Source: an uncultured virus (IMG/VR IMGVR_UViG_3300017747_004058) (taxonomy: Duplodnaviria; Heunggongvirae; Uroviricota; Caudoviricetes). Taken from it: 64,000 bases of DNA. Positions within the stretch are counted from its first letter, which is position 1. Each line of letters begins with the position of its first letter. Below, piece after piece: positions 1 to 64,000 of this stretch. The translations under genes were made by a program, and so were the position numbers. The notes beneath the pieces are model-generated. The model did not search any database. It had not been told where the DNA came from and saw only the letters and a program-made list of their open reading frames with translations. The stretch is from the IMG/VR virus record IMGVR_UViG_3300017747_004058. One strand, written 5' to 3'.

Positions 1-2
1 AC

Positions 3-173
3 CGGAAGATGTTCGAGGTCGAATTGGCCGACACCTGCATCCGCATCTTCGACCTTGCCGGGGCCAAGGGCCTGGACCTGGAAGGTGCGATCGCCGAAAA
101 GCGGGCCTACAATGCCCACCGGGCAGACCACAAGCTGGAGAACCGGCTGAGGCCGGGAGGGAAGGCCTTCTAA
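3..173 (+). CDS. MazG-like nucleotide pyrophosphohydrolase, C-terminal fragment (truncated by window edge)
   Basis: Manual translation of frame 3: RKMFEVELADTCIRIFDLAGAKGLDLEGAIAEKRAYNAHR...; the ExELAD..IR motif is typical of phage MazG-like proteins. TAA overlaps the next ATG. Confidence 0.7.
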   Translation, partial: RKMFEVELADTCIRIFDLAGAKGLDLEGAIAEKRAYNAHRADHKLENRLRPGGKAF

Positions 174-571
174 TGAGCCGCCCCACCTGCCCGGTGCCTA
201 CTATGCGGGAGATCGCGGATAAGATTGACCGCGTTACGGAACTCGCTAAACAGGCCCAACAGCGCATCGCCAAACTGGAAGCCGAGAACGCCGAGCTGCG
301 AGCCGCGACCCAGTGGCGGCCCATCGAGGAAGCGCCACGGCATGGCCCATGGATGCCTGTCTGGACCGGATACCCGCGAGGGTGGGCGAAGGGGCACTGG
401 TCAGTATTTGCTGAAGCGTGGACCGATGAAGACGGCGAGGAGATTTGCCCTACTCACTTCATGCCCGCCCCGGCCCCGCCGAAGGAGGCTGAAAGCGGTT
501 ACACGATCAACCCGACCTTGCGCGTCGAGACTGGCGCAACGCCGGGGTGGAAGCCGGAGGCGGACTCATGA
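173..571 (+). CDS. Hypothetical phage protein (DUF551-like)
   Basis: Coiled coil followed by QWRPIEEAP...PTHFMP motif; translationally coupled to the upstream gene. Confidence 0.55.
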   Translation: MSRPTCPVPTMREIADKIDRVTELAKQAQQRIAKLEAENAELRAATQWRPIEEAPRHGPWMPVWTGYPRGWAKGHWSVFAEAWTDEDGEEICPTHFMPAPAPPKEAESGYTINPTLRVETGATPGWKPEADS

Positions 572-816
572 GCGGCGGCGCACGTCCCGGCGCTGGCCGA
601 AAGCGCGAGAAGCCGCTGACGCTCACGGAGATCGGCCAAAAGCTTGCGCCCTATTATCGCGCGGGGCAGAATAGCGAATTCAGGGTCCGCGGCCGGTTTT
701 TGCAGGTGATTACGACGACGGTAAGCGTAATCTCCTACACCAAGCAGGAGGCCCAGGCGCACTTAAATAGCTTGGAGTGGCAAAAGCAGCGGGACACGAA
801 TAAAGGAAAACGGTAA
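568..816 (+). CDS. Hypothetical protein
   Basis: ATGA overlap with the previous stop; begins with the common phage GGARPGAGRK motif. Confidence 0.5.
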   Translation: MSGGARPGAGRKREKPLTLTEIGQKLAPYYRAGQNSEFRVRGRFLQVITTTVSVISYTKQEAQAHLNSLEWQKQRDTNKGKR

Positions 817-1067
817 TGGCAGACCTAGACTTCCCTAAACCAATGGCTGACATGGTTAGAGTCGCCACGGAGACCAATATGTTGCTGCGCTTCAAACCTA
901 ATAAAGTGGTTATCACCCCGGAACAGGCGCACGCCCTATTAATCGCAGTTCGGCCGGTGATCTCCAGCCGGCTGGGGAATATGGGCACTTCCGGCCTACG
1001 CCCTATTGGCTATATCCCCGAGTGGAACCCAGAAAATTGGGAACTTGTGCCGCAAACTAATCTCTAG
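816..1067 (+). CDS. Hypothetical protein
   Basis: TAATG coupling with the upstream ORF. Confidence 0.5.
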   Translation: MADLDFPKPMADMVRVATETNMLLRFKPNKVVITPEQAHALLIAVRPVISSRLGNMGTSGLRPIGYIPEWNPENWELVPQTNL

Positions 1068-1090
1068 CGCGGCAAAGGTACAATATCCAC

Positions 1091-2017
1091 ATGCGCACCC
1101 TACACTCACCTGTCCCTTATCCTTGCTCGCGGCACCGGCACCAGAGCACTCTGAACATTGCCCAGAACTTGCTACGCCTATTATTCATTACGGCGGGGCT
1201 CATTCTCCTGGTCACTAAAGCTTACGGTCAAAGCAATGTCTGGGTGTTACAGGAAATTGAACGTGAACTCGTCGGCACTGTCGCGCGGGACATTTGCGCC
1301 ACGCACAATGTGCCCACTGTCCGCACGAGCGGTACGGTCCTTACTGTGGGTAATGGCTCCAGTGCAACTGAGATTGACCCCATTCGTTTTCAGCAAGTTA
1401 CAGGGCAGGTGGCCCGCACTGAGGCCCTTACTGCTCCTGGGACGTTCACGAGCAGCTTGGCTGGGATTTCAGGGACGGTGTTTATTTATGCTTACCGAAA
1501 TGCCTCTGGAGCTCTAACCATTGCCGCTCTCACTGTCCCCGGCATGAGTACCCTTACTGGCAGCAGCGGCACCTTTGTCCAGGTGACCTATCCTAGTGCA
1601 TTAGCAAGCCAAATCCTACGCACGGGGATCTATTTGCAATCCTGGACCATGACTGCTGGCACTCCGGCAACCTTTGACGTGGGTGGAGGAGTGCAGCAAG
1701 GCGGCGGCGTGGATTGCCGGCTCTTAAAAATGCTCATGAACAACACAACGTCCGGAACTATAGCCATGCCGCTTATTCGCTCAGGGGATACGATTGCCAC
1801 CTTTTTCAGCTCCAACGCCAGCCTAGTGACCGGGCAGACTCTGCTGTACATGGATAATCTACGCCCCACGAGCACGAGCGGCGTAATTGAACCTGGGCTG
1901 GCCTCTCGCGGCGGCATGCAGGTGAGCGGGCCCAGCAATAGCGTGTACATGAGCAATACGGTGGTCCTGCGGCCGAATCCTATTCCGCTATATTCACCGG
2001 CACCCCCGCAGCCATAG
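1091..2017 (+). CDS. Putative secreted/membrane-anchored beta-rich protein
   Basis: 308 aa with hydrophobic segment LLFITAGLILLVTKAYG/Q and a T/G/S-rich body; TACAAT-6nt-ATG upstream. Confidence 0.55.
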   Translation: MRTLHSPVPYPCSRHRHQSTLNIAQNLLRLLFITAGLILLVTKAYGQSNVWVLQEIERELVGTVARDICATHNVPTVRTSGTVLTVGNGSSATEIDPIRFQQVTGQVARTEALTAPGTFTSSLAGISGTVFIYAYRNASGALTIAALTVPGMSTLTGSSGTFVQVTYPSALASQILRTGIYLQSWTMTAGTPATFDVGGGVQQGGGVDCRLLKMLMNNTTSGTIAMPLIRSGDTIATFFSSNASLVTGQTLLYMDNLRPTSTSGVIEPGLASRGGMQVSGPSNSVYMSNTVVLRPNPIPLYSPAPPQP

Positions 2018-2027
2018 GGAGCACTTA

Positions 2028-2207
2028 ATGACCGTTGTTGCTTTAGGTTGCCGCTGTCGGGAATGTAACGGAGTGTTTCGGTACAAGAAAATTCCCGGCG
2101 GGGACGGGTCCAAGGTGCTGCCCATCAAGCACAAGGTAGACGGCAAGCTATGCCCAGGCATGCACTTTGACGTGAACATTATCGAAGTCATCAGAAAGCG
2201 GAAGTAG
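2028..2207 (+). CDS. Small Cys/His-rich protein (59 aa, below ORF-track cutoff)
   Basis: Manual translation MTVVALGCRCRECNGVFRYKK...KHKVDGKLCPGMHF...; GGGAG upstream. Confidence 0.5.
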   Translation: MTVVALGCRCRECNGVFRYKKIPGGDGSKVLPIKHKVDGKLCPGMHFDVNIIEVIRKRK

Positions 2208-2211
2208 TAGG

Positions 2212-2415
2212 TTGGGCAACGAATATAAATTCGGCCGCGGCCTGGGGCATGTGATAATTCCCGGCACTACTACGCGAAATTGCCGGTATTGTGGCGATCC
2301 CATGGACATTTCCCATGCTCCTATGACCGTGGCGTGCAAAAAGCCCGAGTGCCGGGAGAAATTGTTAGCGCATCATAAGCGGCACGAGCGGGCAAAGACC
2401 AAAAAATCAGCATGA
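2212..2415 (+). CDS. Small Zn-finger-like protein
   Basis: CxxC...CxxxxC pattern; ATGA overlap with the next gene; start uncertain. Confidence 0.4.
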   Translation: MGNEYKFGRGLGHVIIPGTTTRNCRYCGDPMDISHAPMTVACKKPECREKLLAHHKRHERAKTKKSA

Positions 2416-3101
2416 AGCCCAAAAAGACCCCAGACCCCGCTCCAATTACGCCTAAAAAGCGTCCCGGCCGGCCCAAACGCATTACGCCCTTGTCTTTTTT
2501 AGACGACCTGGATGAGCGCCGCCTGGAAAACGCCCGCAGGAGCACAAAAAATGGCACTAGACCCCCCAAAGAGTCTTTAGAGCCGATTCCTGAAGCCCTA
2601 ATTAAGGTGCTGGCTGAGCGTGCCCTCCACGAACGGCTCCTAAAAGAGGAATACAAGGCCAAGGGCATCCCCTATAGGCGGCCGCCTGGGACCAAACTCA
2701 CCCTGGACGAGCGTTTGGACACCATAGAGGACTGGATCACGCGCGGGCTAATCAAGGCGGACCTAAGCAGCAATGGCCATGGTGATTTTGCCGCACTTTT
2801 GCGCGTGTGGCAGGAAAATGCCAAGATTCGCGGCCAAATTAGCGGGGAATACAACCCCGCCGGCGATAAGCAAGCCGCCCCCCAGCAGCAAAACAACACT
2901 GTGGTGCAGTTTTTTGGCATTCCTGGCATGGTGAGCGCAGAGGAAGCGCAAAGAATCCTTAGCGACAGCGGCATAGGGGCGCTGGGGAGTGAAAAAGCGC
3001 TCAATGCGCCGGAAAAGCTCCGTACCCTGGAGGAGACTCTAGGGCCAGTAGACCTGGAGCCAAAAGAAATTGACGGGGTACTTGTTTTTGAGAGCGAATA
3101 G
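2412..3101 (+). CDS. Putative terminase small subunit / DNA-binding protein
   Basis: Basic N-terminus (KKRPGRPKR), helical core, upstream of TerL; position-based inference. Confidence 0.4.
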   Translation: MKPKKTPDPAPITPKKRPGRPKRITPLSFLDDLDERRLENARRSTKNGTRPPKESLEPIPEALIKVLAERALHERLLKEEYKAKGIPYRRPPGTKLTLDERLDTIEDWITRGLIKADLSSNGHGDFAALLRVWQENAKIRGQISGEYNPAGDKQAAPQQQNNTVVQFFGIPGMVSAEEAQRILSDSGIGALGSEKALNAPEKLRTLEETLGPVDLEPKEIDGVLVFESE

Positions 3102-3119
3102 GTTTAATATAAACTTATG
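3082..3119 (+). promoter_or_regulatory. sigma70-like promoter with overlapping 19-bp palindromic operator; leaderless start
   Basis: TTGTTT(3082)-17nt-TAATAT(3105)-6nt-ATG(3117); palindrome copy TAGGTTTAATATAAACTTA at 3099-3117. Confidence 0.65.
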
Positions 3120-3554
3120 AATGAACTCAACCAAAAAGCAATCGACGACCGAGGTCTGCGCCGTAAGCATGTCGCTGTGCCCGATAGCCGGTTGCAGAAC
3201 GCGCAAGCCTATATGAGCAAAGAGGAGTTGCAAGACTCTCGTGCTCGCATGCGTAATGCTTTGCAGTTCGACCCTGCCGCAGCGTGTGACAATGTTCCTA
3301 CGCCGGCCGCCAGCTATATGGACACCTTGGCACAAGTGAATACGGAGCTGGAGCGTCTGCGAGAAGCCCATGACCTGCTGCGGACCTCCCTGAGCCCCTT
3401 TTTGCAGGTGCCTATCCCCACGCCCATGCGCGACGAGCCCATGTCGCCGGAGACCCGCGAGTCCGACGCGAGCTTGGTCATCTTTGGCATCATTCGGCAA
3501 GTTCGTGCGGCGACTGAAGACATTTTGAACGTTATCGATCGGTTCCGGCCCTAG
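3117..3554 (+). CDS. Hypothetical coiled-coil protein
   Basis: 145-aa ORF starting at the last base of the palindromic motif. Confidence 0.6.
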   Translation: MNELNQKAIDDRGLRRKHVAVPDSRLQNAQAYMSKEELQDSRARMRNALQFDPAAACDNVPTPAASYMDTLAQVNTELERLREAHDLLRTSLSPFLQVPIPTPMRDEPMSPETRESDASLVIFGIIRQVRAATEDILNVIDRFRP

Positions 3555-3776
3555 CAGCTTTCTTCGCTTTTTAACGATCTCCAGGTTCTCTTAGTAGTCG
3601 CGGTTGCTCTTATGCTCGGTTGTGTGGGAGTCGTACTCGCGTAAGCTTGGGAGCTTTCCCTTATCGTCGCAGAACGTCCGGCGGTGGAGAGAATAAGGCG
3701 TTCAGCACTGGGGCAGTGGATTTTCACCCTTGGCCACTGCCCCACGGATTAAGGACGACCTACAGGAGTATTCAAT

Positions 3777-4094
3777 ATGATCGGTCTCGCAATCGCGTTT
3801 CTTGAGTGGCGTTGGCAGTGCATCAACGAATACGGCCAAGCCTGCAAGGGCTGGTGGTAGGCTTTCGTGGCCGCCATTAACCTGTTCAAACTCGTAGCGT
3901 TGTTCGTGGCTTGTTTGCTATTCGCAGACCACCCCGAGATGCTGCCAATGTTCCAGCGCTGGCTGGGGAGAGGAGGAAGCTAAATGGAAGCAAGACTTTG
4001 CATTGGGGCCTGGATTGGCGTAATTGCCTATTACACGGGCAAAGGAGTGATCGAAGTAGGCATTGCCATCTGGCACATCCTCGGCGGTAACTAG
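3777..4094 (+). CDS. Three tandem small hydrophobic peptides (3777-3860, 3867-3983, 3984-4094)
   Basis: 27, 38 and 36 aa; AGGAG before the first and GGAGG before the third; tightly packed. Confidence 0.45.
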
Positions 4095-4174
4095 GGCCGG
4101 CGCGCACTAGGCAAACGCGGCGGGCTGCCATCCCCGCCGCTTAAGTGTTTTAAGAAGTTTTTAGGAGTATTAAA

Positions 4175-4435
4175 GTGCTGCCCCCTACGATCATTACTGC
4201 TGGGAGCTTAATCGAAGACTGGACCGTCCGTTGCGTATTAGCGCGCGTACTGAGCACTCATATATCCACGCCCGCGAGAATAACGTATCGGGAGCTGGAC
4301 ATGCTGCTAACCAGTCATCGGGCCGAATGCCGTGCTTGGCAAGGGTCACTCTTCTTTGACACTGCCAGTACTCCTAGTGATCCAGTGCCCACGAAGCTCT
4401 TTGGCCGTAAGCTGCAATTGGTGCATAGTTTATAA
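4175..4435 (+). CDS. Hypothetical protein
   Basis: GTG start preceded by TAGGAG. Confidence 0.4.
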   Translation: MLPPTIITAGSLIEDWTVRCVLARVLSTHISTPARITYRELDMLLTSHRAECRAWQGSLFFDTASTPSDPVPTKLFGRKLQLVHSL

Positions 4436-4462
4436 TCCGCCCCTGCTTGCTATAATCCCTGC

Positions 4463-5350
4463 ATGGCGTACCCAATGCAGCGAGGACAGCAACAAGGACA
4501 GCAAGGACAACGAGGACAGGGCCCACAAGCACCTGGACCACGACCGGATTACTCCCCGCAGCCTTTTAGCGCTGGGCGACAGTCACAGCAAGCACAACGT
4601 CCTCAGCGCCCTATGCAAAGTGGCCAACCGCAGCGCCCCATGCAGCAGCGACCCCAGCCGGCACCCCAGCGACCCCAGTACCAGCCTCAGTACCGGCCCC
4701 AGCAGCCGACGCAGCGCCCTACGCAGCCACAGCGCTCTATGTCTCGATACGAGCCCCAGTACGAGCCCCAGGAGCGGCAGCAATTCCAGGAACGGGAGCC
4801 CCGCTGGTCGCCGGACTATGGTGATTACGGCGCGTACAATGAGCCGCGTGGTGGGCGTGGCGGCATGGACCGTTCTATGGACCGTTCTATGGACCGCGGC
4901 ATAAGTATGGGCGCGAGTCCTGATCGTGGGTTCGCTGGTCGCCGGGAGTATTCTCCGCAACCGGATCGCATAGCCGTCCTGCCCCAATCCCAAGCGCCGC
5001 AAGCGCCTATGGGCCCTGACCCTTCCATGGGGCACCCGTTTAGTCCCTACCGTAAGCCTCAATTCCAGCAGCAGGAACCCATGTTCCGTGGCGGTGGCCC
5101 TATGTTCGACCCGGACCAAGCAGCGTCTATGGAGTCCGCGGCTCTGGATCAAATGTCGCGCTACGGCGGTCCAGCCAAGGGTGTATCCCAGCTTACTCAG
5201 CGGGAGGAGTCTGGCGATGGTGGGTATTCTGGCGGCGGCGGGTATCCTACCGCGCCTTCTTACAGGAAGTCCATGTCTCCGCGTAGGATGCAGTTCGAGA
5301 CCGGTGGATATGACCCCAGTGAAGGGGCCCGGTCTCCTGATTTTTACTAA
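4463..5350 (+). CDS. Low-complexity Q/P/R/G/Y/M-rich disordered protein
   Basis: Composition; extended -10 TGcTATAAT-6nt-ATG directly upstream. Confidence 0.65.
   Translation: MAYPMQRGQQQGQQGQRGQGPQAPGPRPDYSPQPFSAGRQSQQAQRPQRPMQSGQPQRPMQQRPQPAPQRPQYQPQYRPQQPTQRPTQPQRSMSRYEPQYEPQERQQFQEREPRWSPDYGDYGAYNEPRGGRGGMDRSMDRSMDRGISMGASPDRGFAGRREYSPQPDRIAVLPQSQAPQAPMGPDPSMGHPFSPYRKPQFQQQEPMFRGGGPMFDPDQAASMESAALDQMSRYGGPAKGVSQLTQREESGDGGYSGGGGYPTAPSYRKSMSPRRMQFETGGYDPSEGARSPDFY
4865..4896 (+). repeat. 12-bp in-frame tandem repeat ATGGACCGTTCT (MDRS), about 2.7 copies
   Basis: Directly visible in the sequence. Confidence 0.85.
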
Positions 5351-5368
5351 GGGGGTGCTTAATACCCC

Positions 5369-8300
5369 ATGCCCAAGAAGCTAAACACTCTTTCGCAGCC
5401 GGCTACGCCCTTAATTGCTGACCCAGGAGTCGCCGGCCGCAGCATACCTAATGGACCGGCAATGGCCGAGAAGGCGCTCTGGGAGCCTAATAACGGGTTC
5501 CAAATGAATGCCTTATTTAGGACTGAGTTTGAAGTCCTTTTAGCGGGCGAGAAAGGAAGTGGCAAGGCCACCAGTCTCGACGCCTTAATTTGCACACCTG
5601 CCGGCTGGCTTACTATGGGAGAGATCCGCGTAGGCGATGAGATCTCTAACCCGTGCGGCGGTGTGCAAAGAGTCTTAGCTATCCACCCCCAGGGACCAAA
5701 GCAGCTCTACAAGCTCACATTCCAGGATGGGTCTTCCATTGAATGCTGTGAAGATCATCTTTGGTACGGACACTGGACTGCCAATCGCCGGCGCATTAAG
5801 GGAAAGCGTGCAGAAGGATTAGTAGAGCCCATGACACGCCGTGTGTACTCTACCAAGGAGATCATGGCTAAGATGGCCGTGAAGCGTGGTCCTAAGTCGG
5901 TGCCGAACAATTTTGTTATCCCCCTTACGCAGCCGGTGGAGCGTGCGGGAGTTAAGCCCTTTATGGGGCCGTATTCATTGGGCGCTTTTCTTGGTGATGG
6001 TTCTTTATCGTCTGGTTGTCGCATAACGACCATGGATGAAGAAATCATAGAGTTCATGCGGGTGGAGCTGGAACCTGGAACCGAACTCGTTAAGCAAAAA
6101 ACCGGGGATCGTTGTTCTTCTTGGCGATTGGCCGATAAGAATAAGGCACTGCACAAACTAAGAGAACTTGGCGTAGCAGGAACGGCCGAGCACAAGTTTA
6201 TTCCCGACATTTGCAACCTCTGGTCCGTAGAAGACAGGTTTGCTTTATTACAGGGCCTCATGGACACAGACGGGTACGCTAGCGGGCACGGAGCAGAATA
6301 CTATTCCATTAGCTACCCATTGTGCGTTGGCGTGCAGCAGCTCGCATGGTCGTTAGGGTATAGCGCCAAGATCACCGGGCCTAAATTTAAGAAGTATCCC
6401 TATAACGGGGAAATGCGAACTGGTAAAGCTCGCTGGTTAGTGCGCATCCAGGGAGACGACACTAAAAGACTTTTTAGGCTGGAGCGTAAAAAGTCCAAGT
6501 GTCAGCAGCAGTACGGCAACGGGTACAAGTGGTATCCAGGCCGGAAGCTAGTCTCGATTGAAGACGCTGGCATTAAGCCCGCCCAGTGCATCACGGTGTC
6601 CGGCGAACAGGGCACATACGTTACTAGTGACTATCTGGTCACGCACAACACGGCACTGACCCAGTTTTGGCTCACCCGTGGAAACTGGAACAGGCTCCCC
6701 GTGGACGGTTACAAATGGGCCCTTCCCCCTAATCCCACGGCCACCGACCGCAGCTACATTTACCATCCCGGCTACACGGCCCTGGTAGTCCGCCGCACGC
6801 AGCCAGAACTCACCGCCTATATCCGCGAAGGCATGGAGATCTGGAAGCATTATGGGGGCGTGGATAAGCAAGACCCCCTGCGCGTGGAATTCCCTCTGTA
6901 CGATAAAATAACCGGGCGCCTAGTTGACGCCAATAAGGTAGGCGCAACATTTTGGTTCGGGCATTTAAGTGACGAGAACTCCTGGCTCCGTTATGTGGGT
7001 ATTGCTCGTACTCGTGTGGTTGTTGAAGAGGCCATCCAGCTCCCCGAGATTAACCTGTTCATGAAATTGCGTTCCTGCGTGCGCTCGCCGTACCCGGAGA
7101 TGAAAGAGCAAATCTACCTAACCACCAACTGGCTGGGCCCTGGTGTCATGTGGCTGGACGACCGGTACTGCAAAGGGCTTAGGAGCGGCAAGGATTCCAT
7201 TGTTCGCGTGGTGACTGGGTATACGAAGGCCGCGGGCAAACTAGAGTCCGTCATGCGGACTGTGGAAGCCGAAGGCGAAGACCTTGTTCCCGGCACCATT
7301 ATCCATGAAACCATTAAGGACGAGAACACGGGCGAAACCTATGTAAGTGACCGGGTATACCTGCACGGGTGCTTAAAAGATAATCCTATACAGAATACTG
7401 CTCGTTATCGCGCCACGCTGATCTCGGGCACAGACCAGGAAGTCGCAGCTTATTATTACGGCCGGCGCGATGCAGCTACGGGCAGCTTTTTTAGGTCATT
7501 CCGTACTAAGCGCATGCTCGACCTGGACGGCCGACCCATGGAGCCCGATAATGCCCTCCACGTCTTAAGCGGTGACCAGCACAGACCACGCCTGCAATCC
7601 TGGTACAGACGCGCAGTAGGTGCTGACTACGGCTTTAATCACAATGCCGCATTCGTCCTGGGCATCATGGAAGAGCCTATTAGCCGCCTGCACTGCGCCG
7701 AGGAGTTTAGTGCCCCTGGCTTTGGCTTGGACGACTTTGGGATTAGTATTGGTCAGGCCATTGAACGCGCCGGCCTAGACGACCTAGAATACGCCGTGCC
7801 TGTATTCTTGTCCCATGATTGCTTCCATAATACGAACGACGGGCCCACAGAAGCAGACCATATTGCGAACGGCATTCGCAAAGTAATTGGTGAAAGCCGT
7901 GTCCTCATGCGGCCGGACATATTCGCTGAAGGCCAAACTCCCACTGCCGTAGACGAGGCTAGTGTGGTCGTAGTCCGCGGCTATAACAAGCGCGTGGCCG
8001 GCTGGCGGCATATGCAGGAACTCCTCCGCTGGAAGGCAGACCTCATAGAAGCTAATGTCGCTGGGTATTCCATGGGAGAGGCGCAGAAGATCCTCTTAGA
8101 GCGTGGAGAAACCGCCTTTAACGACTATTTAGCCCAGTGGCAGCGCATCATGCCCACGACTCGCCCCCAAATGGTTCTCTGGGACAATATGCGCAAGCTT
8201 GCCAAGGCCATACAACAAGCCCAGCATGACGAAAACGACCCGGAAGACGTGCGTAAAAAGCACTGGGAAGGGGCCGATATCCTGGAAGCCTGCCGGTATC

Positions 8301-8542
8301 TGGCCATGGGGATTAATATCCTCTCCCGCGCCACCGAACCCTCCCATGTGAAATTTCTGCGTGAAATAGAGCAAGCCCGTGCGCGTGGCGCATCGCCAAC
8401 CACAATCCACATGATGACTATGACTGCCATGCGTAAAGTGGCACAAAAGGCGCAATCAACTAGCAACTTCGTCCCCATTGTTCCTGGCAGTCGCCGGTCT
8501 CGTGTGCTCTGGAACAGGCACGCGCAAAATACAGTAAACTAA
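5369..8542 (+). CDS. terL: Terminase large subunit, intein-containing
   Basis: Walker A GEKGSGK|T split by an intein, Walker B VVVEE, motif LTTN, nuclease GADYG...; upstream of portal. Confidence 0.88.
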   Translation: MPKKLNTLSQPATPLIADPGVAGRSIPNGPAMAEKALWEPNNGFQMNALFRTEFEVLLAGEKGSGKATSLDALICTPAGWLTMGEIRVGDEISNPCGGVQRVLAIHPQGPKQLYKLTFQDGSSIECCEDHLWYGHWTANRRRIKGKRAEGLVEPMTRRVYSTKEIMAKMAVKRGPKSVPNNFVIPLTQPVERAGVKPFMGPYSLGAFLGDGSLSSGCRITTMDEEIIEFMRVELEPGTELVKQKTGDRCSSWRLADKNKALHKLRELGVAGTAEHKFIPDICNLWSVEDRFALLQGLMDTDGYASGHGAEYYSISYPLCVGVQQLAWSLGYSAKITGPKFKKYPYNGEMRTGKARWLVRIQGDDTKRLFRLERKKSKCQQQYGNGYKWYPGRKLVSIEDAGIKPAQCITVSGEQGTYVTSDYLVTHNTALTQFWLTRGNWNRLPVDGYKWALPPNPTATDRSYIYHPGYTALVVRRTQPELTAYIREGMEIWKHYGGVDKQDPLRVEFPLYDKITGRLVDANKVGATFWFGHLSDENSWLRYVGIARTRVVVEEAIQLPEINLFMKLRSCVRSPYPEMKEQIYLTTNWLGPGVMWLDDRYCKGLRSGKDSIVRVVTGYTKAAGKLESVMRTVEAEGEDLVPGTIIHETIKDENTGETYVSDRVYLHGCLKDNPIQNTARYRATLISGTDQEVAAYYYGRRDAATGSFFRSFRTKRMLDLDGRPMEPDNALHVLSGDQHRPRLQSWYRRAVGADYGFNHNAAFVLGIMEEPISRLHCAEEFSAPGFGLDDFGISIGQAIERAGLDDLEYAVPVFLSHDCFHNTNDGPTEADHIANGIRKVIGESRVLMRPDIFAEGQTPTAVDEASVVVVRGYNKRVAGWRHMQELLRWKADLIEANVAGYSMGEAQKILLERGETAFNDYLAQWQRIMPTTRPQMVLWDNMRKLAKAIQQAQHDENDPEDVRKKHWEGADILEACRYLAMGINILSRATEPSHVKFLREIEQARARGASPTTIHMMTMTAMRKVAQKAQSTSNFVPIVPGSRRSRVLWNRHAQNTVN
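5567..6649 (+). mobile_element. 361-aa intein with in-frame LAGLIDADG homing endonuclease; Ala1, class-3-like
   Basis: Starts ATSLDALICTPAG; block B CCEDHLW; LAGLIDADG blocks LGAFLGDG and LQGLMDTDG; block F AQCITV; ends VTHN|T. Confidence 0.9.
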
Positions 8543-8561
8543 GTCTTAGGAGAAATCACCC

Positions 8562-9194
8562 ATGCCCTTTGACGGTATCTTGGCAGCGATGAAACAGAAA
8601 AAGGCCAAGCTTGGCGAGGCTAGCGAGTCCCCTAGCGAGCAAGCCATGGAGAAGGCCACGGGCACTGAGGGCACTCCTGAAGACAACCTAGAAGACGCCG
8701 AACAAGGGGAAGATCTGGCTAGCGAAAGCGACGGCGATGATGAGTCTGGGGAATCCGGGGAGTCCAGCGCGGGTATGGCCGGCATGGAAGGCGAAACCGA
8801 AATGGACATGGCCGAGCAGGGGGATGAATCCGCTGAAACTGGCGGCATCCAGGCTGCACTGGCTAAACTACGTGGCGGCACGGGCATGGGGGGTGCTGAG
8901 ACTGGGGGTGATCCAATGAGCGCGGTTACTGACAGCACCCCCGCGCGGACTGCCGTGGAGACTGCCGCGGCCGAACAAGGGATTGCCCTGGACGAGATCA
9001 CGGGGAGTGACTTGCTTGAACTCCTGGAAATGGGCGGCCTTGGGGCGGAATTGGTCATGGGAGAGGCTGAGGAGACCGGGGACGGTGCCTTGGGTGCTTT
9101 GCTCGCTAAGGCCCCTGGGAAGCCCGCGATGGGCGGCGCGGGCATGGGCGCGGGCAAGATGCCTGGGTACCCCAAGAGCGGGTACAAGAGCTAG
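8562..9194 (+). CDS. Acidic E/G/A/M-rich disordered protein
   Basis: SD AGGAG upstream; strongly biased composition. Confidence 0.65.
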   Translation: MPFDGILAAMKQKKAKLGEASESPSEQAMEKATGTEGTPEDNLEDAEQGEDLASESDGDDESGESGESSAGMAGMEGETEMDMAEQGDESAETGGIQAALAKLRGGTGMGGAETGGDPMSAVTDSTPARTAVETAAAEQGIALDEITGSDLLELLEMGGLGAELVMGEAEETGDGALGALLAKAPGKPAMGGAGMGAGKMPGYPKSGYKS

Positions 9195-9203
9195 GAAACC
9201 ATC

Positions 9204-9623
9204 GTGCGACCGGGCCTGATTGCCGCATTCTTAGACTGGCTAGGGGGACTACTCCTGGGGCGTAGACCCTATGAAGAACTTTCCCAGGAATGCGCAACAC
9301 AACGTCTTAATGGTCATTATTTAGCCATGACCACTGCTGAGAACGAACGGCTCCGTGAAGACAACCGTGAACGCATGGTCATGGTTGCGGACCTGACTCG
9401 CCAATTGCAGGCCAAGATTGCCGTGGAGTCCTTATTGCACGTAACCGAGACCGCCACCAAGCCCGTACGCGGCCGGCAGCTCATGAGCCTTATCGCCCGC
9501 GACATGGAGTCCCGCCTGCGGTCCATGAATGAGGCCTTGAATATTAAGCCGCTAAGTACGCCCGTGGATGCCCAGGACGAACAGGTTGAGAGTGCTCGGA
9601 ATGCTGAGTACGCTGGACGTTAA
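9204..9623 (+). CDS. Hypothetical coiled-coil protein
   Basis: Fills the operon gap; GTG start after AGGA. Confidence 0.55.
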   Translation: MRPGLIAAFLDWLGGLLLGRRPYEELSQECATQRLNGHYLAMTTAENERLREDNRERMVMVADLTRQLQAKIAVESLLHVTETATKPVRGRQLMSLIARDMESRLRSMNEALNIKPLSTPVDAQDEQVESARNAEYAGR

Positions 9624-9628
9624 AAGGC

Positions 9629-10195
9629 ATGGATTCCGAAAAACTTCATAAAGAGGACTGGATAGTTGCTCCCGTAGGCATTAAAATTGCGCGACGGTTG
9701 ATCGAGAGTGAGCATTATGCAAAGGGAGCTTCTAACACTGCTACCTTTCTACACGGCCTGTATCGAAAAGACGATCCAAATCAAGAGTGTGTTGGAGTCT
9801 CTTGGTGGATTCCGCCTACGAAATCCGCTGCTGAAAATACCTATCCTCCAAACTGGAGGGGTGTTTTGAGTCTTTCAAGATTAGCTATCAAGCCGCACGT
9901 CCCTAAAAATGCTTGCACATTCTTGCTTGCTCGTTCTAGGAAATTGATTCCCAGGGATGTTTGGCCATGCTTGGTGACGTATGCGGATGAATGGAGAGGG
10001 CATATAGGTGGCATTTATCTTGCAGACAACTGGAGATTCGCCGGAAAAACTAAACCGGAAAGAACCTACCAAATTGACGGCAGAATGACAGCTAGAAAAG
10101 TTGGACAAAAGACTAGAACGCATGCCGAGATGTTGGCGCTCGGGGCTGTAATGGTCGGATCGTTTTCAAAGTATAAGTACGTGTATTTGCGTTAA
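9629..10195 (+). CDS. Mom-family (GNAT-fold) DNA adenine modification protein
   Basis: I..EHY, LSRLAI, PKN..TFLL, LVTYAD..RGH.G.IYLADNW.FAG motifs resemble phage Mu Mom-like proteins; visibly more AT-rich than neighbours. Confidence 0.75.
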   Translation: MDSEKLHKEDWIVAPVGIKIARRLIESEHYAKGASNTATFLHGLYRKDDPNQECVGVSWWIPPTKSAAENTYPPNWRGVLSLSRLAIKPHVPKNACTFLLARSRKLIPRDVWPCLVTYADEWRGHIGGIYLADNWRFAGKTKPERTYQIDGRMTARKVGQKTRTHAEMLALGAVMVGSFSKYKYVYLR

Positions 10196-10214
10196 GAAAA
10201 GAGGCTGGCGAGGC

Positions 10215-10430
10215 ATGAAGGAACCAAAAATACTGTGCGTTAACTGCAAGTACGTTTCAGAGTGGGGAGAATCTTGGCTTACAAAGGAAAAGCGTGCTGA
10301 CTGCCTTATCATTTTTCCTGGACAGCTTAAAAAGACAAGCCGCGTATCGGTAGGACTTGATGAGGGTTGCGATCTAGGCGAGCCGAAGACACCAGCCACG
10401 CCCAAGGTGCTGGCCAAAGTAAACCAATAG
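10215..10430 (+). CDS. Small Cys-rich hypothetical protein
   Basis: CxxC...C...C; GAGG upstream. Confidence 0.5.
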   Translation: MKEPKILCVNCKYVSEWGESWLTKEKRADCLIIFPGQLKKTSRVSVGLDEGCDLGEPKTPATPKVLAKVNQ

Positions 10431-10459
10431 CACAGAATATACTGGGGTCTAAGGCTTAT

Positions 10460-12865
10460 ATGGACACCCTAGGCACCTTGGACGAGCAAGCTGTTGGCAG
10501 CGAATTGGAGCTGGGGCTGGATTCCCCTGAGCAAGAGCCCGATCCTCAAGAGCAGGACCAGGAATTCCTAGAGCGCCTGGAGGGGCCCATTAAGTCCCTG
10601 CTTGAAACCTACGTTTTTACTCCCAATCGCCAGAGCCGCATCATACAGGTTAACCGCAACTGGCGGAACCTGCTTTATTTTCGCGGCGACCAGTACTTAG
10701 TCCCCATCACGCTACCTGGGGGTGCAATTGAATACCGCCAAGCATCGCCGGAGAACATTCGCCAAGCCATGGGCCTGGGCGAGCAAGACCCGATGCCGGA
10801 GATTTTTGACTACGTTTTTAATTTCATCCAGCCGGACATTAACAAGCAGGTAGCCTTGGTGAGCCGGCTAAAATACGGCCAAGCGGCAACACTCCTGCTC
10901 CCTGTCAACGCGGCCGTGAAAGCTGAGGCCGCCCCCAGTCTTTATATCGCCGACGATGTGAGCGATATGTTGGACCAAATCCTAAGCCTCCCAGACAAGA
11001 TCGAGACCGTTATCCGCTACTTAGACCTTTATGGTGCGGTGTTCATTCATACGCCCTACGTCATCGATGCGGCCAAGTACGGTGTCGAGATCATTCCGCA
11101 GACCAAGATCATTGAGACCCCCGTTCCCGCATCCTGGAACTGCACCGATTGCGGCAGCTCCCAGCCAGAAGAAATGGGGCCGGTGTGCGCTAAATGCTCC
11201 TACTTAATGACTGCCGACGACTATCAGCCGGCAACGAGCATTCCACAAGCCGTGCCCGATGAACCATTAAAAATCCCCCGTGGCATGCCGGAGCTGGAAG
11301 TTTATAACACCAGCACTACCTACATACAATTCGACGCCATGAGCTGCGATCATTCGCCCTGGCTCATTTGGGAAGGGTACGGCCGGCTAGGTAAACTGCG
11401 CCAAGAATACCGCGACGTGCCGCGCATATTCAACCTCCTTAAAGACTCTTTTCCCAGCGTGTCGGGGTTTGGGTCCTTTGCAGACTATGGACGCAGCATA
11501 CAGTCTGCCATGTCCAGCATGCTGGGCACGCCGTCCGGCATTAACCGCATCGGTCAAGTCCCTACCCTTAAGGCTTGGCTCGATCCAGAAATGTACGAAC
11601 TTCTGGAAGACAAGGACGACGACCTACGCCTGGAACTCATTAAGCGTTTCCCTGAGGGGATTAAGCTAGAGTTCGTGAGCGATTCCCTGGCTAAGGTAAT
11701 GCCCGAGAATAAGAACACCGTCTGGACCTGCTTAGCGCCAACCAAGACTTCCCCTCTGATGGCCGAAAAGCCCATCTTTGACATTTACTTTGAGGGACAG
11801 GATATCGTAAACGATGCGCTCGGTCTCAGTGAGCAAATCATGTCCAGCAGCATTCCCGTGTTCCTGTACGACCCTTCCCTGGTTGACGAGGAAAAGGTCA
11901 ATGATCTCGCTCGCCGCGTGAATCAATGGGTGCAGACCAAGAAGGGCACCCAGGGGAGCATTAAAGACCGGGTGTACCAGCTAACTCCCTCTCAGCCTAC
12001 GCAAGTCCCTATGGAGATCGCGCAATTCGTGATTCAGTTCTGCCGCGAGAACAGCGGCGTGACTGAAGCGGCATTTGGTGCGGCCAGCAGCGATACAGCC
12101 ACTGAGAGCGAGAACAACCTGCAACAGGCGTTGCAAATGTTTGGTCCCATTTATGCGACGATTCGCCGAGCGGTGAGCGAGTTAAAGTACAAAGCCACTA
12201 GCCTAATCGCCAAGTTCAACAATGATGAGATCCCATTTCCTATTGAAGGCCGGCCGCCTGTTATTGTTCCGTGCGAGGGCCTAAGCAACCTAACCACGCT
12301 CCCTTGGGCGTACACGAGCGACGAGCAGCATCCCAGTACTCCTGCATCCCGGCGGCGGGCAGTCATGGAGATCTTGCGCGATCCCAACCTAGCCATGAAC
12401 TTCCCCGAGCTTAGGGACCCGAGCAACTTTGAAGCCATCCAGGAAGCCACGGGCCTGCACTTAAACAACCCGGCTATGGTGCAAAAAGAAGCCATCGAGG
12501 CCCTGGTTCCTGAGATCATTGCTGGCACGGCGCAAATCCCCTTGCCGCCTAGCGTGTACCCGCCGGAGCTGGTCACACAGGTGCTTTCTTATTGGCTGCT
12601 AGACCGTCAAGGAACTAAGCTTAAGCAAACGGACCCAGAAGGCTGGTCCCAGGTGGTGCAATTCATTGACGCCAACCAGCAAGCTCTTGCGCCGCCGCCC
12701 ATGGAAGGCGATCCCAATGACCCTAATGCGCCGCCGGATGCTGGGGGTGGTGGAGATCCCAATACTCCCCCGGACGACGGGAGCGGTCTGGGTGACCAAG
12801 CGCCCATCCCAGAGGGCGACCCAGAACAACTAACAGGTGGACCGCCGCCGGCTGGGTTTGCTTAA
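10460..12865 (+). CDS. Portal protein
   Basis: About 800 aa after TerL; LYFRGDQY, FNFIQP.I, RENSGVTEA.FG and TATE motifs; Pro/acidic tail. Start moved to ATG 10460. Confidence 0.75.
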   Translation: MDTLGTLDEQAVGSELELGLDSPEQEPDPQEQDQEFLERLEGPIKSLLETYVFTPNRQSRIIQVNRNWRNLLYFRGDQYLVPITLPGGAIEYRQASPENIRQAMGLGEQDPMPEIFDYVFNFIQPDINKQVALVSRLKYGQAATLLLPVNAAVKAEAAPSLYIADDVSDMLDQILSLPDKIETVIRYLDLYGAVFIHTPYVIDAAKYGVEIIPQTKIIETPVPASWNCTDCGSSQPEEMGPVCAKCSYLMTADDYQPATSIPQAVPDEPLKIPRGMPELEVYNTSTTYIQFDAMSCDHSPWLIWEGYGRLGKLRQEYRDVPRIFNLLKDSFPSVSGFGSFADYGRSIQSAMSSMLGTPSGINRIGQVPTLKAWLDPEMYELLEDKDDDLRLELIKRFPEGIKLEFVSDSLAKVMPENKNTVWTCLAPTKTSPLMAEKPIFDIYFEGQDIVNDALGLSEQIMSSSIPVFLYDPSLVDEEKVNDLARRVNQWVQTKKGTQGSIKDRVYQLTPSQPTQVPMEIAQFVIQFCRENSGVTEAAFGAASSDTATESENNLQQALQMFGPIYATIRRAVSELKYKATSLIAKFNNDEIPFPIEGRPPVIVPCEGLSNLTTLPWAYTSDEQHPSTPASRRRAVMEILRDPNLAMNFPELRDPSNFEAIQEATGLHLNNPAMVQKEAIEALVPEIIAGTAQIPLPPSVYPPELVTQVLSYWLLDRQGTKLKQTDPEGWSQVVQFIDANQQALAPPPMEGDPNDPNAPPDAGGGGDPNTPPDDGSGLGDQAPIPEGDPEQLTGGPPPAGFA

Positions 12866-12921
12866 GCTGCGAGTAATCCATTAGGTTGTAATTAAACTCA
12901 TGCGGGCGGTATACTACCCAC

Positions 12922-14244
12922 ATGGATGAACAAGTATTGGACGGCGCTCTCGAAATCACGGCTGACGACGAACAAGGAGCACTAGAAGACACCGTAGAGG
13001 TTGCGGAGAGCGTAGAAAGCGCAGACGGCACTGAGGACGCGGGCACTGGCGAAGAAACCGGTGCAGAACCGGCCGCAGACACTACCCCCGACCCTGACAC
13101 TCTCACTCCCGAGCAGCGCCTAGAGAACGCTCTTAAGAGCTTCCCCAAAGACTCTCACGAGGACATCCGCGCCGCCATTTCCCTGGCTGAGGAAATCGCC
13201 GACCCTGAAAAGGGTCTGGGCTTTATTCCCAGCGCCAAAGAGATCATTGAATGGAAAGAGGCCACTGCCGAAGCCGTGGAAATGTTTAGCTCTCTGGGCG
13301 CGGGGAGCGATGTCACCTTGGCCAACATGATGGTAGCGCGGGATAAAGAGGGCCGCGCTCTGTTTAGCAAGGACGGTACGCTTCCCCAGCTTAGCGATGA
13401 CGGCATCGGGATCGTGAATGCCGTGGGTAGAGTTCTGCCGCATATTCCCAAGGACGCCCAGCATTTCATTGTGCAGGCAGTCAGCATGCCGGAAATGCTC
13501 AATGTGCGGCAGGACATTCTTGCTTTGCAAAACAAGCTAGACCGTACAACGGACAAGCAGTCCGAAGAATACCTAGTTGGCGAGAACGAAGTCCTGGACC
13601 TCACTGCCCGGTTCAACGCCCTGCGAAAGCTTAGTGGCCTAGTCGAAGTGGACAAGGACAATCTCATCGACCCCGCCTGGAACCCGGTCAAAGAGCCCAC
13701 CAAGGAAGAGCAGGAACTTGCACGCCTACGCAAGGAAATGCGTGCCAAGGAAGCCAAGCAGTCTCAACGGCCGGTAGAGGTCATGGGAAGGCTTATCGAC
13801 AACAAGGCCGCGGAGTCCCTGACCAGCTTTGTGGGTGAGATTGCCAGCAGTCTAAAGGTATCCGTACCTGCTAAAGTGCTCGGCGGCCTAGTGGAGAAAG
13901 CCCTGGCAGACGTGGCCAAGCGCCCCGGCCTGGAGCAGGACCTTAAAAAGTTCGCTCGCCAAGCGGCCGTGCGCAATGACAAGGATTCATTAAACACATA
14001 CCTGTCCCGGCTTAAGAGCGCCGTCCGCCCCTATCTTAAGAAACACATCGCTGAGCACCAGCGCCAAGTGGTAGACGCCACGACTAAGGTAGCAGGGAAA
14101 AAGGTAGCTACCGGCCAGCAGCGGCAGGCACAAGCGCCCAAGACTTTGACTAAGCCAGTCGTTGCCAAGCAGGGTCAGCCCACGCGCACGGCCGTGCCAG
14201 CCAAGAAGTCCAGCAGTCCTTACGACCTAATAAAGGGTCTTTAA
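12922..14244 (+). CDS. Putative scaffolding protein
   Basis: Acidic N-terminus, helical, basic C-terminus; between portal and capsid; TATACT-6nt-ATG. Confidence 0.6.
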   Translation: MDEQVLDGALEITADDEQGALEDTVEVAESVESADGTEDAGTGEETGAEPAADTTPDPDTLTPEQRLENALKSFPKDSHEDIRAAISLAEEIADPEKGLGFIPSAKEIIEWKEATAEAVEMFSSLGAGSDVTLANMMVARDKEGRALFSKDGTLPQLSDDGIGIVNAVGRVLPHIPKDAQHFIVQAVSMPEMLNVRQDILALQNKLDRTTDKQSEEYLVGENEVLDLTARFNALRKLSGLVEVDKDNLIDPAWNPVKEPTKEEQELARLRKEMRAKEAKQSQRPVEVMGRLIDNKAAESLTSFVGEIASSLKVSVPAKVLGGLVEKALADVAKRPGLEQDLKKFARQAAVRNDKDSLNTYLSRLKSAVRPYLKKHIAEHQRQVVDATTKVAGKKVATGQQRQAQAPKTLTKPVVAKQGQPTRTAVPAKKSSSPYDLIKGL

Positions 14245-14264
14245 GGGATCATAATCCAACAAAT

Positions 14265-14336
14265 CGGGGTGTACGGGAAATGGTTACCCGACGAAATGGC
14301 CAGCGGATGTAGGTTCGAGTCCTGCCGCCCCGACCA
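14265..14336 (+). tRNA. tRNA-like element with Pro-like acceptor end and shortened anticodon arm
   Basis: Acceptor CGGGGTG/CGCCCCG-ACCA, D arm CGGG/CCCG with TGG loop, T arm GTAGG-TTCGAGT-CCTGC; only 18 nt between D and T arms. Confidence 0.7.
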
Positions 14337-14347
14337 AATTAATCTGC

Positions 14348-14366
14348 TAGGTTTAATATAAACCTA
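14348..14366. promoter_or_regulatory. 19-bp palindromic motif with perfect arms, upstream of the capsid gene
   Basis: TAGGTTTA-ATA-TAAACCTA. Confidence 0.75.
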
Positions 14367-14467
14367 ATAGTTTCAATAGGTTACAATTCCACGGCTTGAC
14401 AATTTCTGGTATTATTTTCTCATCCGGGCTTTGCTAAAGAAGGAGGCTCAGAAAAGGAGAAAACTAA

Positions 14468-15961
14468 ATGCCTGTTGCTGCTCCCGATCCGATTCGTGGT
14501 GCGCGCACGCTGCTGAGTCAGAAGGTCTCTGACAAGCAAGCGGAGTTCTACGGCCATGAAGGCTATTTCTGGAAAAAGATGATGGGCGCTACGGAGAAAG
14601 TCCAAGGCGTGAACAAACTCTTTTTCAAGATGCCGATTCAGATTCGCCCTGGTTTCGGTCTGTCCCGTTCGTCCATGAACGGGTACGGCGAATACCCCGA
14701 AGGCCGTTTGGCTCAGTACAAGGAAATCTTCGGCGGCTATTACTCTGCCACCTACACGGTGGAGAGCACTTTGGAAGCTGCTCGCACGGTTAAGCCGGGA
14801 TCGGCCATCCTGGACATCAATGCTCGTACCCTGGCCATGCTCCCCTTGCAGGCTCAGGAAGTGAACAACATTCTCTTCGCCACGGACGGCTCCGGCGTTC
14901 TCATGGGCGAGGGTGTGGGTGCCAGCTCTGTTGGCACGGGCAGTGACCCGGTGTTGGGGAGCAACCTCGTCACCATGACGTTCAACGCCGCCGGCGACAT
15001 GTGGAAGACCAATCGTGCCATGGCCGGCATGCCGGTGGACGTGTATGCGGCTGATCTCACCACGCGCCGGAACACGACCAACAGCTGCTTCATCGCCAGC
15101 GTGGACAGCGGGACCGAAACCGTTACCCTTTCGCTCACCAGCGCCGGTTTTGGCACCACCGTTGTGGCGACCGACGTGATCGCGTTCCCTGGTTTGATCG
15201 CCGAGACCACCAACTACCCCACTGGCTACAGCGGCGGCCTGACTCCTCCGTTGCAGGCTAACCAGAACGTCGTTCAGTTCTCGGGCGGCGGTGACGGCAG
15301 CGTGTACTACAATAACGCTACCTACCCGTTCAGCGTGTTCGGCATCACCGGTGACGCTTTCCGGCACGGTTACCGGGCGTTCTGCGACCCGACGAGTTCG
15401 CGCTACACAGGCGGCCTGCTGCGGTCCAGCGTCCCTGGTCTCACGCCGGTTGGGTATCAGGTGCCGGCTGGAACCCGCATTGATCCGATCCAGGTGCTTA
15501 CGCTCATTGGCAACATGGTGCGCAAGTTCCCGCAGTTCTCGCCCAAGGATCGCGTCGGCGTGTGCTCCTATACCCAGTACGTGATGTACTCGCAGTACGT
15601 GCTGAACATGAGCACTCTCATGCGCTCCGGCGGTCCCATCGCCAACGTGGATCTTGGACCCTCGGACAGCGAGTACGAGGACACCTTTACGATCAGCAAT
15701 ATCAAGCACTACAAGAGCGTGCGCCAGAAGCTCGACGAGATCGATTATTTGGTCCCCAAGAATTTTGGCGTGGCCTACATGAACGACACCGAAGCCTTCC
15801 AACCGGTTTCCACGCCGGCGACCGACGGCAACTACATGGTGACCGGTGCCAGCGGCCGGCCCCTGAGTGGCATGTACGGTAAGGCGTTTTTCGACGCTTT
15901 TGATTGGGTGTGCTTCGCGCCGGGTGCCAACGGCCGTCTGAGCGGCTTGGCCATCAGCTAG
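14468..15961 (+). CDS. Major capsid protein
   Basis: 497 aa after scaffold; strong SD AAGGAG; strong codon bias; followed by a terminator. Confidence 0.75.
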   Translation: MPVAAPDPIRGARTLLSQKVSDKQAEFYGHEGYFWKKMMGATEKVQGVNKLFFKMPIQIRPGFGLSRSSMNGYGEYPEGRLAQYKEIFGGYYSATYTVESTLEAARTVKPGSAILDINARTLAMLPLQAQEVNNILFATDGSGVLMGEGVGASSVGTGSDPVLGSNLVTMTFNAAGDMWKTNRAMAGMPVDVYAADLTTRRNTTNSCFIASVDSGTETVTLSLTSAGFGTTVVATDVIAFPGLIAETTNYPTGYSGGLTPPLQANQNVVQFSGGGDGSVYYNNATYPFSVFGITGDAFRHGYRAFCDPTSSRYTGGLLRSSVPGLTPVGYQVPAGTRIDPIQVLTLIGNMVRKFPQFSPKDRVGVCSYTQYVMYSQYVLNMSTLMRSGGPIANVDLGPSDSEYEDTFTISNIKHYKSVRQKLDEIDYLVPKNFGVAYMNDTEAFQPVSTPATDGNYMVTGASGRPLSGMYGKAFFDAFDWVCFAPGANGRLSGLAIS

Positions 15962-16013
15962 AGTTGCCGGGAGTGTACTGCTCGCGGTAGGCTGGAGTTA
16001 ATTCAGTCAGCGG

Positions 16014-16071
16014 AACCGGGGAGAGTGCTAAAGGATCTTTTATGGGTCCCTAAGCCTCTCCCCGGTTTTTT
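16014..16071 (+). terminator. Rho-independent terminator after the capsid gene
   Basis: AACCGGGGAGAG...CTCTCCCCGGTT followed by a T run. Confidence 0.75.
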
Positions 16072-16154
16072 ACGTTATAATCTCATTGGGTTACTTGAAT
16101 ACTGGCTTGGCTCCTTTTTTGGATCTGGGTTTTGATTGTTCTCTGGTTGATTTA

Positions 16155-16186
16155 AGGGGGCTCCATTGGGGCCCCCTATTTTTATT
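16155..16186 (+). terminator. Second hairpin/terminator
   Basis: AGGGGGCTCC-ATT-GGGGCCCCCT followed by ATTTTTATT. Confidence 0.6.
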
Positions 16187-16223
16187 GGTGGGTAAAGAGT
16201 GGCGCGTAGGTTACAATAAAACA

Positions 16224-16943
16224 ATGACCACGAGAGAAACTATAGAGCGCCTGAACCGTCGCCTAGTTGGTGAGCTGGGAACCAATCCTGAATTCGCTTG
16301 GAAGCCAACTGCCGAGCTGTCCGTCATGATTAAGGAACTCGACGATAACGGTAAGCCCGTGGTGGATTATTCCAAGCCAAGGCTGTACGCCGCGGATAGC
16401 TCCCTGGTCACCGTGACCTATAAGGAGTTCAAGTTCAGTACGGTGGACGAGGAGTATGTAAATTGCTACATCATGAGCAGCGTGTGCATTAGCGAAGGGG
16501 CTATCCTTTGGACTCCCTACGGTTGGGATGAACGCCTATGGTGCCCTGCTGGGGCTCGCAAGGGTTTTCCTGACGCCGGCCCAGACGGGGCATGTGGTCA
16601 CCGCGTATACGCCACCAAGCCGCACCGCGTGCCAACTCTGGAAGACACGATGAAGTTCGTTCGTGCCATTACTTACATGCGCTCGGAAATGGAACGGCGC
16701 ACCAAGCTAACCCCGCAGCAAGCCCAACAGGAAGAACTTAAGCGCAAGCGGGAAGAGCAGGCTCTTCTTGCGAACGAGGCCACCTATGAAATGATCCACG
16801 CCCTTAGTGTTGGTGCAGTGGACAAGGACGGGTTCTTAACCTACCGCCTCCCTGGCGAACGGTCATCGGCCACGTCCATATTTACTGAGCCGCTAAAGAA
16901 AGACGAAGCAGCCTCTGCGTCCGTGCCCACACCCGTAGCCTAA
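16224..16943 (+). CDS. Hypothetical protein
   Basis: TAGGT-TACAAT-6nt-ATG supports a start at 16224 rather than 16086. Confidence 0.6.
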   Translation: MTTRETIERLNRRLVGELGTNPEFAWKPTAELSVMIKELDDNGKPVVDYSKPRLYAADSSLVTVTYKEFKFSTVDEEYVNCYIMSSVCISEGAILWTPYGWDERLWCPAGARKGFPDAGPDGACGHRVYATKPHRVPTLEDTMKFVRAITYMRSEMERRTKLTPQQAQQEELKRKREEQALLANEATYEMIHALSVGAVDKDGFLTYRLPGERSSATSIFTEPLKKDEAASASVPTPVA

Positions 16944-16963
16944 CTTAGGTTAAAATTAAACAC

Positions 16964-17899
16964 ATGAATCCCGCATCGATGCACACTCCCTCGCAGTTCA
17001 CGCCGCAAGTCCCTCCTCAGCGGAGACAGGCTCCAGTTAGCGACTTGGCCATTCCCAGCAATGTCCCTCCAGGTGCTAAACCGGTGTTCATTTACAGCGT
17101 CTTTCCCAAGGAGTTGGTTGCGCACCGCATTCTGCGCACCTACTTGGAGGACCAGGACCATATCTGGCCCCCTGGGAGCAAGGACTACGACGGCAATGAC
17201 ATTTCTGGTGAAGTGCAACCGCAAAACCGCTGCCTCCAGCGTGGGCAGACCACGTTCATCATGCCGGCCGCGCCTAGAGATGGGTATAGCGTCCTGGCTA
17301 TCTATCCCTCCTATGACAATCTCCGGATTGTGAACACGGACGCCAACCCTGACCCGCAGTACCGGGAAGAGTTCGAGCTTAAGTCTACTGACGCCCAGTT
17401 CGTCGCCGAGGACCTAGTGCATTATTGGGGCACCCGGTTTGTAGAGTCCTCGGGGCATAAGGTGGGCTTGGCGATTGGCAAGACGCGCGTACCGCCGTCG
17501 CATGTGATTAGCAGCTTGCACAAGGGCCTGGAAGAATACAACAAACTCTTAGTCGCCCAGATTGATCGCCTTACCGGCCCAGCGGCGCAGATGGCCATTA
17601 CGCCGGCGCACGTTGAGGCTGTGCATTACCTGAACCTCACTCGCCCTTGGGCGGGTACGTTCGAGCCTAATAAGACCTGCCCACACTGCGCGTTTTCCCT
17701 GGGGTCCACTAAGCTGATCTGTCCCGAGTGCAACACGCACCTGCCCACGTTTTATAAGAACATGGGCGTGGAAACCGCGGACATCCCCGACCGCGCTGTG
17801 CGTGAGAACCTGCAAATGCTGGCCAAGATTCCCGTTAAAGTTCCGGCGGGGCCGGTAGTCCCGCCTGTTCAGCAGGGGCAGCAGGGCAGGGGCAAATAG
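16964..17899 (+). CDS. Hypothetical protein with C-terminal Zn ribbon
   Basis: CPHC...CPEC; motif variant TAGGTTAAAATTAAACAC-ATG upstream. Confidence 0.65.
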   Translation: MNPASMHTPSQFTPQVPPQRRQAPVSDLAIPSNVPPGAKPVFIYSVFPKELVAHRILRTYLEDQDHIWPPGSKDYDGNDISGEVQPQNRCLQRGQTTFIMPAAPRDGYSVLAIYPSYDNLRIVNTDANPDPQYREEFELKSTDAQFVAEDLVHYWGTRFVESSGHKVGLAIGKTRVPPSHVISSLHKGLEEYNKLLVAQIDRLTGPAAQMAITPAHVEAVHYLNLTRPWAGTFEPNKTCPHCAFSLGSTKLICPECNTHLPTFYKNMGVETADIPDRAVRENLQMLAKIPVKVPAGPVVPPVQQGQQGRGK

Positions 17900-17920
17900 C
17901 CTGTACACTTAATACAGGCC

Positions 17921-18922
17921 ATGCAACAGACTAACGCGCAAATCGCTGCCCGGTGCCGGCAGATTCTTGGCGATACGGAAGTCGCCGGTGGGCAGATATT
18001 CACCGACGCCTTCTTGCTCGCCAATTACACCGCACCGGTGTGGTCTGCGCTGTTAGCTGCCGGGGCCGCGGCAAGCCTGGACCTAAGCGTTCGGGAGAGC
18101 ACTGTACGTCTGTTGGCTAACCAAAAGATCCTTAACCCGTATGGGCGTCAAGCGGGGATTCCCAATCTCAGCCAAATAAATAGTATTTACAGCGCGAGCA
18201 TTGGCGTGGAGTCGTCCTTGCCCCTTAGTCCAGCGCCCACGGTGTCGGCGGACGGCTGGGTGAATTTGCAGCCCACGAGCACTACGGGCTTTAACACGGG
18301 TGACACGGTTCACATTGTGCGCGAGCGGCGCGTAGATGGCTGGGTGAATAATGAATGGACCATTAACCTTGCTGGCGGCGTGGTCACCTTAGTTGGTTGC
18401 GACGCTACCATTCGCAGTGATGACTATTCTACTGCTCTCCCTGGCTGGATCGTAAAGCGATCTACGGAATTCAGGGAGATCGGCCGGCAGATGGCTAACG
18501 TGCTCTCCAGCAATAGCCAAGCACAGGCTCAGGCTCCTATTCCTGGTCCCTGGCGTGTGGACGAGGGGGGTTTGATACGCTTTACTAACGCTCCTAGCTC
18601 CACTTGCTTGCTGCGCATCGTGTACCGGCAGAGCGCTACAGGAACAAGCATTGACCCCGACGCCGGCATTCCCTGGGATGACGCTGGCGAATGGATGGCT
18701 AACTGGATGGCCTACTTGGTCGCCAAAGACCGCATGTCCAGTGACTTCGCTTTTAAGATCGGCTCTGACGCATGTGGGGTGCAAGCAGATGGGCGCTCGA
18801 TTGTCCCAGACGGCAATGGCGGCATGCTGTTGCAGTTCATAAACAACCAGAGTAAGTCTCAACCTCCGCAATCGAGCGGCCGATACCGCGTTAAGAACCG
18901 TGCCAAGCGCTGCTGGTACTAG
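17921..18922 (+). CDS. Putative head-tail adaptor (tail tubular A-like)
   Basis: N-terminal 'IAARCRQILGD' helix and position; internal beta module. Confidence 0.45.
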   Translation: MQQTNAQIAARCRQILGDTEVAGGQIFTDAFLLANYTAPVWSALLAAGAAASLDLSVRESTVRLLANQKILNPYGRQAGIPNLSQINSIYSASIGVESSLPLSPAPTVSADGWVNLQPTSTTGFNTGDTVHIVRERRVDGWVNNEWTINLAGGVVTLVGCDATIRSDDYSTALPGWIVKRSTEFREIGRQMANVLSSNSQAQAQAPIPGPWRVDEGGLIRFTNAPSSTCLLRIVYRQSATGTSIDPDAGIPWDDAGEWMANWMAYLVAKDRMSSDFAFKIGSDACGVQADGRSIVPDGNGGMLLQFINNQSKSQPPQSSGRYRVKNRAKRCWY

Positions 18923-19030
18923 GGGATTAATAGGGTTTATAATAAACTCCCTCGTTCCTTGTTACCATTCACATGAGGCCGGGTAGCGCCCACGAAGCCG
19001 TTACACCACTCCTCGAAAGGTAGGTAACTT

Positions 19031-20146
19031 ATGCCGTCAAATGCTATTCTCTCCCCCAGTTCTGCCTACATGGGCCACGGTAACCATGAAGGCGGTTTTC
19101 GGGTAAACGTTCGATTCACTGGACAGCTCGCTGCGGGACGCTTTTTGCTTGGCGGCAATCCGTCTTTGCCGGCTGCTTTCACTCCCGGTTTGAGCATGAG
19201 AAACATGCTGGAGCCCGTTGCCGGCCTGTGCAATGACGGGAACACGGTGGCTGTGGCTGACAGTATTTTGCGGTACGGGCCGGTGACTGCCTGCACTGTC
19301 ACTAGCGGTGTTTGCACGGTGACCATTGCTACCGGACATGACCTGCTCCCTGGTGAATTCGTGGCTATTCGACGCGTACTGGGAGCGGTGGAAGCCAACG
19401 GCACTTACATTCAAGTGGCCAGTGTGCCGAGTGATACGACCTTCACGTTCCCTTTGGCGTCAGTAACGGCGTTTAGCACCAGCGCTGACAGCATTGTCGA
19501 AGTCCGCCGGCCGTTTCCCGACATGGTGATTAGCGCCATGAACGTGACCACTGCGACCTTCACGACCAGCGCGGCGCACGAGCTGGCTGTGGGAGATCAG
19601 GTGTTTATTACGCGCATTACGGGCATTACGGGGCAGGTGTTTCAACGGCAAGTACAGACGGTCGCCACGGTTCCCAGTTCGACTACGTTCACTCTGGCTG
19701 GGCTATCATCTGTGGGGGGATCGGCAACTGTGACCAATGCCAAGTGCATCCTAGTCAATAGTGCACGCGCCTTCTACCAAATCAGTTTGTTCCGGCCGCG
19801 GAGTTTGCCAATTGTGAGCGTCAGCAATGCGGCACTGGCTTTATTCACGACGCAGGATGCTCACGGTTTGCAAGTGGGGCAAGTGGTTGAGAGCGCCATG
19901 ATCGGCACTACGGTAAGCACCAGTGGTCTCAAACGTGTCCGCACTACGCCGCTTGCCACTACGTTCACCCTGGAAGAACTGGACGGTACGCTGGTCACCG
20001 GCGTGGGTACTACGATCACCGGCAACGTAGGCCATGTCGCTGGGTTCTTGCAGGTGCCGGATGGCTTGCGATGTGAGTCCATTGGGTCGCTGTTCATTCC
20101 TATCGCGCCAAACCAAGCGCGGTTCGTTGGGCCGCTGAACCTTTAA
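19031..20146 (+). CDS. Virion protein with three repeated beta modules (E1-FCCH-like)
   Basis: Three copies of T..AH.L..G..V...V..VP..TTFT. Confidence 0.6.
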   Translation: MPSNAILSPSSAYMGHGNHEGGFRVNVRFTGQLAAGRFLLGGNPSLPAAFTPGLSMRNMLEPVAGLCNDGNTVAVADSILRYGPVTACTVTSGVCTVTIATGHDLLPGEFVAIRRVLGAVEANGTYIQVASVPSDTTFTFPLASVTAFSTSADSIVEVRRPFPDMVISAMNVTTATFTTSAAHELAVGDQVFITRITGITGQVFQRQVQTVATVPSSTTFTLAGLSSVGGSATVTNAKCILVNSARAFYQISLFRPRSLPIVSVSNAALALFTTQDAHGLQVGQVVESAMIGTTVSTSGLKRVRTTPLATTFTLEELDGTLVTGVGTTITGNVGHVAGFLQVPDGLRCESIGSLFIPIAPNQARFVGPLNL

Positions 20147-20194
20147 TGGTTTGCTAAGCTGGTAAAGTCTGCTGCTGAGGGCTAGGTGCTAGTC

Positions 20195-20236
20195 AGGGCC
20201 TTAAGGATTCAACCTCCTTGGGGCCCTTAATTATTT
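20195..20236 (+). terminator. Probable terminator hairpin
   Basis: AGGGCCTTAAGGA-TTCAACC-TCCTTGGGGCCCT followed by TAATTATTT. Confidence 0.55.
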
Positions 20237-20253
20237 CATGGGACAATACCCGT

Positions 20254-22257
20254 ATGCCGCTATTCGTTGGTGACTTGCCCCCTATTAAAATACGGGAATT
20301 TACTGGCCTCTCGGGCGAGTACGGCTATGAATCCCTAAGCGAGTCAGACGCCAGCCAAGCAGACAACATAGAGTTTTGGGCAGGAAACCCTGGCACTCGC
20401 CGGGGCTTTGAGCAGCACCTAACCCTTAGCGCGACAAACTCCCCCACTTGGATGCGCAACTGGATCGGCGCGGACTATAATAACCTGCTCGTGTTTAGTA
20501 AGGCTGACCGGCAACTACGCCTTAAGCTGCAAACGGGAGCGCTCACCGAATCGCTACTAAAGACCTTTGCCGCCGGGGAGACCGTTGATTGCGCTTTGGA
20601 CGGGACATTCGCTTATGTAGCTCCCTATTCCCTAAACGCGACCAGCGGATTGCCTGACGGCGTAGCGGACCCGGTGGCCATATGTCCTGACCCGGCGAAC
20701 CCTGGCAGCTTAGTGGTGGATAATCTCTGGCCGGCGGACCCTGGAGCGGCGTCTATTACGGGTGCGAGCGCCACATTCGTGAGCGCTGGCGGGGCAAATA
20801 CCCCCATGACCGACCGGAAAATCATCTTCATCTGGTACACGCGGTCGGGGTTCTTGTGCAAGCCTATTTTTCCTGGGCAGACAGGGGAATACCCCTTAAC
20901 TTTCACGACCGTAAATGGTCTTTACCTTATTCAGTTCCAAATCCCTAATGCCCTGGATCAACAGTACCGTGGCTGTTACATAGCCATGAACACGGCGGCG
21001 AATCCAAGCCAGTTCTTTATCTTGCCGCAGCGCTACGACCGTGTATACCCCACCGGCCCTACTTTTGGGTTTGTTTTGGATCTCTCCGACGCCAGTATTG
21101 CGCAATACGAGGACGCCACCAATCTAGGCTTTGAGTTCGTACAAGGGAGTCCTTATACGATTCGACCGCACGCTATTACGCCGTATAAGGACCGGATGGC
21201 TTATTTGGCCAACGTACCCAATTCAGTGAACGCCTCCGGCACCAAGCAGACAGGTATATTTGTGTCGGACGCGGGCCAGCCGCAGAACATAGCTATTGAT
21301 CGGTCCCTTATTTCGCTGCCCGACGCTAAGGTCGCCTGCGCTGTTCGTCAAGTAAAGGATGTGCTGGCGATTTTTGGCCCCAGCTACACCTATGGCGTTT
21401 ATGCCACAGCCGACGACCCCGTGAACTGGGCTACGCCGCAGCTTATCGACGGGGCCGTGGGAGCCAATCGCCCTGACTGTGTGTTCTCCAGTTCTAAAGG
21501 GTATTTATGGGTGGCTAGCACGGCTGGAACGTATCAATTTGATGGGCACTCCTACACAGACTTGCCCATGAACTACAAGCAACTTGACCTTTGGCGACGC
21601 ATCAATTGGAAAGCACCAGCTAATTCCATCCAAATCGACGAAGACATCGACAATCACCAGCTCATTGTGCGCGTGCCCTTAGACGCTGCCACTGAGCCCA
21701 CGCACTTGTTCGTTTGGAACTACTTTAATGATGAACGGCAGTTAAGAAATTCCGTATGGACACTTCCTAATTGGGCAACGAGTGCGAGCTGCATACTAAT
21801 TGACCCGGCCACTAATCAAAAACGCTACGCAGTTGGCTACTCCAGCGGCGGCACTCGTGCCATTTGGAAACAACGTCTATTCGATTCCACCTTGGCGGAT
21901 CTGTTTAAGGATGGCGCGGATCTAGTGGCGTTCAATTACGCGCATGCCCCTTTGCCTGGGCCGGGGGATAATCGTGCCGGCGTGAAGACGCACAAGCTGG
22001 TGCAAATTCGTTGCATTCTACAGGGTTCTCTGCAAGTCTACATGCAAGACCTAAACCGCACTCGCACTCGCACGTACAATACCTACACTGGCAGCAACGA
22101 TGAAAACACCAAGACCATCAGCCAGTACATCGACATCCAGTCCCCGGCCGCAGTTATTGGTGTCCAGGGGACCGGCGGATTTAGAATTTTTGAGCTTGAT
22201 CTTTTTAGCGCGAACTGGATCGTCAAGGGCGGAACTGACTTCCTCACTGGAACTTAA
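20254..22257 (+). CDS. Putative tail nozzle/stabilisation protein (beta-propeller, P22 gp10/T7 gp12-like)
   Basis: N-terminal F.GL...ADNIEF...RRG pattern, beta-rich, precedes ejection-type genes. Confidence 0.55.
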   Translation: MPLFVGDLPPIKIREFTGLSGEYGYESLSESDASQADNIEFWAGNPGTRRGFEQHLTLSATNSPTWMRNWIGADYNNLLVFSKADRQLRLKLQTGALTESLLKTFAAGETVDCALDGTFAYVAPYSLNATSGLPDGVADPVAICPDPANPGSLVVDNLWPADPGAASITGASATFVSAGGANTPMTDRKIIFIWYTRSGFLCKPIFPGQTGEYPLTFTTVNGLYLIQFQIPNALDQQYRGCYIAMNTAANPSQFFILPQRYDRVYPTGPTFGFVLDLSDASIAQYEDATNLGFEFVQGSPYTIRPHAITPYKDRMAYLANVPNSVNASGTKQTGIFVSDAGQPQNIAIDRSLISLPDAKVACAVRQVKDVLAIFGPSYTYGVYATADDPVNWATPQLIDGAVGANRPDCVFSSSKGYLWVASTAGTYQFDGHSYTDLPMNYKQLDLWRRINWKAPANSIQIDEDIDNHQLIVRVPLDAATEPTHLFVWNYFNDERQLRNSVWTLPNWATSASCILIDPATNQKRYAVGYSSGGTRAIWKQRLFDSTLADLFKDGADLVAFNYAHAPLPGPGDNRAGVKTHKLVQIRCILQGSLQVYMQDLNRTRTRTYNTYTGSNDENTKTISQYIDIQSPAAVIGVQGTGGFRIFELDLFSANWIVKGGTDFLTGT

Positions 22258-22456
22258 CGACCAGGAAAGCAGAGATGTTGTTCGTTGCTGGCAGGAGATC
22301 GATGCAGCACTTGTTCCTGGGAGTTTGGGAGCGGCGATAGGCTACTTTGACTGGATCTTTGAGCTTTATCTGATACTAAGCACTGCCCGTTCTCGCCAGC
22401 GTTTAATAAACCCAAACTCAACAAACTAAACCTCTTCCGGATGCCATAATATACCC

Positions 22457-24061
22457 ATGGCGTCATACATGGAAAGGCTGCTCGACGACAACCGGCAACG
22501 GGTAAACCGTCGTGGGGATGAACTCGATCAAGCCGAGCGTGACGAGTATGGCCGACGCGGCAACCTGGAAGACAATTACCGGGAGCGCGGCGATGACATC
22601 TTTAACCGATATGTGAATGAGGGTGGCTATACTCCTGAAGAAGCCGCGCTTATTAACGACCAGAACATCGGCGGCCTGGGCTACACGGGCGACGAGTATA
22701 ACGACCAGTTCCTAAGCGAGGGGGAGCAGCGCAATATCACTGGCAATGCCCGATCTTTCATGGATCGGTTCCAGCCGGAGCAAAGCAATCGCGTATTTGA
22801 AGCCGGGGCCAATAACCGCCGGGGAGCATTAAACAGGCTCCGCACGGAACAGGACCGTGGGATTAACACCATTGGCGAGTCCATTGGCGACGATCTGCAA
22901 ATGGACAGCGGCTACGGCGGTAGGTTAAGAGGTGCGGTCAATGCTGGCGGCAGCACTCAACGGGGGGTCATTAACGAAGGAGGCAGCGCTCAGCGCGGGA
23001 TCGTAAACCGGCTCACCGGTCAATTGGACGGCACCGTGGACCCTGGCTTGAGAGCCAGCAGTGAGTACCTAAACACCATGCGGGTGAGCCCCCGCGAGCA
23101 GCAAGAAATCGAGCAGTCCGGTTCGGGCGCTATTCGCCGGCAGTCCGAAATGCTAGCTGACCAAGTGACGCGGCGGGCGTCGGCCAGTGGGAATTCCAAC
23201 CCCCTGGCTATTAGCAGTGCGCTAGGCCGTATGCGGGCCCAGAGTGCCAACGATATCGCTGAAGCTGGTCTAAGGGGTAAGCTTGCTGCCAGCAGTGCCG
23301 TTCGCCAAGCAGAAGAGGCCCGTGAAGGCCGCCGCATGCAGGGAGACACCGCATACTCTGACGCCGGGTATCGGGCGTTTACTGGCGCTGCTGACCGTGG
23401 TCTGGATACGGAGCGCGGCCAGCAACAAGCGCGTTTGGGTGTGGAACAAGGAATTGCTGACCGTAACTTGGGCGTAGAAGAGACCCTAGAGAATACTCGC
23501 TTGGGTGCCGCCCGTGACGTGTCGAATCGCCGCGCCGGGTATGGGCAAGCACAAGCAGACGCCGGGTATCGCGCCGGTCAAGCTGACCTGGGCAATGAGG
23601 CGGATATCGCTCAAGGGTCCAGTGAAATGGACCGGTATAACCAGCGCACGGCGATGGACAACGAGCGCGGAGCCGAGCGGGAGGAGTCTGATCGTGCAGG
23701 GACTATTGCAGGGAACCGGCAGGCGGCCTCTCGCTACGGGAGCGAGCAAAGATACGGCCGCGGCATGGGAGTAGCGGGGTACAGACAGCAGGCAGGCAGT
23801 GCTCTAGGTAATGCCCGTCGCGCTGATCGGGACACGGGTGCTGGATATTTTGAACGCCAGCAGCGCACCCAGCAGCAGGGTCGTGATAACGCCGCCGGCC
23901 GTAGACAAGCCACATACGGCACACAAACTGGCGGGAACGCTACCAATGCGAGCCAGACCATGGAGAATAACGAGAACACTAGCCTGTTCAACAAGTTCCT
24001 TAAGGTGGGCAATATGGCGGCTAATGCTGGCAGTGCTGTGGCCGGCTTTAGAAGACGGTAA
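22457..24061 (+). CDS. Putative DNA ejection/pilot protein
   Basis: G/A/R/Q-rich, helical, no Cys; position typical of podoviral internal virion proteins. Confidence 0.5.
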   Translation: MASYMERLLDDNRQRVNRRGDELDQAERDEYGRRGNLEDNYRERGDDIFNRYVNEGGYTPEEAALINDQNIGGLGYTGDEYNDQFLSEGEQRNITGNARSFMDRFQPEQSNRVFEAGANNRRGALNRLRTEQDRGINTIGESIGDDLQMDSGYGGRLRGAVNAGGSTQRGVINEGGSAQRGIVNRLTGQLDGTVDPGLRASSEYLNTMRVSPREQQEIEQSGSGAIRRQSEMLADQVTRRASASGNSNPLAISSALGRMRAQSANDIAEAGLRGKLAASSAVRQAEEAREGRRMQGDTAYSDAGYRAFTGAADRGLDTERGQQQARLGVEQGIADRNLGVEETLENTRLGAARDVSNRRAGYGQAQADAGYRAGQADLGNEADIAQGSSEMDRYNQRTAMDNERGAEREESDRAGTIAGNRQAASRYGSEQRYGRGMGVAGYRQQAGSALGNARRADRDTGAGYFERQQRTQQQGRDNAAGRRQATYGTQTGGNATNASQTMENNENTSLFNKFLKVGNMAANAGSAVAGFRRR

Positions 24062-24071
24062 GGAGTAAACC

Positions 24072-25439
24072 ATGGGACTCGTAGCCAGCATTCGTCGCGC
24101 TAAGGAACTGCAACAGTACGGCGGTCCAGGGATCATGGATCGCTGGAGTGAGGAGCCGTATAAGTACGACGACAGCGATGAAGACCCCGGTATCGCGATT
24201 GACCAGGACGAGGGTGATTCACGCTCGTACACTCCAGCCGAGGAGGACACGCGGAATGATTCGCCGGTAAAGACCCACATGGTTGCGCAACGTAGCCGCC
24301 AAGCACTCCCCAGCGACGACGACGAGGATTATAAAGACTCTGTAAAGCGGCTACGCGAGTACCAGACCAAAATCTCTGCCCCGCCACCTAAGCAAAAGGT
24401 AAGCCCCATGCGCTGGATCTTGGGAGCCGCGGCGGGCGCATTCTCTCCTGACCTAGGCGCGGAGATCATCCATGGCAAGCACCGTCGCAACATGGAGCAG
24501 TACAGAGACACGCTTGAAGCCAATAAAGAAGCTGCCGGCGTGGAAGAAAAGGTTGGGACTATCTTGCAGCGTCGGCAGGCATCGCGGGATAGTGCCGCGG
24601 CACGAGCTAATGCGGCTGAGCAAGCCAGCCAAACGGCGCAGGCGCTACGTGAGCAAAAAGGCCGTCTGGACGTTATCGCTAAACGCGGCCGTCTATTAGG
24701 CCCTGGCCAAGGCCCAAGCCCTGGCTACACGGAGATCGCAGTCGGTACGGACCGTTACGAAATCCCTGTAGATGAAAGCCTCATGAAGCGGGAAAAAATT
24801 GATCCCAGTGTCATTAAGGAGTTGAACCAACTGCGAGCCCGGTACAGGGAGCTGGCTAGACTAGCGCCGCCTGACATGCCAGTGGACCCAGCTGAAGACG
24901 ACTTTGAGCTGTCCAAGGACGGCATGTATCATAGCGGAACTACTAAGCAGGTCACCATGGGCGCGAATAGTTTGCGTCGGGCGATTATGACCCTACAAGA
25001 GGGGATTGAGAACCGGAAGAATGCTAAGACGATTGCGAGTAATCGTGATGCTAACAATTTAAAAATGACGGGCATGCGAGTGGCGGTTAAGGGCACTGGC
25101 AAGGCCGGCGCGGTTAAAGACAGCAGTGACCAAATCACCAAAGATAAAGCAACCGCACTGGCCGCCGCTGAAAAGGTTTATGCGGCCGCTATAGCTAAAG
25201 CTGCGAATAATCCGGAGGCACAAAAGCAGGCTCTTGATGCCTTAAACAAGGCAAAGAAACTGGCACAGGAGACCTATGTGGCGCGGGCAAATGCCAATGG
25301 GTCCCGTTTGCGTAATAAGGTGGGCGGGCCTGCACAGACGGACAAGGTTAAAGTTAAGTCACCAAAAGGTCAAGAGGGTCTTGTGCCGCGTGCAAGGTTG
25401 CAAGAGTACATTAGCGCCGGGTATTCAGAGGTTAAGTAA
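24072..25439 (+). CDS. Putative ejection/internal virion protein
   Basis: SD AAGGAG; short hydrophobic segment plus coiled coils. Confidence 0.5.
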   Translation: MGLVASIRRAKELQQYGGPGIMDRWSEEPYKYDDSDEDPGIAIDQDEGDSRSYTPAEEDTRNDSPVKTHMVAQRSRQALPSDDDEDYKDSVKRLREYQTKISAPPPKQKVSPMRWILGAAAGAFSPDLGAEIIHGKHRRNMEQYRDTLEANKEAAGVEEKVGTILQRRQASRDSAAARANAAEQASQTAQALREQKGRLDVIAKRGRLLGPGQGPSPGYTEIAVGTDRYEIPVDESLMKREKIDPSVIKELNQLRARYRELARLAPPDMPVDPAEDDFELSKDGMYHSGTTKQVTMGANSLRRAIMTLQEGIENRKNAKTIASNRDANNLKMTGMRVAVKGTGKAGAVKDSSDQITKDKATALAAAEKVYAAAIAKAANNPEAQKQALDALNKAKKLAQETYVARANANGSRLRNKVGGPAQTDKVKVKSPKGQEGLVPRARLQEYISAGYSEVK

Positions 25440-28400
25440 TGCCGCAGAAACCCCGCACCCTGGAAGAAGACTTTGAGCCCATTGAAAGCACGGCAAGTAA
25501 AAAGACTCGCACCCTAGAAGAGGACTTTGAGTCCATTGACACACCCGAACCGGAACCGGCCGCCAAGCCCAATCAACCAGAACTAAACATCCCTGGCACC
25601 AAGGAGCTAGGACTCCCCGGCTTGTCCTATGTTTCTGGCGTCCGGCCGCAAGAGCACCCTTCCGGTGGCAAGATGCTCCTAGAGAAGGCCAAGGAAGCCG
25701 GCCGCACCGCCTGGGAGACCGTCACCAAGCCGCCGGCACAGGGCATGCACGAAGCATTGGGCACCCCGAACCCGGAAGACGCTACACTCACGGGGGCCTA
25801 TAACCGGGCCAGTGATTCCGCGGCCAAACTTGCTGAACCCATTACCAAGCCGGTGCTCAGGTTCCTGGACAAAGACAAGGTATTCAATACGGGGCAGACC
25901 GTTCGTGGGGCAGCTGCCTTTGCCGATGAACTGGGCCGCGGAGTCGCTGGCGTAGGTGATTTTGCTACGAGTCCCGTGGGCGTGGCACTGCCTGCTGTGG
26001 GCCGTATGCTTCCCCCGGCTGCTCATGCGGCCATTGGCGCTGGATTCGCCGCTGACATGGCTAATCCCACTGCTGAAGCCATCAGAGAAGCGGCCGATAA
26101 CCCTAATGCTCGTAACACGTCCAAAGCAGTCGTGCAGTCCTTGATGATGGGGCTTCCCTTGGTGCAAGCTGGAGCAACAGAACGTGGCAATCGCACTCGC
26201 GCAAGGGAAATGGATGGACAGGAAACCATTCGCACCCAGCGTGCCATGGATGAGGCTGATAATCGCTCAGCGATGAATCTCCTGGAGCAGGATGCAGCGA
26301 ATAGGGCTGTGCAGGCCCAGCGCGGTGAAATAGCCACTGCCCAAGGACTGGTAAGGAACTCCCGCCGGTTGCGCAATAAGCTGCAAGAGGCCGCGCCGCC
26401 AGTAGAATTACCTGTTAATGAGTCCGTCACGCCCGAGCCGCCGCCGGTGGAGCTGTCCCAGGCCCAGGCTCCCCAGGTCCAAGCCCCTCAGGCCCCCCAA
26501 GTAAGCATCCAACCGGACACTGCTCCTATTGGGCCCATATTCCATGGTGCAGAATCTCCCGGCACGCATCAGTTCACCACGGCTGGACGTAATCTTTTGC
26601 AGTTCAGCGCGGACCCTAACGAAGCTGCCACCTACGGACAGGTGAGCGAGTATGCCCCCCGGCCGGATGCTAAGGTGAGCAAGATCTCCGGCACCGCCGA
26701 ACAGGTGGCAAAGGCTCTTTACTCCGGGGATGTTCCTAATGGCATCTTGCGCGTGGAGATCCTGGACGGCCAAGGGAATGTTGTTCGCTCCGACATCATG
26801 GGCGAGCCGCAATTTTTTGAGCGGGTGAACAAACCCGTTGAACGGCCGGCAGAAGCAGTCCAAAATGCGCCCGTGGAAGCGCCGCCTGTTTCCCAGGTGC
26901 CGGAACCCCAGCAAACCCTATTCGAGCCTCCAGCGCCCCAGCCAGTGCCAGCAGCGGCCATTCAGGAAACTCCTCCTAGCGAGCCCGTGGCTCCTGTTGC
27001 GCCTAAACAGGCTGCGCCCCCGCCCCCGGTATTGCCCCCAGCGCCGAATACATTCATTGGACCCAATAAGCAGGACGTGCCCTTTACTTACCGGGTGAGA
27101 TCCGCCCGCGAGATCGGCACCAGTTTCTCCCCTGATGCCGACCCCGCATTCCAGAACAGGGAAACCCGCGTAGGGGCTGAAGGCTCTAGCACTGGCGTAA
27201 ACGTCGCCTCTCGCATGCGCATTAATGAGCGCAAGAGCGACATGGATTACCGCATGATGGCGGATAGTCCGCAGGCTGGTAGTGGAGCAAGCATTGTATG
27301 GACTGACGAGACCGGCCGTACGCATCGTCTTACGCGCAACCACGGTACCAAGGCGCTACAGGAACTATATGAAGAGGGGGGAGCATTAGCCGAAAAATAC
27401 AAGCAGGATCTTATTGCCGACGCCCCTCGCCTAGGCTTGGACCCAGAGCAAATTAAGTCCATTCCAGACCCCATCCTGGAGCGTGAAATTGCCACGCCTA
27501 TGGACCGCGCCGCGGCCGTTGACTTAGTGGACTTCGCTAACGTACCCACTACGGCAAAGATGACCGCAGTAGAACGCGCTAAGATTATCGCCCGCCGCCT
27601 GACGCCTGAAAAGCTTAGGAGCCTTAACGTAACAGAGGACGGCGTATTCGATCCTGAGTTCGTCCGTATCGTATTCGGTGACATGACGACCGAAGAGCGG
27701 AATGATCTCATGCAAACCGATGGGACCATTTCCATGGACGGACAGACCGCCTTGCGTAATGCCATTTTGGCTAAGGCGTACCCGAATAGCACTGTCCTGG
27801 AGCGGGCGGCAAAGTCTACGGATGCGGAGATTCAGTCCATTGTCACTGGGCTTACTAAGGCGGCCCCAGAGGTTGCCAGATTGCAGGCGCAAATTGAGTC
27901 CGGCGAACGGTATGACCTTGGGTTAGCTGAAGAGCTTTCTCGCGCCGCGGAGACTACTGCTGAATTGCGCAGGTCTGGCCGTCCGGTAGCAGAATGGGCC
28001 GTACAAAAGGATGTTCCAGGGTTTGAGCAGTCCCCCATTGTGCGTGACATGGTGCAGGTGTTTGACAGCCTGAAACGTGCCCCTAATCGCATTGCGGACC
28101 TTATTTCCCGTTACGTGGATGAAGCCAATGCGGCTGGTGACCCCAGACAGAGTGGCATGTTTGGCGAGGCTGAGCCGCCCAATAAGCAGGGCATCTGGGA
28201 ACGGGCCCTTGGTACATTCCTGGCTGAAGACGAGATTAAGCAGGCAGAGATAGAGGCCAAGAAAAAGAAGACCGCCAGTCCCAGTCTATTGGATGACCCT
28301 GACCTTGTTAAGGCGCAGTCCGTTTTTCAAAGGCAGATTGCGCGGCTGACCAAGAACGGCGACGAGGCCAGCAAACGCCTAAGAAACGCGGACACGGCGT

Positions 28401-31400
28401 CCTTTGGCGGCACGGGCATGATCTCCGACATTGCGCAAGTGATTGCTGCGGACATTGCTCGCGGTTTCATGCGGTTTAGGGACGTAGCGGCCTGGGTAAT
28501 GGAGCGCTATGGAGAGCCGGCGGTTGCATGGCTTAAGGAGATTACTGAGCGCGTACAGAACCTACTCCCAGAAGAAACCAGAGAGCAATCGCTTAGGCGC
28601 GAACTAGCCTACCAGCAATTAAGTGCGGCCAAGGAGAAGTTCAACGGCCGTATCCGTGACATGGCTACGCGCCTAAATAGCCCGAATCCTGCGGAGCTGA
28701 TTAAGATTTCTGTTGAGATTGGCCTTGCGTACATGAAGGCCGGTGTAGATAACTTTGAGATTTTCTCAGAGCGTCTTTTGCGGGAAGCTGGGCAAGCAGC
28801 AGAGGAAATTCGGCCGCACTTAAAGAGTATTTATAACTCGTCGCTGCGAAGCTTTAATGAGTTTAAGAAGCGTCAAGCGGCCGCCCGCTTACCAGAGGCC
28901 CAGCAGCTAGATAAGCTTCTCACGCGCCAAGCCAAGCGCGAACGGGCGCAGAAGCTCTCCGGCTCCATTAAGGGCATTGGTACCAGCGAGTACGCCATAA
29001 GCCCTAATCATGAAGAGTCTATGCGGGCCTGGATTAAAAAACAACCAGAAGGCATGCAACCGGCGCTATTAAAGACCCTGGAAAGCTATGCCAAAGCCAC
29101 GCCCAGTGAAGTAGAGGGCTTCGTAAAGCTCCAGGAAGCCGTAGTCAAGGCCGCCGGCATGGACGCTGCCGCGAACTTGTCCGTTATTAGCCGTGAAGCA
29201 GCTATTGACTCCATGACTTCTAACCGCGTGCTCATGGCGGTGGCAATTAGCGCACTTAAAGACATGGGTGAAAAGATCACCCATATGAATGACGCGCTGG
29301 GTAAGATAAACCCCATCGAGCAACCCACTGCCTATGCCGAGCTAGACCTTAAGGTGCGTAAGGCCATTGCCGAGCAGGAAAAGATGTACGACCGGATTGC
29401 GCAGACTAAGACTAACATTGGCCGGTCGTTGAATGCGCTTAAATTGAACGTCGCCCAAGCTGGGTTCGGTGATATTGACCATTGGTTAAAGGTTGCGCGG
29501 CGTAAAGCAGGAATCTTGCAAGGTACGCCCCTGCCGGACCATATTGTTCGCGGCTTAAATAAGGTGGTCTCGGACGGTAAGGCCAATGAAACGGCCGCAA
29601 AGCTGGATGCTATAAAGCCGCGTATTAATGCGGCAAGCGGTAAAGAGTATGATGCCATTCAGGATGAAAAGGACTACGGCAGTCCTAAGCCAGCACCCAA
29701 GCCGGCACCCAAACCTAAGTTAAGGCAAAAGCTGGACCTCGCAGAACAGGATGCACTTAAGGAGATTCAAAAGCTATTAGCGGGTGCGGCAAGCACTCTT
29801 AGCGCTGGTCCTGGCATGGCAGCAGAATTGCTGGCCGCCTATGCCAAGCTGGGCGCTATTAAGATCGCCAAAGGTTCCCTAGACTTCGCTGAATGGAGCC
29901 GGGAAATGGTCTTCGCGGCCGGTGAACAGGTAAAGCCGCACTTGGACGCTATTTGGCAGAAGTCCAAGGCTGCCTATGATGAACAATGGAAAAACTACGA
30001 CCCGGACGCCTTTGGGGATTCCTTTACTGCCGGGGAGCAAACGCCCATATTCCCCGAACCTGCTAAGCCGCCGGTCAAGTTTAGTGAGAGCATCAAGCCT
30101 ATTAAGCCCGGTGAGCAGGGGGAATTGCTACCCACCAGAGAGGCCCCCGGCGAACACTTAAAAGATGGGGAGATCAAGCCCATTAAGCCTGGGCCGCAAG
30201 AGGAGCTATTTCCTAAACCGCCTGCCAAGCCAGTAACATTCAGCGACACGCCTATTGAGCCCGTAATTGGGTTCCAGTCGGACTTCATTAACTTGCTGCC
30301 CGAGAGCACTCGTAGAACGCGCATTGAAGAGTTCAACGAGGGCGTGCGGCTGGCTAAATTCATCGCTCAGCAAGCAATGAAAGAGCAGGCCAATTCGCCC
30401 ATGGCGTTGCTGGAGAAGGCCACTGCGGAGGCCATTAGGCATTACCAAGGTATGATCGACCGGGCATACGAACCCGCACGGCCGCCCAAGTATAGTGAGG
30501 AGATTCAACAGGCGGTAAGCGACAATCCCCGCGTAAAAATGCTCGAAAAGGAATGGAACCGCATCCTGGAAGAGCGTAAGCGCAACGAGCCCGCGCCCAC
30601 GAGCGAGGAGAAAATTGAACGGTTTATCAAGGGCCGGCAAAAATGGATTGACGACCAATGGGATAAGATACGGAGCAGCAATCCCCAGGAAAAAGAACAA
30701 ATCGTAAGTAAATGGCAGCTCACACCGGAAGAGCGTGCCAAGGCTATGCGAGATCCGCGGGTAGGAGAGAATTACACAGAGCTGGCTATTCTGCTCTCCC
30801 GTCTGGGCCGGACAACGCCCTTGGAAGCCTATGGGAACTTTCTACGTGCCAATGTGCTGTCTATTGGCGGACCGGTTATTGGTGCCTTTATTCCCGAGAA
30901 GAAGCAAAACGCGCGAGCGGCAGCGTATTTGGCCAGCGGTTCCCAATTGGGAAATTTACTGGGCAACTCATCCAAGTACACGGTGTACCAAGCTTCTCAG
31001 CTATTGAGTGCCGGCATGGAGGACGCCCTAAGCTTAGTGAGCAATAAGCCTTACCAAGCACGGACGGCCGGCTTAATCCGCCACGCCAAGCGGGCTGCTA
31101 TTGAATCGTATAAGGAGTTCTGGCCGGCCTATTTGGAAATCTTAAAGTATGGCGCTACCCGTGAGCAGCTAGGCAAGATGGACTTCTCCCGTATGCAGAA
31201 CACGGAAGGACTCCTGCCCGAGCGTGTGGGCAAGTTCGTGCCCAAGAAGCTTCAGGACGGCTGGGATCTGCACGTAAATAGCATTTACGGATCACTGGGC
31301 GCGGCCGATCTCCTATTTAAGAAGGCCATTCAAAAGCAAGTAATCGCCAGCATGGTGGAGCGCGAAGGGCTTAAGGAACCTACAGCGGCTATCATACAAA

Positions 31401-32755
31401 TTGCCGACGACATCGCCGCGGAGATGACTTATAACCAGAGGAACAAGCTCGCGGACATGATTAACAATGTCCAAGCGCAAGCAAGCGCTCCTGATTCCAG
31501 TCTGGGCATGAAGGCGCTTGCTGTTGCAGCTACGCAAATCTCCCTGTTCACCAAGATCCCCTTAAACATGTCCCTGGACGTAGTGAAAATGGGGTCCGCC
31601 AACATTGTGGACATCTTCAGGCAGGGAATGAAGTCCCGGCAAAGCGCCCGCCCTGGTCGTGACACCATTACCGGCGAACAAGCCAGCGAGTACGCAAGGG
31701 CTAAGGGGATCGAAACCCCCACCGAACAGGAAATCAAGGCTGCCGGTGACCAGCTTTGGAACGCCATGAACGAACGGCAGCAAAGGGCATTCATGGATGC
31801 CCTGGCTGTAGGCGCGATGTCTACAGGTATCGCCATGCTGGGCTGGATTGGGGCTCAGAACGGCGTAATCGTAGGCGCTGCGCCCCCTGGTGACAGCGGG
31901 GAGAGCCTAGTGCGCGAGACCGCCGGCATTCCCTTTGGGCCCTCGATTCGCGTGGGGAATAAGTACATTCCCCTATCTGTTCTGGGCACCCCTGGAATGC
32001 TGGCTGGCGCATCGGCCATTGCCCAAGCCAAGACCGCAGAGGCACAAGCATTGGGCAAACAGGGCCTTAGTGATGTGACCGACCGGACGGCAGATTATGG
32101 CGCTGGTCTGGCGAGCGTGGTGTTCAGTAATCCGCTCACCCAGGGCGTCAGTGATGCCGGTAATATCATGAGTATTGCCCGTCGCGCAGACGGAGATGCG
32201 CCCAATCCATTGACGCGGTTTGCGGCTAATCGCTTAGCGTCGCATATTCCCCTAGGACCGCAAGCAGCGCAAATTGCCGCCGGGACTGACCCCTATAAAC
32301 GTGACATTAGCTCCAAGTCCGACACAGAGCAGTTGACCAATGTGGTCAAGCGCACCGTTCCTGGTTTGCGTAATACTCTTCCTCCGCGCACAGGGGCATT
32401 CGGTGCCCCACTGCCGGAAACCAAGGGAATACTTGGCCGGCAGTTCGTATTCGACCGCACCGATGACCCCGTGCTGCAAGAGGCGGCCGACCGCGGTGTA
32501 AGTGTTCGCATGGTTAAACCGGGGGTACCTAAAACTGAGCAAGACAAGGCTGATCGTCTGGCCGCCGGTCTAAATCTTCGTGATGTCATCAGTGAGGAAA
32601 AAGCCCGCGATCTTAACCCGCGCAAAGGACTAGCGGTTCAAGCGGCCGTTCGAGCATTAATGAATAGCCAAGCGTACAAAAATGCTCCCAATGACCGCGT
32701 ACGGGAACTACTTATGCGCCAAGTAGTGACCAAAGCATCTGGCGCGGTAAAATAG
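25439..32755 (+). CDS. Giant (2438 aa) internal virion / polyvalent protein with ddrB-ParB-like domain
   Basis: Region about 27050-27790 (YRV...FQNRE...RNHG..AL..LY..Y...L...GLDPEQI..IPDPILERE..FAN) resembles the ddrB-like ParB domain; the C-terminus is typical of large ejection proteins. Confidence 0.6.
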   Translation: MPQKPRTLEEDFEPIESTASKKTRTLEEDFESIDTPEPEPAAKPNQPELNIPGTKELGLPGLSYVSGVRPQEHPSGGKMLLEKAKEAGRTAWETVTKPPAQGMHEALGTPNPEDATLTGAYNRASDSAAKLAEPITKPVLRFLDKDKVFNTGQTVRGAAAFADELGRGVAGVGDFATSPVGVALPAVGRMLPPAAHAAIGAGFAADMANPTAEAIREAADNPNARNTSKAVVQSLMMGLPLVQAGATERGNRTRAREMDGQETIRTQRAMDEADNRSAMNLLEQDAANRAVQAQRGEIATAQGLVRNSRRLRNKLQEAAPPVELPVNESVTPEPPPVELSQAQAPQVQAPQAPQVSIQPDTAPIGPIFHGAESPGTHQFTTAGRNLLQFSADPNEAATYGQVSEYAPRPDAKVSKISGTAEQVAKALYSGDVPNGILRVEILDGQGNVVRSDIMGEPQFFERVNKPVERPAEAVQNAPVEAPPVSQVPEPQQTLFEPPAPQPVPAAAIQETPPSEPVAPVAPKQAAPPPPVLPPAPNTFIGPNKQDVPFTYRVRSAREIGTSFSPDADPAFQNRETRVGAEGSSTGVNVASRMRINERKSDMDYRMMADSPQAGSGASIVWTDETGRTHRLTRNHGTKALQELYEEGGALAEKYKQDLIADAPRLGLDPEQIKSIPDPILEREIATPMDRAAAVDLVDFANVPTTAKMTAVERAKIIARRLTPEKLRSLNVTEDGVFDPEFVRIVFGDMTTEERNDLMQTDGTISMDGQTALRNAILAKAYPNSTVLERAAKSTDAEIQSIVTGLTKAAPEVARLQAQIESGERYDLGLAEELSRAAETTAELRRSGRPVAEWAVQKDVPGFEQSPIVRDMVQVFDSLKRAPNRIADLISRYVDEANAAGDPRQSGMFGEAEPPNKQGIWERALGTFLAEDEIKQAEIEAKKKKTASPSLLDDPDLVKAQSVFQRQIARLTKNGDEASKRLRNADTASFGGTGMISDIAQVIAADIARGFMRFRDVAAWVMERYGEPAVAWLKEITERVQNLLPEETREQSLRRELAYQQLSAAKEKFNGRIRDMATRLNSPNPAELIKISVEIGLAYMKAGVDNFEIFSERLLREAGQAAEEIRPHLKSIYNSSLRSFNEFKKRQAAARLPEAQQLDKLLTRQAKRERAQKLSGSIKGIGTSEYAISPNHEESMRAWIKKQPEGMQPALLKTLESYAKATPSEVEGFVKLQEAVVKAAGMDAAANLSVISREAAIDSMTSNRVLMAVAISALKDMGEKITHMNDALGKINPIEQPTAYAELDLKVRKAIAEQEKMYDRIAQTKTNIGRSLNALKLNVAQAGFGDIDHWLKVARRKAGILQGTPLPDHIVRGLNKVVSDGKANETAAKLDAIKPRINAASGKEYDAIQDEKDYGSPKPAPKPAPKPKLRQKLDLAEQDALKEIQKLLAGAASTLSAGPGMAAELLAAYAKLGAIKIAKGSLDFAEWSREMVFAAGEQVKPHLDAIWQKSKAAYDEQWKNYDPDAFGDSFTAGEQTPIFPEPAKPPVKFSESIKPIKPGEQGELLPTREAPGEHLKDGEIKPIKPGPQEELFPKPPAKPVTFSDTPIEPVIGFQSDFINLLPESTRRTRIEEFNEGVRLAKFIAQQAMKEQANSPMALLEKATAEAIRHYQGMIDRAYEPARPPKYSEEIQQAVSDNPRVKMLEKEWNRILEERKRNEPAPTSEEKIERFIKGRQKWIDDQWDKIRSSNPQEKEQIVSKWQLTPEERAKAMRDPRVGENYTELAILLSRLGRTTPLEAYGNFLRANVLSIGGPVIGAFIPEKKQNARAAAYLASGSQLGNLLGNSSKYTVYQASQLLSAGMEDALSLVSNKPYQARTAGLIRHAKRAAIESYKEFWPAYLEILKYGATREQLGKMDFSRMQNTEGLLPERVGKFVPKKLQDGWDLHVNSIYGSLGAADLLFKKAIQKQVIASMVEREGLKEPTAAIIQIADDIAAEMTYNQRNKLADMINNVQAQASAPDSSLGMKALAVAATQISLFTKIPLNMSLDVVKMGSANIVDIFRQGMKSRQSARPGRDTITGEQASEYARAKGIETPTEQEIKAAGDQLWNAMNERQQRAFMDALAVGAMSTGIAMLGWIGAQNGVIVGAAPPGDSGESLVRETAGIPFGPSIRVGNKYIPLSVLGTPGMLAGASAIAQAKTAEAQALGKQGLSDVTDRTADYGAGLASVVFSNPLTQGVSDAGNIMSIARRADGDAPNPLTRFAANRLASHIPLGPQAAQIAAGTDPYKRDISSKSDTEQLTNVVKRTVPGLRNTLPPRTGAFGAPLPETKGILGRQFVFDRTDDPVLQEAADRGVSVRMVKPGVPKTEQDKADRLAAGLNLRDVISEEKARDLNPRKGLAVQAAVRALMNSQAYKNAPNDRVRELLMRQVVTKASGAVK

Positions 32756-32777
32756 GACCACTAAAAGGAATTCCCCC

Positions 32778-33398
32778 ATGCAAAGACTCTTTAAGCTGCT
32801 CGCAATCATTCCACTGCTAGGTTTGGCAGTCCTGGCGCAGATCACCACATTCCCGCCTAGTGGGAGCGGCGGTGGTGGAGGCAGCACACCTCCACAGTAT
32901 TGCGAAGTAAAGAACGCGGCTCAGGGCGGTAGCGGGGCGTCTGGGTTCTCGATTCCCACTCAGGCTAATCAACCCATCGCCACAGCGATTAATGGCACTA
33001 ACGTAACTACCGGAGCCACTAGGTTTATCGCTGGGAGTACGACGGTGCAGTTTTCTTGCCCCCTTGATCCAAATTACAATGCGGCGGGAACGGCCACGCT
33101 TTTTGTCACATGGCGTTCGGTCACCACCACGGGAACGGTCACATGGACGGCCACTAATGCCAGCGTCGCGGCCAGTGAGTCTATCGACCCTACGCTGTCC
33201 AACTCCAATAACGTCGTGCAGGCGGTTCAAGGGACTACTCTCCGAGCCAATACCGCCAGCATCGACCTTACAAAGACCGGCTGGGCAGCGAATGAAACTC
33301 TTTTTGTTCAAATATCCCCCACGGCGGCCACCACTGCCATTGACACAACTAACCATGTTGAGATTCTTTCTGTCCGCTTGAGCATCCCGAGGATCTAA
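32778..33398 (+). CDS. Signal-peptide-bearing beta-sandwich protein
   Basis: MQRLFKLLAIIPLLGLAVLA/Q then Gly linker and T-rich beta domain. Confidence 0.65.
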   Translation: MQRLFKLLAIIPLLGLAVLAQITTFPPSGSGGGGGSTPPQYCEVKNAAQGGSGASGFSIPTQANQPIATAINGTNVTTGATRFIAGSTTVQFSCPLDPNYNAAGTATLFVTWRSVTTTGTVTWTATNASVAASESIDPTLSNSNNVVQAVQGTTLRANTASIDLTKTGWAANETLFVQISPTAATTAIDTTNHVEILSVRLSIPRI

Positions 33399-35881
33399 TG
33401 AGCCGCACACTGTTTGCACTTTTCTATTTTCTGCTGGTATGGCAAGTTCCACTGCACGCTGTCACCTGTCGCACGATTGCCAACGGAAACCTGACCGCGG
33501 ACACGACCTGGGGTGCTCCCGGAGTAGGTTGCGTGGGCGCGGCCGGCACGCTGGGAGTGGGCATTCCTGGGAACGGGGATGATGTCATTCACCAGCACGA
33601 CATCACGGTCAACGCTAACTGGACCATTGGGAATTCGGTGGGCAATTACGCGGTAGCGGGGTCTACGGCCATCACGGCGGCCAGCAACGCGAGCCCCATT
33701 CAGATCACCAGCACCTCTCACGGATACACCACAGGCAACGTTGCAGTGATTGCCAGTGTCGGAGGCAACACGGCGGCCAACGGCGTTTGGGCTGTCACGG
33801 TGATTGATGCCAACAATTTTACGCTTAATGGCTCCACCGGAAACGGCGCGTATACCTCAGGCGGCACCAGCGTCCGGGTGACCGCAAAAGCCGCTATCCA
33901 ACGAGCGCAAGGTAACGGTATCATCAATGTGCAAGACGGTTTTACGCTAACCGTTAGGGGCGATGTGATCGACAGTTTCGCCAATTCAACCTATAGCGAT
34001 GCGTTTCAGCATGTTCAGCTTCAGCCTGGAGCAAGCTATCAGTTTGATTCCTCGGCGGCATCGCCAACATCCACGACGTATGTCCAGGGGGGAGATGCAA
34101 ATTCTCGTGCTAATGCGGGGCTCCGGGCTGTCTGCACTGCTGCAAAACCCTGTAACGTCACGAGTAATGCGGGCGGTGGCAATGGACGGTTTGATCGTCG
34201 AGCCTTTATCGGAGCACCGAGCATATTTGTCCGACACGGCCGTTTTGTGCGCATTGGCGACGCCAGCAACTTGTTCACGAATACATCTCTTAATGGAACT
34301 GGCATCGCCGGCATTGACATTGAGAACTCGACGTTTGAATCGTGCGGGGCTATTAACCCGGCAGTAGGCCCTTCCGCTGGCACCATACCCATGCGAATTC
34401 ATGCCAGTTGGTTCAACAATGCGGCAAGTACTTGCGATGTTCAACTTCCTTACACGATTGCCCGCACCGGAGCGCCATCTATTTGGGCATTAACCGAGAA
34501 CTGGTTTGGCCGTGGCTACGGATGTTCAGCTCCTGGACCGGTTACTGATGTCACCATAGAGGACAATGCTGCCCGCAGCACTACCGCCATTCCGTTCCGT
34601 TGGCTGTCCACTTCAGGCGCACCTACGACACAGAGACGGAATCTTGCCATTCGTCTGGTGGTCAGTGGAGAACATCCGACCATTGCCGTGGTGGAGGAGG
34701 ACACCCACCTGTGGAAGAATGACGATCTGAACAACATACACGGGTCAATTCCCAACCTTGGACGTAGTTCTGAAATTCGCAACATGCTATGCGAAACATC
34801 TTCTATGGTTGATCCGCAGTCGGGGGAATGTGTCACTACTGGGCAAGCATCTACAAACGTGGTGTTTACCCTAAGAGGAATGGTAGCCGCCACTGCTGGA
34901 GCTAACGGATCTTCTAGCGGTCCTACTGTTACCTTGCTGACTAGCGGCTCCACAGTCACTAGCCGTTGGAGCTTCTTTTTTGCAAATAACACCTATAACA
35001 TGGGTAGTTCTAACCTGACGGCGGCCACATTCAATCTTGGAGAGAGCACTAATCCGTCTGGAGTAGCCTTTCCTACGGGGGCAGTGGCACAGTTTCACGC
35101 TAATTTAGGGTTCTCAAATGTTGCTAATTCCGGCCGTGGGAAATTTGCCTACACCGGTGGTGTTGCCCCAAACCCAGCCACGCTGGATATCGCTCTACCG
35201 GCCAACATCCTAAATAACTACGGGCATCAGTATGAATCTCCTTGCGTCCAGACCTTTTGCACTGGGTTGCCGAATATAACCGGGGGCTATCCTGGGAGTT
35301 TCAGCTCTACCCCTGGCACTTCAGACACTGATTTCCAGTACAGTGGTGTAGGCGGGCCCGAGTTCGTAGATCAATTTCGTAGCACTCCTAGGTTCTCTCG
35401 TGATTACTTAGGAATCCCTGCCATCGGTACTTGGGTGAGCTTTGCTGCGGGGCACACTTTTAATGTGGGGGATGTAGTTAGTCACGTCAAGAGCGGAACG
35501 TTTGGGAATGCCATCATCAATTATCGCTGCATTCAAAGTCACGTTAAGAGTACGGCCAACAGTGAGCCGTACACCACTGCGGTCACTTGGCGTACCTTTT
35601 GGCAATTCGACACAGAATTTAGGGTGAGTGAGTCGTACAGGCTGAATGCTATCGGTGACACCACTGTGACGAATCTCCCCAACGGAGCCGTGCAAACGGG
35701 CGGAAAAATCACCGACCATCAGCTAGGCATCACTAACCGGATGCTTGCTAGTGCTCTACGAGAGTGGATCAAGGCTGGATATGTACCTAGGAATAACACT
35801 TTGCGTGGACGTGGGGTCAGTGGCGGTGTAGTGGGTGCTATGCCTATGAGTGGACTACTGCCGGCGCTACTGGTGAACTAA
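33398..35881 (+). CDS. Signal-peptide-bearing beta-helix protein with FCCH-like and CBM5/12-like modules
   Basis: N-terminal hydrophobic leader; HGYTTGN...ANGVW.VTVIDANNFTL module; W...FNVGDVVSH...YRCIQSH module. Confidence 0.6.
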   Translation: MSRTLFALFYFLLVWQVPLHAVTCRTIANGNLTADTTWGAPGVGCVGAAGTLGVGIPGNGDDVIHQHDITVNANWTIGNSVGNYAVAGSTAITAASNASPIQITSTSHGYTTGNVAVIASVGGNTAANGVWAVTVIDANNFTLNGSTGNGAYTSGGTSVRVTAKAAIQRAQGNGIINVQDGFTLTVRGDVIDSFANSTYSDAFQHVQLQPGASYQFDSSAASPTSTTYVQGGDANSRANAGLRAVCTAAKPCNVTSNAGGGNGRFDRRAFIGAPSIFVRHGRFVRIGDASNLFTNTSLNGTGIAGIDIENSTFESCGAINPAVGPSAGTIPMRIHASWFNNAASTCDVQLPYTIARTGAPSIWALTENWFGRGYGCSAPGPVTDVTIEDNAARSTTAIPFRWLSTSGAPTTQRRNLAIRLVVSGEHPTIAVVEEDTHLWKNDDLNNIHGSIPNLGRSSEIRNMLCETSSMVDPQSGECVTTGQASTNVVFTLRGMVAATAGANGSSSGPTVTLLTSGSTVTSRWSFFFANNTYNMGSSNLTAATFNLGESTNPSGVAFPTGAVAQFHANLGFSNVANSGRGKFAYTGGVAPNPATLDIALPANILNNYGHQYESPCVQTFCTGLPNITGGYPGSFSSTPGTSDTDFQYSGVGGPEFVDQFRSTPRFSRDYLGIPAIGTWVSFAAGHTFNVGDVVSHVKSGTFGNAIINYRCIQSHVKSTANSEPYTTAVTWRTFWQFDTEFRVSESYRLNAIGDTTVTNLPNGAVQTGGKITDHQLGITNRMLASALREWIKAGYVPRNNTLRGRGVSGGVVGAMPMSGLLPALLVN

Positions 35882-35882
35882 G

Positions 35883-36089
35883 ATGATCCATTGTGAAGCT
35901 TGCGGAAAATCCTTTAGCGAGGTGTTCGAGGAGATCCCGCACTATCATACCTGGGAAGAGTACCGTGCAGCGGCGGCTCAGCACAATCCTTTTGACTTTC
36001 AAGCATGGAAGAAGTCTCATGCCGAATGGATGCAAACACATCCGTACCCGCAAGACCCATTGACGGAGGTTGCGTGGAAGCACTTGTAA
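35883..36089 (+). CDS. Hypothetical protein
   Basis: Directly follows the previous stop; CxxC at the N-terminus. Confidence 0.45.
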   Translation: MIHCEACGKSFSEVFEEIPHYHTWEEYRAAAAQHNPFDFQAWKKSHAEWMQTHPYPQDPLTEVAWKHL

Positions 36090-36219
36090 GAATTCAAATT
36101 GACGACCCGGAGGGCATTGAGCGCATCATAGATGAATTAGCCGAACAGGGGTTTTTCAACGGCACCGAGCGGCCCGAGGCGGCTACATTGTATATTGGTT
36201 GGGACAGAAAGGAACAACA

Positions 36220-36444
36220 ATGAATTGGGCATCGTTGGCGTGGGAAGCGCCCGGTATCATTAGGCGCTTTATCATGGCGTTTCGCCAGCCGAACAAGATC
36301 AGGCGGGAAGCCAAGATCGCAGAGGCGGTGGTTGATCTTTGGATGCTTATTGATCCCCTGCTTCCGTCGAAGACTAGCGAGAGCCGCATCCGAGATTTAG
36401 TGGACAAGTATGTGCCCATGATCGCTGCGGAGTTTGAATCATGA
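36220..36444 (+). CDS. Hypothetical protein (lysis region)
   Basis: AAGGA SD; ATGA couplings on both sides. Confidence 0.5.
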   Translation: MNWASLAWEAPGIIRRFIMAFRQPNKIRREAKIAEAVVDLWMLIDPLLPSKTSESRIRDLVDKYVPMIAAEFES

Positions 36445-36638
36445 ACGTCCTTATAAAAGCGCTGAGCAACGTGCACAAAGGTCCAGTCTCGACCGCGGTC
36501 GGCGTCGCTGTCATCGGCGCTGGCGTGTGGCACGGCCTACAGACAGGCCAATGGAACCTCGAACTAATTGGTGTGGGCGTGGGCCTGCTGGTCTGCCCTG
36601 ATAGCTTGAAGCCGAAAGACCCGCCGCAGTGCCCCTAA
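36441..36638 (+). CDS. Putative holin
   Basis: 65 aa with two hydrophobic segments. Confidence 0.5.
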   Translation: MNVLIKALSNVHKGPVSTAVGVAVIGAGVWHGLQTGQWNLELIGVGVGLLVCPDSLKPKDPPQCP

Positions 36639-36949
36639 TTATCCGGCGAAATGAATTGCTGATCCGGCTCGCGCTGATCGTGCTGGCGGCAGCTATCCTA
36701 CTTGGGACAATAGGGCATGTTTATGCCGATGAACGTAGTGCACGCAACGATGAACGGCTAAAAATCGTCGAGCACGACATTGAAAGAATTACCCTCACCA
36801 ACCTACCAGAACGGGTCGCAAAAATGGAAGAAAGGCAGGTCAGGACCGCTGAGGATGTCACAGAAATTAAGACGCTCTTAAAGGGCATAATCGGGGCTAT
36901 CGGTCTGCTGCTAACGGGCAAGTTCATGGATTTGGTAAAGAACAGATGA
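36629..36949 (+). CDS. Membrane protein, TM-coiled coil-TM (holin/XhlA-like)
   Basis: Hydropathy pattern and ERVAKMEE...VTEIKTLL coil. Confidence 0.5.
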   Translation: MPLIIRRNELLIRLALIVLAAAILLGTIGHVYADERSARNDERLKIVEHDIERITLTNLPERVAKMEERQVRTAEDVTEIKTLLKGIIGAIGLLLTGKFMDLVKNR

Positions 36950-37227
36950 CCAACGGCGTCCTGTGCGTGCTGGTGGCCATTCCTAGCATCATCGTGATTT
37001 TCGGCGCTTTTGTTATGTGGCCGATTATTCGCCGCTGGCGTGGCTACTACAGCGCCCGAGATCGTCGGATGCTTGACTGGTTGGAGCATCAAGTGGTCAC
37101 CCGGCCGGCATTGGGCATGGAGCAGCGAGAGATTACTCTGACCATGCTTATTAAGGCTGGCCGCGGGGGGCAAGAACCAGAAGAAATCAGGCAGGAGGTA
37201 TTCCCATGCGAACCAGAGCATTCCTAG
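36946..37227 (+). CDS. Membrane-anchored hypothetical protein
   Basis: N-terminal TM segment; ATGA coupling. Confidence 0.5.
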   Translation: MTNGVLCVLVAIPSIIVIFGAFVMWPIIRRWRGYYSARDRRMLDWLEHQVVTRPALGMEQREITLTMLIKAGRGGQEPEEIRQEVFPCEPEHS

Positions 37228-37324
37228 TGCGGTTAAGCTTAGTGTTGCTGCTTATTATTGATTCCCCGCCGCCCAGGCTCCCGGACCCGAGTACGTGTTG
37301 GCCGTGTCCGCCGGGACAGTAAAA

Positions 37325-37906
37325 TTAGGCTACTTTTTTTAGTTCCCGCTGAACTGTTGTCCGACTCACGCTGAACTTCCTGGCGATCTCACTAACGGCC
37401 ACGCCTTGGGCCCTCAGTGCCCGTACCTGCTGCCGGTCGATGTTGGCGGGTACTTGTCCCAGCCGGACGCCCGAAGCCTTCACACGGGCTAGTCCAGCCT
37501 TAACGCGGTCGCTGATCCTTACACGCTCCAGTTTGGCCATGGTCGCCATGATTGCGATGAGCATTTCACCGGTAGGCGAGCTGGTGTCAATATGGGGTTC
37601 GCTGAGGCTCTTAAACGCCACGCCACACTTGGTGAGCTGATCTAAGTACCCTAGCGTGGCTTGGATACCTTCGCGGGAGAGTCGGTCTAAGGACCAAAAG
37701 TACAGGATGTCGAATTCCTTGCTCCTGGCCGCCTCCAAAAGACTCTTTAGCTGGGGCCGATTGCTCTTTGCGCCGCTGAGTTGGTCGCAGAACTCGCGCG
37801 TGAAGGTATGGCCAGTCGTAGCGATGAGGTCCAATAGCTGTCTTCGCTGGTTCTCCGGGTGCTGACGGTCGTCAGTGCTCACACGCAAGTAAATGGCAGC
37901 TCGCAT
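37325..37906 (-). CDS. Small serine recombinase (resolvase/invertase family) with C-terminal HTH
   Basis: YLRVST (catalytic Ser), D.LSG...RPQL, LDRLSR, ER..I..R...GL, HTH VSEIARKFSVSRTTV. Confidence 0.93.
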   Translation of the reverse strand: MRAAIYLRVSTDDRQHPENQRRQLLDLIATTGHTFTREFCDQLSGAKSNRPQLKSLLEAARSKEFDILYFWSLDRLSREGIQATLGYLDQLTKCGVAFKSLSEPHIDTSSPTGEMLIAIMATMAKLERVRISDRVKAGLARVKASGVRLGQVPANIDRQQVRALRAQGVAVSEIARKFSVSRTTVQRELKKVA

Positions 37907-37941
37907 AGGTTTATATTAAACCTAAAGCATCCAGCAGTCAA
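37904..37941 (-). promoter_or_regulatory. Leaderless sigma70 promoter plus 19-bp palindrome
   Basis: TTGACT-17nt-TAATAT-6nt-ATG; palindrome at 37906-37924. Confidence 0.8.
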
Positions 37942-37944
37942 CGA

Positions 37945-38145
37945 TTATTTGCTAACTGAGACGGTGAAGCGGATCTTGGCCTTCAGGCCGCCGACCAGCG
38001 GAGCAGCCCAGTCTGGCGGCACAGCCCAGAAGAGGGAATTCACAATATTGAACAGTGCTTGCTCTAGGTACTCTTCAACATTGCCTACCTTGTCTTGGAG
38101 CCAAGTGTAGGTTTCGATTGGGATGTTGATCGTGATGGTCTTCAT
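37945..38145 (-). CDS. Hypothetical protein
   Basis: TAATG coupling to the upstream tail gene. Confidence 0.5.
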   Translation of the reverse strand: MKTITINIPIETYTWLQDKVGNVEEYLEQALFNIVNSLFWAVPPDWAAPLVGGLKAKIRFTVSVSK

Positions 38146-40700
38146 TATAGAGTGACTCCGTGAGTGTGGGCGGTTCCGGCGCTGGCCGGGCCGGTGACAT
38201 AAGCGCCTGTGTTGGCCTTGCCCGCGAGTGCGGTGGACAGCCCAGGAATATTGGCGTAGTTAATGGCGGCTTCGATAGCGGCTACGAGGGCTGCGAAGTT
38301 CGCGTAGTTGCTGCCGGTGCCGCCCCGCGTTGTGGGGACAACGCCAGTCGTTTCGGTGGCCGATGCCAGATCAATGGCTGCTGACGTGATTTCCTTGCTG
38401 GCGTTCAGCTTCAGAGGCAGGCTCGCCGTGAGCGCCGACATGATGATCTTGGCCAGCGTCTCGAAATCGCAGTTGGGTTTGATCGCAGTCAGCGAGGTTC
38501 CGGCATTGTTCTGGAATTGCGCGATGTCGACTGCGCCTTGGGAGGCTCCGGCTCGCACACCCAGCTGGGTGATGCCGCCGGTCTCGTTGTCGAAGACCAA
38601 CACTGTTTGGGTTCCGCCGACGTTCTCGGCCTTGCGGCCCATCCAGATGCGGGAGTTTCGAGCCGAGAACATGCCGGTGCCTGGATCGGTGCCCCCGGTG
38701 TTTGTGGCATCGCCGAAGCCCAGCTCGAAGCGCTCTGGAGACTCTCGAATGAACAGCCCTTTGAACGACACGGCTAGGGTAAGGGTGCCGGTGCCGGCCG
38801 TGGTGATGTCAATGGCCGGGCCGCCCACAGATGCGGCCAGCTTCATGGACACCCCGGCCACCACATCGCGGGCATAGTAGGGAGTGTCTGCTACCAGGGG
38901 CGCGGGCAGAGTGCCGGTGGACTTCACGTAGAGCGTTTGATCGGCAGCAAATGGGTGCGCCACGGTCAGCACGTCGGTAGTTGTATTGACCGTGAAGGTG
39001 TAGATCTGACTTGCTTGGGTCCAATTCGGGAAGCCAGTGTAGATGCTGTTGCTGCTTCGGAAGCCCCCCTGCGATCCCTCGCCAAAGTTGATGGCATTGG
39101 TGCGCATGATGTTAGGGTAGGCGTCGCTGGAGCCGGTTGCTTGGAAACCCCCGAAGTCGTTGGTGACTTCGATCTCGTTGATGGTGCCGCCGCCGGAGTC
39201 CATGAGAGGCTGTTCTAGGCGGTTTACTAAGACGCGATTTAGCACCTGGGCCACGGTTCGGTTGTACTGGGGGCTTAGGGGCAGAGCATAGCCAAAGGCA
39301 TAGTCAGTAGTATGCCCATTGCGTATTGCGATCCCACCCAGGACTTCAACGGACCCGCCCCCACTGCCCGGATCATTCACGTTGGTAATGATGGCGTTGC
39401 CGCCCACTGCGTCCGTGTAGACGTTGATCTCGCCGAGGCTCAGGGTGCCGCCGTTAAGATTGACCGCCATAACCACGTTGGGAGTGCCTATGCCTTCAGT
39501 GGAACTGCGTTCGGCCTTGATGCTGTTGACCTTCAAACGGGTGGAGAAGCAGTTAACCACGCCCACTGCGGCGACGTGGCAGTTGTCGGAGCTTACTCGC
39601 TCGACAGTGTTGAGGGAGTTCTGTGAGGGCTCAAACAACAGTCCAAAGCCAATCGAGACCTTGAAGGTCCCGGTGCCGGCGCTGGTGATGTCTATAGCGG
39701 GGCCCCCGCTGGTAGCTGCGAGCTTAAACGTGTCGGTCGTGGTGTCCCGGGTGTAGTAAGGTACCCAGGCGGTAAGGCCCCCAGGCATGGTTCCGGTTGT
39801 CCAGCCAAAGACCATTTCGCCATCGATAAACCCGTGCGCGGCCGACGTGATCGTGTCGGTGCCCGTGTTGATCGCGGAAGGGGAAATCGTGGTCCCGTTG
39901 TAGAACGAAGATAGGTTGCCAACGTGGGGCGGCGCGCCGAAATCATAAATTCGGCCGCCGTGCCGCGGGAAGCGTAGTGCCCACACCCGATCAAGCAGGA
40001 AGTTCTCGCCCAGTCGATACAGATTGAATCCACTGCCCCGCTTATTCGTGGTCTTGTCCCCGACTAAGCTGAGGTTCGTGATCGCCGCTGCATGGAGGAA
40101 ATTGTCGGAGCCCCCGAAGTTCGGGTCAAAGGCACTGATCAGCATGTCCTGGTTGCTGTTGGGCGCTTGCCAGAGTGTCGTGGATGGCCACTCACGGTTG
40201 TTGACCCAGGAGCCGTCGCCGACCAGCTCTGTACCCAGCCACAACTTAAGGCGTCCGGTCAGGTAGTCACCTGCGGGTAGGCCGATTCTACCCAATCGAA
40301 CGCCTTTCATCGTGTCGATGACCCGTTGCAGGCTGGTTGTGTAGTCGAATGCGGTATAGCCCGCGGCGCTGGCTACAGTTGTGCCGGCTGGAGCTGCGAG
40401 CACTGGGTTCCCACTACTAATAGACGCAATAGTGGACACGAGTGGAGCACCACCGGCCCCGGCACCTTGAATCACCATCGTCATGCCGATGTGCTGTGGA
40501 AGGTAGTTGACGCCCAGTACCGTTGCGGTATTGAGACCGCTGGAAATAGACACCCCGGATGCATAGGAGCGGTAGTCTGGCTCGATGAATGCTTCGGTGG
40601 AGCCAACGCGCAGGAAGCTCCTCACGTCGATGGTGCGCAGCGCTAAGTCATCCAGTAAATCTAGGCCGTTGCGGTTAAAGGTATAGGGAACGTAAGCCAT
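38145..40700 (-). CDS. Tail spike/fibre-like protein (pectate-lyase-like beta-helix) with two inserted beta modules
   Basis: D.T..LQ..ID...G.I.LPAG.YL motif; C-terminal GVVPTTRGGTG fibre repeat. Confidence 0.7.
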   Translation of the reverse strand: MAYVPYTFNRNGLDLLDDLALRTIDVRSFLRVGSTEAFIEPDYRSYASGVSISSGLNTATVLGVNYLPQHIGMTMVIQGAGAGGAPLVSTIASISSGNPVLAAPAGTTVASAAGYTAFDYTTSLQRVIDTMKGVRLGRIGLPAGDYLTGRLKLWLGTELVGDGSWVNNREWPSTTLWQAPNSNQDMLISAFDPNFGGSDNFLHAAAITNLSLVGDKTTNKRGSGFNLYRLGENFLLDRVWALRFPRHGGRIYDFGAPPHVGNLSSFYNGTTISPSAINTGTDTITSAAHGFIDGEMVFGWTTGTMPGGLTAWVPYYTRDTTTDTFKLAATSGGPAIDITSAGTGTFKVSIGFGLLFEPSQNSLNTVERVSSDNCHVAAVGVVNCFSTRLKVNSIKAERSSTEGIGTPNVVMAVNLNGGTLSLGEINVYTDAVGGNAIITNVNDPGSGGGSVEVLGGIAIRNGHTTDYAFGYALPLSPQYNRTVAQVLNRVLVNRLEQPLMDSGGGTINEIEVTNDFGGFQATGSSDAYPNIMRTNAINFGEGSQGGFRSSNSIYTGFPNWTQASQIYTFTVNTTTDVLTVAHPFAADQTLYVKSTGTLPAPLVADTPYYARDVVAGVSMKLAASVGGPAIDITTAGTGTLTLAVSFKGLFIRESPERFELGFGDATNTGGTDPGTGMFSARNSRIWMGRKAENVGGTQTVLVFDNETGGITQLGVRAGASQGAVDIAQFQNNAGTSLTAIKPNCDFETLAKIIMSALTASLPLKLNASKEITSAAIDLASATETTGVVPTTRGGTGSNYANFAALVAAIEAAINYANIPGLSTALAGKANTGAYVTGPASAGTAHTHGVTL

Positions 40701-42646
40701 TAAGGGTATGCCTCGTAGGTGGCCGGCTGCCCGGTGATGAAGTCGGTTTGCAGGTCAGTGCTGGCAAGTACGCCGTTGTACTCGAACTGGCAATTACTGA
40801 ATTCGTTCTCAGTGTACTTGGTTTCCACGCCGCCTCTAAATATGCCTACTTCCCAGTTGTCCATTTTGTTCTGGGATAGGATCGTGCGGTTGATATCTCC
40901 AGTGCTGTCTTCGCTGACTGCGTAGGCTTTGTCGTCACGTGCTTGGCCGCCTTTGGCCATGTTGTTGGTGACCATGATGTCGTCGAAGTCACCGGAGCCG
41001 TTGTTTTGCAAGTGGTAGCCAATGCGACCGACGCGGTGAATAGTCTGCACACCTGTGCCTGTGGTGGTGATATCCACAGCAGCGCCGCCTTGGGTTAGGG
41101 ACAGCTTCAGGGTATTGGCAGCAGAATTGATTACGTAGTAGGGGAATACGCTAGTGGAGAGGCCCGCGGGAAGGGTGCCCGTAGTGGTTAGATAGACGCG
41201 CTCATTAGTGTCAAAGGTATGCCCAGTGGCGGTAATGGTATCTGTGGACGGGTCTGCCGTAAACGTGAAGTTGGAGGCGTAGAGAATGACTTGGTTACCG
41301 GCGATCTGCACGCGGCGAATGTTGTTGTTGTTCTCTGCGTAGACTTTTAGGCCGGAGGTCTGAAACCAGAACGGTGCCAGTCCATTGAGTAGGTTATCGG
41401 TGACCTGCACATTTTCGTAAGTGATGCCGGAATGTACTCCGGCAAGTACAGACAAGGGACCGCTATTGAATGCTTGGTTGTTGGTTACTGTGGCGTTTTG
41501 ACCGATGATCTCGTAGGCATAGTACCCGCAGTCTCGGACTACATTGCCCCGGCACTGGAATCCATCAACCTGGGAGAACGAGACCGCCCACGAACGTCCG
41601 TAAGTCTTGCCGGGTTGCAACTGGGCCCGAATTCGATTGTTAGTTACGCTGGCGTGGTGGCAATAGTTTCCCGGCGTGCCGTTGGACCAGATTTCAATCC
41701 CTAGTGAATCAGCAGCCGAAATGTCCCCGACAAGCACATCGCAGTCGTCCACGACTACATCGTAAAGCTGTGCTGCCGCGGTACCTAAGAGCTTGCAGCA
41801 ACTACCACTATCGGTGCCGTCAAAAGTGCTGCCCTTAATCGTGATGTCACGCGAGTCTGTTGATCCCAGCGTAGTATGATAGATTCCGGCAAATGCGTTG
41901 GTTGCGCCCCAGGCTGAGTGATAAGTCCGTATAAACTTCACCCGTGTCCACTCGCAGCCTCCGACACCGTACCCCGTATTATTGATAGTTTCCAGCCCTT
42001 CCAGCAACGCATCCATAACGGTGGTTAGCAGGAGTCCAGTTACGTTAAATGTTGCGGACTGAACATTGCGAAGGCCATCGATTACGAAATTGCGCAGCTC
42101 GATGTTGGACACACCTGTCGCGGTGATGAATGGCACGTTATCTACGGCGGTCCCAGGGACCTGGATAATCCGCGAACCTGCGCCGTAGCCGTAGAGCACG
42201 GCATTGGAAGGAATGGTCAAATTAGATGCGCCACAAGCTCCATATGGGATGAGTAAGCCAACCTTTTGCGCCGCGGTGGCATTGATTGCTGCCTGAATTC
42301 GTGTGGTGGAATCTGTACCCCAGTGAAGCTCCGCATCAGAGAAAGAGGAACCGGAAGCCGCCGAAATAGTAATAGACGTAGAAGAGGCGACTGCGGTGAT
42401 GGTGCCATAAAGCAGTAAACCGCCGGCTTTATAGATGCCGAATCTTTTTCCCACTGGGTAGCGGGAACTGGCGGGGTCCAGGGAAAAATTTGCCGTCGCG
42501 CTGGTGACCGTGCTCCCTGGTGAGGCCATGGCGGCGTCGGTCACCGATCGCCAATCCATGCGTACTTGCCATGCGAGCACGGATGGCACTGCGCCCAGGA
42601 GATCCGCAACTTCTACGCTTGCTGCACCGGTGTAATCAATCGACAT
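40700..42646 (-). CDS. Tail spike-like parallel beta-helix protein with one inserted beta module
   Basis: GTDST..IQAAINA...L.IP.G motif; repeated V..N beta-helix rungs. Confidence 0.7.
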   Translation of the reverse strand: MSIDYTGAASVEVADLLGAVPSVLAWQVRMDWRSVTDAAMASPGSTVTSATANFSLDPASSRYPVGKRFGIYKAGGLLLYGTITAVASSTSITISAASGSSFSDAELHWGTDSTTRIQAAINATAAQKVGLLIPYGACGASNLTIPSNAVLYGYGAGSRIIQVPGTAVDNVPFITATGVSNIELRNFVIDGLRNVQSATFNVTGLLLTTVMDALLEGLETINNTGYGVGGCEWTRVKFIRTYHSAWGATNAFAGIYHTTLGSTDSRDITIKGSTFDGTDSGSCCKLLGTAAAQLYDVVVDDCDVLVGDISAADSLGIEIWSNGTPGNYCHHASVTNNRIRAQLQPGKTYGRSWAVSFSQVDGFQCRGNVVRDCGYYAYEIIGQNATVTNNQAFNSGPLSVLAGVHSGITYENVQVTDNLLNGLAPFWFQTSGLKVYAENNNNIRRVQIAGNQVILYASNFTFTADPSTDTITATGHTFDTNERVYLTTTGTLPAGLSTSVFPYYVINSAANTLKLSLTQGGAAVDITTTGTGVQTIHRVGRIGYHLQNNGSGDFDDIMVTNNMAKGGQARDDKAYAVSEDSTGDINRTILSQNKMDNWEVGIFRGGVETKYTENEFSNCQFEYNGVLASTDLQTDFITGQPATYEAYP

Positions 42647-42893
42647 GAGAGATGACTACTAGGTTGTTGGGGTTTAGGGTGGAATTCGCTAGGCTGACCA
42701 GCGCTCCTTCAAGCGAACTGACCCGGCCGCCCAGGTAGTCAAAGTTCCTTTGCAGGAGTTTGACCGACGATGAGCTGTGCCGGGCCAATTGACCGATTAA
42801 ATTATCCTGGGGAAGCTTACCCGCCACGCTGTCCATGCCGGCCGAGTCTATGGCGGGACTCCCAGGGAGGCGCAATGGGGTAAAAGCGAGCAT
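42636..42893 (-). CDS. Hypothetical protein (first gene of the minus-strand tail module)
   Basis: TAAACT-6nt-ATG upstream; overlaps the next gene. Confidence 0.5.
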   Translation of the reverse strand: MLAFTPLRLPGSPAIDSAGMDSVAGKLPQDNLIGQLARHSSSSVKLLQRNFDYLGGRVSSLEGALVSLANSTLNPNNLVVISHVD

Positions 42894-42902
42894 GGTTTAA
42901 GT

Positions 42903-43193
42903 TTACACTGGCGGAGCTGGAGATGCCCACGGCCGTTTTGGATTGTCCGCAGCCATATGAATAGGCAAAGGGGCAATGCCGAAAACGGGCTCCACCTTGA
43001 GGGCTTTCACTTGCCTCGTGAGGACATCGTGATACTTGCGAGCGTACAGGGCGTCAGCGGCCTCCTTAGCGGCTGCACGGGCCTGGAGCACGCAAGATAC
43101 ATACCGTGCGGTATTGGGCGTGGAGAAGCAGACCAGGGCCATGATAAGGAGCACAAGACCGGTCAGGCTTAAAAGAGTCGTTAAGACTTCCAT
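42903..43193 (-). CDS. Membrane-anchored hypothetical protein
   Basis: N-terminal TM segment; AAAGGT SD. Confidence 0.55.
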   Translation of the reverse strand: MEVLTTLLSLTGLVLLIMALVCFSTPNTARYVSCVLQARAAAKEAADALYARKYHDVLTRQVKALKVEPVFGIAPLPIHMAADNPKRPWASPAPPV

Positions 43194-43373
43194 GGGGATT
43201 ACCTTTTATTTTCACCTTTCTGAGGATTCTCTTGGTTGTTTGGGCAGCGGGGTTTGGGGGCCCCATGTTGCTGGCGGCCGGCGGTTTTGGGAGGAGCAAT
43301 CCCTGCCGGCCGCCAGTTTATTAGTGCCGGAGTACTAGTCAATTGCACTCCGATCCTAATCTTTTGTGCGCCC

Positions 43374-43607
43374 CTACTTGCGCCTACGAGGTTCTGGTCC
43401 CTCGTGCTTTATAGGAGCGCCAATATCCTTAAGCGCTTGCTCCACCAAGGCACTTTTGCGCTTACCCCGCAGCACCATGCCAATGAACTGCGGGCTCTTG
43501 CCTAGTTTAGCGGCCAACTGAGAACTTACTCCTCGGTTGTCGGCTACCCAGTGGCGAGCCTCTTGCAGTTTTTCAGCGGCCGCGGCCTTTGTTGCGCGAA
43601 ATCCCAT
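43374..43607 (-). CDS. Small HTH (Cro/XRE-like) regulator
   Basis: SQLAAKLGKSPQFIGMVLRGKRKS helix-turn-helix; palindrome overlaps its start codon. Confidence 0.7.
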   Translation of the reverse strand: MGFRATKAAAAEKLQEARHWVADNRGVSSQLAAKLGKSPQFIGMVLRGKRKSALVEQALKDIGAPIKHEGPEPRRRK

Positions 43608-43622
43608 AGGTTAAGTATAAAC

Positions 43623-44099
43623 CTAACCGTCCCCGTCCGCAACCCCAAGGAGCTTCAGGGTGTTAGTGACGTATGGGGCCCCTTCTTCGTAGCATTTTTC
43701 GATGTCGGCCGCGCTCATGTACTGGAGGAGTTTTTCCTTGCTGAGTGTGCGCCGGCCGGACATGGTTTTGGAATAGAAAGCGGTCTGGCCGAATCGCATC
43801 CCAGGAAGGGAGAACTTGGTTTGGATCTCCGCGAGCTGGGACTTAATGACTCCCACGCGGGCCTCGTGTTTGATCTTGGCACCGGGCTTATCGGGGTCGT
43901 CGATATAGGAGAGCGCAACCAGCTCTTCCATGAGTTCCTTTGCGAGGGCCATTTTAGCCCGCGGCAAGGTGGAGATCAGGGGGAGTTCAGCGGCCTTAAC
44001 GGGAGCTGATTTGGCCGGGGGCGCTGGAAGTGTTGGGAGCGCTTGGACCGATTGTGTTGGGGTAGGCGCTGGCGCTGGTGAAGTGTTTTTCTTTGCCAT
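43623..44099 (-). CDS. Hypothetical protein
   Basis: Directly downstream of a consensus promoter. Confidence 0.65.
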   Translation of the reverse strand: MAKKNTSPAPAPTPTQSVQALPTLPAPPAKSAPVKAAELPLISTLPRAKMALAKELMEELVALSYIDDPDKPGAKIKHEARVGVIKSQLAEIQTKFSLPGMRFGQTAFYSKTMSGRRTLSKEKLLQYMSAADIEKCYEEGAPYVTNTLKLLGVADGDG

Positions 44100-44100
44100 T

Positions 44101-44136
44101 TAGGTTTAATATAAACTCACGCGCACCGGCTGTCAA
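44101..44136 (-). promoter_or_regulatory. sigma70 promoter with palindrome over the -10 element
   Basis: TTGACA(44136-44131)-17nt-TATATT(44113-44108); motif at 44101-44119. Confidence 0.8.
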
Positions 44137-44176
44137 GGACAATTTTTGCAAAGGCTCTTTAAGGGGAGGAATTCCT

Positions 44177-44371
44177 TTAAGCATTGCCGTCCATCCATTC
44201 GGTGACCGGCCGGACGCCCCAGATTTCACGTTTAAGGAGCCAGATTTCGTCTTTCTCCCCGGTCATAATTACGTGACGGTAGAGTTTTTCGCGGCTAAGA
44301 TTGTTCTGCCAAAGGAACACGGAGAGGATTGTGCTTTCGTGGCGAGCGTATTCAGTGGTGAGGACGGGCAT
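44177..44371 (-). CDS. Hypothetical protein
   Basis: TAGGC-TACAAT-TAAACCT-ATG motif/leaderless start. Confidence 0.5.
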   Translation of the reverse strand: MPVLTTEYARHESTILSVFLWQNNLSREKLYRHVIMTGEKDEIWLLKREIWGVRPVTEWMDGNA

Positions 44372-44393
44372 AGGTTTAATTGTAGCCTAGCGC

Positions 44394-46829
44394 CTAGTCC
44401 TTAATCCAGCGGTCCATAATCTTGCCGTCGCTGAGAACTGGCACCCTTAACGCACACTCGCCGGAGCCTAGATAATTCATAGAGGCGTTCATTTCCCTGG
44501 TCATAATGCCTTGGACCTCCTCAGCGTACTTTTGCTCCACTTCCACGATTAGCTCATCGTGAACGGGGAGAATCGCATTCACCCAGATGCCGTCTGCGCG
44601 TAGGGCACTAAAACACTGCTCCAGCTTGGCCATAGCGATCTTGAACACGCCGGCCGCGAGCCCTTGAATGGGCATGTTCCCGGCTTGGCGTAGCCCCGCG
44701 GCGACGATATGGTCGAACGAGCTATACACTTCCGGCACTTGGCGAATCCGGCCCGTGAGATCCCAGACGATGCCGTAATGCTTGGCGCACCAGTAGAGCC
44801 GGTCCATGTAGGCGCGGACATTAGGGTATAGGGCGAACCATGTGCGAATAAAGGAATCGCACCAGTCCAGGTCTATGAAGTCGGGCAGGGGAATGCCGGC
44901 CGTAGCGTAAGTAAGGGCCATGAGATCAAACAGGCCCCCACCGCCCAGGCCGTAGCAATTGCTGACCAGTTTACCCTCGCAAGTGAATCTATGGTCTGGC
45001 CCTACGTTCAAGATATCGTAGACGTGGGCCCAGTGCTCGCCTTGCTCACCTTGCTCTTTATGCCCCTCTTCCGGCGCGGCGGAACCTGCAATATAGCTGG
45101 CCACGTCCAGCCTTTCTTCACCAGCACCCTGGTGCGACCCTCGGAAAGATCGAAATCTGGGTAGTCCGCTTTCAGGGCTTGGTGCAGGTCCGTTGCAGTG
45201 ACTCGCCGCCCCTTGTAATCCGTCCACACGTTGCGCCGAGTATTGCGTAGATTGGTTCCGCGGGCTTCTAGAACCAAGTTTCCAGGTTTGTAGTGCCCGT
45301 TGTTGTTTATCCGGCCGATGTCCACCTTTCGATAGTCCTCGTGAGGAAGGTGTTCCAATATGTACGTTGCGAACTCCTCTGCGGACTTGAATTTGTTCTT
45401 TATCCCCCGGCCGCCATAATTTGCATAGTTCTGGTTTTTGGGATTTGTGCAGCGCTGAACAATGGCGTGGTACCGATCCATAAGCCGGCCTGCTGACTCC
45501 GCGGCGTCTGGAAACTTTACGGCCCTGCGGCATGTGCAACCGCGAGTCCTCCCGGCTAGCAGATTGTGGATTAAAAGAATGGCTATCCGGCCGCAAGCCG
45601 AGCATACCGCCTTCACTTGAAACCCTTGCTCCGTCTTCACCATAGAATCCTGGATCTGGAGCGTATCTAATGGGAGTTTCTTGACTAGCTGTAATCGCGA
45701 GTCTGAGTCCTTTGGCCATGGCCTCAGCAATCGGTAGAACTTGTCCACATCTGGTCCATACTTTGTGATCGGGAGTGGCGGTAATTCCATCCCAAGTGAC
45801 GACTTTTTTGTATCCATTGTAAATGACTCCTCCGTGGGAAACCCACGCTGTACCATCCCACAATAGCATATCCGGTGTCACGTTTTCAATAAATACCAAC
45901 CCCCTGCTAGTAAGCACGCGTTGTGATTTGGCTAAACACACCCCAAAGTTTACGTTTTTGCACGGGGCCCGGTGCAGGAGCTTGTCTACTTGGTGCTTTT
46001 CTAGGCCGAACGCCCGCATAGCCGTGTCTAAATGGATGTCTCCCTTGGGGTCCAGGAAGATGCGGATCATGTTTTGTTCGTGAGCGCAGTGAGCCAATAG
46101 GCGCAGTTCGATTTGCGAGAAGTCCTGGGAAATTAGGACATGACCACCGCCGGCAATGAATGCCTTGCGAACTTCCCGCCCCCAGGCTGAGCGTGCAGGG
46201 ATATTCTGGCAGTTGGGCCGTCGCATGGCTAAGCGGCCCGTGTCGGCGCGAGTGGTGACGATATCGCCGTGGATGCGCCAGAAGCCGTCTTTGTCCTTGC
46301 GGGCGTAGGAGGCGAGCTTTTGCGTGTAGGTGTTGCGAAGCTTGGCGGCTTCGCGGTACTCCAGGAGTAAGGGGATTACGGGGTGCCGGCGCTTGAGGGT
46401 TTCGAGTTGCTTTTTGCCGGTGCTAATAGCCTTGCCAGACTTGGTGGTTTTTAGGCGGTCCCCCTGGCCGATGTCCAGGACTTCAAAGAGTAGCTTGCCC
46501 ACCTGCTCGCTGGAGTTAACATTTAGGACCAGGGAGTCGATGCTATTTACTGCATCGCTGTCTGGGTCGTCGTCCAGGGCGCTGAGATCGCGGGTGCCAG
46601 CGAACATATGGGCCGCAGACACAGGAATATGCTGCTTAATGTCGCCCAATAATTGCTCCTGGCGGGATTCAAGCAGGCAGTCCACGTTCTCCAGCCAGTC
46701 AGGGTCAATGGCGGCCCCCACGGTCATCATGCGGCGGATCTGCGGGATGGGCAATAGGTCCAGCCGCCGGACGTTGGTGAGGTCCGGTTGGCCGGGGAGA
46801 GTGATATTGCCGAATAGCTTGTGGATCAC
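44394..46829 (-). CDS. polA: Family A DNA polymerase, polymerase domain only, intein-containing
   Basis: TGRLA..PNCQNIP, motif A DFSQIELR, motif B R...KNVNFGV|CYG split by an intein, motif C VHDEL. Confidence 0.93.
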   Translation of the reverse strand: MIHKLFGNITLPGQPDLTNVRRLDLLPIPQIRRMMTVGAAIDPDWLENVDCLLESRQEQLLGDIKQHIPVSAAHMFAGTRDLSALDDDPDSDAVNSIDSLVLNVNSSEQVGKLLFEVLDIGQGDRLKTTKSGKAISTGKKQLETLKRRHPVIPLLLEYREAAKLRNTYTQKLASYARKDKDGFWRIHGDIVTTRADTGRLAMRRPNCQNIPARSAWGREVRKAFIAGGGHVLISQDFSQIELRLLAHCAHEQNMIRIFLDPKGDIHLDTAMRAFGLEKHQVDKLLHRAPCKNVNFGVCLAKSQRVLTSRGLVFIENVTPDMLLWDGTAWVSHGGVIYNGYKKVVTWDGITATPDHKVWTRCGQVLPIAEAMAKGLRLAITASQETPIRYAPDPGFYGEDGARVSSEGGMLGLRPDSHSFNPQSASREDSRLHMPQGRKVSRRRGVSRPAYGSVPRHCSALHKSQKPELCKLWRPGDKEQIQVRRGVRNVHIGTPSSRGLSKGGHRPDKQQRALQTWKLGSRSPRNQSTQYSAQRVDGLQGAASHCNGPAPSPESGLPRFRSFRGSHQGAGEERLDVASYIAGSAAPEEGHKEQGEQGEHWAHVYDILNVGPDHRFTCEGKLVSNCYGLGGGGLFDLMALTYATAGIPLPDFIDLDWCDSFIRTWFALYPNVRAYMDRLYWCAKHYGIVWDLTGRIRQVPEVYSSFDHIVAAGLRQAGNMPIQGLAAGVFKIAMAKLEQCFSALRADGIWVNAILPVHDELIVEVEQKYAEEVQGIMTREMNASMNYLGSGECALRVPVLSDGKIMDRWIKD
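44958..45938 (-). mobile_element. 327-aa intein in PolA motif B, lacking an in-frame endonuclease
   Basis: Starts CLAKSQRVLTSRG; block B TATPDHKVW; block F VYDILNVG..HRF; ends LVSN|C. Confidence 0.9.
45008..45817 (-). CDS. HNH-type homing endonuclease overprinted in the +1 frame inside the intein
   Basis: CSACG...GCTC, RYHAIVQRCTNPKNQNYANYGGRGI, DIGRINNNGHYKPGN...NLRN, C-terminal HTH-like tail; GGAGGAG 9 nt upstream of ATG 45817. Confidence 0.85.
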   Translation of the reverse strand: MDTKKSSLGMELPPLPITKYGPDVDKFYRLLRPWPKDSDSRLQLVKKLPLDTLQIQDSMVKTEQGFQVKAVCSACGRIAILLIHNLLAGRTRGCTCRRAVKFPDAAESAGRLMDRYHAIVQRCTNPKNQNYANYGGRGIKNKFKSAEEFATYILEHLPHEDYRKVDIGRINNNGHYKPGNLVLEARGTNLRNTRRNVWTDYKGRRVTATDLHQALKADYPDFDLSEGRTRVLVKKGWTWPAILQVPPRRKRGIKSKVSKASTGPTSTIS

Positions 46830-46835
46830 GGGGGT

Positions 46836-47222
46836 CTATAGAGTTTCCAGGAAGTCTATTAGGTCGTCGCGCTGGGTGCGGCCATTGAGCGCTGAACTTC
46901 TGCGAATGGCTTGGTAGAGATCGAACATGGTCTCATAGCCCCCATAGAGGCGCAGTTCTTCCATGACGGTGTTTGGAGTGCCGAAAGCGTACAGCGCTCC
47001 ATCACCGGCTAGATCGCCCGTGATTATCTTTATGCGCATAGAGTCCGGTTCGACCATAAGATGCGCTGAAAATGGCCCTACCATCGCCGTGAATACTTCC
47101 CGTTCGCTGGACTCTGTTTTGTTCCAGGTGATTTTACTGTCTTGGGTTAGGCGTTCGAGCAGAGAGTAGATTTTCAGGTTCCGGTCCCGGTCGGTGTCGG
47201 CCTGTAGTTTGTAATTTATCAT
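46836..47222 (-). CDS. Hypothetical protein (apparent paralogue of neighbour)
   Basis: LLERLTQDSKITWNKT...LYQAIRR pattern. Confidence 0.6.
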   Translation of the reverse strand: MINYKLQADTDRDRNLKIYSLLERLTQDSKITWNKTESSEREVFTAMVGPFSAHLMVEPDSMRIKIITGDLAGDGALYAFGTPNTVMEELRLYGGYETMFDLYQAIRRSSALNGRTQRDDLIDFLETL

Positions 47223-47225
47223 GGG

Positions 47226-47549
47226 TTATTGCTCACTGTACTCATTTAGGACTAGCAAAGCGGCAGCTACGGCCTTAGCAGTTGCTTGGGATTGGGCAGT
47301 ACTGTAAAGAGTGGACAGCAGGTGCTTGGTTTCTGGATCGTCCCGTATATCAACCTTGGTGCAGAGGGGTCCAGCAGTTAATGCGAGCAAGTAGGACTCA
47401 GTTCCGTTTTTCCTGATCTGCACGATGCACGCTGCATAAGCTAGGAATGATGCACGGTACCTAAAGTCATGGCCAGCCGTGCGCTCCCATTGGAGCTTGC
47501 CGGTTCCGGTGACTTCGCAGAGTTTTTCGAGTAGATGTTTGGTTTTCAT
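47226..47549 (-). CDS. Hypothetical protein (apparent paralogue of neighbour)
   Basis: ATGA-coupled start at 47549; LLEKLCEVTGTGKLQWERT...LYSTAQ. Confidence 0.6.
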   Translation of the reverse strand: MKTKHLLEKLCEVTGTGKLQWERTAGHDFRYRASFLAYAACIVQIRKNGTESYLLALTAGPLCTKVDIRDDPETKHLLSTLYSTAQSQATAKAVAAALLVLNEYSEQ

Positions 47550-48949
47550 GTGAATATGTCCTCTTCTTCTACGGCCCAGGATTGCTCCATGACCGAGCGT
47601 AAATGTTCCAGCATCGTAGTGAGCCGGCCTTGCATGTCGGCATCCTTGCACGCATAGGTCAGTGCCGCGTCAAAGTCATCGTCGGCAGCATGGGCAATGG
47701 ACCTAATGGGTGCTCCGGTCATTAAATACTCTTTGCCCTTGGACCAGAGGTCGTAGGTTGGTTTGGACCCGTGTTTATGGAGATGCACTAAATGCTTCTC
47801 GCGCATTGTTGGCTTAAAGATCATTTTGGGCGGCTTAGGGGGCTTAGGCGGCTTGGTGCTTGGTCTTTTAGGCGGGAGCCGCTTGACGGGGCCCTGGGGG
47901 CGCGTTACGGGCACGGGTACGCGGTTCAGGCGCTCCTTGCCGAGTTCGTCCAGGAGCCAGAGCAAATAGGCATCCCTGGACGGCTTGCTCACGAGGTCTT
48001 CCCAGGATTGCATTCTTACGCCTAATAGCCTAAACGCCAAGTCCTTAAGCCCCTGGGGAAGGTTCCCCATATGAAACGCTTCCTGCTGGGTGTCTATGAA
48101 CTTCCCCGCGGGGACAGGGATTCCCAAGCGTTCGTAGGTGCCAATATCATGCGGGGCATTATGGAACGACACACCAGAGAACATAGGGTAGATTTGCTTG
48201 GCGAATTGGGCAATCAGGTCTTTATTGACGGCCAGGATAAGTCTCCCATGGCCGGGGCGAAAAGAGTATTGCAGGCTCCATGGCCGGGGTCCATCGTCCT
48301 CAGTATCGCTGGGGAGCCAAATATAGTCACTGGTGAGCGCGGCGGCTAGGTCGTCCTTGAATTCGCTTAGGGTGTCGGTAAGCTTGTAGTCTGTGGGAGT
48401 GTTATCCACGGGCGCGGACCATTGGCCGGCTAAATACTTTTTAAGCCTCCTATAGTCATCCAATAGGGGCAGCATCATGCGGGTATTATGTAGCCCGCCC
48501 GCTGGATGATACATAGGAATGATGACCGCACTGTGACCAAACAATTCCCCATTAAAGGGTATGCCGTGCTGCTTGGCTAGGTCGATTTCATACTGGGTGC
48601 CGTCCAGTAGGGAGCAAGCGGTGCCGCCCATGAGGAATACGTGGGTAGGTTGTTGGCGGTCAAGCTCACCGGGCAAATGGTGCTGGGAACAGGCCGCGAT
48701 CTCGGGGGGCTTGGGTTTGTCGTTGCCGCCGCACTTGACCGTGTTGGTGAGATAGATTTCGCTACGGGATAGTCCGGCGAGGGGGAGATAATTGGTGTTA
48801 AATTCCTTACCGGCGCGGCCTATCAGGGGCCGGCCAACATTCTCCTCCTCACGGCCGGGTTTTTCGCCAATGAAAAAATACGGCGAATCGCGGGGGCCAT
48901 CTCCCGGGACACAGGAGTAGTAATCGCAGGTGGAGCAGCGGCTAAACAT
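47546..48949 (-). CDS. Family-4 uracil-DNA glycosylase domain fused to PolA-type 3'-5' exonuclease
   Basis: CxxC, GEKPG..E...G.P..G.AG, TN.VKC, YHP (UDG4); DTE, HNAPHD, YACKD (Exo I/II/III). Confidence 0.88.
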   Translation of the reverse strand: MFSRCSTCDYYSCVPGDGPRDSPYFFIGEKPGREEENVGRPLIGRAGKEFNTNYLPLAGLSRSEIYLTNTVKCGGNDKPKPPEIAACSQHHLPGELDRQQPTHVFLMGGTACSLLDGTQYEIDLAKQHGIPFNGELFGHSAVIIPMYHPAGGLHNTRMMLPLLDDYRRLKKYLAGQWSAPVDNTPTDYKLTDTLSEFKDDLAAALTSDYIWLPSDTEDDGPRPWSLQYSFRPGHGRLILAVNKDLIAQFAKQIYPMFSGVSFHNAPHDIGTYERLGIPVPAGKFIDTQQEAFHMGNLPQGLKDLAFRLLGVRMQSWEDLVSKPSRDAYLLWLLDELGKERLNRVPVPVTRPQGPVKRLPPKRPSTKPPKPPKPPKMIFKPTMREKHLVHLHKHGSKPTYDLWSKGKEYLMTGAPIRSIAHAADDDFDAALTYACKDADMQGRLTTMLEHLRSVMEQSWAVEEEDIFT

Positions 48950-49385
48950 TGTTACTTATTACGTGTGCCCAAGTACACCCGCTCAGCACTTCCTCCAGCA
49001 CGGGCCGGACATCCCGCCAAGCCAGCATACCGTTCCCGCATCCCGGCCGGGGAATGAATAGCTTACTGGTGGTCCCCGTGGCGTTAAAGAGGCCAATGAT
49101 GTTGACCGCGCTTTGCCTAATGAGCGATAAGCTGGCCGGCTGGGCCCAGTGGTCCTTAACGGGGAAGGTGTAGATGCGGGGGAGAATAAGTCCGGGTACA
49201 TTCCCGTGCTCGCGCACATGCTCGGCGACCAGCTTAGGCAAGTAGGGCCAGCGCTCGGCGGCTTGTAATGCGCACCCACGCCCCATGACCACACGGCCGC
49301 GGGAGTTGATCACGCCATTGGTGGTTATGCAAATGGAGTGGCCCAAGTCATATTGGGCGAAGAGGTCACCGGTTAGGATGGTCAT
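48942..49385 (-). CDS. Macro-domain (ADP-ribose binding/hydrolase) protein
   Basis: GDLF, TTN....G..VMGRG.A, FPVK.HW, PRPGCGNG.L.W..V motifs. Confidence 0.8.
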   Translation of the reverse strand: MTILTGDLFAQYDLGHSICITTNGVINSRGRVVMGRGCALQAAERWPYLPKLVAEHVREHGNVPGLILPRIYTFPVKDHWAQPASLSLIRQSAVNIIGLFNATGTTSKLFIPRPGCGNGMLAWRDVRPVLEEVLSGCTWAHVISNNV

Positions 49386-49591
49386 TGGTAAAGCTCAGAC
49401 AGCTCGGTTACATACTTTTGTGGAGTCATTTCCGGGTTTTTCTTGACGTATTCAAACCATGCCAACTTGTTGTACTCCAGTATGTCTTGCCAAGTTTTTG
49501 GCGCTCGCTTCATTCTGGCTCTAAGGAAGCTACTATGGACTTCGTAAAGGTTCTTTGCGCGGGGCCAGTCAGGATCGATTGGGTTTTCCAC
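49382..49591 (-). CDS. Hypothetical protein
   Basis: Operon packing; GGGAG upstream. Confidence 0.5.
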   Translation of the reverse strand: MENPIDPDWPRAKNLYEVHSSFLRARMKRAPKTWQDILEYNKLAWFEYVKKNPEMTPQKYVTELSELYQ

Positions 49592-49594
49592 AGC

Positions 49595-49936
49595 TTAAGC
49601 TCCCTCGTACACGTAGACACATTTACACAGGTCTTGCACGGTTGCGATCATATGCCTAGTCCCTGGTGACCGACCCATAGGAAAGGCAATCAGGGCGTCA
49701 GCTCGACTGGCCATGAGCTTGTTGCGTTCAAACCCAGCCCCCTTGCCCTTAGACCAGTCAGCGGCATAATGTTCCACAGGAATGCTATTGCGCTCGGCCC
49801 AAAGCTTACCCAGGTAGTCGGCACCTTTGGCTTCCCCGCATAGCACGGCGGTAATGGTGCTCTTATGTTGGTCCAAGCAGCGGGCAAGATAGGCGTAGTT
49901 GGTAAAGTTTCGGGAGCCGGCAATGATTACGCGCAT
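49595..49936 (-). CDS. SLOG-family protein (YspA/DUF2493-like)
   Basis: IIAGSR.F, G.AKGAD, ADW..GK.AG..RN..M, S.GT.HMI. Confidence 0.85.
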   Translation of the reverse strand: MRVIIAGSRNFTNYAYLARCLDQHKSTITAVLCGEAKGADYLGKLWAERNSIPVEHYAADWSKGKGAGFERNKLMASRADALIAFPMGRSPGTRHMIATVQDLCKCVYVYEGA

Positions 49937-50163
49937 TTAGCCTCCTTGACGCTTAGTATTTTTAACCGGCACACGATGCTTGCCGGACTGCACGTGTTAG
50001 CGACCTCTTGCGCCTTTTCCGGCGAATCGTACAAAGTCGCAAAGTCCACGACAAGAGACCATGCCTGCTTTTCTGCCGACCAGAAAAATATGCCGCCCTT
50101 TTTTTCTGCCTGCTCGGGAATAATAGATACTACTACCCATTCAGTGTTTGTGTCTTGGCTCAT
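49927..50163 (-). CDS. Hypothetical protein
   Basis: Coupled to both neighbours. Confidence 0.5.
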   Translation of the reverse strand: MSQDTNTEWVVVSIIPEQAEKKGGIFFWSAEKQAWSLVVDFATLYDSPEKAQEVANTCSPASIVCRLKILSVKEAKCA

Positions 50164-50525
50164 AGACCCCCCATAACCATGCTTTCGTATTCCTGGCGGC
50201 GCTCTTCCATTTCACGCCCGTACTCGTCCCAGCAACCAGGGCATAGGACAAGCAGCTCATCCCGCGTCCAGCGCGGCGGCGGCCCTAGTACGTTGTAGCT
50301 GCCGCAGCTATCGCATCCATCCATGCCAGCTTCCTGGTGGTTCAGGTCTCTTAGGATGTCGGTCGGGCTGTCAGTCCCGCCAGCGATGTACCAGTCTAGT
50401 TCCAGCGGCGTAGGGGAACGGTACTCAAACCATTTAACCAGGAAAGTTAACCGTTCAGTTAGGGGCTCTTTTCCGAGCCATTCTTGCGCACCTATTATCT
50501 CTGGGAATCGTTCAAAGATGGTCAT
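50160..50525 (-). CDS. Hypothetical Zn-binding protein
   Basis: CDSC...LCPGC. Confidence 0.55.
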   Translation of the reverse strand: MTIFERFPEIIGAQEWLGKEPLTERLTFLVKWFEYRSPTPLELDWYIAGGTDSPTDILRDLNHQEAGMDGCDSCGSYNVLGPPPRWTRDELLVLCPGCWDEYGREMEERRQEYESMVMGGL

Positions 50526-50854
50526 TAAAACGGTACCTCGTCCAAAGACTTTTTATGCTCTGCTCGTAGCTTTTCCAATTCCCGCTTGGTTAGGAATCTC
50601 CCCGTCCATAGGCACCTGGGGTGTTCCCTGGCGGGGTGAAGTTCTGCCTGGATCTCAAGCAGATTGCACGGACAGAAGTTCAGCTTGTCGTGATCCATGT
50701 GGTGAATATGGAACCCTTCGCGCACCGGACGGCCAGCGATTTGCTCGAACACTACCCGGTGCAAATACTTGTCCTTAAACGGGCCGGCTTTAAGCCGCGG
50801 ATAGCCTTTATCATTGGTGCAGAATCGACCAAAGGGGCTGGGACCGGAAGCCAT
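50525..50854 (-). CDS. Free-standing HNH endonuclease
   Basis: YLHRVV...IHHMDHDKLN..PCNL; preceded by TTGACG-18nt-TAATAT and palindrome 50855-50873. Confidence 0.8.
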   Translation of the reverse strand: MASGPSPFGRFCTNDKGYPRLKAGPFKDKYLHRVVFEQIAGRPVREGFHIHHMDHDKLNFCPCNLLEIQAELHPAREHPRCLWTGRFLTKRELEKLRAEHKKSLDEVPF

Positions 50855-50874
50855 TAGGTTTATATTAAACCCAA

Positions 50875-51687
50875 CTACGCCATTTCGTCAATAGCGGCCA
50901 CGATTTTTTTGCCCGTTTCAATACCGAGCTTCCTTCCATTGACAGTTAGTTCGGCCCACTGTTCCGCGGTGGCATTAAACGCCAGCCGAATGCTCTTAAA
51001 GTGCCGTGCGGCGTCCATGGCGCGGGAATCTAATCCTGGGAGCTGCACAATGGCGGCCTCCAGACGGCGCATGGCCTTGGTCTTGAACGTGAATCTTAGC
51101 CGCCCTGGCGTGCCTTTGGGCGCATAGATCCGGTTATGGCTAGTATGCTGGTCCCAGGGCACCTGCCACATGCGGTACTGGTCCACGATGAAGTCAACGG
51201 TGCCTTGCTGCGTGCCAGAACACCAGACTATTAACCCCGTGCGAAGGGTGAGGCCCATGAGGTAATTATGCAGGCTACGGGCATGTAACCCATAGGTCTT
51301 CCAATGGGCCCCGTGCCGGCAGACCATGACTTGGCCATCCTTGCTGGCTTTCCAGATGCCCTCGACTATTAAATAGCAGTAATCATAGTCTTCGGCCATC
51401 TTAGGAAGCTGTTCGCCCGTTAAGCGGTCGTCCCCAGTGATGCAGTCCATGATCTCGGCGATGGTCTTGCGCTCGAAGCCGATACTGGCTGTTCCATTAG
51501 GACCTTGTCCTGCGAAGGCGAAGTCGCCGCTGTTCATGCGGGTGAGCTGGACCTCTATGCCAAACGGGTTAAACAAGCGGGCAAAGGGTCCCGAACCCTC
51601 TCTACTGTCAATCTCAATGGGCGGGGCTTTAGGCTTTGGTTTGGGCGCTGGTTTAGGGGGTACCTTCTTAGTCCTCGTCGTCGTCAT
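50875..51687 (-). CDS. ERCC4/XPF-family structure-specific nuclease
   Basis: IDSRE, GDF, ERKT, LIVEG motifs plus C-terminal HhH-like LPGL; start approximate. Confidence 0.8.
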   Translation of the reverse strand: MTTTRTKKVPPKPAPKPKPKAPPIEIDSREGSGPFARLFNPFGIEVQLTRMNSGDFAFAGQGPNGTASIGFERKTIAEIMDCITGDDRLTGEQLPKMAEDYDYCYLIVEGIWKASKDGQVMVCRHGAHWKTYGLHARSLHNYLMGLTLRTGLIVWCSGTQQGTVDFIVDQYRMWQVPWDQHTSHNRIYAPKGTPGRLRFTFKTKAMRRLEAAIVQLPGLDSRAMDAARHFKSIRLAFNATAEQWAELTVNGRKLGIETGKKIVAAIDEMA

Positions 51688-52528
51688 CGTCCACCGCCGC
51701 ATTGCCAAGCCCGAGCGTTTTAACGAGGTTGTTCCAGGTGATGTCTTCGCCGGTGAGTTCCAGCTCGCAACCTTCCAGGAGCGGTCTGGGCTGACAGGTC
51801 TGCACGAAGAGCTTAAACTTGCCGTCCTCGTCCCAGTCCTCACGTTTGCAAATAGTGGGCTTCCATTCAATAGACCTAGTTTCAATAACCGCGTTGCAAA
51901 GCAGGCCGAGCTTACTACTGCCCTCGGGCTTTATTCTCCCGGTGTCCACGCCTTTTTCCTTGCCGTTCTCCACGATGTTCTTGTAGACCTTGGCCGGATG
52001 GTGCGTTAAGAGTGTGGGCTTACTGCGGCAGAGCGCCAATAGATCCGTAAAGTCTTGCTGGCTTACTCCGCGCTCGAATGTGGGCACCTTAGTGCGGCGT
52101 CCATGGTCGGCATAGAGCACCCAATTATAGAGCACACTGGCGTTATCAATCAGAATGGACCCGACGCCCTTGTGCGAACCGATGGCTTCAAGCATGGGAG
52201 CTATCCGGTCCCAAATGACCTTTTGGTAGAACTCCTTGATCTTTTCTATGTCCTTGGCGTTGTCCATGCGGGCATAGGTATTGATCTCAGCCTGGGTAAT
52301 GAAGGGTTTGTCCGGGGCGATGACTTCTCGCTTGTACTTAGCGGCAAGGGGCTTAAGAGTGCGAGCAGTCTTGGGATCGGTAGGGATCACGGCAATGGGC
52401 CCGGGCATGGTCGCGCCCAGCCGGGTCTTGCCGCTGCCTTCTGGACCGTAGACAGCAATCATGGGGGCGTCGAGAACTTTAATGCCGGCCGACATGCCGG
52501 GGATTTTGATGGTTTCTAGTTTGTTCAT
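51668..52528 (-). CDS. AAA ATPase (Sak4/AAA_24-like recombination protein)
   Basis: VYGPEGSGKT Walker A, ILID Walker B; next to an exonuclease. Confidence 0.7.
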   Translation of the reverse strand: MNKLETIKIPGMSAGIKVLDAPMIAVYGPEGSGKTRLGATMPGPIAVIPTDPKTARTLKPLAAKYKREVIAPDKPFITQAEINTYARMDNAKDIEKIKEFYQKVIWDRIAPMLEAIGSHKGVGSILIDNASVLYNWVLYADHGRRTKVPTFERGVSQQDFTDLLALCRSKPTLLTHHPAKVYKNIVENGKEKGVDTGRIKPEGSSKLGLLCNAVIETRSIEWKPTICKREDWDEDGKFKLFVQTCQPRPLLEGCELELTGEDITWNNLVKTLGLGNAAVDDDDDED

Positions 52529-52542
52529 TGGGGTTGAGTTTC

Positions 52543-52770
52543 TTAGCCTAAATACTCGTAGTTGGATTCCGGCACTGCCGTAGAACTTGGTACTGGAGCG
52601 ATAGCTGGCTTACAGTGGGTATTGAACCACATCTCCATGCGGGCTAGCTCCTCTTTACTGGCTACTTCCTTGTAGCCGCCGTCATAGATTAGTCCGAGCC
52701 GTGCGTGAGAACCGCACTCCATGGAGATAAATTCTCCGTTCTCGATCTTGTACAGATAGCGCCACTGCAT
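52543..52770 (-). CDS. Hypothetical protein
   Basis: TAATG coupling. Confidence 0.5.
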   Translation of the reverse strand: MQWRYLYKIENGEFISMECGSHARLGLIYDGGYKEVASKEELARMEMWFNTHCKPAIAPVPSSTAVPESNYEYLG

Positions 52771-53438
52771 TATTTTTGTCCTTCTGGGGTTGCGCCAGCC
52801 TTGTTGAGCTTCAGCATCCGGCCGTGCTGGGCGATCTCTTCATCGTTGAAATGAATAAGATACTGCACATACCTAGGGCTAGGGGGTCTATAATCTCCGC
52901 AGAGCCAAAGCACATGCAGGCGGCAGTAATTAAGCCGAAAGATCCAGCATTCGCCGGCCAGTTGCCACATGTAGAGCTTTTCCTTTAGTATCCCTTCACC
53001 ATCGCGGGAGTACCCGCCTTTGGTGTTGTAGGCGCTCTTTACCGTGGTCTTGAACTCTTCAATAAGAGTGCCGCCAGCAGCCAATGGGCTATTGTGCGTG
53101 AAGCCATCCGGGGTGCATATAATCCCTCCGCGGCGGCCTTCACCGGGCTGGTGGAGCATGTCAGGGAATAGCCTAACCACCCAGTCCTCCCAGGCGAGAC
53201 CGAACGCCATACGGAGCCGCTGGGCGCTCTTTTGAAGCATTTGCTGTTCATTCTCCTCGCCAGTGTATTCGTCCCAGGAGTCTTCCAGGTCCATGAGGCC
53301 GCTGGCGGTTAGAATGTGCCGTATTACGCCACTAAGGTGTATTCCTGGCGTTCGTGGCTGAGTCTTGGTCTCCCTGGGCGGCCGGCGCATGTCGGCGTCG
53401 TCCAGCATGACTATTTGGCGGCTCAGGAGAGTGGGCAT
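52770..53438 (-). CDS. PD-(D/E)XK exonuclease
   Basis: G.AWE, TPDG, EEFKTT, WQL motifs; start moved to 53438, downstream of the terminator. Confidence 0.75.
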   Translation of the reverse strand: MPTLLSRQIVMLDDADMRRPPRETKTQPRTPGIHLSGVIRHILTASGLMDLEDSWDEYTGEENEQQMLQKSAQRLRMAFGLAWEDWVVRLFPDMLHQPGEGRRGGIICTPDGFTHNSPLAAGGTLIEEFKTTVKSAYNTKGGYSRDGEGILKEKLYMWQLAGECWIFRLNYCRLHVLWLCGDYRPPSPRYVQYLIHFNDEEIAQHGRMLKLNKAGATPEGQK

Positions 53439-53460
53439 AGGGGAGTTTGTTTGCGGCCAA

Positions 53461-53492
53461 ATAAAAGAACCGGGGGTTTGCAGTCCCCCCGG
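53461..53492 (-). terminator. Rho-independent terminator
   Basis: Minus strand CCGGGGG-ACTGCAAA-CCCCCGG-TTCTTTTAT. Confidence 0.75.
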
Positions 53493-53522
53493 CGATTCCC
53501 AGGGCACTAAGGGCGTTCCCCC

Positions 53523-54599
53523 CTAGTCCTTGTCGAACTTCACCACGATATCGCTGGCGTCGTCGCCCTCGATTTCGTCCACGGCCACACTGCCGGCGGC
53601 CCATTTCTTGAGTCCGGTAATGCCCGTGTACTCGGCCATGACTTGAGCCTGTTCGTCGGCGGTCAGGCTTCCTGCGCCAAGTGCTCCCGCGAGCTTCTTG
53701 CGCAGCGCCTTAAAGGTCAGGGTCTCGCCTGCATTCTCGCCGGCAATGGCCTCCAGTGACGCATGCAGCGCCTTGGTGGCGTCGAATGGGGTCTTGGCGG
53801 CCTTGGTTGCCTTGTCACCCTTGGCTTTGGCCGTGGACTCCGTAGTTTCCTTGGCCTCGCCTCCTTTGGCCTTCTTATCCTTCTTCTTGTCGGCGCTGGC
53901 AAGGGGACGAATCACCTTGTCCACGATCTTGTACGGCCCCATGCTGTCTTTGGGGCGGTTCTCACGGGACACGTTGTCCACCATGCGATAGGGCTCGTCG
54001 TCCTTTTTAGTCGGCACAGCGAGCTTGCTCACCAAGTGGAGCACGGCACCGGTCCAGTCCGGGGCCCAGGAGCGGTCGATGATGTCCGGCCGCACGTTGT
54101 CCGTCCGGCGCAAGGATTCCAGCAGCATCATGTAGGCCGTGGCCGGGTGGAACTCGAATTCGTCGGTCGTAACGTCCAGGGTGTTCCCTTCATCTCCTAC
54201 GTCACTGCCAATGACTTCCGGTTCCATGTCGTCGGGGCCGGTTCCCTTGGCCACGCGTACGAACACCTCGCCGTGTTTGTTGGTGAGATTTCCCAGGCCG
54301 TACGAGATCTCTTCAATGATCTCGTTGTCGTCGGCGTCGTGGAGAGGTTCCAGGGACTCCGCATTCAGCATGCGGCACTTGAGCACCAGGGCGATTGTCG
54401 GGCCCTTTTCTACGCCGGCTGAGTTGACCGCCGGCTTTTCCACGAAGGTCTTCTTGCCGTCTTCGTCCACTTCCTGCACGCGCTGAGTGCGAGCAATGAC
54501 ACGGTAAACGGCATCCAGCACTTCCACCACGCCCTCGCGGAAACCAGCGCTGCCGCCGGTATCCTTGGCGCGGTGAGCAAGCATTTTAGTTGCTTTCAT
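53523..54599 (-). CDS. Abundant replication/recombination protein (possible SSB-like)
   Basis: Strong codon bias, purine-rich RBS, K/A-rich linker, acidic end; function by context only. Confidence 0.45.
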   Translation of the reverse strand: MKATKMLAHRAKDTGGSAGFREGVVEVLDAVYRVIARTQRVQEVDEDGKKTFVEKPAVNSAGVEKGPTIALVLKCRMLNAESLEPLHDADDNEIIEEISYGLGNLTNKHGEVFVRVAKGTGPDDMEPEVIGSDVGDEGNTLDVTTDEFEFHPATAYMMLLESLRRTDNVRPDIIDRSWAPDWTGAVLHLVSKLAVPTKKDDEPYRMVDNVSRENRPKDSMGPYKIVDKVIRPLASADKKKDKKAKGGEAKETTESTAKAKGDKATKAAKTPFDATKALHASLEAIAGENAGETLTFKALRKKLAGALGAGSLTADEQAQVMAEYTGITGLKKWAAGSVAVDEIEGDDASDIVVKFDKD

Positions 54600-54672
54600 T
54601 GACTTTTTCCTTTTCCTTTTCCTTGGGTTTATTGGGGTTTTTTACCCCCGCTTGTGAATAATAGCAGTAGGT

Positions 54673-54691
54673 TAGGTTTAATTGCAACCTA
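54673..54691. promoter_or_regulatory. 19-bp palindrome variant
   Basis: TAGGTTTAATTGCAACCTA, intergenic upstream of 54599. Confidence 0.7.
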
Positions 54692-54737
54692 AGTGGTTCA
54701 CACTGCTGGGAAATGAGAGATTGAGAACTTGACCAGC

Positions 54738-54905
54738 TTAATACTCGCAGTCGTCGTGACATTTCTGCGAGCAGTAGGTCTGGTATGCCGCCCGCCAACC
54801 CTTAAAGGGTAGGCCGCCCCAGTACCACTTGCCGCAGCTAATGCACGGCTGCCAAGGGAACCAGGAGAGAGAGTAGTGAAAGCGGTAGCGTTGTTCTAGG
54901 GTCAT
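54738..54905 (-). CDS. 55-aa Zn-finger-like protein (below ORF cutoff)
   Basis: Manual translation ...PCISCGKW...YCSQKC... Confidence 0.55.
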   Translation of the reverse strand: MTLEQRYRFHYSLSWFPWQPCISCGKWYWGGLPFKGWRAAYQTYCSQKCHDDCEY

Positions 54906-54982
54906 GGTTAGTTACTTCATCTTTGCGAACAACCAAAGCAGTAAAAACCCAAAGAAGATCATGAATACAGTCCAGGGTTCCA

Positions 54983-56626
54983 TTAAACAGTCTCCTTCTT
55001 TTCTGGTGCGCGTTCGGGCAGCGCGGGCAGCTTGGTGATTAAGGTATAGCTGAACCAGTCCGGTGCACTCGCCCTAGCCATTTTATAGAACCAGTCAAAG
55101 TCATCATCGACAACAAAGGTTTCGCACCGGTCCATAGGAAACCGCATGCCACGTCCGCACATTTGGACGATCTCCTGCATGGTGGCATAGGTTAAGTACC
55201 CAGGGTCTCGTTCGGCACGGGCTTTGTTCACTTTGTCCATGCGCTTGAAGGGCACCTTGGCGATGATTTGGTATTCACATTCGCGGCCGGGGAAGTTCCA
55301 GCCGGTCGTAAAGCTGGGTGACACTAATACGGCGGGCTCTGATGCGGCCCTAAATGCCTCCGCAATCATTACGCTTGTGGGAGAGCCGGCTTCGGTCGTA
55401 TTCACGTGGAATAGCGCGCTGTGCCGGCTATTCTCCACTAGGTACTGCTGCCGCTTATAGGAGCTGGTGTGAATGATCCCCTTGCGGTCCAGGCGGGAGT
55501 CTATGATTTTGTCAATCACGCTCACCCAGTTTTTTAACCCGGCGTCAGTGATCCGTTTCCCGCTCATAGAAGCCCCAGGGATGCGGTACACGGGCGAGCG
55601 CTCCTTGGGGAAGACTCTGGGCCATTCCTTGAATGAGTATGATCCTGGTTTAAGGCCCAATAAACCCATGGACTTGCGCCGTAAAGTGGCGCTGAGCATG
55701 AACACCCTGGGCACGTTCATAAACAACCTGCTCTCGGCTCGCATTCCCGGCCAGACAGAATCAAAGGTGAATTTCCGGTGCCCATATTCCCCATGGGATT
55801 CGCATATCCAATTCGCCGGGTCCATGGATTGCATACTTTCGAACGCCTCGCACAGGCTCTCTAGCCGGCGCACCAGCTCCTTTACATAGGGGGCTCGGCT
55901 GCGCTTGTAGCGCTTTACTTGCTCGGCTCTCATGGAGTCCGCGGCGACGAGATTGCTCTTGGCAATCTCTACCCAGTCCATTAAAGAGTCGTTAAGGGTC
56001 ACTCGCGAACTCAGCACACCCAGGCTCGTGATATTGGCCTCGTGAATCTCCACATGCATGGAGCCCGCTAGTTGCTCAAAGCTGGTGTCGGCCTCGTCCA
56101 TGATTAGCAGGCCAAAGGGATTGCTCACTACTCCCCCCTCACCCAGGCATAAGCCGGGACTATTGGGCATGGAATTGAGCCGTAACCAGTAGGCGTAGTT
56201 AGTCACTACGATGTCGGCATTGCGGGCGGCGTCACGGGCAGAGTCATATAAACAGGTGGGTTCGCCAAAGTGGGGGCAGCCCTCTAGGCCGCCCGCTTTA
56301 CACGTATGAGAACCAGGAACGCTAATGCAGGTGTAGTTTGCCTTCCCAGTCACGCTGACCAGGAGGTTATTAAAGTACTTAGTGTACTCCTCCTGCTGCG
56401 CCTTAGTGGCGACCAGGATAGCAACCCGCTGCTTGGTGCGGCGCACATGCTGCACAGCTAGGGCGGCGCAAATAGCCGTCTTGCCAGCGCCAGTGGGCAC
56501 GCATGCGCCTGCTACTCGACATGGGGCAGTATTTAAGAACTCCATGACTTCCGTTTGCACTTCGCGGAACTCAGGGAAGTGCTTGGGGTCCAGGCCCAGG
56601 CTAGCGGGAGTGAGTAGTTGAGTCAT
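54983..56626 (-). CDS. DinG/XPD-family SF2 helicase
   Basis: Q motif FREVQ, PTGAGKT, Cys cluster, DEAD, LSATL, Q..GRGMR...D. Confidence 0.88.
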   Translation of the reverse strand: MTQLLTPASLGLDPKHFPEFREVQTEVMEFLNTAPCRVAGACVPTGAGKTAICAALAVQHVRRTKQRVAILVATKAQQEEYTKYFNNLLVSVTGKANYTCISVPGSHTCKAGGLEGCPHFGEPTCLYDSARDAARNADIVVTNYAYWLRLNSMPNSPGLCLGEGGVVSNPFGLLIMDEADTSFEQLAGSMHVEIHEANITSLGVLSSRVTLNDSLMDWVEIAKSNLVAADSMRAEQVKRYKRSRAPYVKELVRRLESLCEAFESMQSMDPANWICESHGEYGHRKFTFDSVWPGMRAESRLFMNVPRVFMLSATLRRKSMGLLGLKPGSYSFKEWPRVFPKERSPVYRIPGASMSGKRITDAGLKNWVSVIDKIIDSRLDRKGIIHTSSYKRQQYLVENSRHSALFHVNTTEAGSPTSVMIAEAFRAASEPAVLVSPSFTTGWNFPGRECEYQIIAKVPFKRMDKVNKARAERDPGYLTYATMQEIVQMCGRGMRFPMDRCETFVVDDDFDWFYKMARASAPDWFSYTLITKLPALPERAPEKKETV

Positions 56627-56764
56627 TTAGTGATTCACAATGTACTTAATCGCAGCCGCGCCGACCGCCAGAATAACAAGCAGTTTGAGCAGACTCAGGA
56701 CAGCGCGGATGCGGTTTGCTATTTGTTGCTCTCGGGCTTGTTGTTGAATCCAGGTTTCGCTCAT
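56627..56764 (-). CDS. 45-aa membrane peptide
   Basis: Manual translation MSETWIQQQAREQQIANRIRAVLSLLKLLVILAVGAAAIKYIVNH; coupled on both sides. Confidence 0.55.
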   Translation of the reverse strand: MSETWIQQQAREQQIANRIRAVLSLLKLLVILAVGAAAIKYIVNH

Positions 56765-57954
56765 GTTGTTAACTTTCCTTTCCATCCCTTGCTTACGCAT
56801 TCCCAGGTGTGAGTACTTAGCAGCACGATCAGCTTCCCGGTGCCATCTTTCTCGGTGACCAGGACATCGTGCAGCTCCATGTCCTCTACGGCTCGCCTAA
56901 GCACCGCGGGCGCAACCTTTACCCGTGCCTTAAGGTCGTCCAGCATGACACCGCCCTTGGGGGTTACCTTGCCCGCATGAACGGCGAGCAGGATCACCAA
57001 TCGTAGCCTTGGCATGCTATCTAATGCCACCTTACTTAGCACTTCCCAGGTTTGCTTGGGGTTCGCGCCAATAATCACCAAGCCCGCGTAAATTTGGCAT
57101 AGCTGCCGGCCCAGGCGATTAGGCGTCTCGGTCTCCACCATGCCGGAAACCACATTCCCTTGCTGGGGGTCCCTGGGGACGCCGCTTCTGCCCCTGGCCG
57201 CTAAATCTGCCATCCAGGCGACTCTGGCTTGCACGGCTAGAGAGATCTCCGGCCTCCTATGCTGGCTTGGCTCTCCGAGAAACCCTATTCCCAGTTCCTC
57301 GTAAAAAGTCTTTACCTTGGCTTGCAGGTCCTCTCGCCAGCCGCGATGGCCAGAATTATCTATGGCGCGTAGGCTCTTAAGCAGGGTGTCGCTCACGATA
57401 CTCCTACACATTACCCAGCGCTCACCCATTTGGGCACTTAATTGGGCGTACTGGTCAATCTGGCTAGTGACGCCGCCAAAGCAGGCAAGTTTTCCTTCCC
57501 AGGACAATTGTTGGCCACCATCGCTACCTACTGGCCGGGTCCAGCGACCGTCAGCAGCACGGCGTAGGGTAGTCATGATTTCGTCCCGCTTGGCTGGCTG
57601 CGCTTGGACCACATCGGTGAAGTCGCCGAACAATAGGGCCCCATGGGACCCCACCAAACGCAGTAAGCCGCCGTTGGCCTGTTTGCCCTTTTCTGCGCTA
57701 GGAGTGCCGCTAAGGAATGCCGCGGCTCCCTGTGGTGCGTCCACTGCATGCACATGGGGGACGGCTAGTAATAGGTTAAGCAGTTCAGTTTTCCCATCAC
57801 CGGGCGGCCCAACGAGCATCAGCCATACGGGGTCACCGTCTATCATGTTGGCGGCCAAAGTACCCAGTAGGGCCATCAGGCTCACCGGATGGGGGAGGAA
57901 CAACACTCCCCTGATCTCGCTTAATAGTCTGTTCAGGGGAGTGTCGGTACGCAT
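56761..57954 (-). CDS. AAA+ ATPase, putative replicative helicase-like domain with C-terminal wHTH
   Basis: WLMLVGPPGDGKT, LR...DG...R..G, MGERW. Confidence 0.65.
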   Translation of the reverse strand: MRTDTPLNRLLSEIRGVLFLPHPVSLMALLGTLAANMIDGDPVWLMLVGPPGDGKTELLNLLLAVPHVHAVDAPQGAAAFLSGTPSAEKGKQANGGLLRLVGSHGALLFGDFTDVVQAQPAKRDEIMTTLRRAADGRWTRPVGSDGGQQLSWEGKLACFGGVTSQIDQYAQLSAQMGERWVMCRSIVSDTLLKSLRAIDNSGHRGWREDLQAKVKTFYEELGIGFLGEPSQHRRPEISLAVQARVAWMADLAARGRSGVPRDPQQGNVVSGMVETETPNRLGRQLCQIYAGLVIIGANPKQTWEVLSKVALDSMPRLRLVILLAVHAGKVTPKGGVMLDDLKARVKVAPAVLRRAVEDMELHDVLVTEKDGTGKLIVLLSTHTWECVSKGWKGKLTT

Positions 57955-57966
57955 GGACGAATGGGC

Positions 57967-59247
57967 CTACTTGCTCTTGGCGGTCTTAGCGGGCTTGGGC
58001 GCTTTTACGGGCTCGGCAGCCGGTTCCTTGGGGGCCTTACCCTTGGCAGCCTTGGACTCGGCAGTAGGGGCGGACGCGGCAGCCTTGGCAGCCTTAACTG
58101 GCTTCTCGGGCTTGGGCTGGGGCTCTTTGGCTTCCTTCTCCTTGGCCTTCTCTTCCTTGGCCGCCAAATCACCATCGACGCCAGACAGCTTAATGGCGTC
58201 CACCACCTTGTCCCACTGGTTGGCCAGCTTTTTGTCCGTGAGCAACCCGTCCGCATTGAGCAATAGCGCAGTCATGAACCGGCGTGCCAAACCCTTCTCT
58301 GGCCCGCTCAGATCGCTATCGGCGAATTCCTGCAAGGTTTCCATGATTTCCTTGCGGTTCTTTTTCACCTGGACGATTTCGTTTTCGTCCTTGGTTTCAT
58401 TGGCGGCGCGAATGGCCTTGGTGACCGCGGGGGCCTCGATCTTGTCCGGCAGGGTACTGGTGTCGGAAAGCTTTGCCTTTTTAGCCTTGGGCTCTTTGGT
58501 GTACTCCCCGTTGATGGACTCCCCGTCTCCAGTCATGCCGGAAACCTTCAGCCCTTGTCCCTGTCCCTTGCCCTTCTTGGCATTCTCCTCGTGCTGGATG
58601 TCGGCGGCGTGCTCCAACACCTGGGCCTGTTCACCCTTATTCACTTTGGTGAGTTCCAGGGCGATCTGAGTAGTAATCTTACCGGCCCGCAACTGCTGCT
58701 TTACGGCATCACTGAGCGCATACACGCGGTCGGCAATACTCACTCGCGGCTGATCGATGCCCAGGGTCTTGACCACCTTCTTGGTCCCCTGTTCACCTTC
58801 CCAGCCGTGCTTGATGCGCAAAGCGTTAACGATTTCGCTCAGTTCGTAGTCGTTATACCCCTTGCGCGGGTAGTTGCTCTGAAATGCCAGTCGCAGCAAG
58901 CGGGCGTCGTCGGCACTGGTGATATCCTGATTGACCTGCACACGAACGGGCGTTAGCGCTTGGGCCTTTCTGGTGCGCTCCTCGTTGATCTGGGTAATGG
59001 CGCGGAACCGCCGGCGGCCGTCGTAGACAAAGTATGAAACCTTGCCGTTCTCGCCCTTAACGCCATAGACACTCACGGGATGGAGCTGGCCGTCGAGCGC
59101 GATACTGGCGGCGAGCTGGTCGATTTTCTTGGACTCCTCGCTTTCGTCTCCGGCGGGCCGGATGATGTCGAACTGGGGGTCAATGGTGAGTTCATAGGCT
59201 GGGAGTTCGAGTTCGGGCCAGCCGGGAGTGCCGGTGTCAGTTTTCAT
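57967..59247 (-). CDS. ParB/Srx-domain protein with K/A/P-rich tail
   Basis: I.QLAASI...GQLHPV.V, DG.RRFRA, N..R, HTH. Confidence 0.8.
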   Translation of the reverse strand: MKTDTGTPGWPELELPAYELTIDPQFDIIRPAGDESEESKKIDQLAASIALDGQLHPVSVYGVKGENGKVSYFVYDGRRRFRAITQINEERTRKAQALTPVRVQVNQDITSADDARLLRLAFQSNYPRKGYNDYELSEIVNALRIKHGWEGEQGTKKVVKTLGIDQPRVSIADRVYALSDAVKQQLRAGKITTQIALELTKVNKGEQAQVLEHAADIQHEENAKKGKGQGQGLKVSGMTGDGESINGEYTKEPKAKKAKLSDTSTLPDKIEAPAVTKAIRAANETKDENEIVQVKKNRKEIMETLQEFADSDLSGPEKGLARRFMTALLLNADGLLTDKKLANQWDKVVDAIKLSGVDGDLAAKEEKAKEKEAKEPQPKPEKPVKAAKAAASAPTAESKAAKGKAPKEPAAEPVKAPKPAKTAKSK

Positions 59248-59522
59248 GAGAGTGTTCCTTTTCTTTGGGGGTGGTTTATGGTTTCATTGAGCGATTTTCG
59301 CTCGGGATTTTAGTTACGGTTTCATTGTAACAGAGTCGGGCCGAAAGTCGGGCCGGATGTCAGGGTGAACCATGCACGATCTTTGGAGTCGGGCATGGCT
59401 CTGCTGCAATTCCATGAGGTCGCTCTGCACGTGCTCAAGGCTAATGAGTGAGTAGATTACGACCAGCGCAGCCACAGCCGTGCAGCATGCCGGGAACACG
59501 CGATTGAAGTGATCATAGATAT

Positions 59523-61205
59523 TTACCATGGGGGTTGATTCCTTCCGGCCTGTTCATGCTCCCAGGCGGCTTGCTGTTCGGCAGCGCATGCGTCTTGCTG
59601 TGCTTGGGCTTCGTTAGCCTGTTCTTGATCGCGCTCTACCTGGTCCGGCTCCTTAAACAAGCGTTCCAGGGGCTTGGGCACCGTTTCCACGAAATAAAGA
59701 CTCTTTCGGGCGCGGGTAATCCCCACATAGAGCGCGTGCAGTTCTTGCTCCACCTGCCACTCCTGCACGGCTCTAGGGTGCGGCATAAGATCCCCACGGA
59801 TAACGAACACATGGTCCGCTTCCAGGCCCTTGACCTTAAAGACCGTTCCAAGTACGATGGCGTCCTTATGCGGAGAGAACATGTCCCTTAGTGCACTTAG
59901 AGCCATGCTCACGTTGGCCGTGCACTTGGCTAGGCTCTCAATGCAGTTGTGCCGGTCTACGGCGCTTGCTGCTCGTTGGCTGGTTTGTCCTGGGCGTAGG
60001 AGTGCCTCATACTTGGCTACTGCGGCATTGGTGAATTCTCGCGATAGGCGCACGACTTCCAGCATGTCCGCGGGCCGATTCAGGTCTCTTAATTGCTGCA
60101 CGTAGCTGCGAATGAGCCGTGCAATGTTGTCCCCCAGGTCTCGTCCCAGCATGCACACACGTTTATTTTTCCGCATGAGCTTGTAGGCCGTGCTCACCAG
60201 TGGGGCATTAGTGCGGGCCACGATCATGGAGCCGGACGGGAATTCCAGCGGCAAATGCGCCACCTTCTCCATGCTCCCCATAGGCGCTCCCGGCAATGCC
60301 TTAAAACTGGGCACCAATACCTGTGCGCACCGAGCGACCTCTTGGCTACACCGGCGGGAGACAGTGAGCGGGTATTCTTTGGCCCCCAAACTTATTAAGC
60401 TCCCGCGCATAATGCTAAATGCGTCATTAAGCGCTCCTCGGAACCCATAGATCGCTTGGTAGGGGTCGCCCACCACGTACAGCACGTTGCAGCGCTTAGA
60501 TGCTAGGATCTGCCCCACAGCGTTAAGATCTTGCATCTCGTCCACGGCGAGAATGTCCGGCCGGGAGTCGGGGCGAAACTCCAGGCCCATAATCACTGGC
60601 AGCCAGCACATGTCGTCGAAGTCAATACCTTGCGCGATCTCGTCCGGGTCGCACATGGCGTTAAGGAGTGCTATAGCCAGCTCCACACTCTTGTCCAGGT
60701 CCGCACCATCCAGCTCGATATCGTGATGGTCCACAAGCTCCTTAAGGTACTCGGGCGTGGCTTGGGCATACTGCTTGGCGATGCCGCATATGCGCACCGC
60801 GGCACTCTTCACGTCCTGCATGTGGGAGTCAAAGCGCGTGCTCACCATGCGCCAGATGCGCCCATTGCCGGTCCACACTTTTAGTCTCCCAAAGTGCTCC
60901 TCTAGGAGCTGCTTGCCCATGGAGTGCAAAGTCACGGCAGTAAGGTACTTCCCTGCCTTGGCCTGCATCTCCTCCTGGTTCGCCTTCCCAAAGCTGGTGT
61001 ACTCCAGCTTGAGGCCCGTGTTCCGCAGCCTATAGGCGATCTCGGCAATCGTAGTGCTTTTCCCTGTTCCGGCGAGCGCATTGACCACAATAGACCGCAT
61101 GGGGGCGCTAATCACTCCGGCGAAGATGGCTTCCTGTTCCGCGCTACCGGTAATGGGCGCATAGGCAGGTGGGATGGGTTTATTGGTTCTGGTTCTTGGT
61201 TTCAT
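59523..61205 (-). CDS. UvrD/Rep-like SF1 helicase
   Basis: ALAGTGKST, VDEMQD, VGDPYQAIYGFRGA, KGLE, YVGITRA. Confidence 0.92.
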   Translation of the reverse strand: MKPRTRTNKPIPPAYAPITGSAEQEAIFAGVISAPMRSIVVNALAGTGKSTTIAEIAYRLRNTGLKLEYTSFGKANQEEMQAKAGKYLTAVTLHSMGKQLLEEHFGRLKVWTGNGRIWRMVSTRFDSHMQDVKSAAVRICGIAKQYAQATPEYLKELVDHHDIELDGADLDKSVELAIALLNAMCDPDEIAQGIDFDDMCWLPVIMGLEFRPDSRPDILAVDEMQDLNAVGQILASKRCNVLYVVGDPYQAIYGFRGALNDAFSIMRGSLISLGAKEYPLTVSRRCSQEVARCAQVLVPSFKALPGAPMGSMEKVAHLPLEFPSGSMIVARTNAPLVSTAYKLMRKNKRVCMLGRDLGDNIARLIRSYVQQLRDLNRPADMLEVVRLSREFTNAAVAKYEALLRPGQTSQRAASAVDRHNCIESLAKCTANVSMALSALRDMFSPHKDAIVLGTVFKVKGLEADHVFVIRGDLMPHPRAVQEWQVEQELHALYVGITRARKSLYFVETVPKPLERLFKEPDQVERDQEQANEAQAQQDACAAEQQAAWEHEQAGRNQPPW

Positions 61206-63646
61206 CTGGCTGTGTCCTCGTTTCCATGATTGCTTTGCATAAGTCCTGGTGATCGCCCGAGCAGAATCCGGTCTGACCTACCAGATTAAAATGCTGGAGT
61301 AAGAAGGGATTGTTCTTCCAGTCCCCAGGGTAGTCATCCTTTAGTGTCTTAGCCGCGTGGCGCAGTGCAACCATCCACACACTAAGTTCTTTCGCGGACA
61401 ACTCAAAAGTGAGCGTCTGGCTGTTAAGCTTCATTGGGTTCCTTTTCCTTAGCTTCTTCTCTCTCGGTCCTAAGCATGTAACTCGCTTGGTCAGCCAACA
61501 CACTAGCCAGCGCCGCGAACACTTCCCCATAGGTTAGGTCATGCTTCTCACATATCTTAGTGGTGGCTTCCAGGAATTCAATCTTAGCCAGTTGCAGGAT
61601 CATTGCTCGCGGCGGGCGTGTCATTCAGCCTCGTTTCTCATTCCGGCCGCATGCAAATACTTATCCAGCCAAGATAACCCGCCGGCACCAGCATTGCGCA
61701 TGGCCAAGTACTCCAGCACTCTTGCCGCCCGCCGTTCATTATGTGCGGCAAAGCTCAGCGCCGCCCACCATTGCCACTTGCACGGCACGCACAGCACATG
61801 ATTAGGCCCCAAATACTCCTTAACCTTAATGAACCGGGGCTTATCGCTGGGCCGCAGCCGATACATGAAAATGTCCCCAGGTGCAAGGAGCACTTCCGCA
61901 GCCAGCATTGCGCCTACCCAGGGGGTAGCGTGCGTGATGGGCTCGCTGACGGGCCGCACTAGCACCTTAAGCTCCCCATAGGCATACAGACTCTCCAGGC
62001 CCATGGGCGGGGCATACAGGTGCAGAGTGCCGGCTGCCTTATGCTGTTCGTAAGTACTCGGCGCTGGAAGCTTGGGGAGCTTAGCAGGAACATAGGTACT
62101 TGGTTGCTGTTTACCCCCAGCTTTCTCCAATGCGTCCTCTAGCGATTGCTTAGACGGTCGCCAAGAGAAGTCACCAGCGGGCACACTCAATGGTTCGGGC
62201 GCATGAACCGCTAACCAGTCCTTATACTCCTGGTCCATAACTTCCTCTTCGCTCGGCGCATGAGTAAATATATGATCAACGAGTCTCTGCTCGGTCTCCT
62301 GGTAATTAAACAGGGGACTCATGACCACGAGCATTTCGTATCGGGCTGCCGCTGGAACCGCACTTACGCCCTTGATTCGCTGGGCAAGTTCAATGATCGG
62401 CCGGGTGAGCAAGAAGTTCGCCCGTACAATGAAGTGCGTACTCTCGTGTTCGTCGCGCTCCAGGGCGATCTTGATCCAGGGCTTGTTGGGGGAGTTAAAC
62501 TCTTTCACGGGCATGTCCTTTGTTCCTTAATCTTCTCTAGTCCGGTAACGGCCTGAGCCTTCAACTATACTTTGCCAGTTGCGCTTCTAATGTCGTGAAC
62601 TGAAAGGCCAGTGTTCCAGCCCACAAGTACTTGGAATAAGTACCTGTCGAAGGGAAAGGATCACCCACTGGATAGTGAGTGATCCGAACGCCGCATTGAT
62701 CTACTGCCGAGAACGGGCCTTTAGCGTTTCGTCGCAGACGAACCTCTTCAGTTGGACGAAGTAGCAACATCTACTGCGGACCCCCGGCACATGGGAACGT
62801 GCCCAGACTTTCCTTGGCTTGCTCCTGGTTCTGCTCCTTTGCCTGCTCCTCCGGCGCATTAATATACGCCATGATCGCAGCGTGGTTATGCTTAATGCCC
62901 AACTCCTTGGTCGTCGCACGCATCGCCGGACCGGTTATGTCTACCCGCTTGCCTTCGGCCAGGGAGTTAACAATCAGTGTAGCCACCACGGGCGCGCGAT
63001 CTGGGGACCAGTTATACTCGCCGGCTTGCGCGTAATTGGTTAGGTGCTTTTCGTACACCATGTGAAGCTTTTTAAGATTAGACATTGAGTCTCCCTTAGA
63101 TCCCTTTCAGTGCTTTTTCCAGCAACCCCTTGGCCACGCGTACCAAGTCCTTGGCGGCGTCTTCCCGGTCCTTAAAGTGCGCACCCTTATAGACCGCATA
63201 CCCAGGCATGCCGGTTTTATACCCGCGGCTCCCGTCCCAGGAAATGCTCAGCGCCATCCAGCCGCCCAAACGCTCTTTCCAGACTTGTCCGGCCATGGTG
63301 TGCTCGGTGATTTTGCTCATCGCAATCCCATCTCCTTTGCTCGTGCGGTCAATTGCTCATCAGTGGGTCCAATGCGCTGCCGCACGTTCTCGTCTAGCTT
63401 AATCGCTATGCCCACCATGGTGTGCATGTCATCCTGGTGCGGCATCCCGCGATCCAGCACGGCCCCATGAAATGCCTTGAACCCTTCATAGTCATCGAAC
63501 AACAGGTTCACACGGCCGTACTTAAGCCCCCGAGCCGTCCTGAGATCCCCGATATTCTTATGGTGCTTAATCTCTTTGGAGAGCAGTTCAGCTTCAGCCT
63601 TGGTGATCTGGATGCTTGTGAATAACGCGCTTGATGTGCTCGGCAT
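61180..63646 (-). CDS. Cluster of small early hypothetical genes (61180-61434, 61424-61624, 61621-62514, 62561-62770, 62771-63085, 63096-63320, 63317-63646)
   Basis: Head-to-tail packing with ATGA overlaps and SD motifs; no recognisable domains. Confidence 0.55.
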
Positions 63647-63683
63647 AGGTTTAATATAAACCTAAACACCCTCCCCGTGTCAA
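63644..63683 (-). promoter_or_regulatory. Early promoter with a perfect-arm 19-bp palindrome over -10 and the start codon
   Basis: TTGACA (63683-63678); TAGGTTTATATTAAACCT-ATG. Confidence 0.75.
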
Positions 63684-64000
63684 GCGAAATCGCAAAATAA
63701 ATTTCCCCTTGGGCGGACTCCATGCACTCAAAGTAAACCTAAAGAGTCTTTCCCGGCCTCCCAGCGCCTCATTCTCCTCTCTTCCCGGCCCACCCAAACC
63801 ACGCCAAAACACCCCCCTGCACTCTAACCCGGTTAGCGTTCAACCCCCCAAAAACGGCAGGTTTCAATTGCCGGATTATTATAAACACTTAAATCACGCG
63901 GCACCCGAAAACATCATATTCATTGGAGTTTTGCCAAATTTCCAGCACCCCAAATCTTAAGCTTTTTTCATGTTTAGAGATTTTTTTCCTAGCAAAACTC

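Follow-up and report, generated by a model that had tools for sequence, protein, structure and literature searches.

A nuclease-like gene nested out of frame within a family-A DNA polymerase intein of an uncultured virus, a layout common to dozens of phages

The 64,000-nt stretch of viral DNA analyzed here (IMG/VR record IMGVR_UViG_3300017747_004058, Caudoviricetes), hereafter the window, encodes a family-A DNA polymerase that is interrupted by an intein, and a second gene lies nested within the intein in another frame of the same strand (Table 1). The polymerase ORF matches Pfam DNA_pol_A in two stretches (6.6e-83) and phrog_17 (5.6e-74). The intein extends from the Cys1 codon (45938-45936) to a terminal Asn codon (44960-44958) and is followed by the +1 Cys (44957-44955). 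It carries the hallmarks of class 1 inteins, namely a Cys1 nucleophile, TPDH as the TxxH of block B, and LVSN followed by Cys, with Ser as the penultimate residue of block G in place of the usual His. The coordinates of intein and nested ORF given in a preliminary description of this DNA all hold, on the minus strand, as do its normal splicing blocks at both ends.

Table 1 Features of the polymerase-intein locus in the window
Feature	Coordinates	Strand	Remarks
Family-A DNA polymerase gene (polymerase domain only)	44394-46829	-	ORF; 811-aa precursor including the intein
N-extein, 297 aa	45939-46829	-	Ends ...KNVNFGV in polymerase motif B
Intein, 327 aa	44958-45938	-	Cys1 to terminal Asn
N-terminal splicing domain	45657-45938	-	Polymerase residues 298-391; block A CLAKSQRVLT, block B TPDH
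Polymerase-frame linker, 205 aa	45042-45656	-	Polymerase residues 392-596; open, R/S/G-rich
C-terminal splicing domain	44958-45041	-	Residues 597-624; block F VYDILNVGPDHRF, block G LVSN
C-extein, 187 aa plus stop	44394-44957	-	Begins CYGLGGGG
Nested gene, 269-aa HNH-like (homing-endonuclease-like) protein	45008-45817	-	+1 frame; open from 45856
Shine-Dalgarno-like GGAGGAG	45827-45833	-	9 nt before ATG 45817; read directly from the sequence

The N-terminal splicing domain is predicted by AlphaFold as beta strands (block pLDDT, 65 to 90) and shares 47 to 68% identity with 11 intein-bearing homologues, while the C-terminal domain forms strands at residues 599-607, 614-617, and 620-623 and is 57 to 90% identical to its homologues. 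In three shorter homologues of 463 to 486 aa (P0048, P0049, and P0052), all 327 intein residues are gapped and the sequence runs VNFGV-GYGLG uninterrupted over the insertion site. No Hint or intein family was matched by the 327-aa intein in Pfam (E ≤ 10) or NCBIfam (E ≤ 1), and its PHROG matches are limited to phrog_26005, a family of unknown function matched through the N-terminal domain (9.6e-13), and phrog_93 (0.025). Homology to records annotated as "intein-containing DNA polymerase" comes from tblastn; a blastn search of the polymerase gene against phage records gave no match. A related-locus search of viral contigs with the intein alone returned nothing, and no further copy of the nuclease or the intein was found elsewhere within the window.

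Between the splicing domains, the polymerase frame encodes a linker that matches no family in PHROG, Pfam, or NCBIfam, has a pLDDT under 50 throughout residues 392-596, and is only 21 to 30% identical to the linkers of 10 homologues. This agrees with the earlier observation that the R/S/G-rich center lacks a known domain. In contrast to this disordered linker, the product of the +1 frame is confidently folded (mean pLDDT, 78.6; 119 residues at ≥90), with block values of 81 to 96 over most of residues 41-260 and dips to 52 to 77 at residues 101-120, 131-150, and 201-210. Its N-terminal part is a beta domain with a CxxC...CxC motif, which is followed by a conserved core (RC.NP...NYGGRGI...[DG]RI.N.G.Y.PGN...N.RN) and then by a C-terminal tail of helices. 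The nested gene ends at TGA 45010-45008, within the codons of block F as described before, and the GGAGGAG motif ahead of its ATG is formed by intein codons for H-G-G-V. Similar start signals recur in related loci. A start codon lies upstream of the nuclease core at all 58 distinct nested loci, and at 21 of these an ATG is placed 145 or 148 nt into the intein, accompanied by a Shine-Dalgarno-like motif in 19 cases. Such a motif occurs at 47 of the 58 loci overall, a figure that is weak by itself since the search pattern was permissive and each ORF offers 1 to 19 candidate starts.

The nested protein matches two PHROG families labeled HNH endonuclease, phrog_374 (1.3e-22) and phrog_3377 (1.2e-20), and 33 relatives were found. 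In BFVD, it has 80 matches at E ≤ 0.001, several of which are named HNH or homing endonuclease. The preliminary description had likewise read it as a full HNH-type endonuclease. However, neither the window protein nor any of 18 aligned family members matches a Pfam HNH family (Pfam E ≤ 10; NCBIfam E ≤ 1), one of the 18 has an I-HmuI_NUMOD-like match, and the alignment contains no invariant histidine. Its 16 invariant columns are C, C, G, C, C, R, C, N, Y, G, R, R, G, Y, N, and N, all of which are kept in the window protein, itself one of the 18 sequences. The best relevant entry of a wide VIA-align search was a weak structural resemblance to PacI (3m7k_A; Z 5.5, below the informative level of the tool; rmsd 3.4; 84 aligned; model residues 112-210). 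Foldseek returned nothing from the PDB at E ≤ 0.001, its weak matches being unrelated proteins, and the family profile gave only a chance match to PDB sequences (E 0.44). The nearest ESM Atlas clusters are unnamed and viral, with DNA-binding NUMOD modules in just 15 to 45% of members. Given the lack of an invariant histidine, the weak PacI match, and the empty Foldseek search, nuclease activity is an assumption taken from family labels, and HNH is at present a weak, putative label for this protein. The IGR found in its core in place of IDR, previously noted as a reason to doubt activity, is not a sign of a defect, because 6 of the 18 aligned members have G at that position.

Both frames are held open by selection. 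They overlap for more than 800 nt, as noted previously, and when the window DNA was shuffled synonymously with the nested protein fixed, the polymerase frame stayed open in 0 of 2,000 shuffles. With the polymerase-frame peptide fixed, the nested frame stayed open in 3 of 2,000. The third frame contains 16 stops. Among 11 loci shuffled in this way, the polymerase frame was open in 0 of 2,000 shuffles at seven, and the nested frame likewise at seven, with 11 to 26 stops in the third frame over these loci.

Substitutions between relatives indicate which frame is constrained where. In eight pairs with the nested gene at +1, differences at host-frame codon positions 1/2/3 number 275/189/520 in the N-extein, 86/55/187 in the N-terminal splicing domain, 463/219/177 in the nuclease core, and 285/242/622 past the nested stop; in two pairs at +2, the core has 8/37/19. 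The substitution peak thus moves from position 3 of the polymerase frame in the exteins and splicing blocks to position 3 of the nuclease frame in the core, a switch in codon periodicity measured on 10 non-independent pairs of relatives, some loci being used more than once. This pattern demonstrates, at the level of sequence divergence in the relatives, purifying selection that tracks the nuclease frame within the core and the polymerase frame outside it.

The layout is common to dozens of phages. Among the first 14 loci, comprising the window and 13 GenBank phage records, 11 have a same-strand nested ORF of at least 200 aa in the polymerase intein, and all 10 nested ORFs outside the window match that of the window (blastp, 1e-19 to 5e-8). 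Named isolates with the layout are Javan255, Gardnerella AB1, APSE-1, SO-1, EP23, a Jerseyvirus, Caulobacter GB2A, and Shewanella SFCi1; the other two of the 10 records, EBPR siphovirus 2 (partial, with no host on record) and UNVERIFIED_ORG Vibrio phage 97.13, are not isolates. In a wider sample, drawn from the best 80 of 537 metagenome matches and 67 viral loci, 158 loci contain the nuclease core. It is nested between Hint flanks of the host frame at 63 (58 distinct by DNA), free-standing at 88, and oddly arranged at 7. The nested genes lie at +1 in 54 cases, at +2 in 9, and in frame in none. Two relatives (L131 and L136) combine the same nuclease family with a split intein.

Divergence within these loci is uneven. 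Relative P0034 is 91 to 93% identical to the window in the exteins, 61% in the N-terminal splicing domain, and 46% in the linker. Between loci L019 and L020, 0 of 571 intein sites differ, versus 16/450 and 105/446 in the flanks.

Taken together, the locus is likely a composite mobile element, in which a mini-intein with an unstructured linker and an independently translated nuclease-like gene occupy one stretch of DNA. The two-protein reading of the preliminary description is supported by the 63 nested loci, the frame-specific purifying selection, the Shine-Dalgarno motif and ATG, and the disordered linker compared with the folded +1 product. In frame 0, a class 1-type intein in polymerase motif B would consist of an N-domain of about 94 aa, a spacer of about 205 aa whose sole constraint may be the avoidance of stop codons, and a 28-aa C-domain. 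After translation, the intein is predicted to excise itself, joining ...NFGV to CYGLG... to yield a 484-aa polymerase, as suggested by the splicing motifs and by homologues that lack precisely this insert. In the +1 frame, the 269-aa nuclease-like protein would be translated separately from ATG 45817 behind GGAGGAG, both start signals being written in codons of the N-terminal intein domain; the sequence itself and the conserved starts in relatives point to such independent translation. The most likely role of the nuclease would be to cut, during coinfection, polymerase alleles that lack the intein, at the motif-B site or close to it, whereupon repair would copy intein and nuclease gene jointly. 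Homing of this kind is suggested by the intein-free alleles in relatives and by the discordant intein and extein divergences.

A stronger and rather doubtful proposal is that this nuclease family is obligately separate from the intein, with its ribosome-binding site and start codon placed in conserved codons of the splicing domain. Intein and nuclease would then be selfish partners adapted to each other, their expression linked by translation of the polymerase mRNA, and the nuclease would be a histidine-less HNH relative using another catalytic residue. An in-frame fusion of the family was found at none of the 63 nested loci, with their two offsets, and 2 split-intein loci sampled. If obligate separation is true, the textbook route, by which an intein is invaded by a free-standing endonuclease that ends up as its in-frame domain, would be blocked for this nuclease family, and the overlap would be a stable end state rather than a passing stage.

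Several other explanations have to be weighed against the composite element. The out-of-frame layout might be an assembly artifact, two compensating indel errors having displaced an ordinary endonuclease domain from the polymerase frame. This caveat was raised in the preliminary description, and the window is apparently metagenomic, yet the same layout recurs at 62 other loci, none with the nuclease in frame, and these 62 include 10 of the 13 phage records from GenBank. Moreover, contigs of two sequencing runs from two studies (X1 and X2) align to the window with 0 gaps and no indels where they cover it (44801-45007, 45013-45163, 45197-45465, 45528-45946, and 44960-45241; outside this cover lie 44394-44800 [X1], 45008-45012, 45164-45196, 45466-45527, and 45947-46095), a comparison made on contigs instead of raw reads and in which X1 is possibly the sample behind the window's own assembly. 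We therefore regard such an error as extremely unlikely. Programmed ribosomal frameshifting would instead produce the nuclease as a fusion to the N-extein and N-terminal splicing domain, with no start of its own. The nested ORF does open within the translated polymerase frame, which counts in its favor, but the existence of two offsets would call for two different shift mechanisms, and the starts upstream of the core at every distinct locus, the fixed-place ATGs with their Shine-Dalgarno-like motifs, and the GGAGGAG-N9-ATG of the window argue against it, making frameshifting highly improbable. Also rejected were a group I intron with a homing endonuclease gene, as there is no Rfam match (E ≤ 1, 44300-46900), the host frame is open, and intein blocks flank the gene, and, for the window, a fractured gene with a split intein, the host being a single ORF.

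Two remaining alternatives concern the role of the +1 product. The mini-intein and its spacer might persist as a relic in which the +1 ORF of the window has lost its expression or activity. In favor of this reading, homing elements should decay once fixed, and the nuclease family has neither a canonical H-N-H triad nor a Pfam HNH match. On balance it is improbable, considering the intact ORF with every invariant column (in an alignment that includes the window), the rarity of chance openness in the shuffles, and the nuclease-frame third-position bias of change in relatives. It is very unlikely, too, that the protein has a DNA-binding or regulatory role, or acts as a nuclease for packaging or phage competition, with the intein merely a safe landing site. 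The missing invariant histidine, the largely unnamed Atlas clusters, and the 88 free-standing relatives outside any intein could be taken in its favor; on the other hand, phages that differ greatly carry the nested form at a single insertion site of a single gene, as homing predicts, the intein-extein discordance is likewise what homing would leave, and predicted structures related to the protein bear the names HNH or homing endonuclease, although these are labels and not tests.

The composite element has consequences for annotation. In-frame-only gene callers and intein surveys score such elements as mini-inteins with odd spacers and miss the nuclease, so that a class of mobile elements abundant in phage replication genes stays hidden. 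The nuclease family, with dozens of loci, two offsets, and split forms, offers a large natural sample for studying how inteins acquire endonucleases, and it also bears on the co-evolution of overlapping genes with different selective interests and on the translation of nested genes. The window itself is one further example and opens no new question.

The layout is not new in kind, since out-of-frame intein endonucleases have already been described. We found no paper in which a family-A polymerase intein contains an HNH-like gene on the same strand but out of frame, although the supplementary tables of preprints might list such cases. The suggestion that the arrangement could be undescribed nevertheless fails, as the same nested gene is annotated in two phages and out-of-frame intein endonucleases appear in preprints of 2025 and 2026. 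Hamiltonella phage APSE-1 (P45/P46 "HNH endonuclease") and Sodalis phage SO-1 (gp38/gp39) have inteins that are homologous to that of the window and occupy the same site in the family-A polymerase. The nuclease ORF nested in each, again a homologue, is read from the same strand in a different frame and is annotated in GenBank. The nested gene lies at +1 in APSE-1, as in the window, and at +2 in SO-1, and identity to the window nuclease is only 27 to 28%. The "type I self-splicing intron" of the SO-1 record is contradicted by the open host frame and a Hint-type match.

Described endonuclease VII-like out-of-frame inteins likewise have a same-strand nuclease gene that lies between the splicing blocks in a different frame, and an in-frame product without recognizable structure; their authors propose that a free-standing endonuclease gene invaded an intein. 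Those cases differ from the window in that they sit in DNA polymerase III alpha, terminase, minor capsid, and thymidylate synthase genes rather than in a family-A polymerase. That study gives HNH inteins only as in-frame, and the window nuclease is of another family than the endonuclease VII-like ones. In a cyanobacterial dnaX intein with an out-of-frame LAGLIDADG endonuclease (Phillips, DeSimone, Gogarten; bioRxiv 10.64898/2026.09.14.751524), the accessible part of the preprint reports selection on the endonuclease frame and drift of the extein-frame stretch, as in the relatives compared here, gives no in-frame version as found, and proposes secondary invasion of a mini-intein; unlike the window, it concerns a cellular gene and a LAGLIDADG nuclease. 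The ShiLan-type HNH in phage DNA methylase genes (PMC11855218) is similarly a hidden, out-of-frame HNH-like gene within an open host frame and raises the same translation question. It differs in that, according to the accessible portion of that article, it has no splicing domains, whereas the nuclease gene of the window is flanked by intein blocks. Finally, in the fractured genes of Dassa et al. (2009, PMC2677866), as the accessible text presents them, a separate endonuclease gene overlaps split-intein halves at its ends, an arrangement that L131 and L136 match exactly. The polymerase frame of the window is unbroken over 811 aa; its intein is therefore contiguous and, unlike in those fractured genes, cis-splicing is expected.

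The window contig is phage-like, encoding a large terminase, major tail and tail fiber proteins, helicases, and a Sak4-like protein. In its family-A DNA polymerase gene, the two DNA_pol_A stretches are separated by a 327-aa insert that starts with CLAKSQRVLT, carries TPDH approximately 55 residues further in, and ends in ...HVYDILNVGPDHRFTCEGKLVSN at 44958, followed by Cys. Polymerase homologs of 463 to 486 aa (extein identity, about 50 to 60%) read VNFGV-GYGLG uninterrupted at the insertion site, which we take to be polymerase motif B. Because terminal splicing motifs are present and homologs read straight across the site, the insert is, judged from sequence, an intein in this motif, as the preliminary description held. 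Its penultimate residue is Ser (LVSN), where His is usual; KLVSN is also the consensus of 17 intein-bearing homologs, and Javan255 has VHN.

Features of the window discussed in the text
Feature	Position	Strand	Details
Large terminase	5369-8542	+	1057 aa; in-frame LAGLIDADG_3 (Pfam 2.2e-06, residues 290-342)
Region between tail fiber-like gene and polymerase	42636-44400	-	Small ORFs only
Example small ORF	43623-44099		158 aa
Family-A DNA polymerase gene	44394-46829	-	811 aa; Pfam DNA_pol_A 6.6e-83 in two stretches
First Cys codon of intein	45938-45936	-
Penultimate intein Ser codon	44961-44963	-
Polymerase-frame spacer	45042-45656	-	Residues 392-596
Nested +1 ORF	45856-45008 (open)	-	ATG 45817; stop TGA 45010-45008; 269 aa from ATG
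GGAGGAG	45833-45827	-	9 nt upstream of ATG 45817
UDG protein	47546-48949	-	467 aa; Pfam UDG 4.5e-22 (residues 15-158)

The terminase has an apparent intein start just past a Walker-A-like GEKGSGKAT and an apparent end at ...YLVTHN, followed by T; together with the LAGLIDADG_3 match, these suggest that the same phage also has a canonical in-frame intein. The UDG protein (uracil-DNA-glycosylase superfamily) continues into a stretch that matches the N-terminal part of phage DNA polymerases (phrog_17 positions 483-815). The exonuclease-side part of the polymerase thus seems to be encoded separately, with two small ORFs between it and the downstream polymerase domain. The small ORFs between the tail fiber-like gene and the polymerase lack family matches (the example has none in PHROG), and many alternative ORFs overlap there on both strands.

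The product of the nested +1 ORF matches PHROG families labeled HNH endonuclease (phrog_374, 1.3e-22; phrog_3377, 1.2e-20), while the same DNA translated in the polymerase frame has no match in PHROG, Pfam, or NCBIfam except for its N-terminal splicing part. When synonymous codons were shuffled with the nested protein fixed, the polymerase frame was open in 0 of 2,000 cases; with the polymerase-frame peptide fixed, the nested frame was open in 3 of 2,000. The third frame of the overlap contains 16 stops. The joint openness exceeds what chance would give, and the two open frames stand as first described, with the nested TGA falling within the block-F codons of the intein.

Paired indel errors could in principle mimic such a layout. 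Logan contigs from two freshwater-metagenome runs of different studies agree with the window without gaps or mismatches over 44801-45007, 45013-45163, 45197-45465, and 45528-45946 (X1) and over 44960-45241 (X2) and reveal no such errors where they match, a partial check, as these are contigs rather than raw reads and X1 is possibly the window's source sample. One X2 contig (depth 4) is identical to the intein over 44960-45099 and then continues toward the extein with 11 nonmatching nucleotides, diverging at most 2 nt from the intein/C-extein junction; a separate X2 contig matches the window's C-extein. The former may come from a second polymerase allele that carries this intein or may be merely a contig end.

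Structure prediction separates the two frames. AlphaFold models of the whole polymerase, with 21 homologs, contain confident polymerase and splicing-domain strands, and the spacer has a pLDDT below 50, in line with the claim that it holds no recognizable domain. The +1 product, modeled with 17 relatives, reaches a mean pLDDT of 78.6 (119 residues at 90 or above). It comprises a beta domain built around CxxC...CxC at the N terminus, a core of mixed helical/beta structure, and a tail of helices. This model matches 80 predicted viral structures at an E value of ≤0.001, several of which bear the names HNH, homing endonuclease, or AP2-domain protein.

The same layout recurs elsewhere, which settles the matter against an error. 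In tblastn searches of 50,697 phage records, the nested protein matched 526, with the best matches in Streptococcus Javan phages, under genes annotated as "DNA polymerase I"; the intein matched 162, and 59 of the 60 rows listed for these fall in genes labeled DNA polymerase, unlabeled, or unannotated. Thirteen of the matched records were examined together with the window, and 11 of these 14 loci (window included) carry a same-strand nested ORF of at least 200 aa inside the polymerase intein. The offset is +1 in the window, Javan255, Gardnerella AB1, APSE-1, Caulobacter GB2A, and Shewanella SFCi1 and +2 in Sodalis SO-1, Shigella EP23, Salmonella Jerseyvirus, EBPR siphovirus 2, and Vibrio 97.13. 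The 10 ORFs from outside the window all match its nested ORF in blastp comparisons (1e-19 to 5e-8). The remaining three loci (two Ruminococcus phages and Javan422) have short inteins and no nested ORF of this length. A further 147 loci (the best 80 of 537 metagenome matches and 67 viral loci) came from metagenome and viral contigs, which were searched with the window's protein aligned to the six relatives closest to it. Among the 158 loci matching the nuclease core, 63 (58 distinct sequences) lie inside a longer open frame and are flanked by Hint-type matches in that frame, 54 at +1 and 9 at +2; 88 are free-standing and 7 odd. In none of the 158 does the nuclease share a frame with a Hint or extein match.

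In two viral contigs (L131, 1449-4297; L136, 1443-4300), the polymerase is split into two ORFs, the first stopping just past the N-terminal splicing part and the second starting at block F, and a homologous nuclease ORF (2566-3369) overlaps the ends of both, making this a "fractured gene" form of the element, with a split intein. At another locus (L044), the host frame is broken within the spacer (2-1630 and 1784-2695, same frame) around an intact nested ORF (1401-2159); the element could be split here, the polymerase could be dead, or the assembly could be wrong.

Nucleotide differences between related loci were counted by host-frame codon position in 10 pairs, which are not independent, as some loci were reused.

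Differences at host-frame codon positions 1/2/3
Region	+1 (8 pairs)	+2 (2 pairs)
N-extein	275/189/520	29/17/99
N-terminal splicing part	86/55/187	8/15/18
Nuclease core	463/219/177	8/37/19
After nested stop	285/242/622	31/21/111

Outside the core, the wobble signal is that of the polymerase frame. Since nuclease position 3 corresponds to host position 1 at +1 and host position 2 at +2, it tracks the nuclease frame within the core. The nuclease frame is a working gene or was one until recently, and the sole constraint on the polymerase-frame spacer is staying open. The proposed two-protein mobile element, although read from sequence, is well supported by these comparisons (63 nested loci and the frame-switching wobble).

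The window's GGAGGAG and ATG are built from the intein codons H-G-G-V and Y-N-G. A start codon precedes the nuclease core at each of the 58 distinct nested loci, and 47 have a Shine-Dalgarno (SD)-like 4- to 5-mer 4 to 18 nt upstream of a start, a permissive pattern with 1 to 19 candidate starts per locus. More telling is the fixed place of an ATG at 21 of the 58 loci, exactly 145 or 148 nt from the intein start, preceded in 19 by GAGG or AGGAG; both elements derive from the conserved intein codons ...E-V-I-x-Y/W-D-G. The window has no SD at this site, and its predicted start is an ATG that lies 27 nt upstream and follows a stronger SD. Gene-caller starts coincide with the equivalent Met in three of the six closest relatives.

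Intein and extein divergences also disagree. Compared with the closest polymerase (P0034), the window is 91 to 93% identical in the exteins, but identity drops to 61% for the N-terminal splicing part and to 46% for the spacer. The nested loci L019 and L020 display the opposite pattern, with 0 differences in 571 intein sites and, in the flanks, 16/450 and 105/446; the pairs L016/L101 and SO-1/EP23 point in the same direction as this one. Intein-free alleles are common among polymerase homologs. Such discordances are as homing predicts, with the nested protein as its putative driver.

The assignment as an HNH-type endonuclease is less firm than the label implies: the ORF and its PHROG labels stand, but Pfam and NCBIfam models do not match the nested protein, and none of 18 aligned family members matches Pfam HNH, although one has an I-HmuI NUMOD-like domain. 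The 16 invariant columns of this alignment include five Cys and four Arg/Tyr pairs and no His. The suspicion that IGR in place of IDR compromises activity is unfounded, as Gly occupies this position in 6 of the 18. Sequence-profile and Foldseek searches of the PDB found nothing. In a wide structural search, the restriction enzyme PacI ranked second (Z 5.5; rmsd 3.4; 84 aligned), below the tool's informative level. PacI is an HNH enzyme in which cleavage is thought to be started by tyrosine, not histidine; such tyrosine use would fit the invariant tyrosines of the nested family, a lead rather than a result.

The layout, which the preliminary description could not confirm to be undescribed, is already annotated in GenBank, where APSE-1 P46 ("HNH endonuclease") lies inside P45 and SO-1 gp39 inside gp38, the latter mislabeled "type I self-splicing intron." In SO-1 (L003; NC_013600; polymerase 1594-4782, nested gene 3078-3836), RefSeq notes apply this term to both the polymerase insert and the nested gene, which looks wrong because the 1063-aa host frame is open throughout and includes an intein-type N-terminal match. 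A literature search found no paper on a family-A polymerase intein with an HNH-like gene out of frame on the same strand, and the family of the window itself appears not yet to have been written up. In the available portions of their text, Gosselin, Arsenault and Gogarten (bioRxiv 2025) describe actinophage inteins with the endonuclease in another frame or strand, including a same-strand endonuclease VII-like gene "in reading frame 3." Their in-frame stretch is unstructured, like the window's spacer; however, HNH inteins are given there as in-frame only, unlike the window's out-of-frame HNH-like gene. Phillips et al. (bioRxiv 2026, 10.64898/2026.09.14.751524) report frame-specific selection on the LAGLIDADG that lies out of frame in dnaX inteins of cyanobacteria; they name Gorbalenya 1998 as the first to have proposed it. 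The hidden out-of-frame HNH of Arsenault et al. 2025 (PMC11855218) is placed inside a methylase gene without an intein, whereas the window's nuclease gene sits in one. The element is therefore a further case of a kind annotated in public records and described in print.
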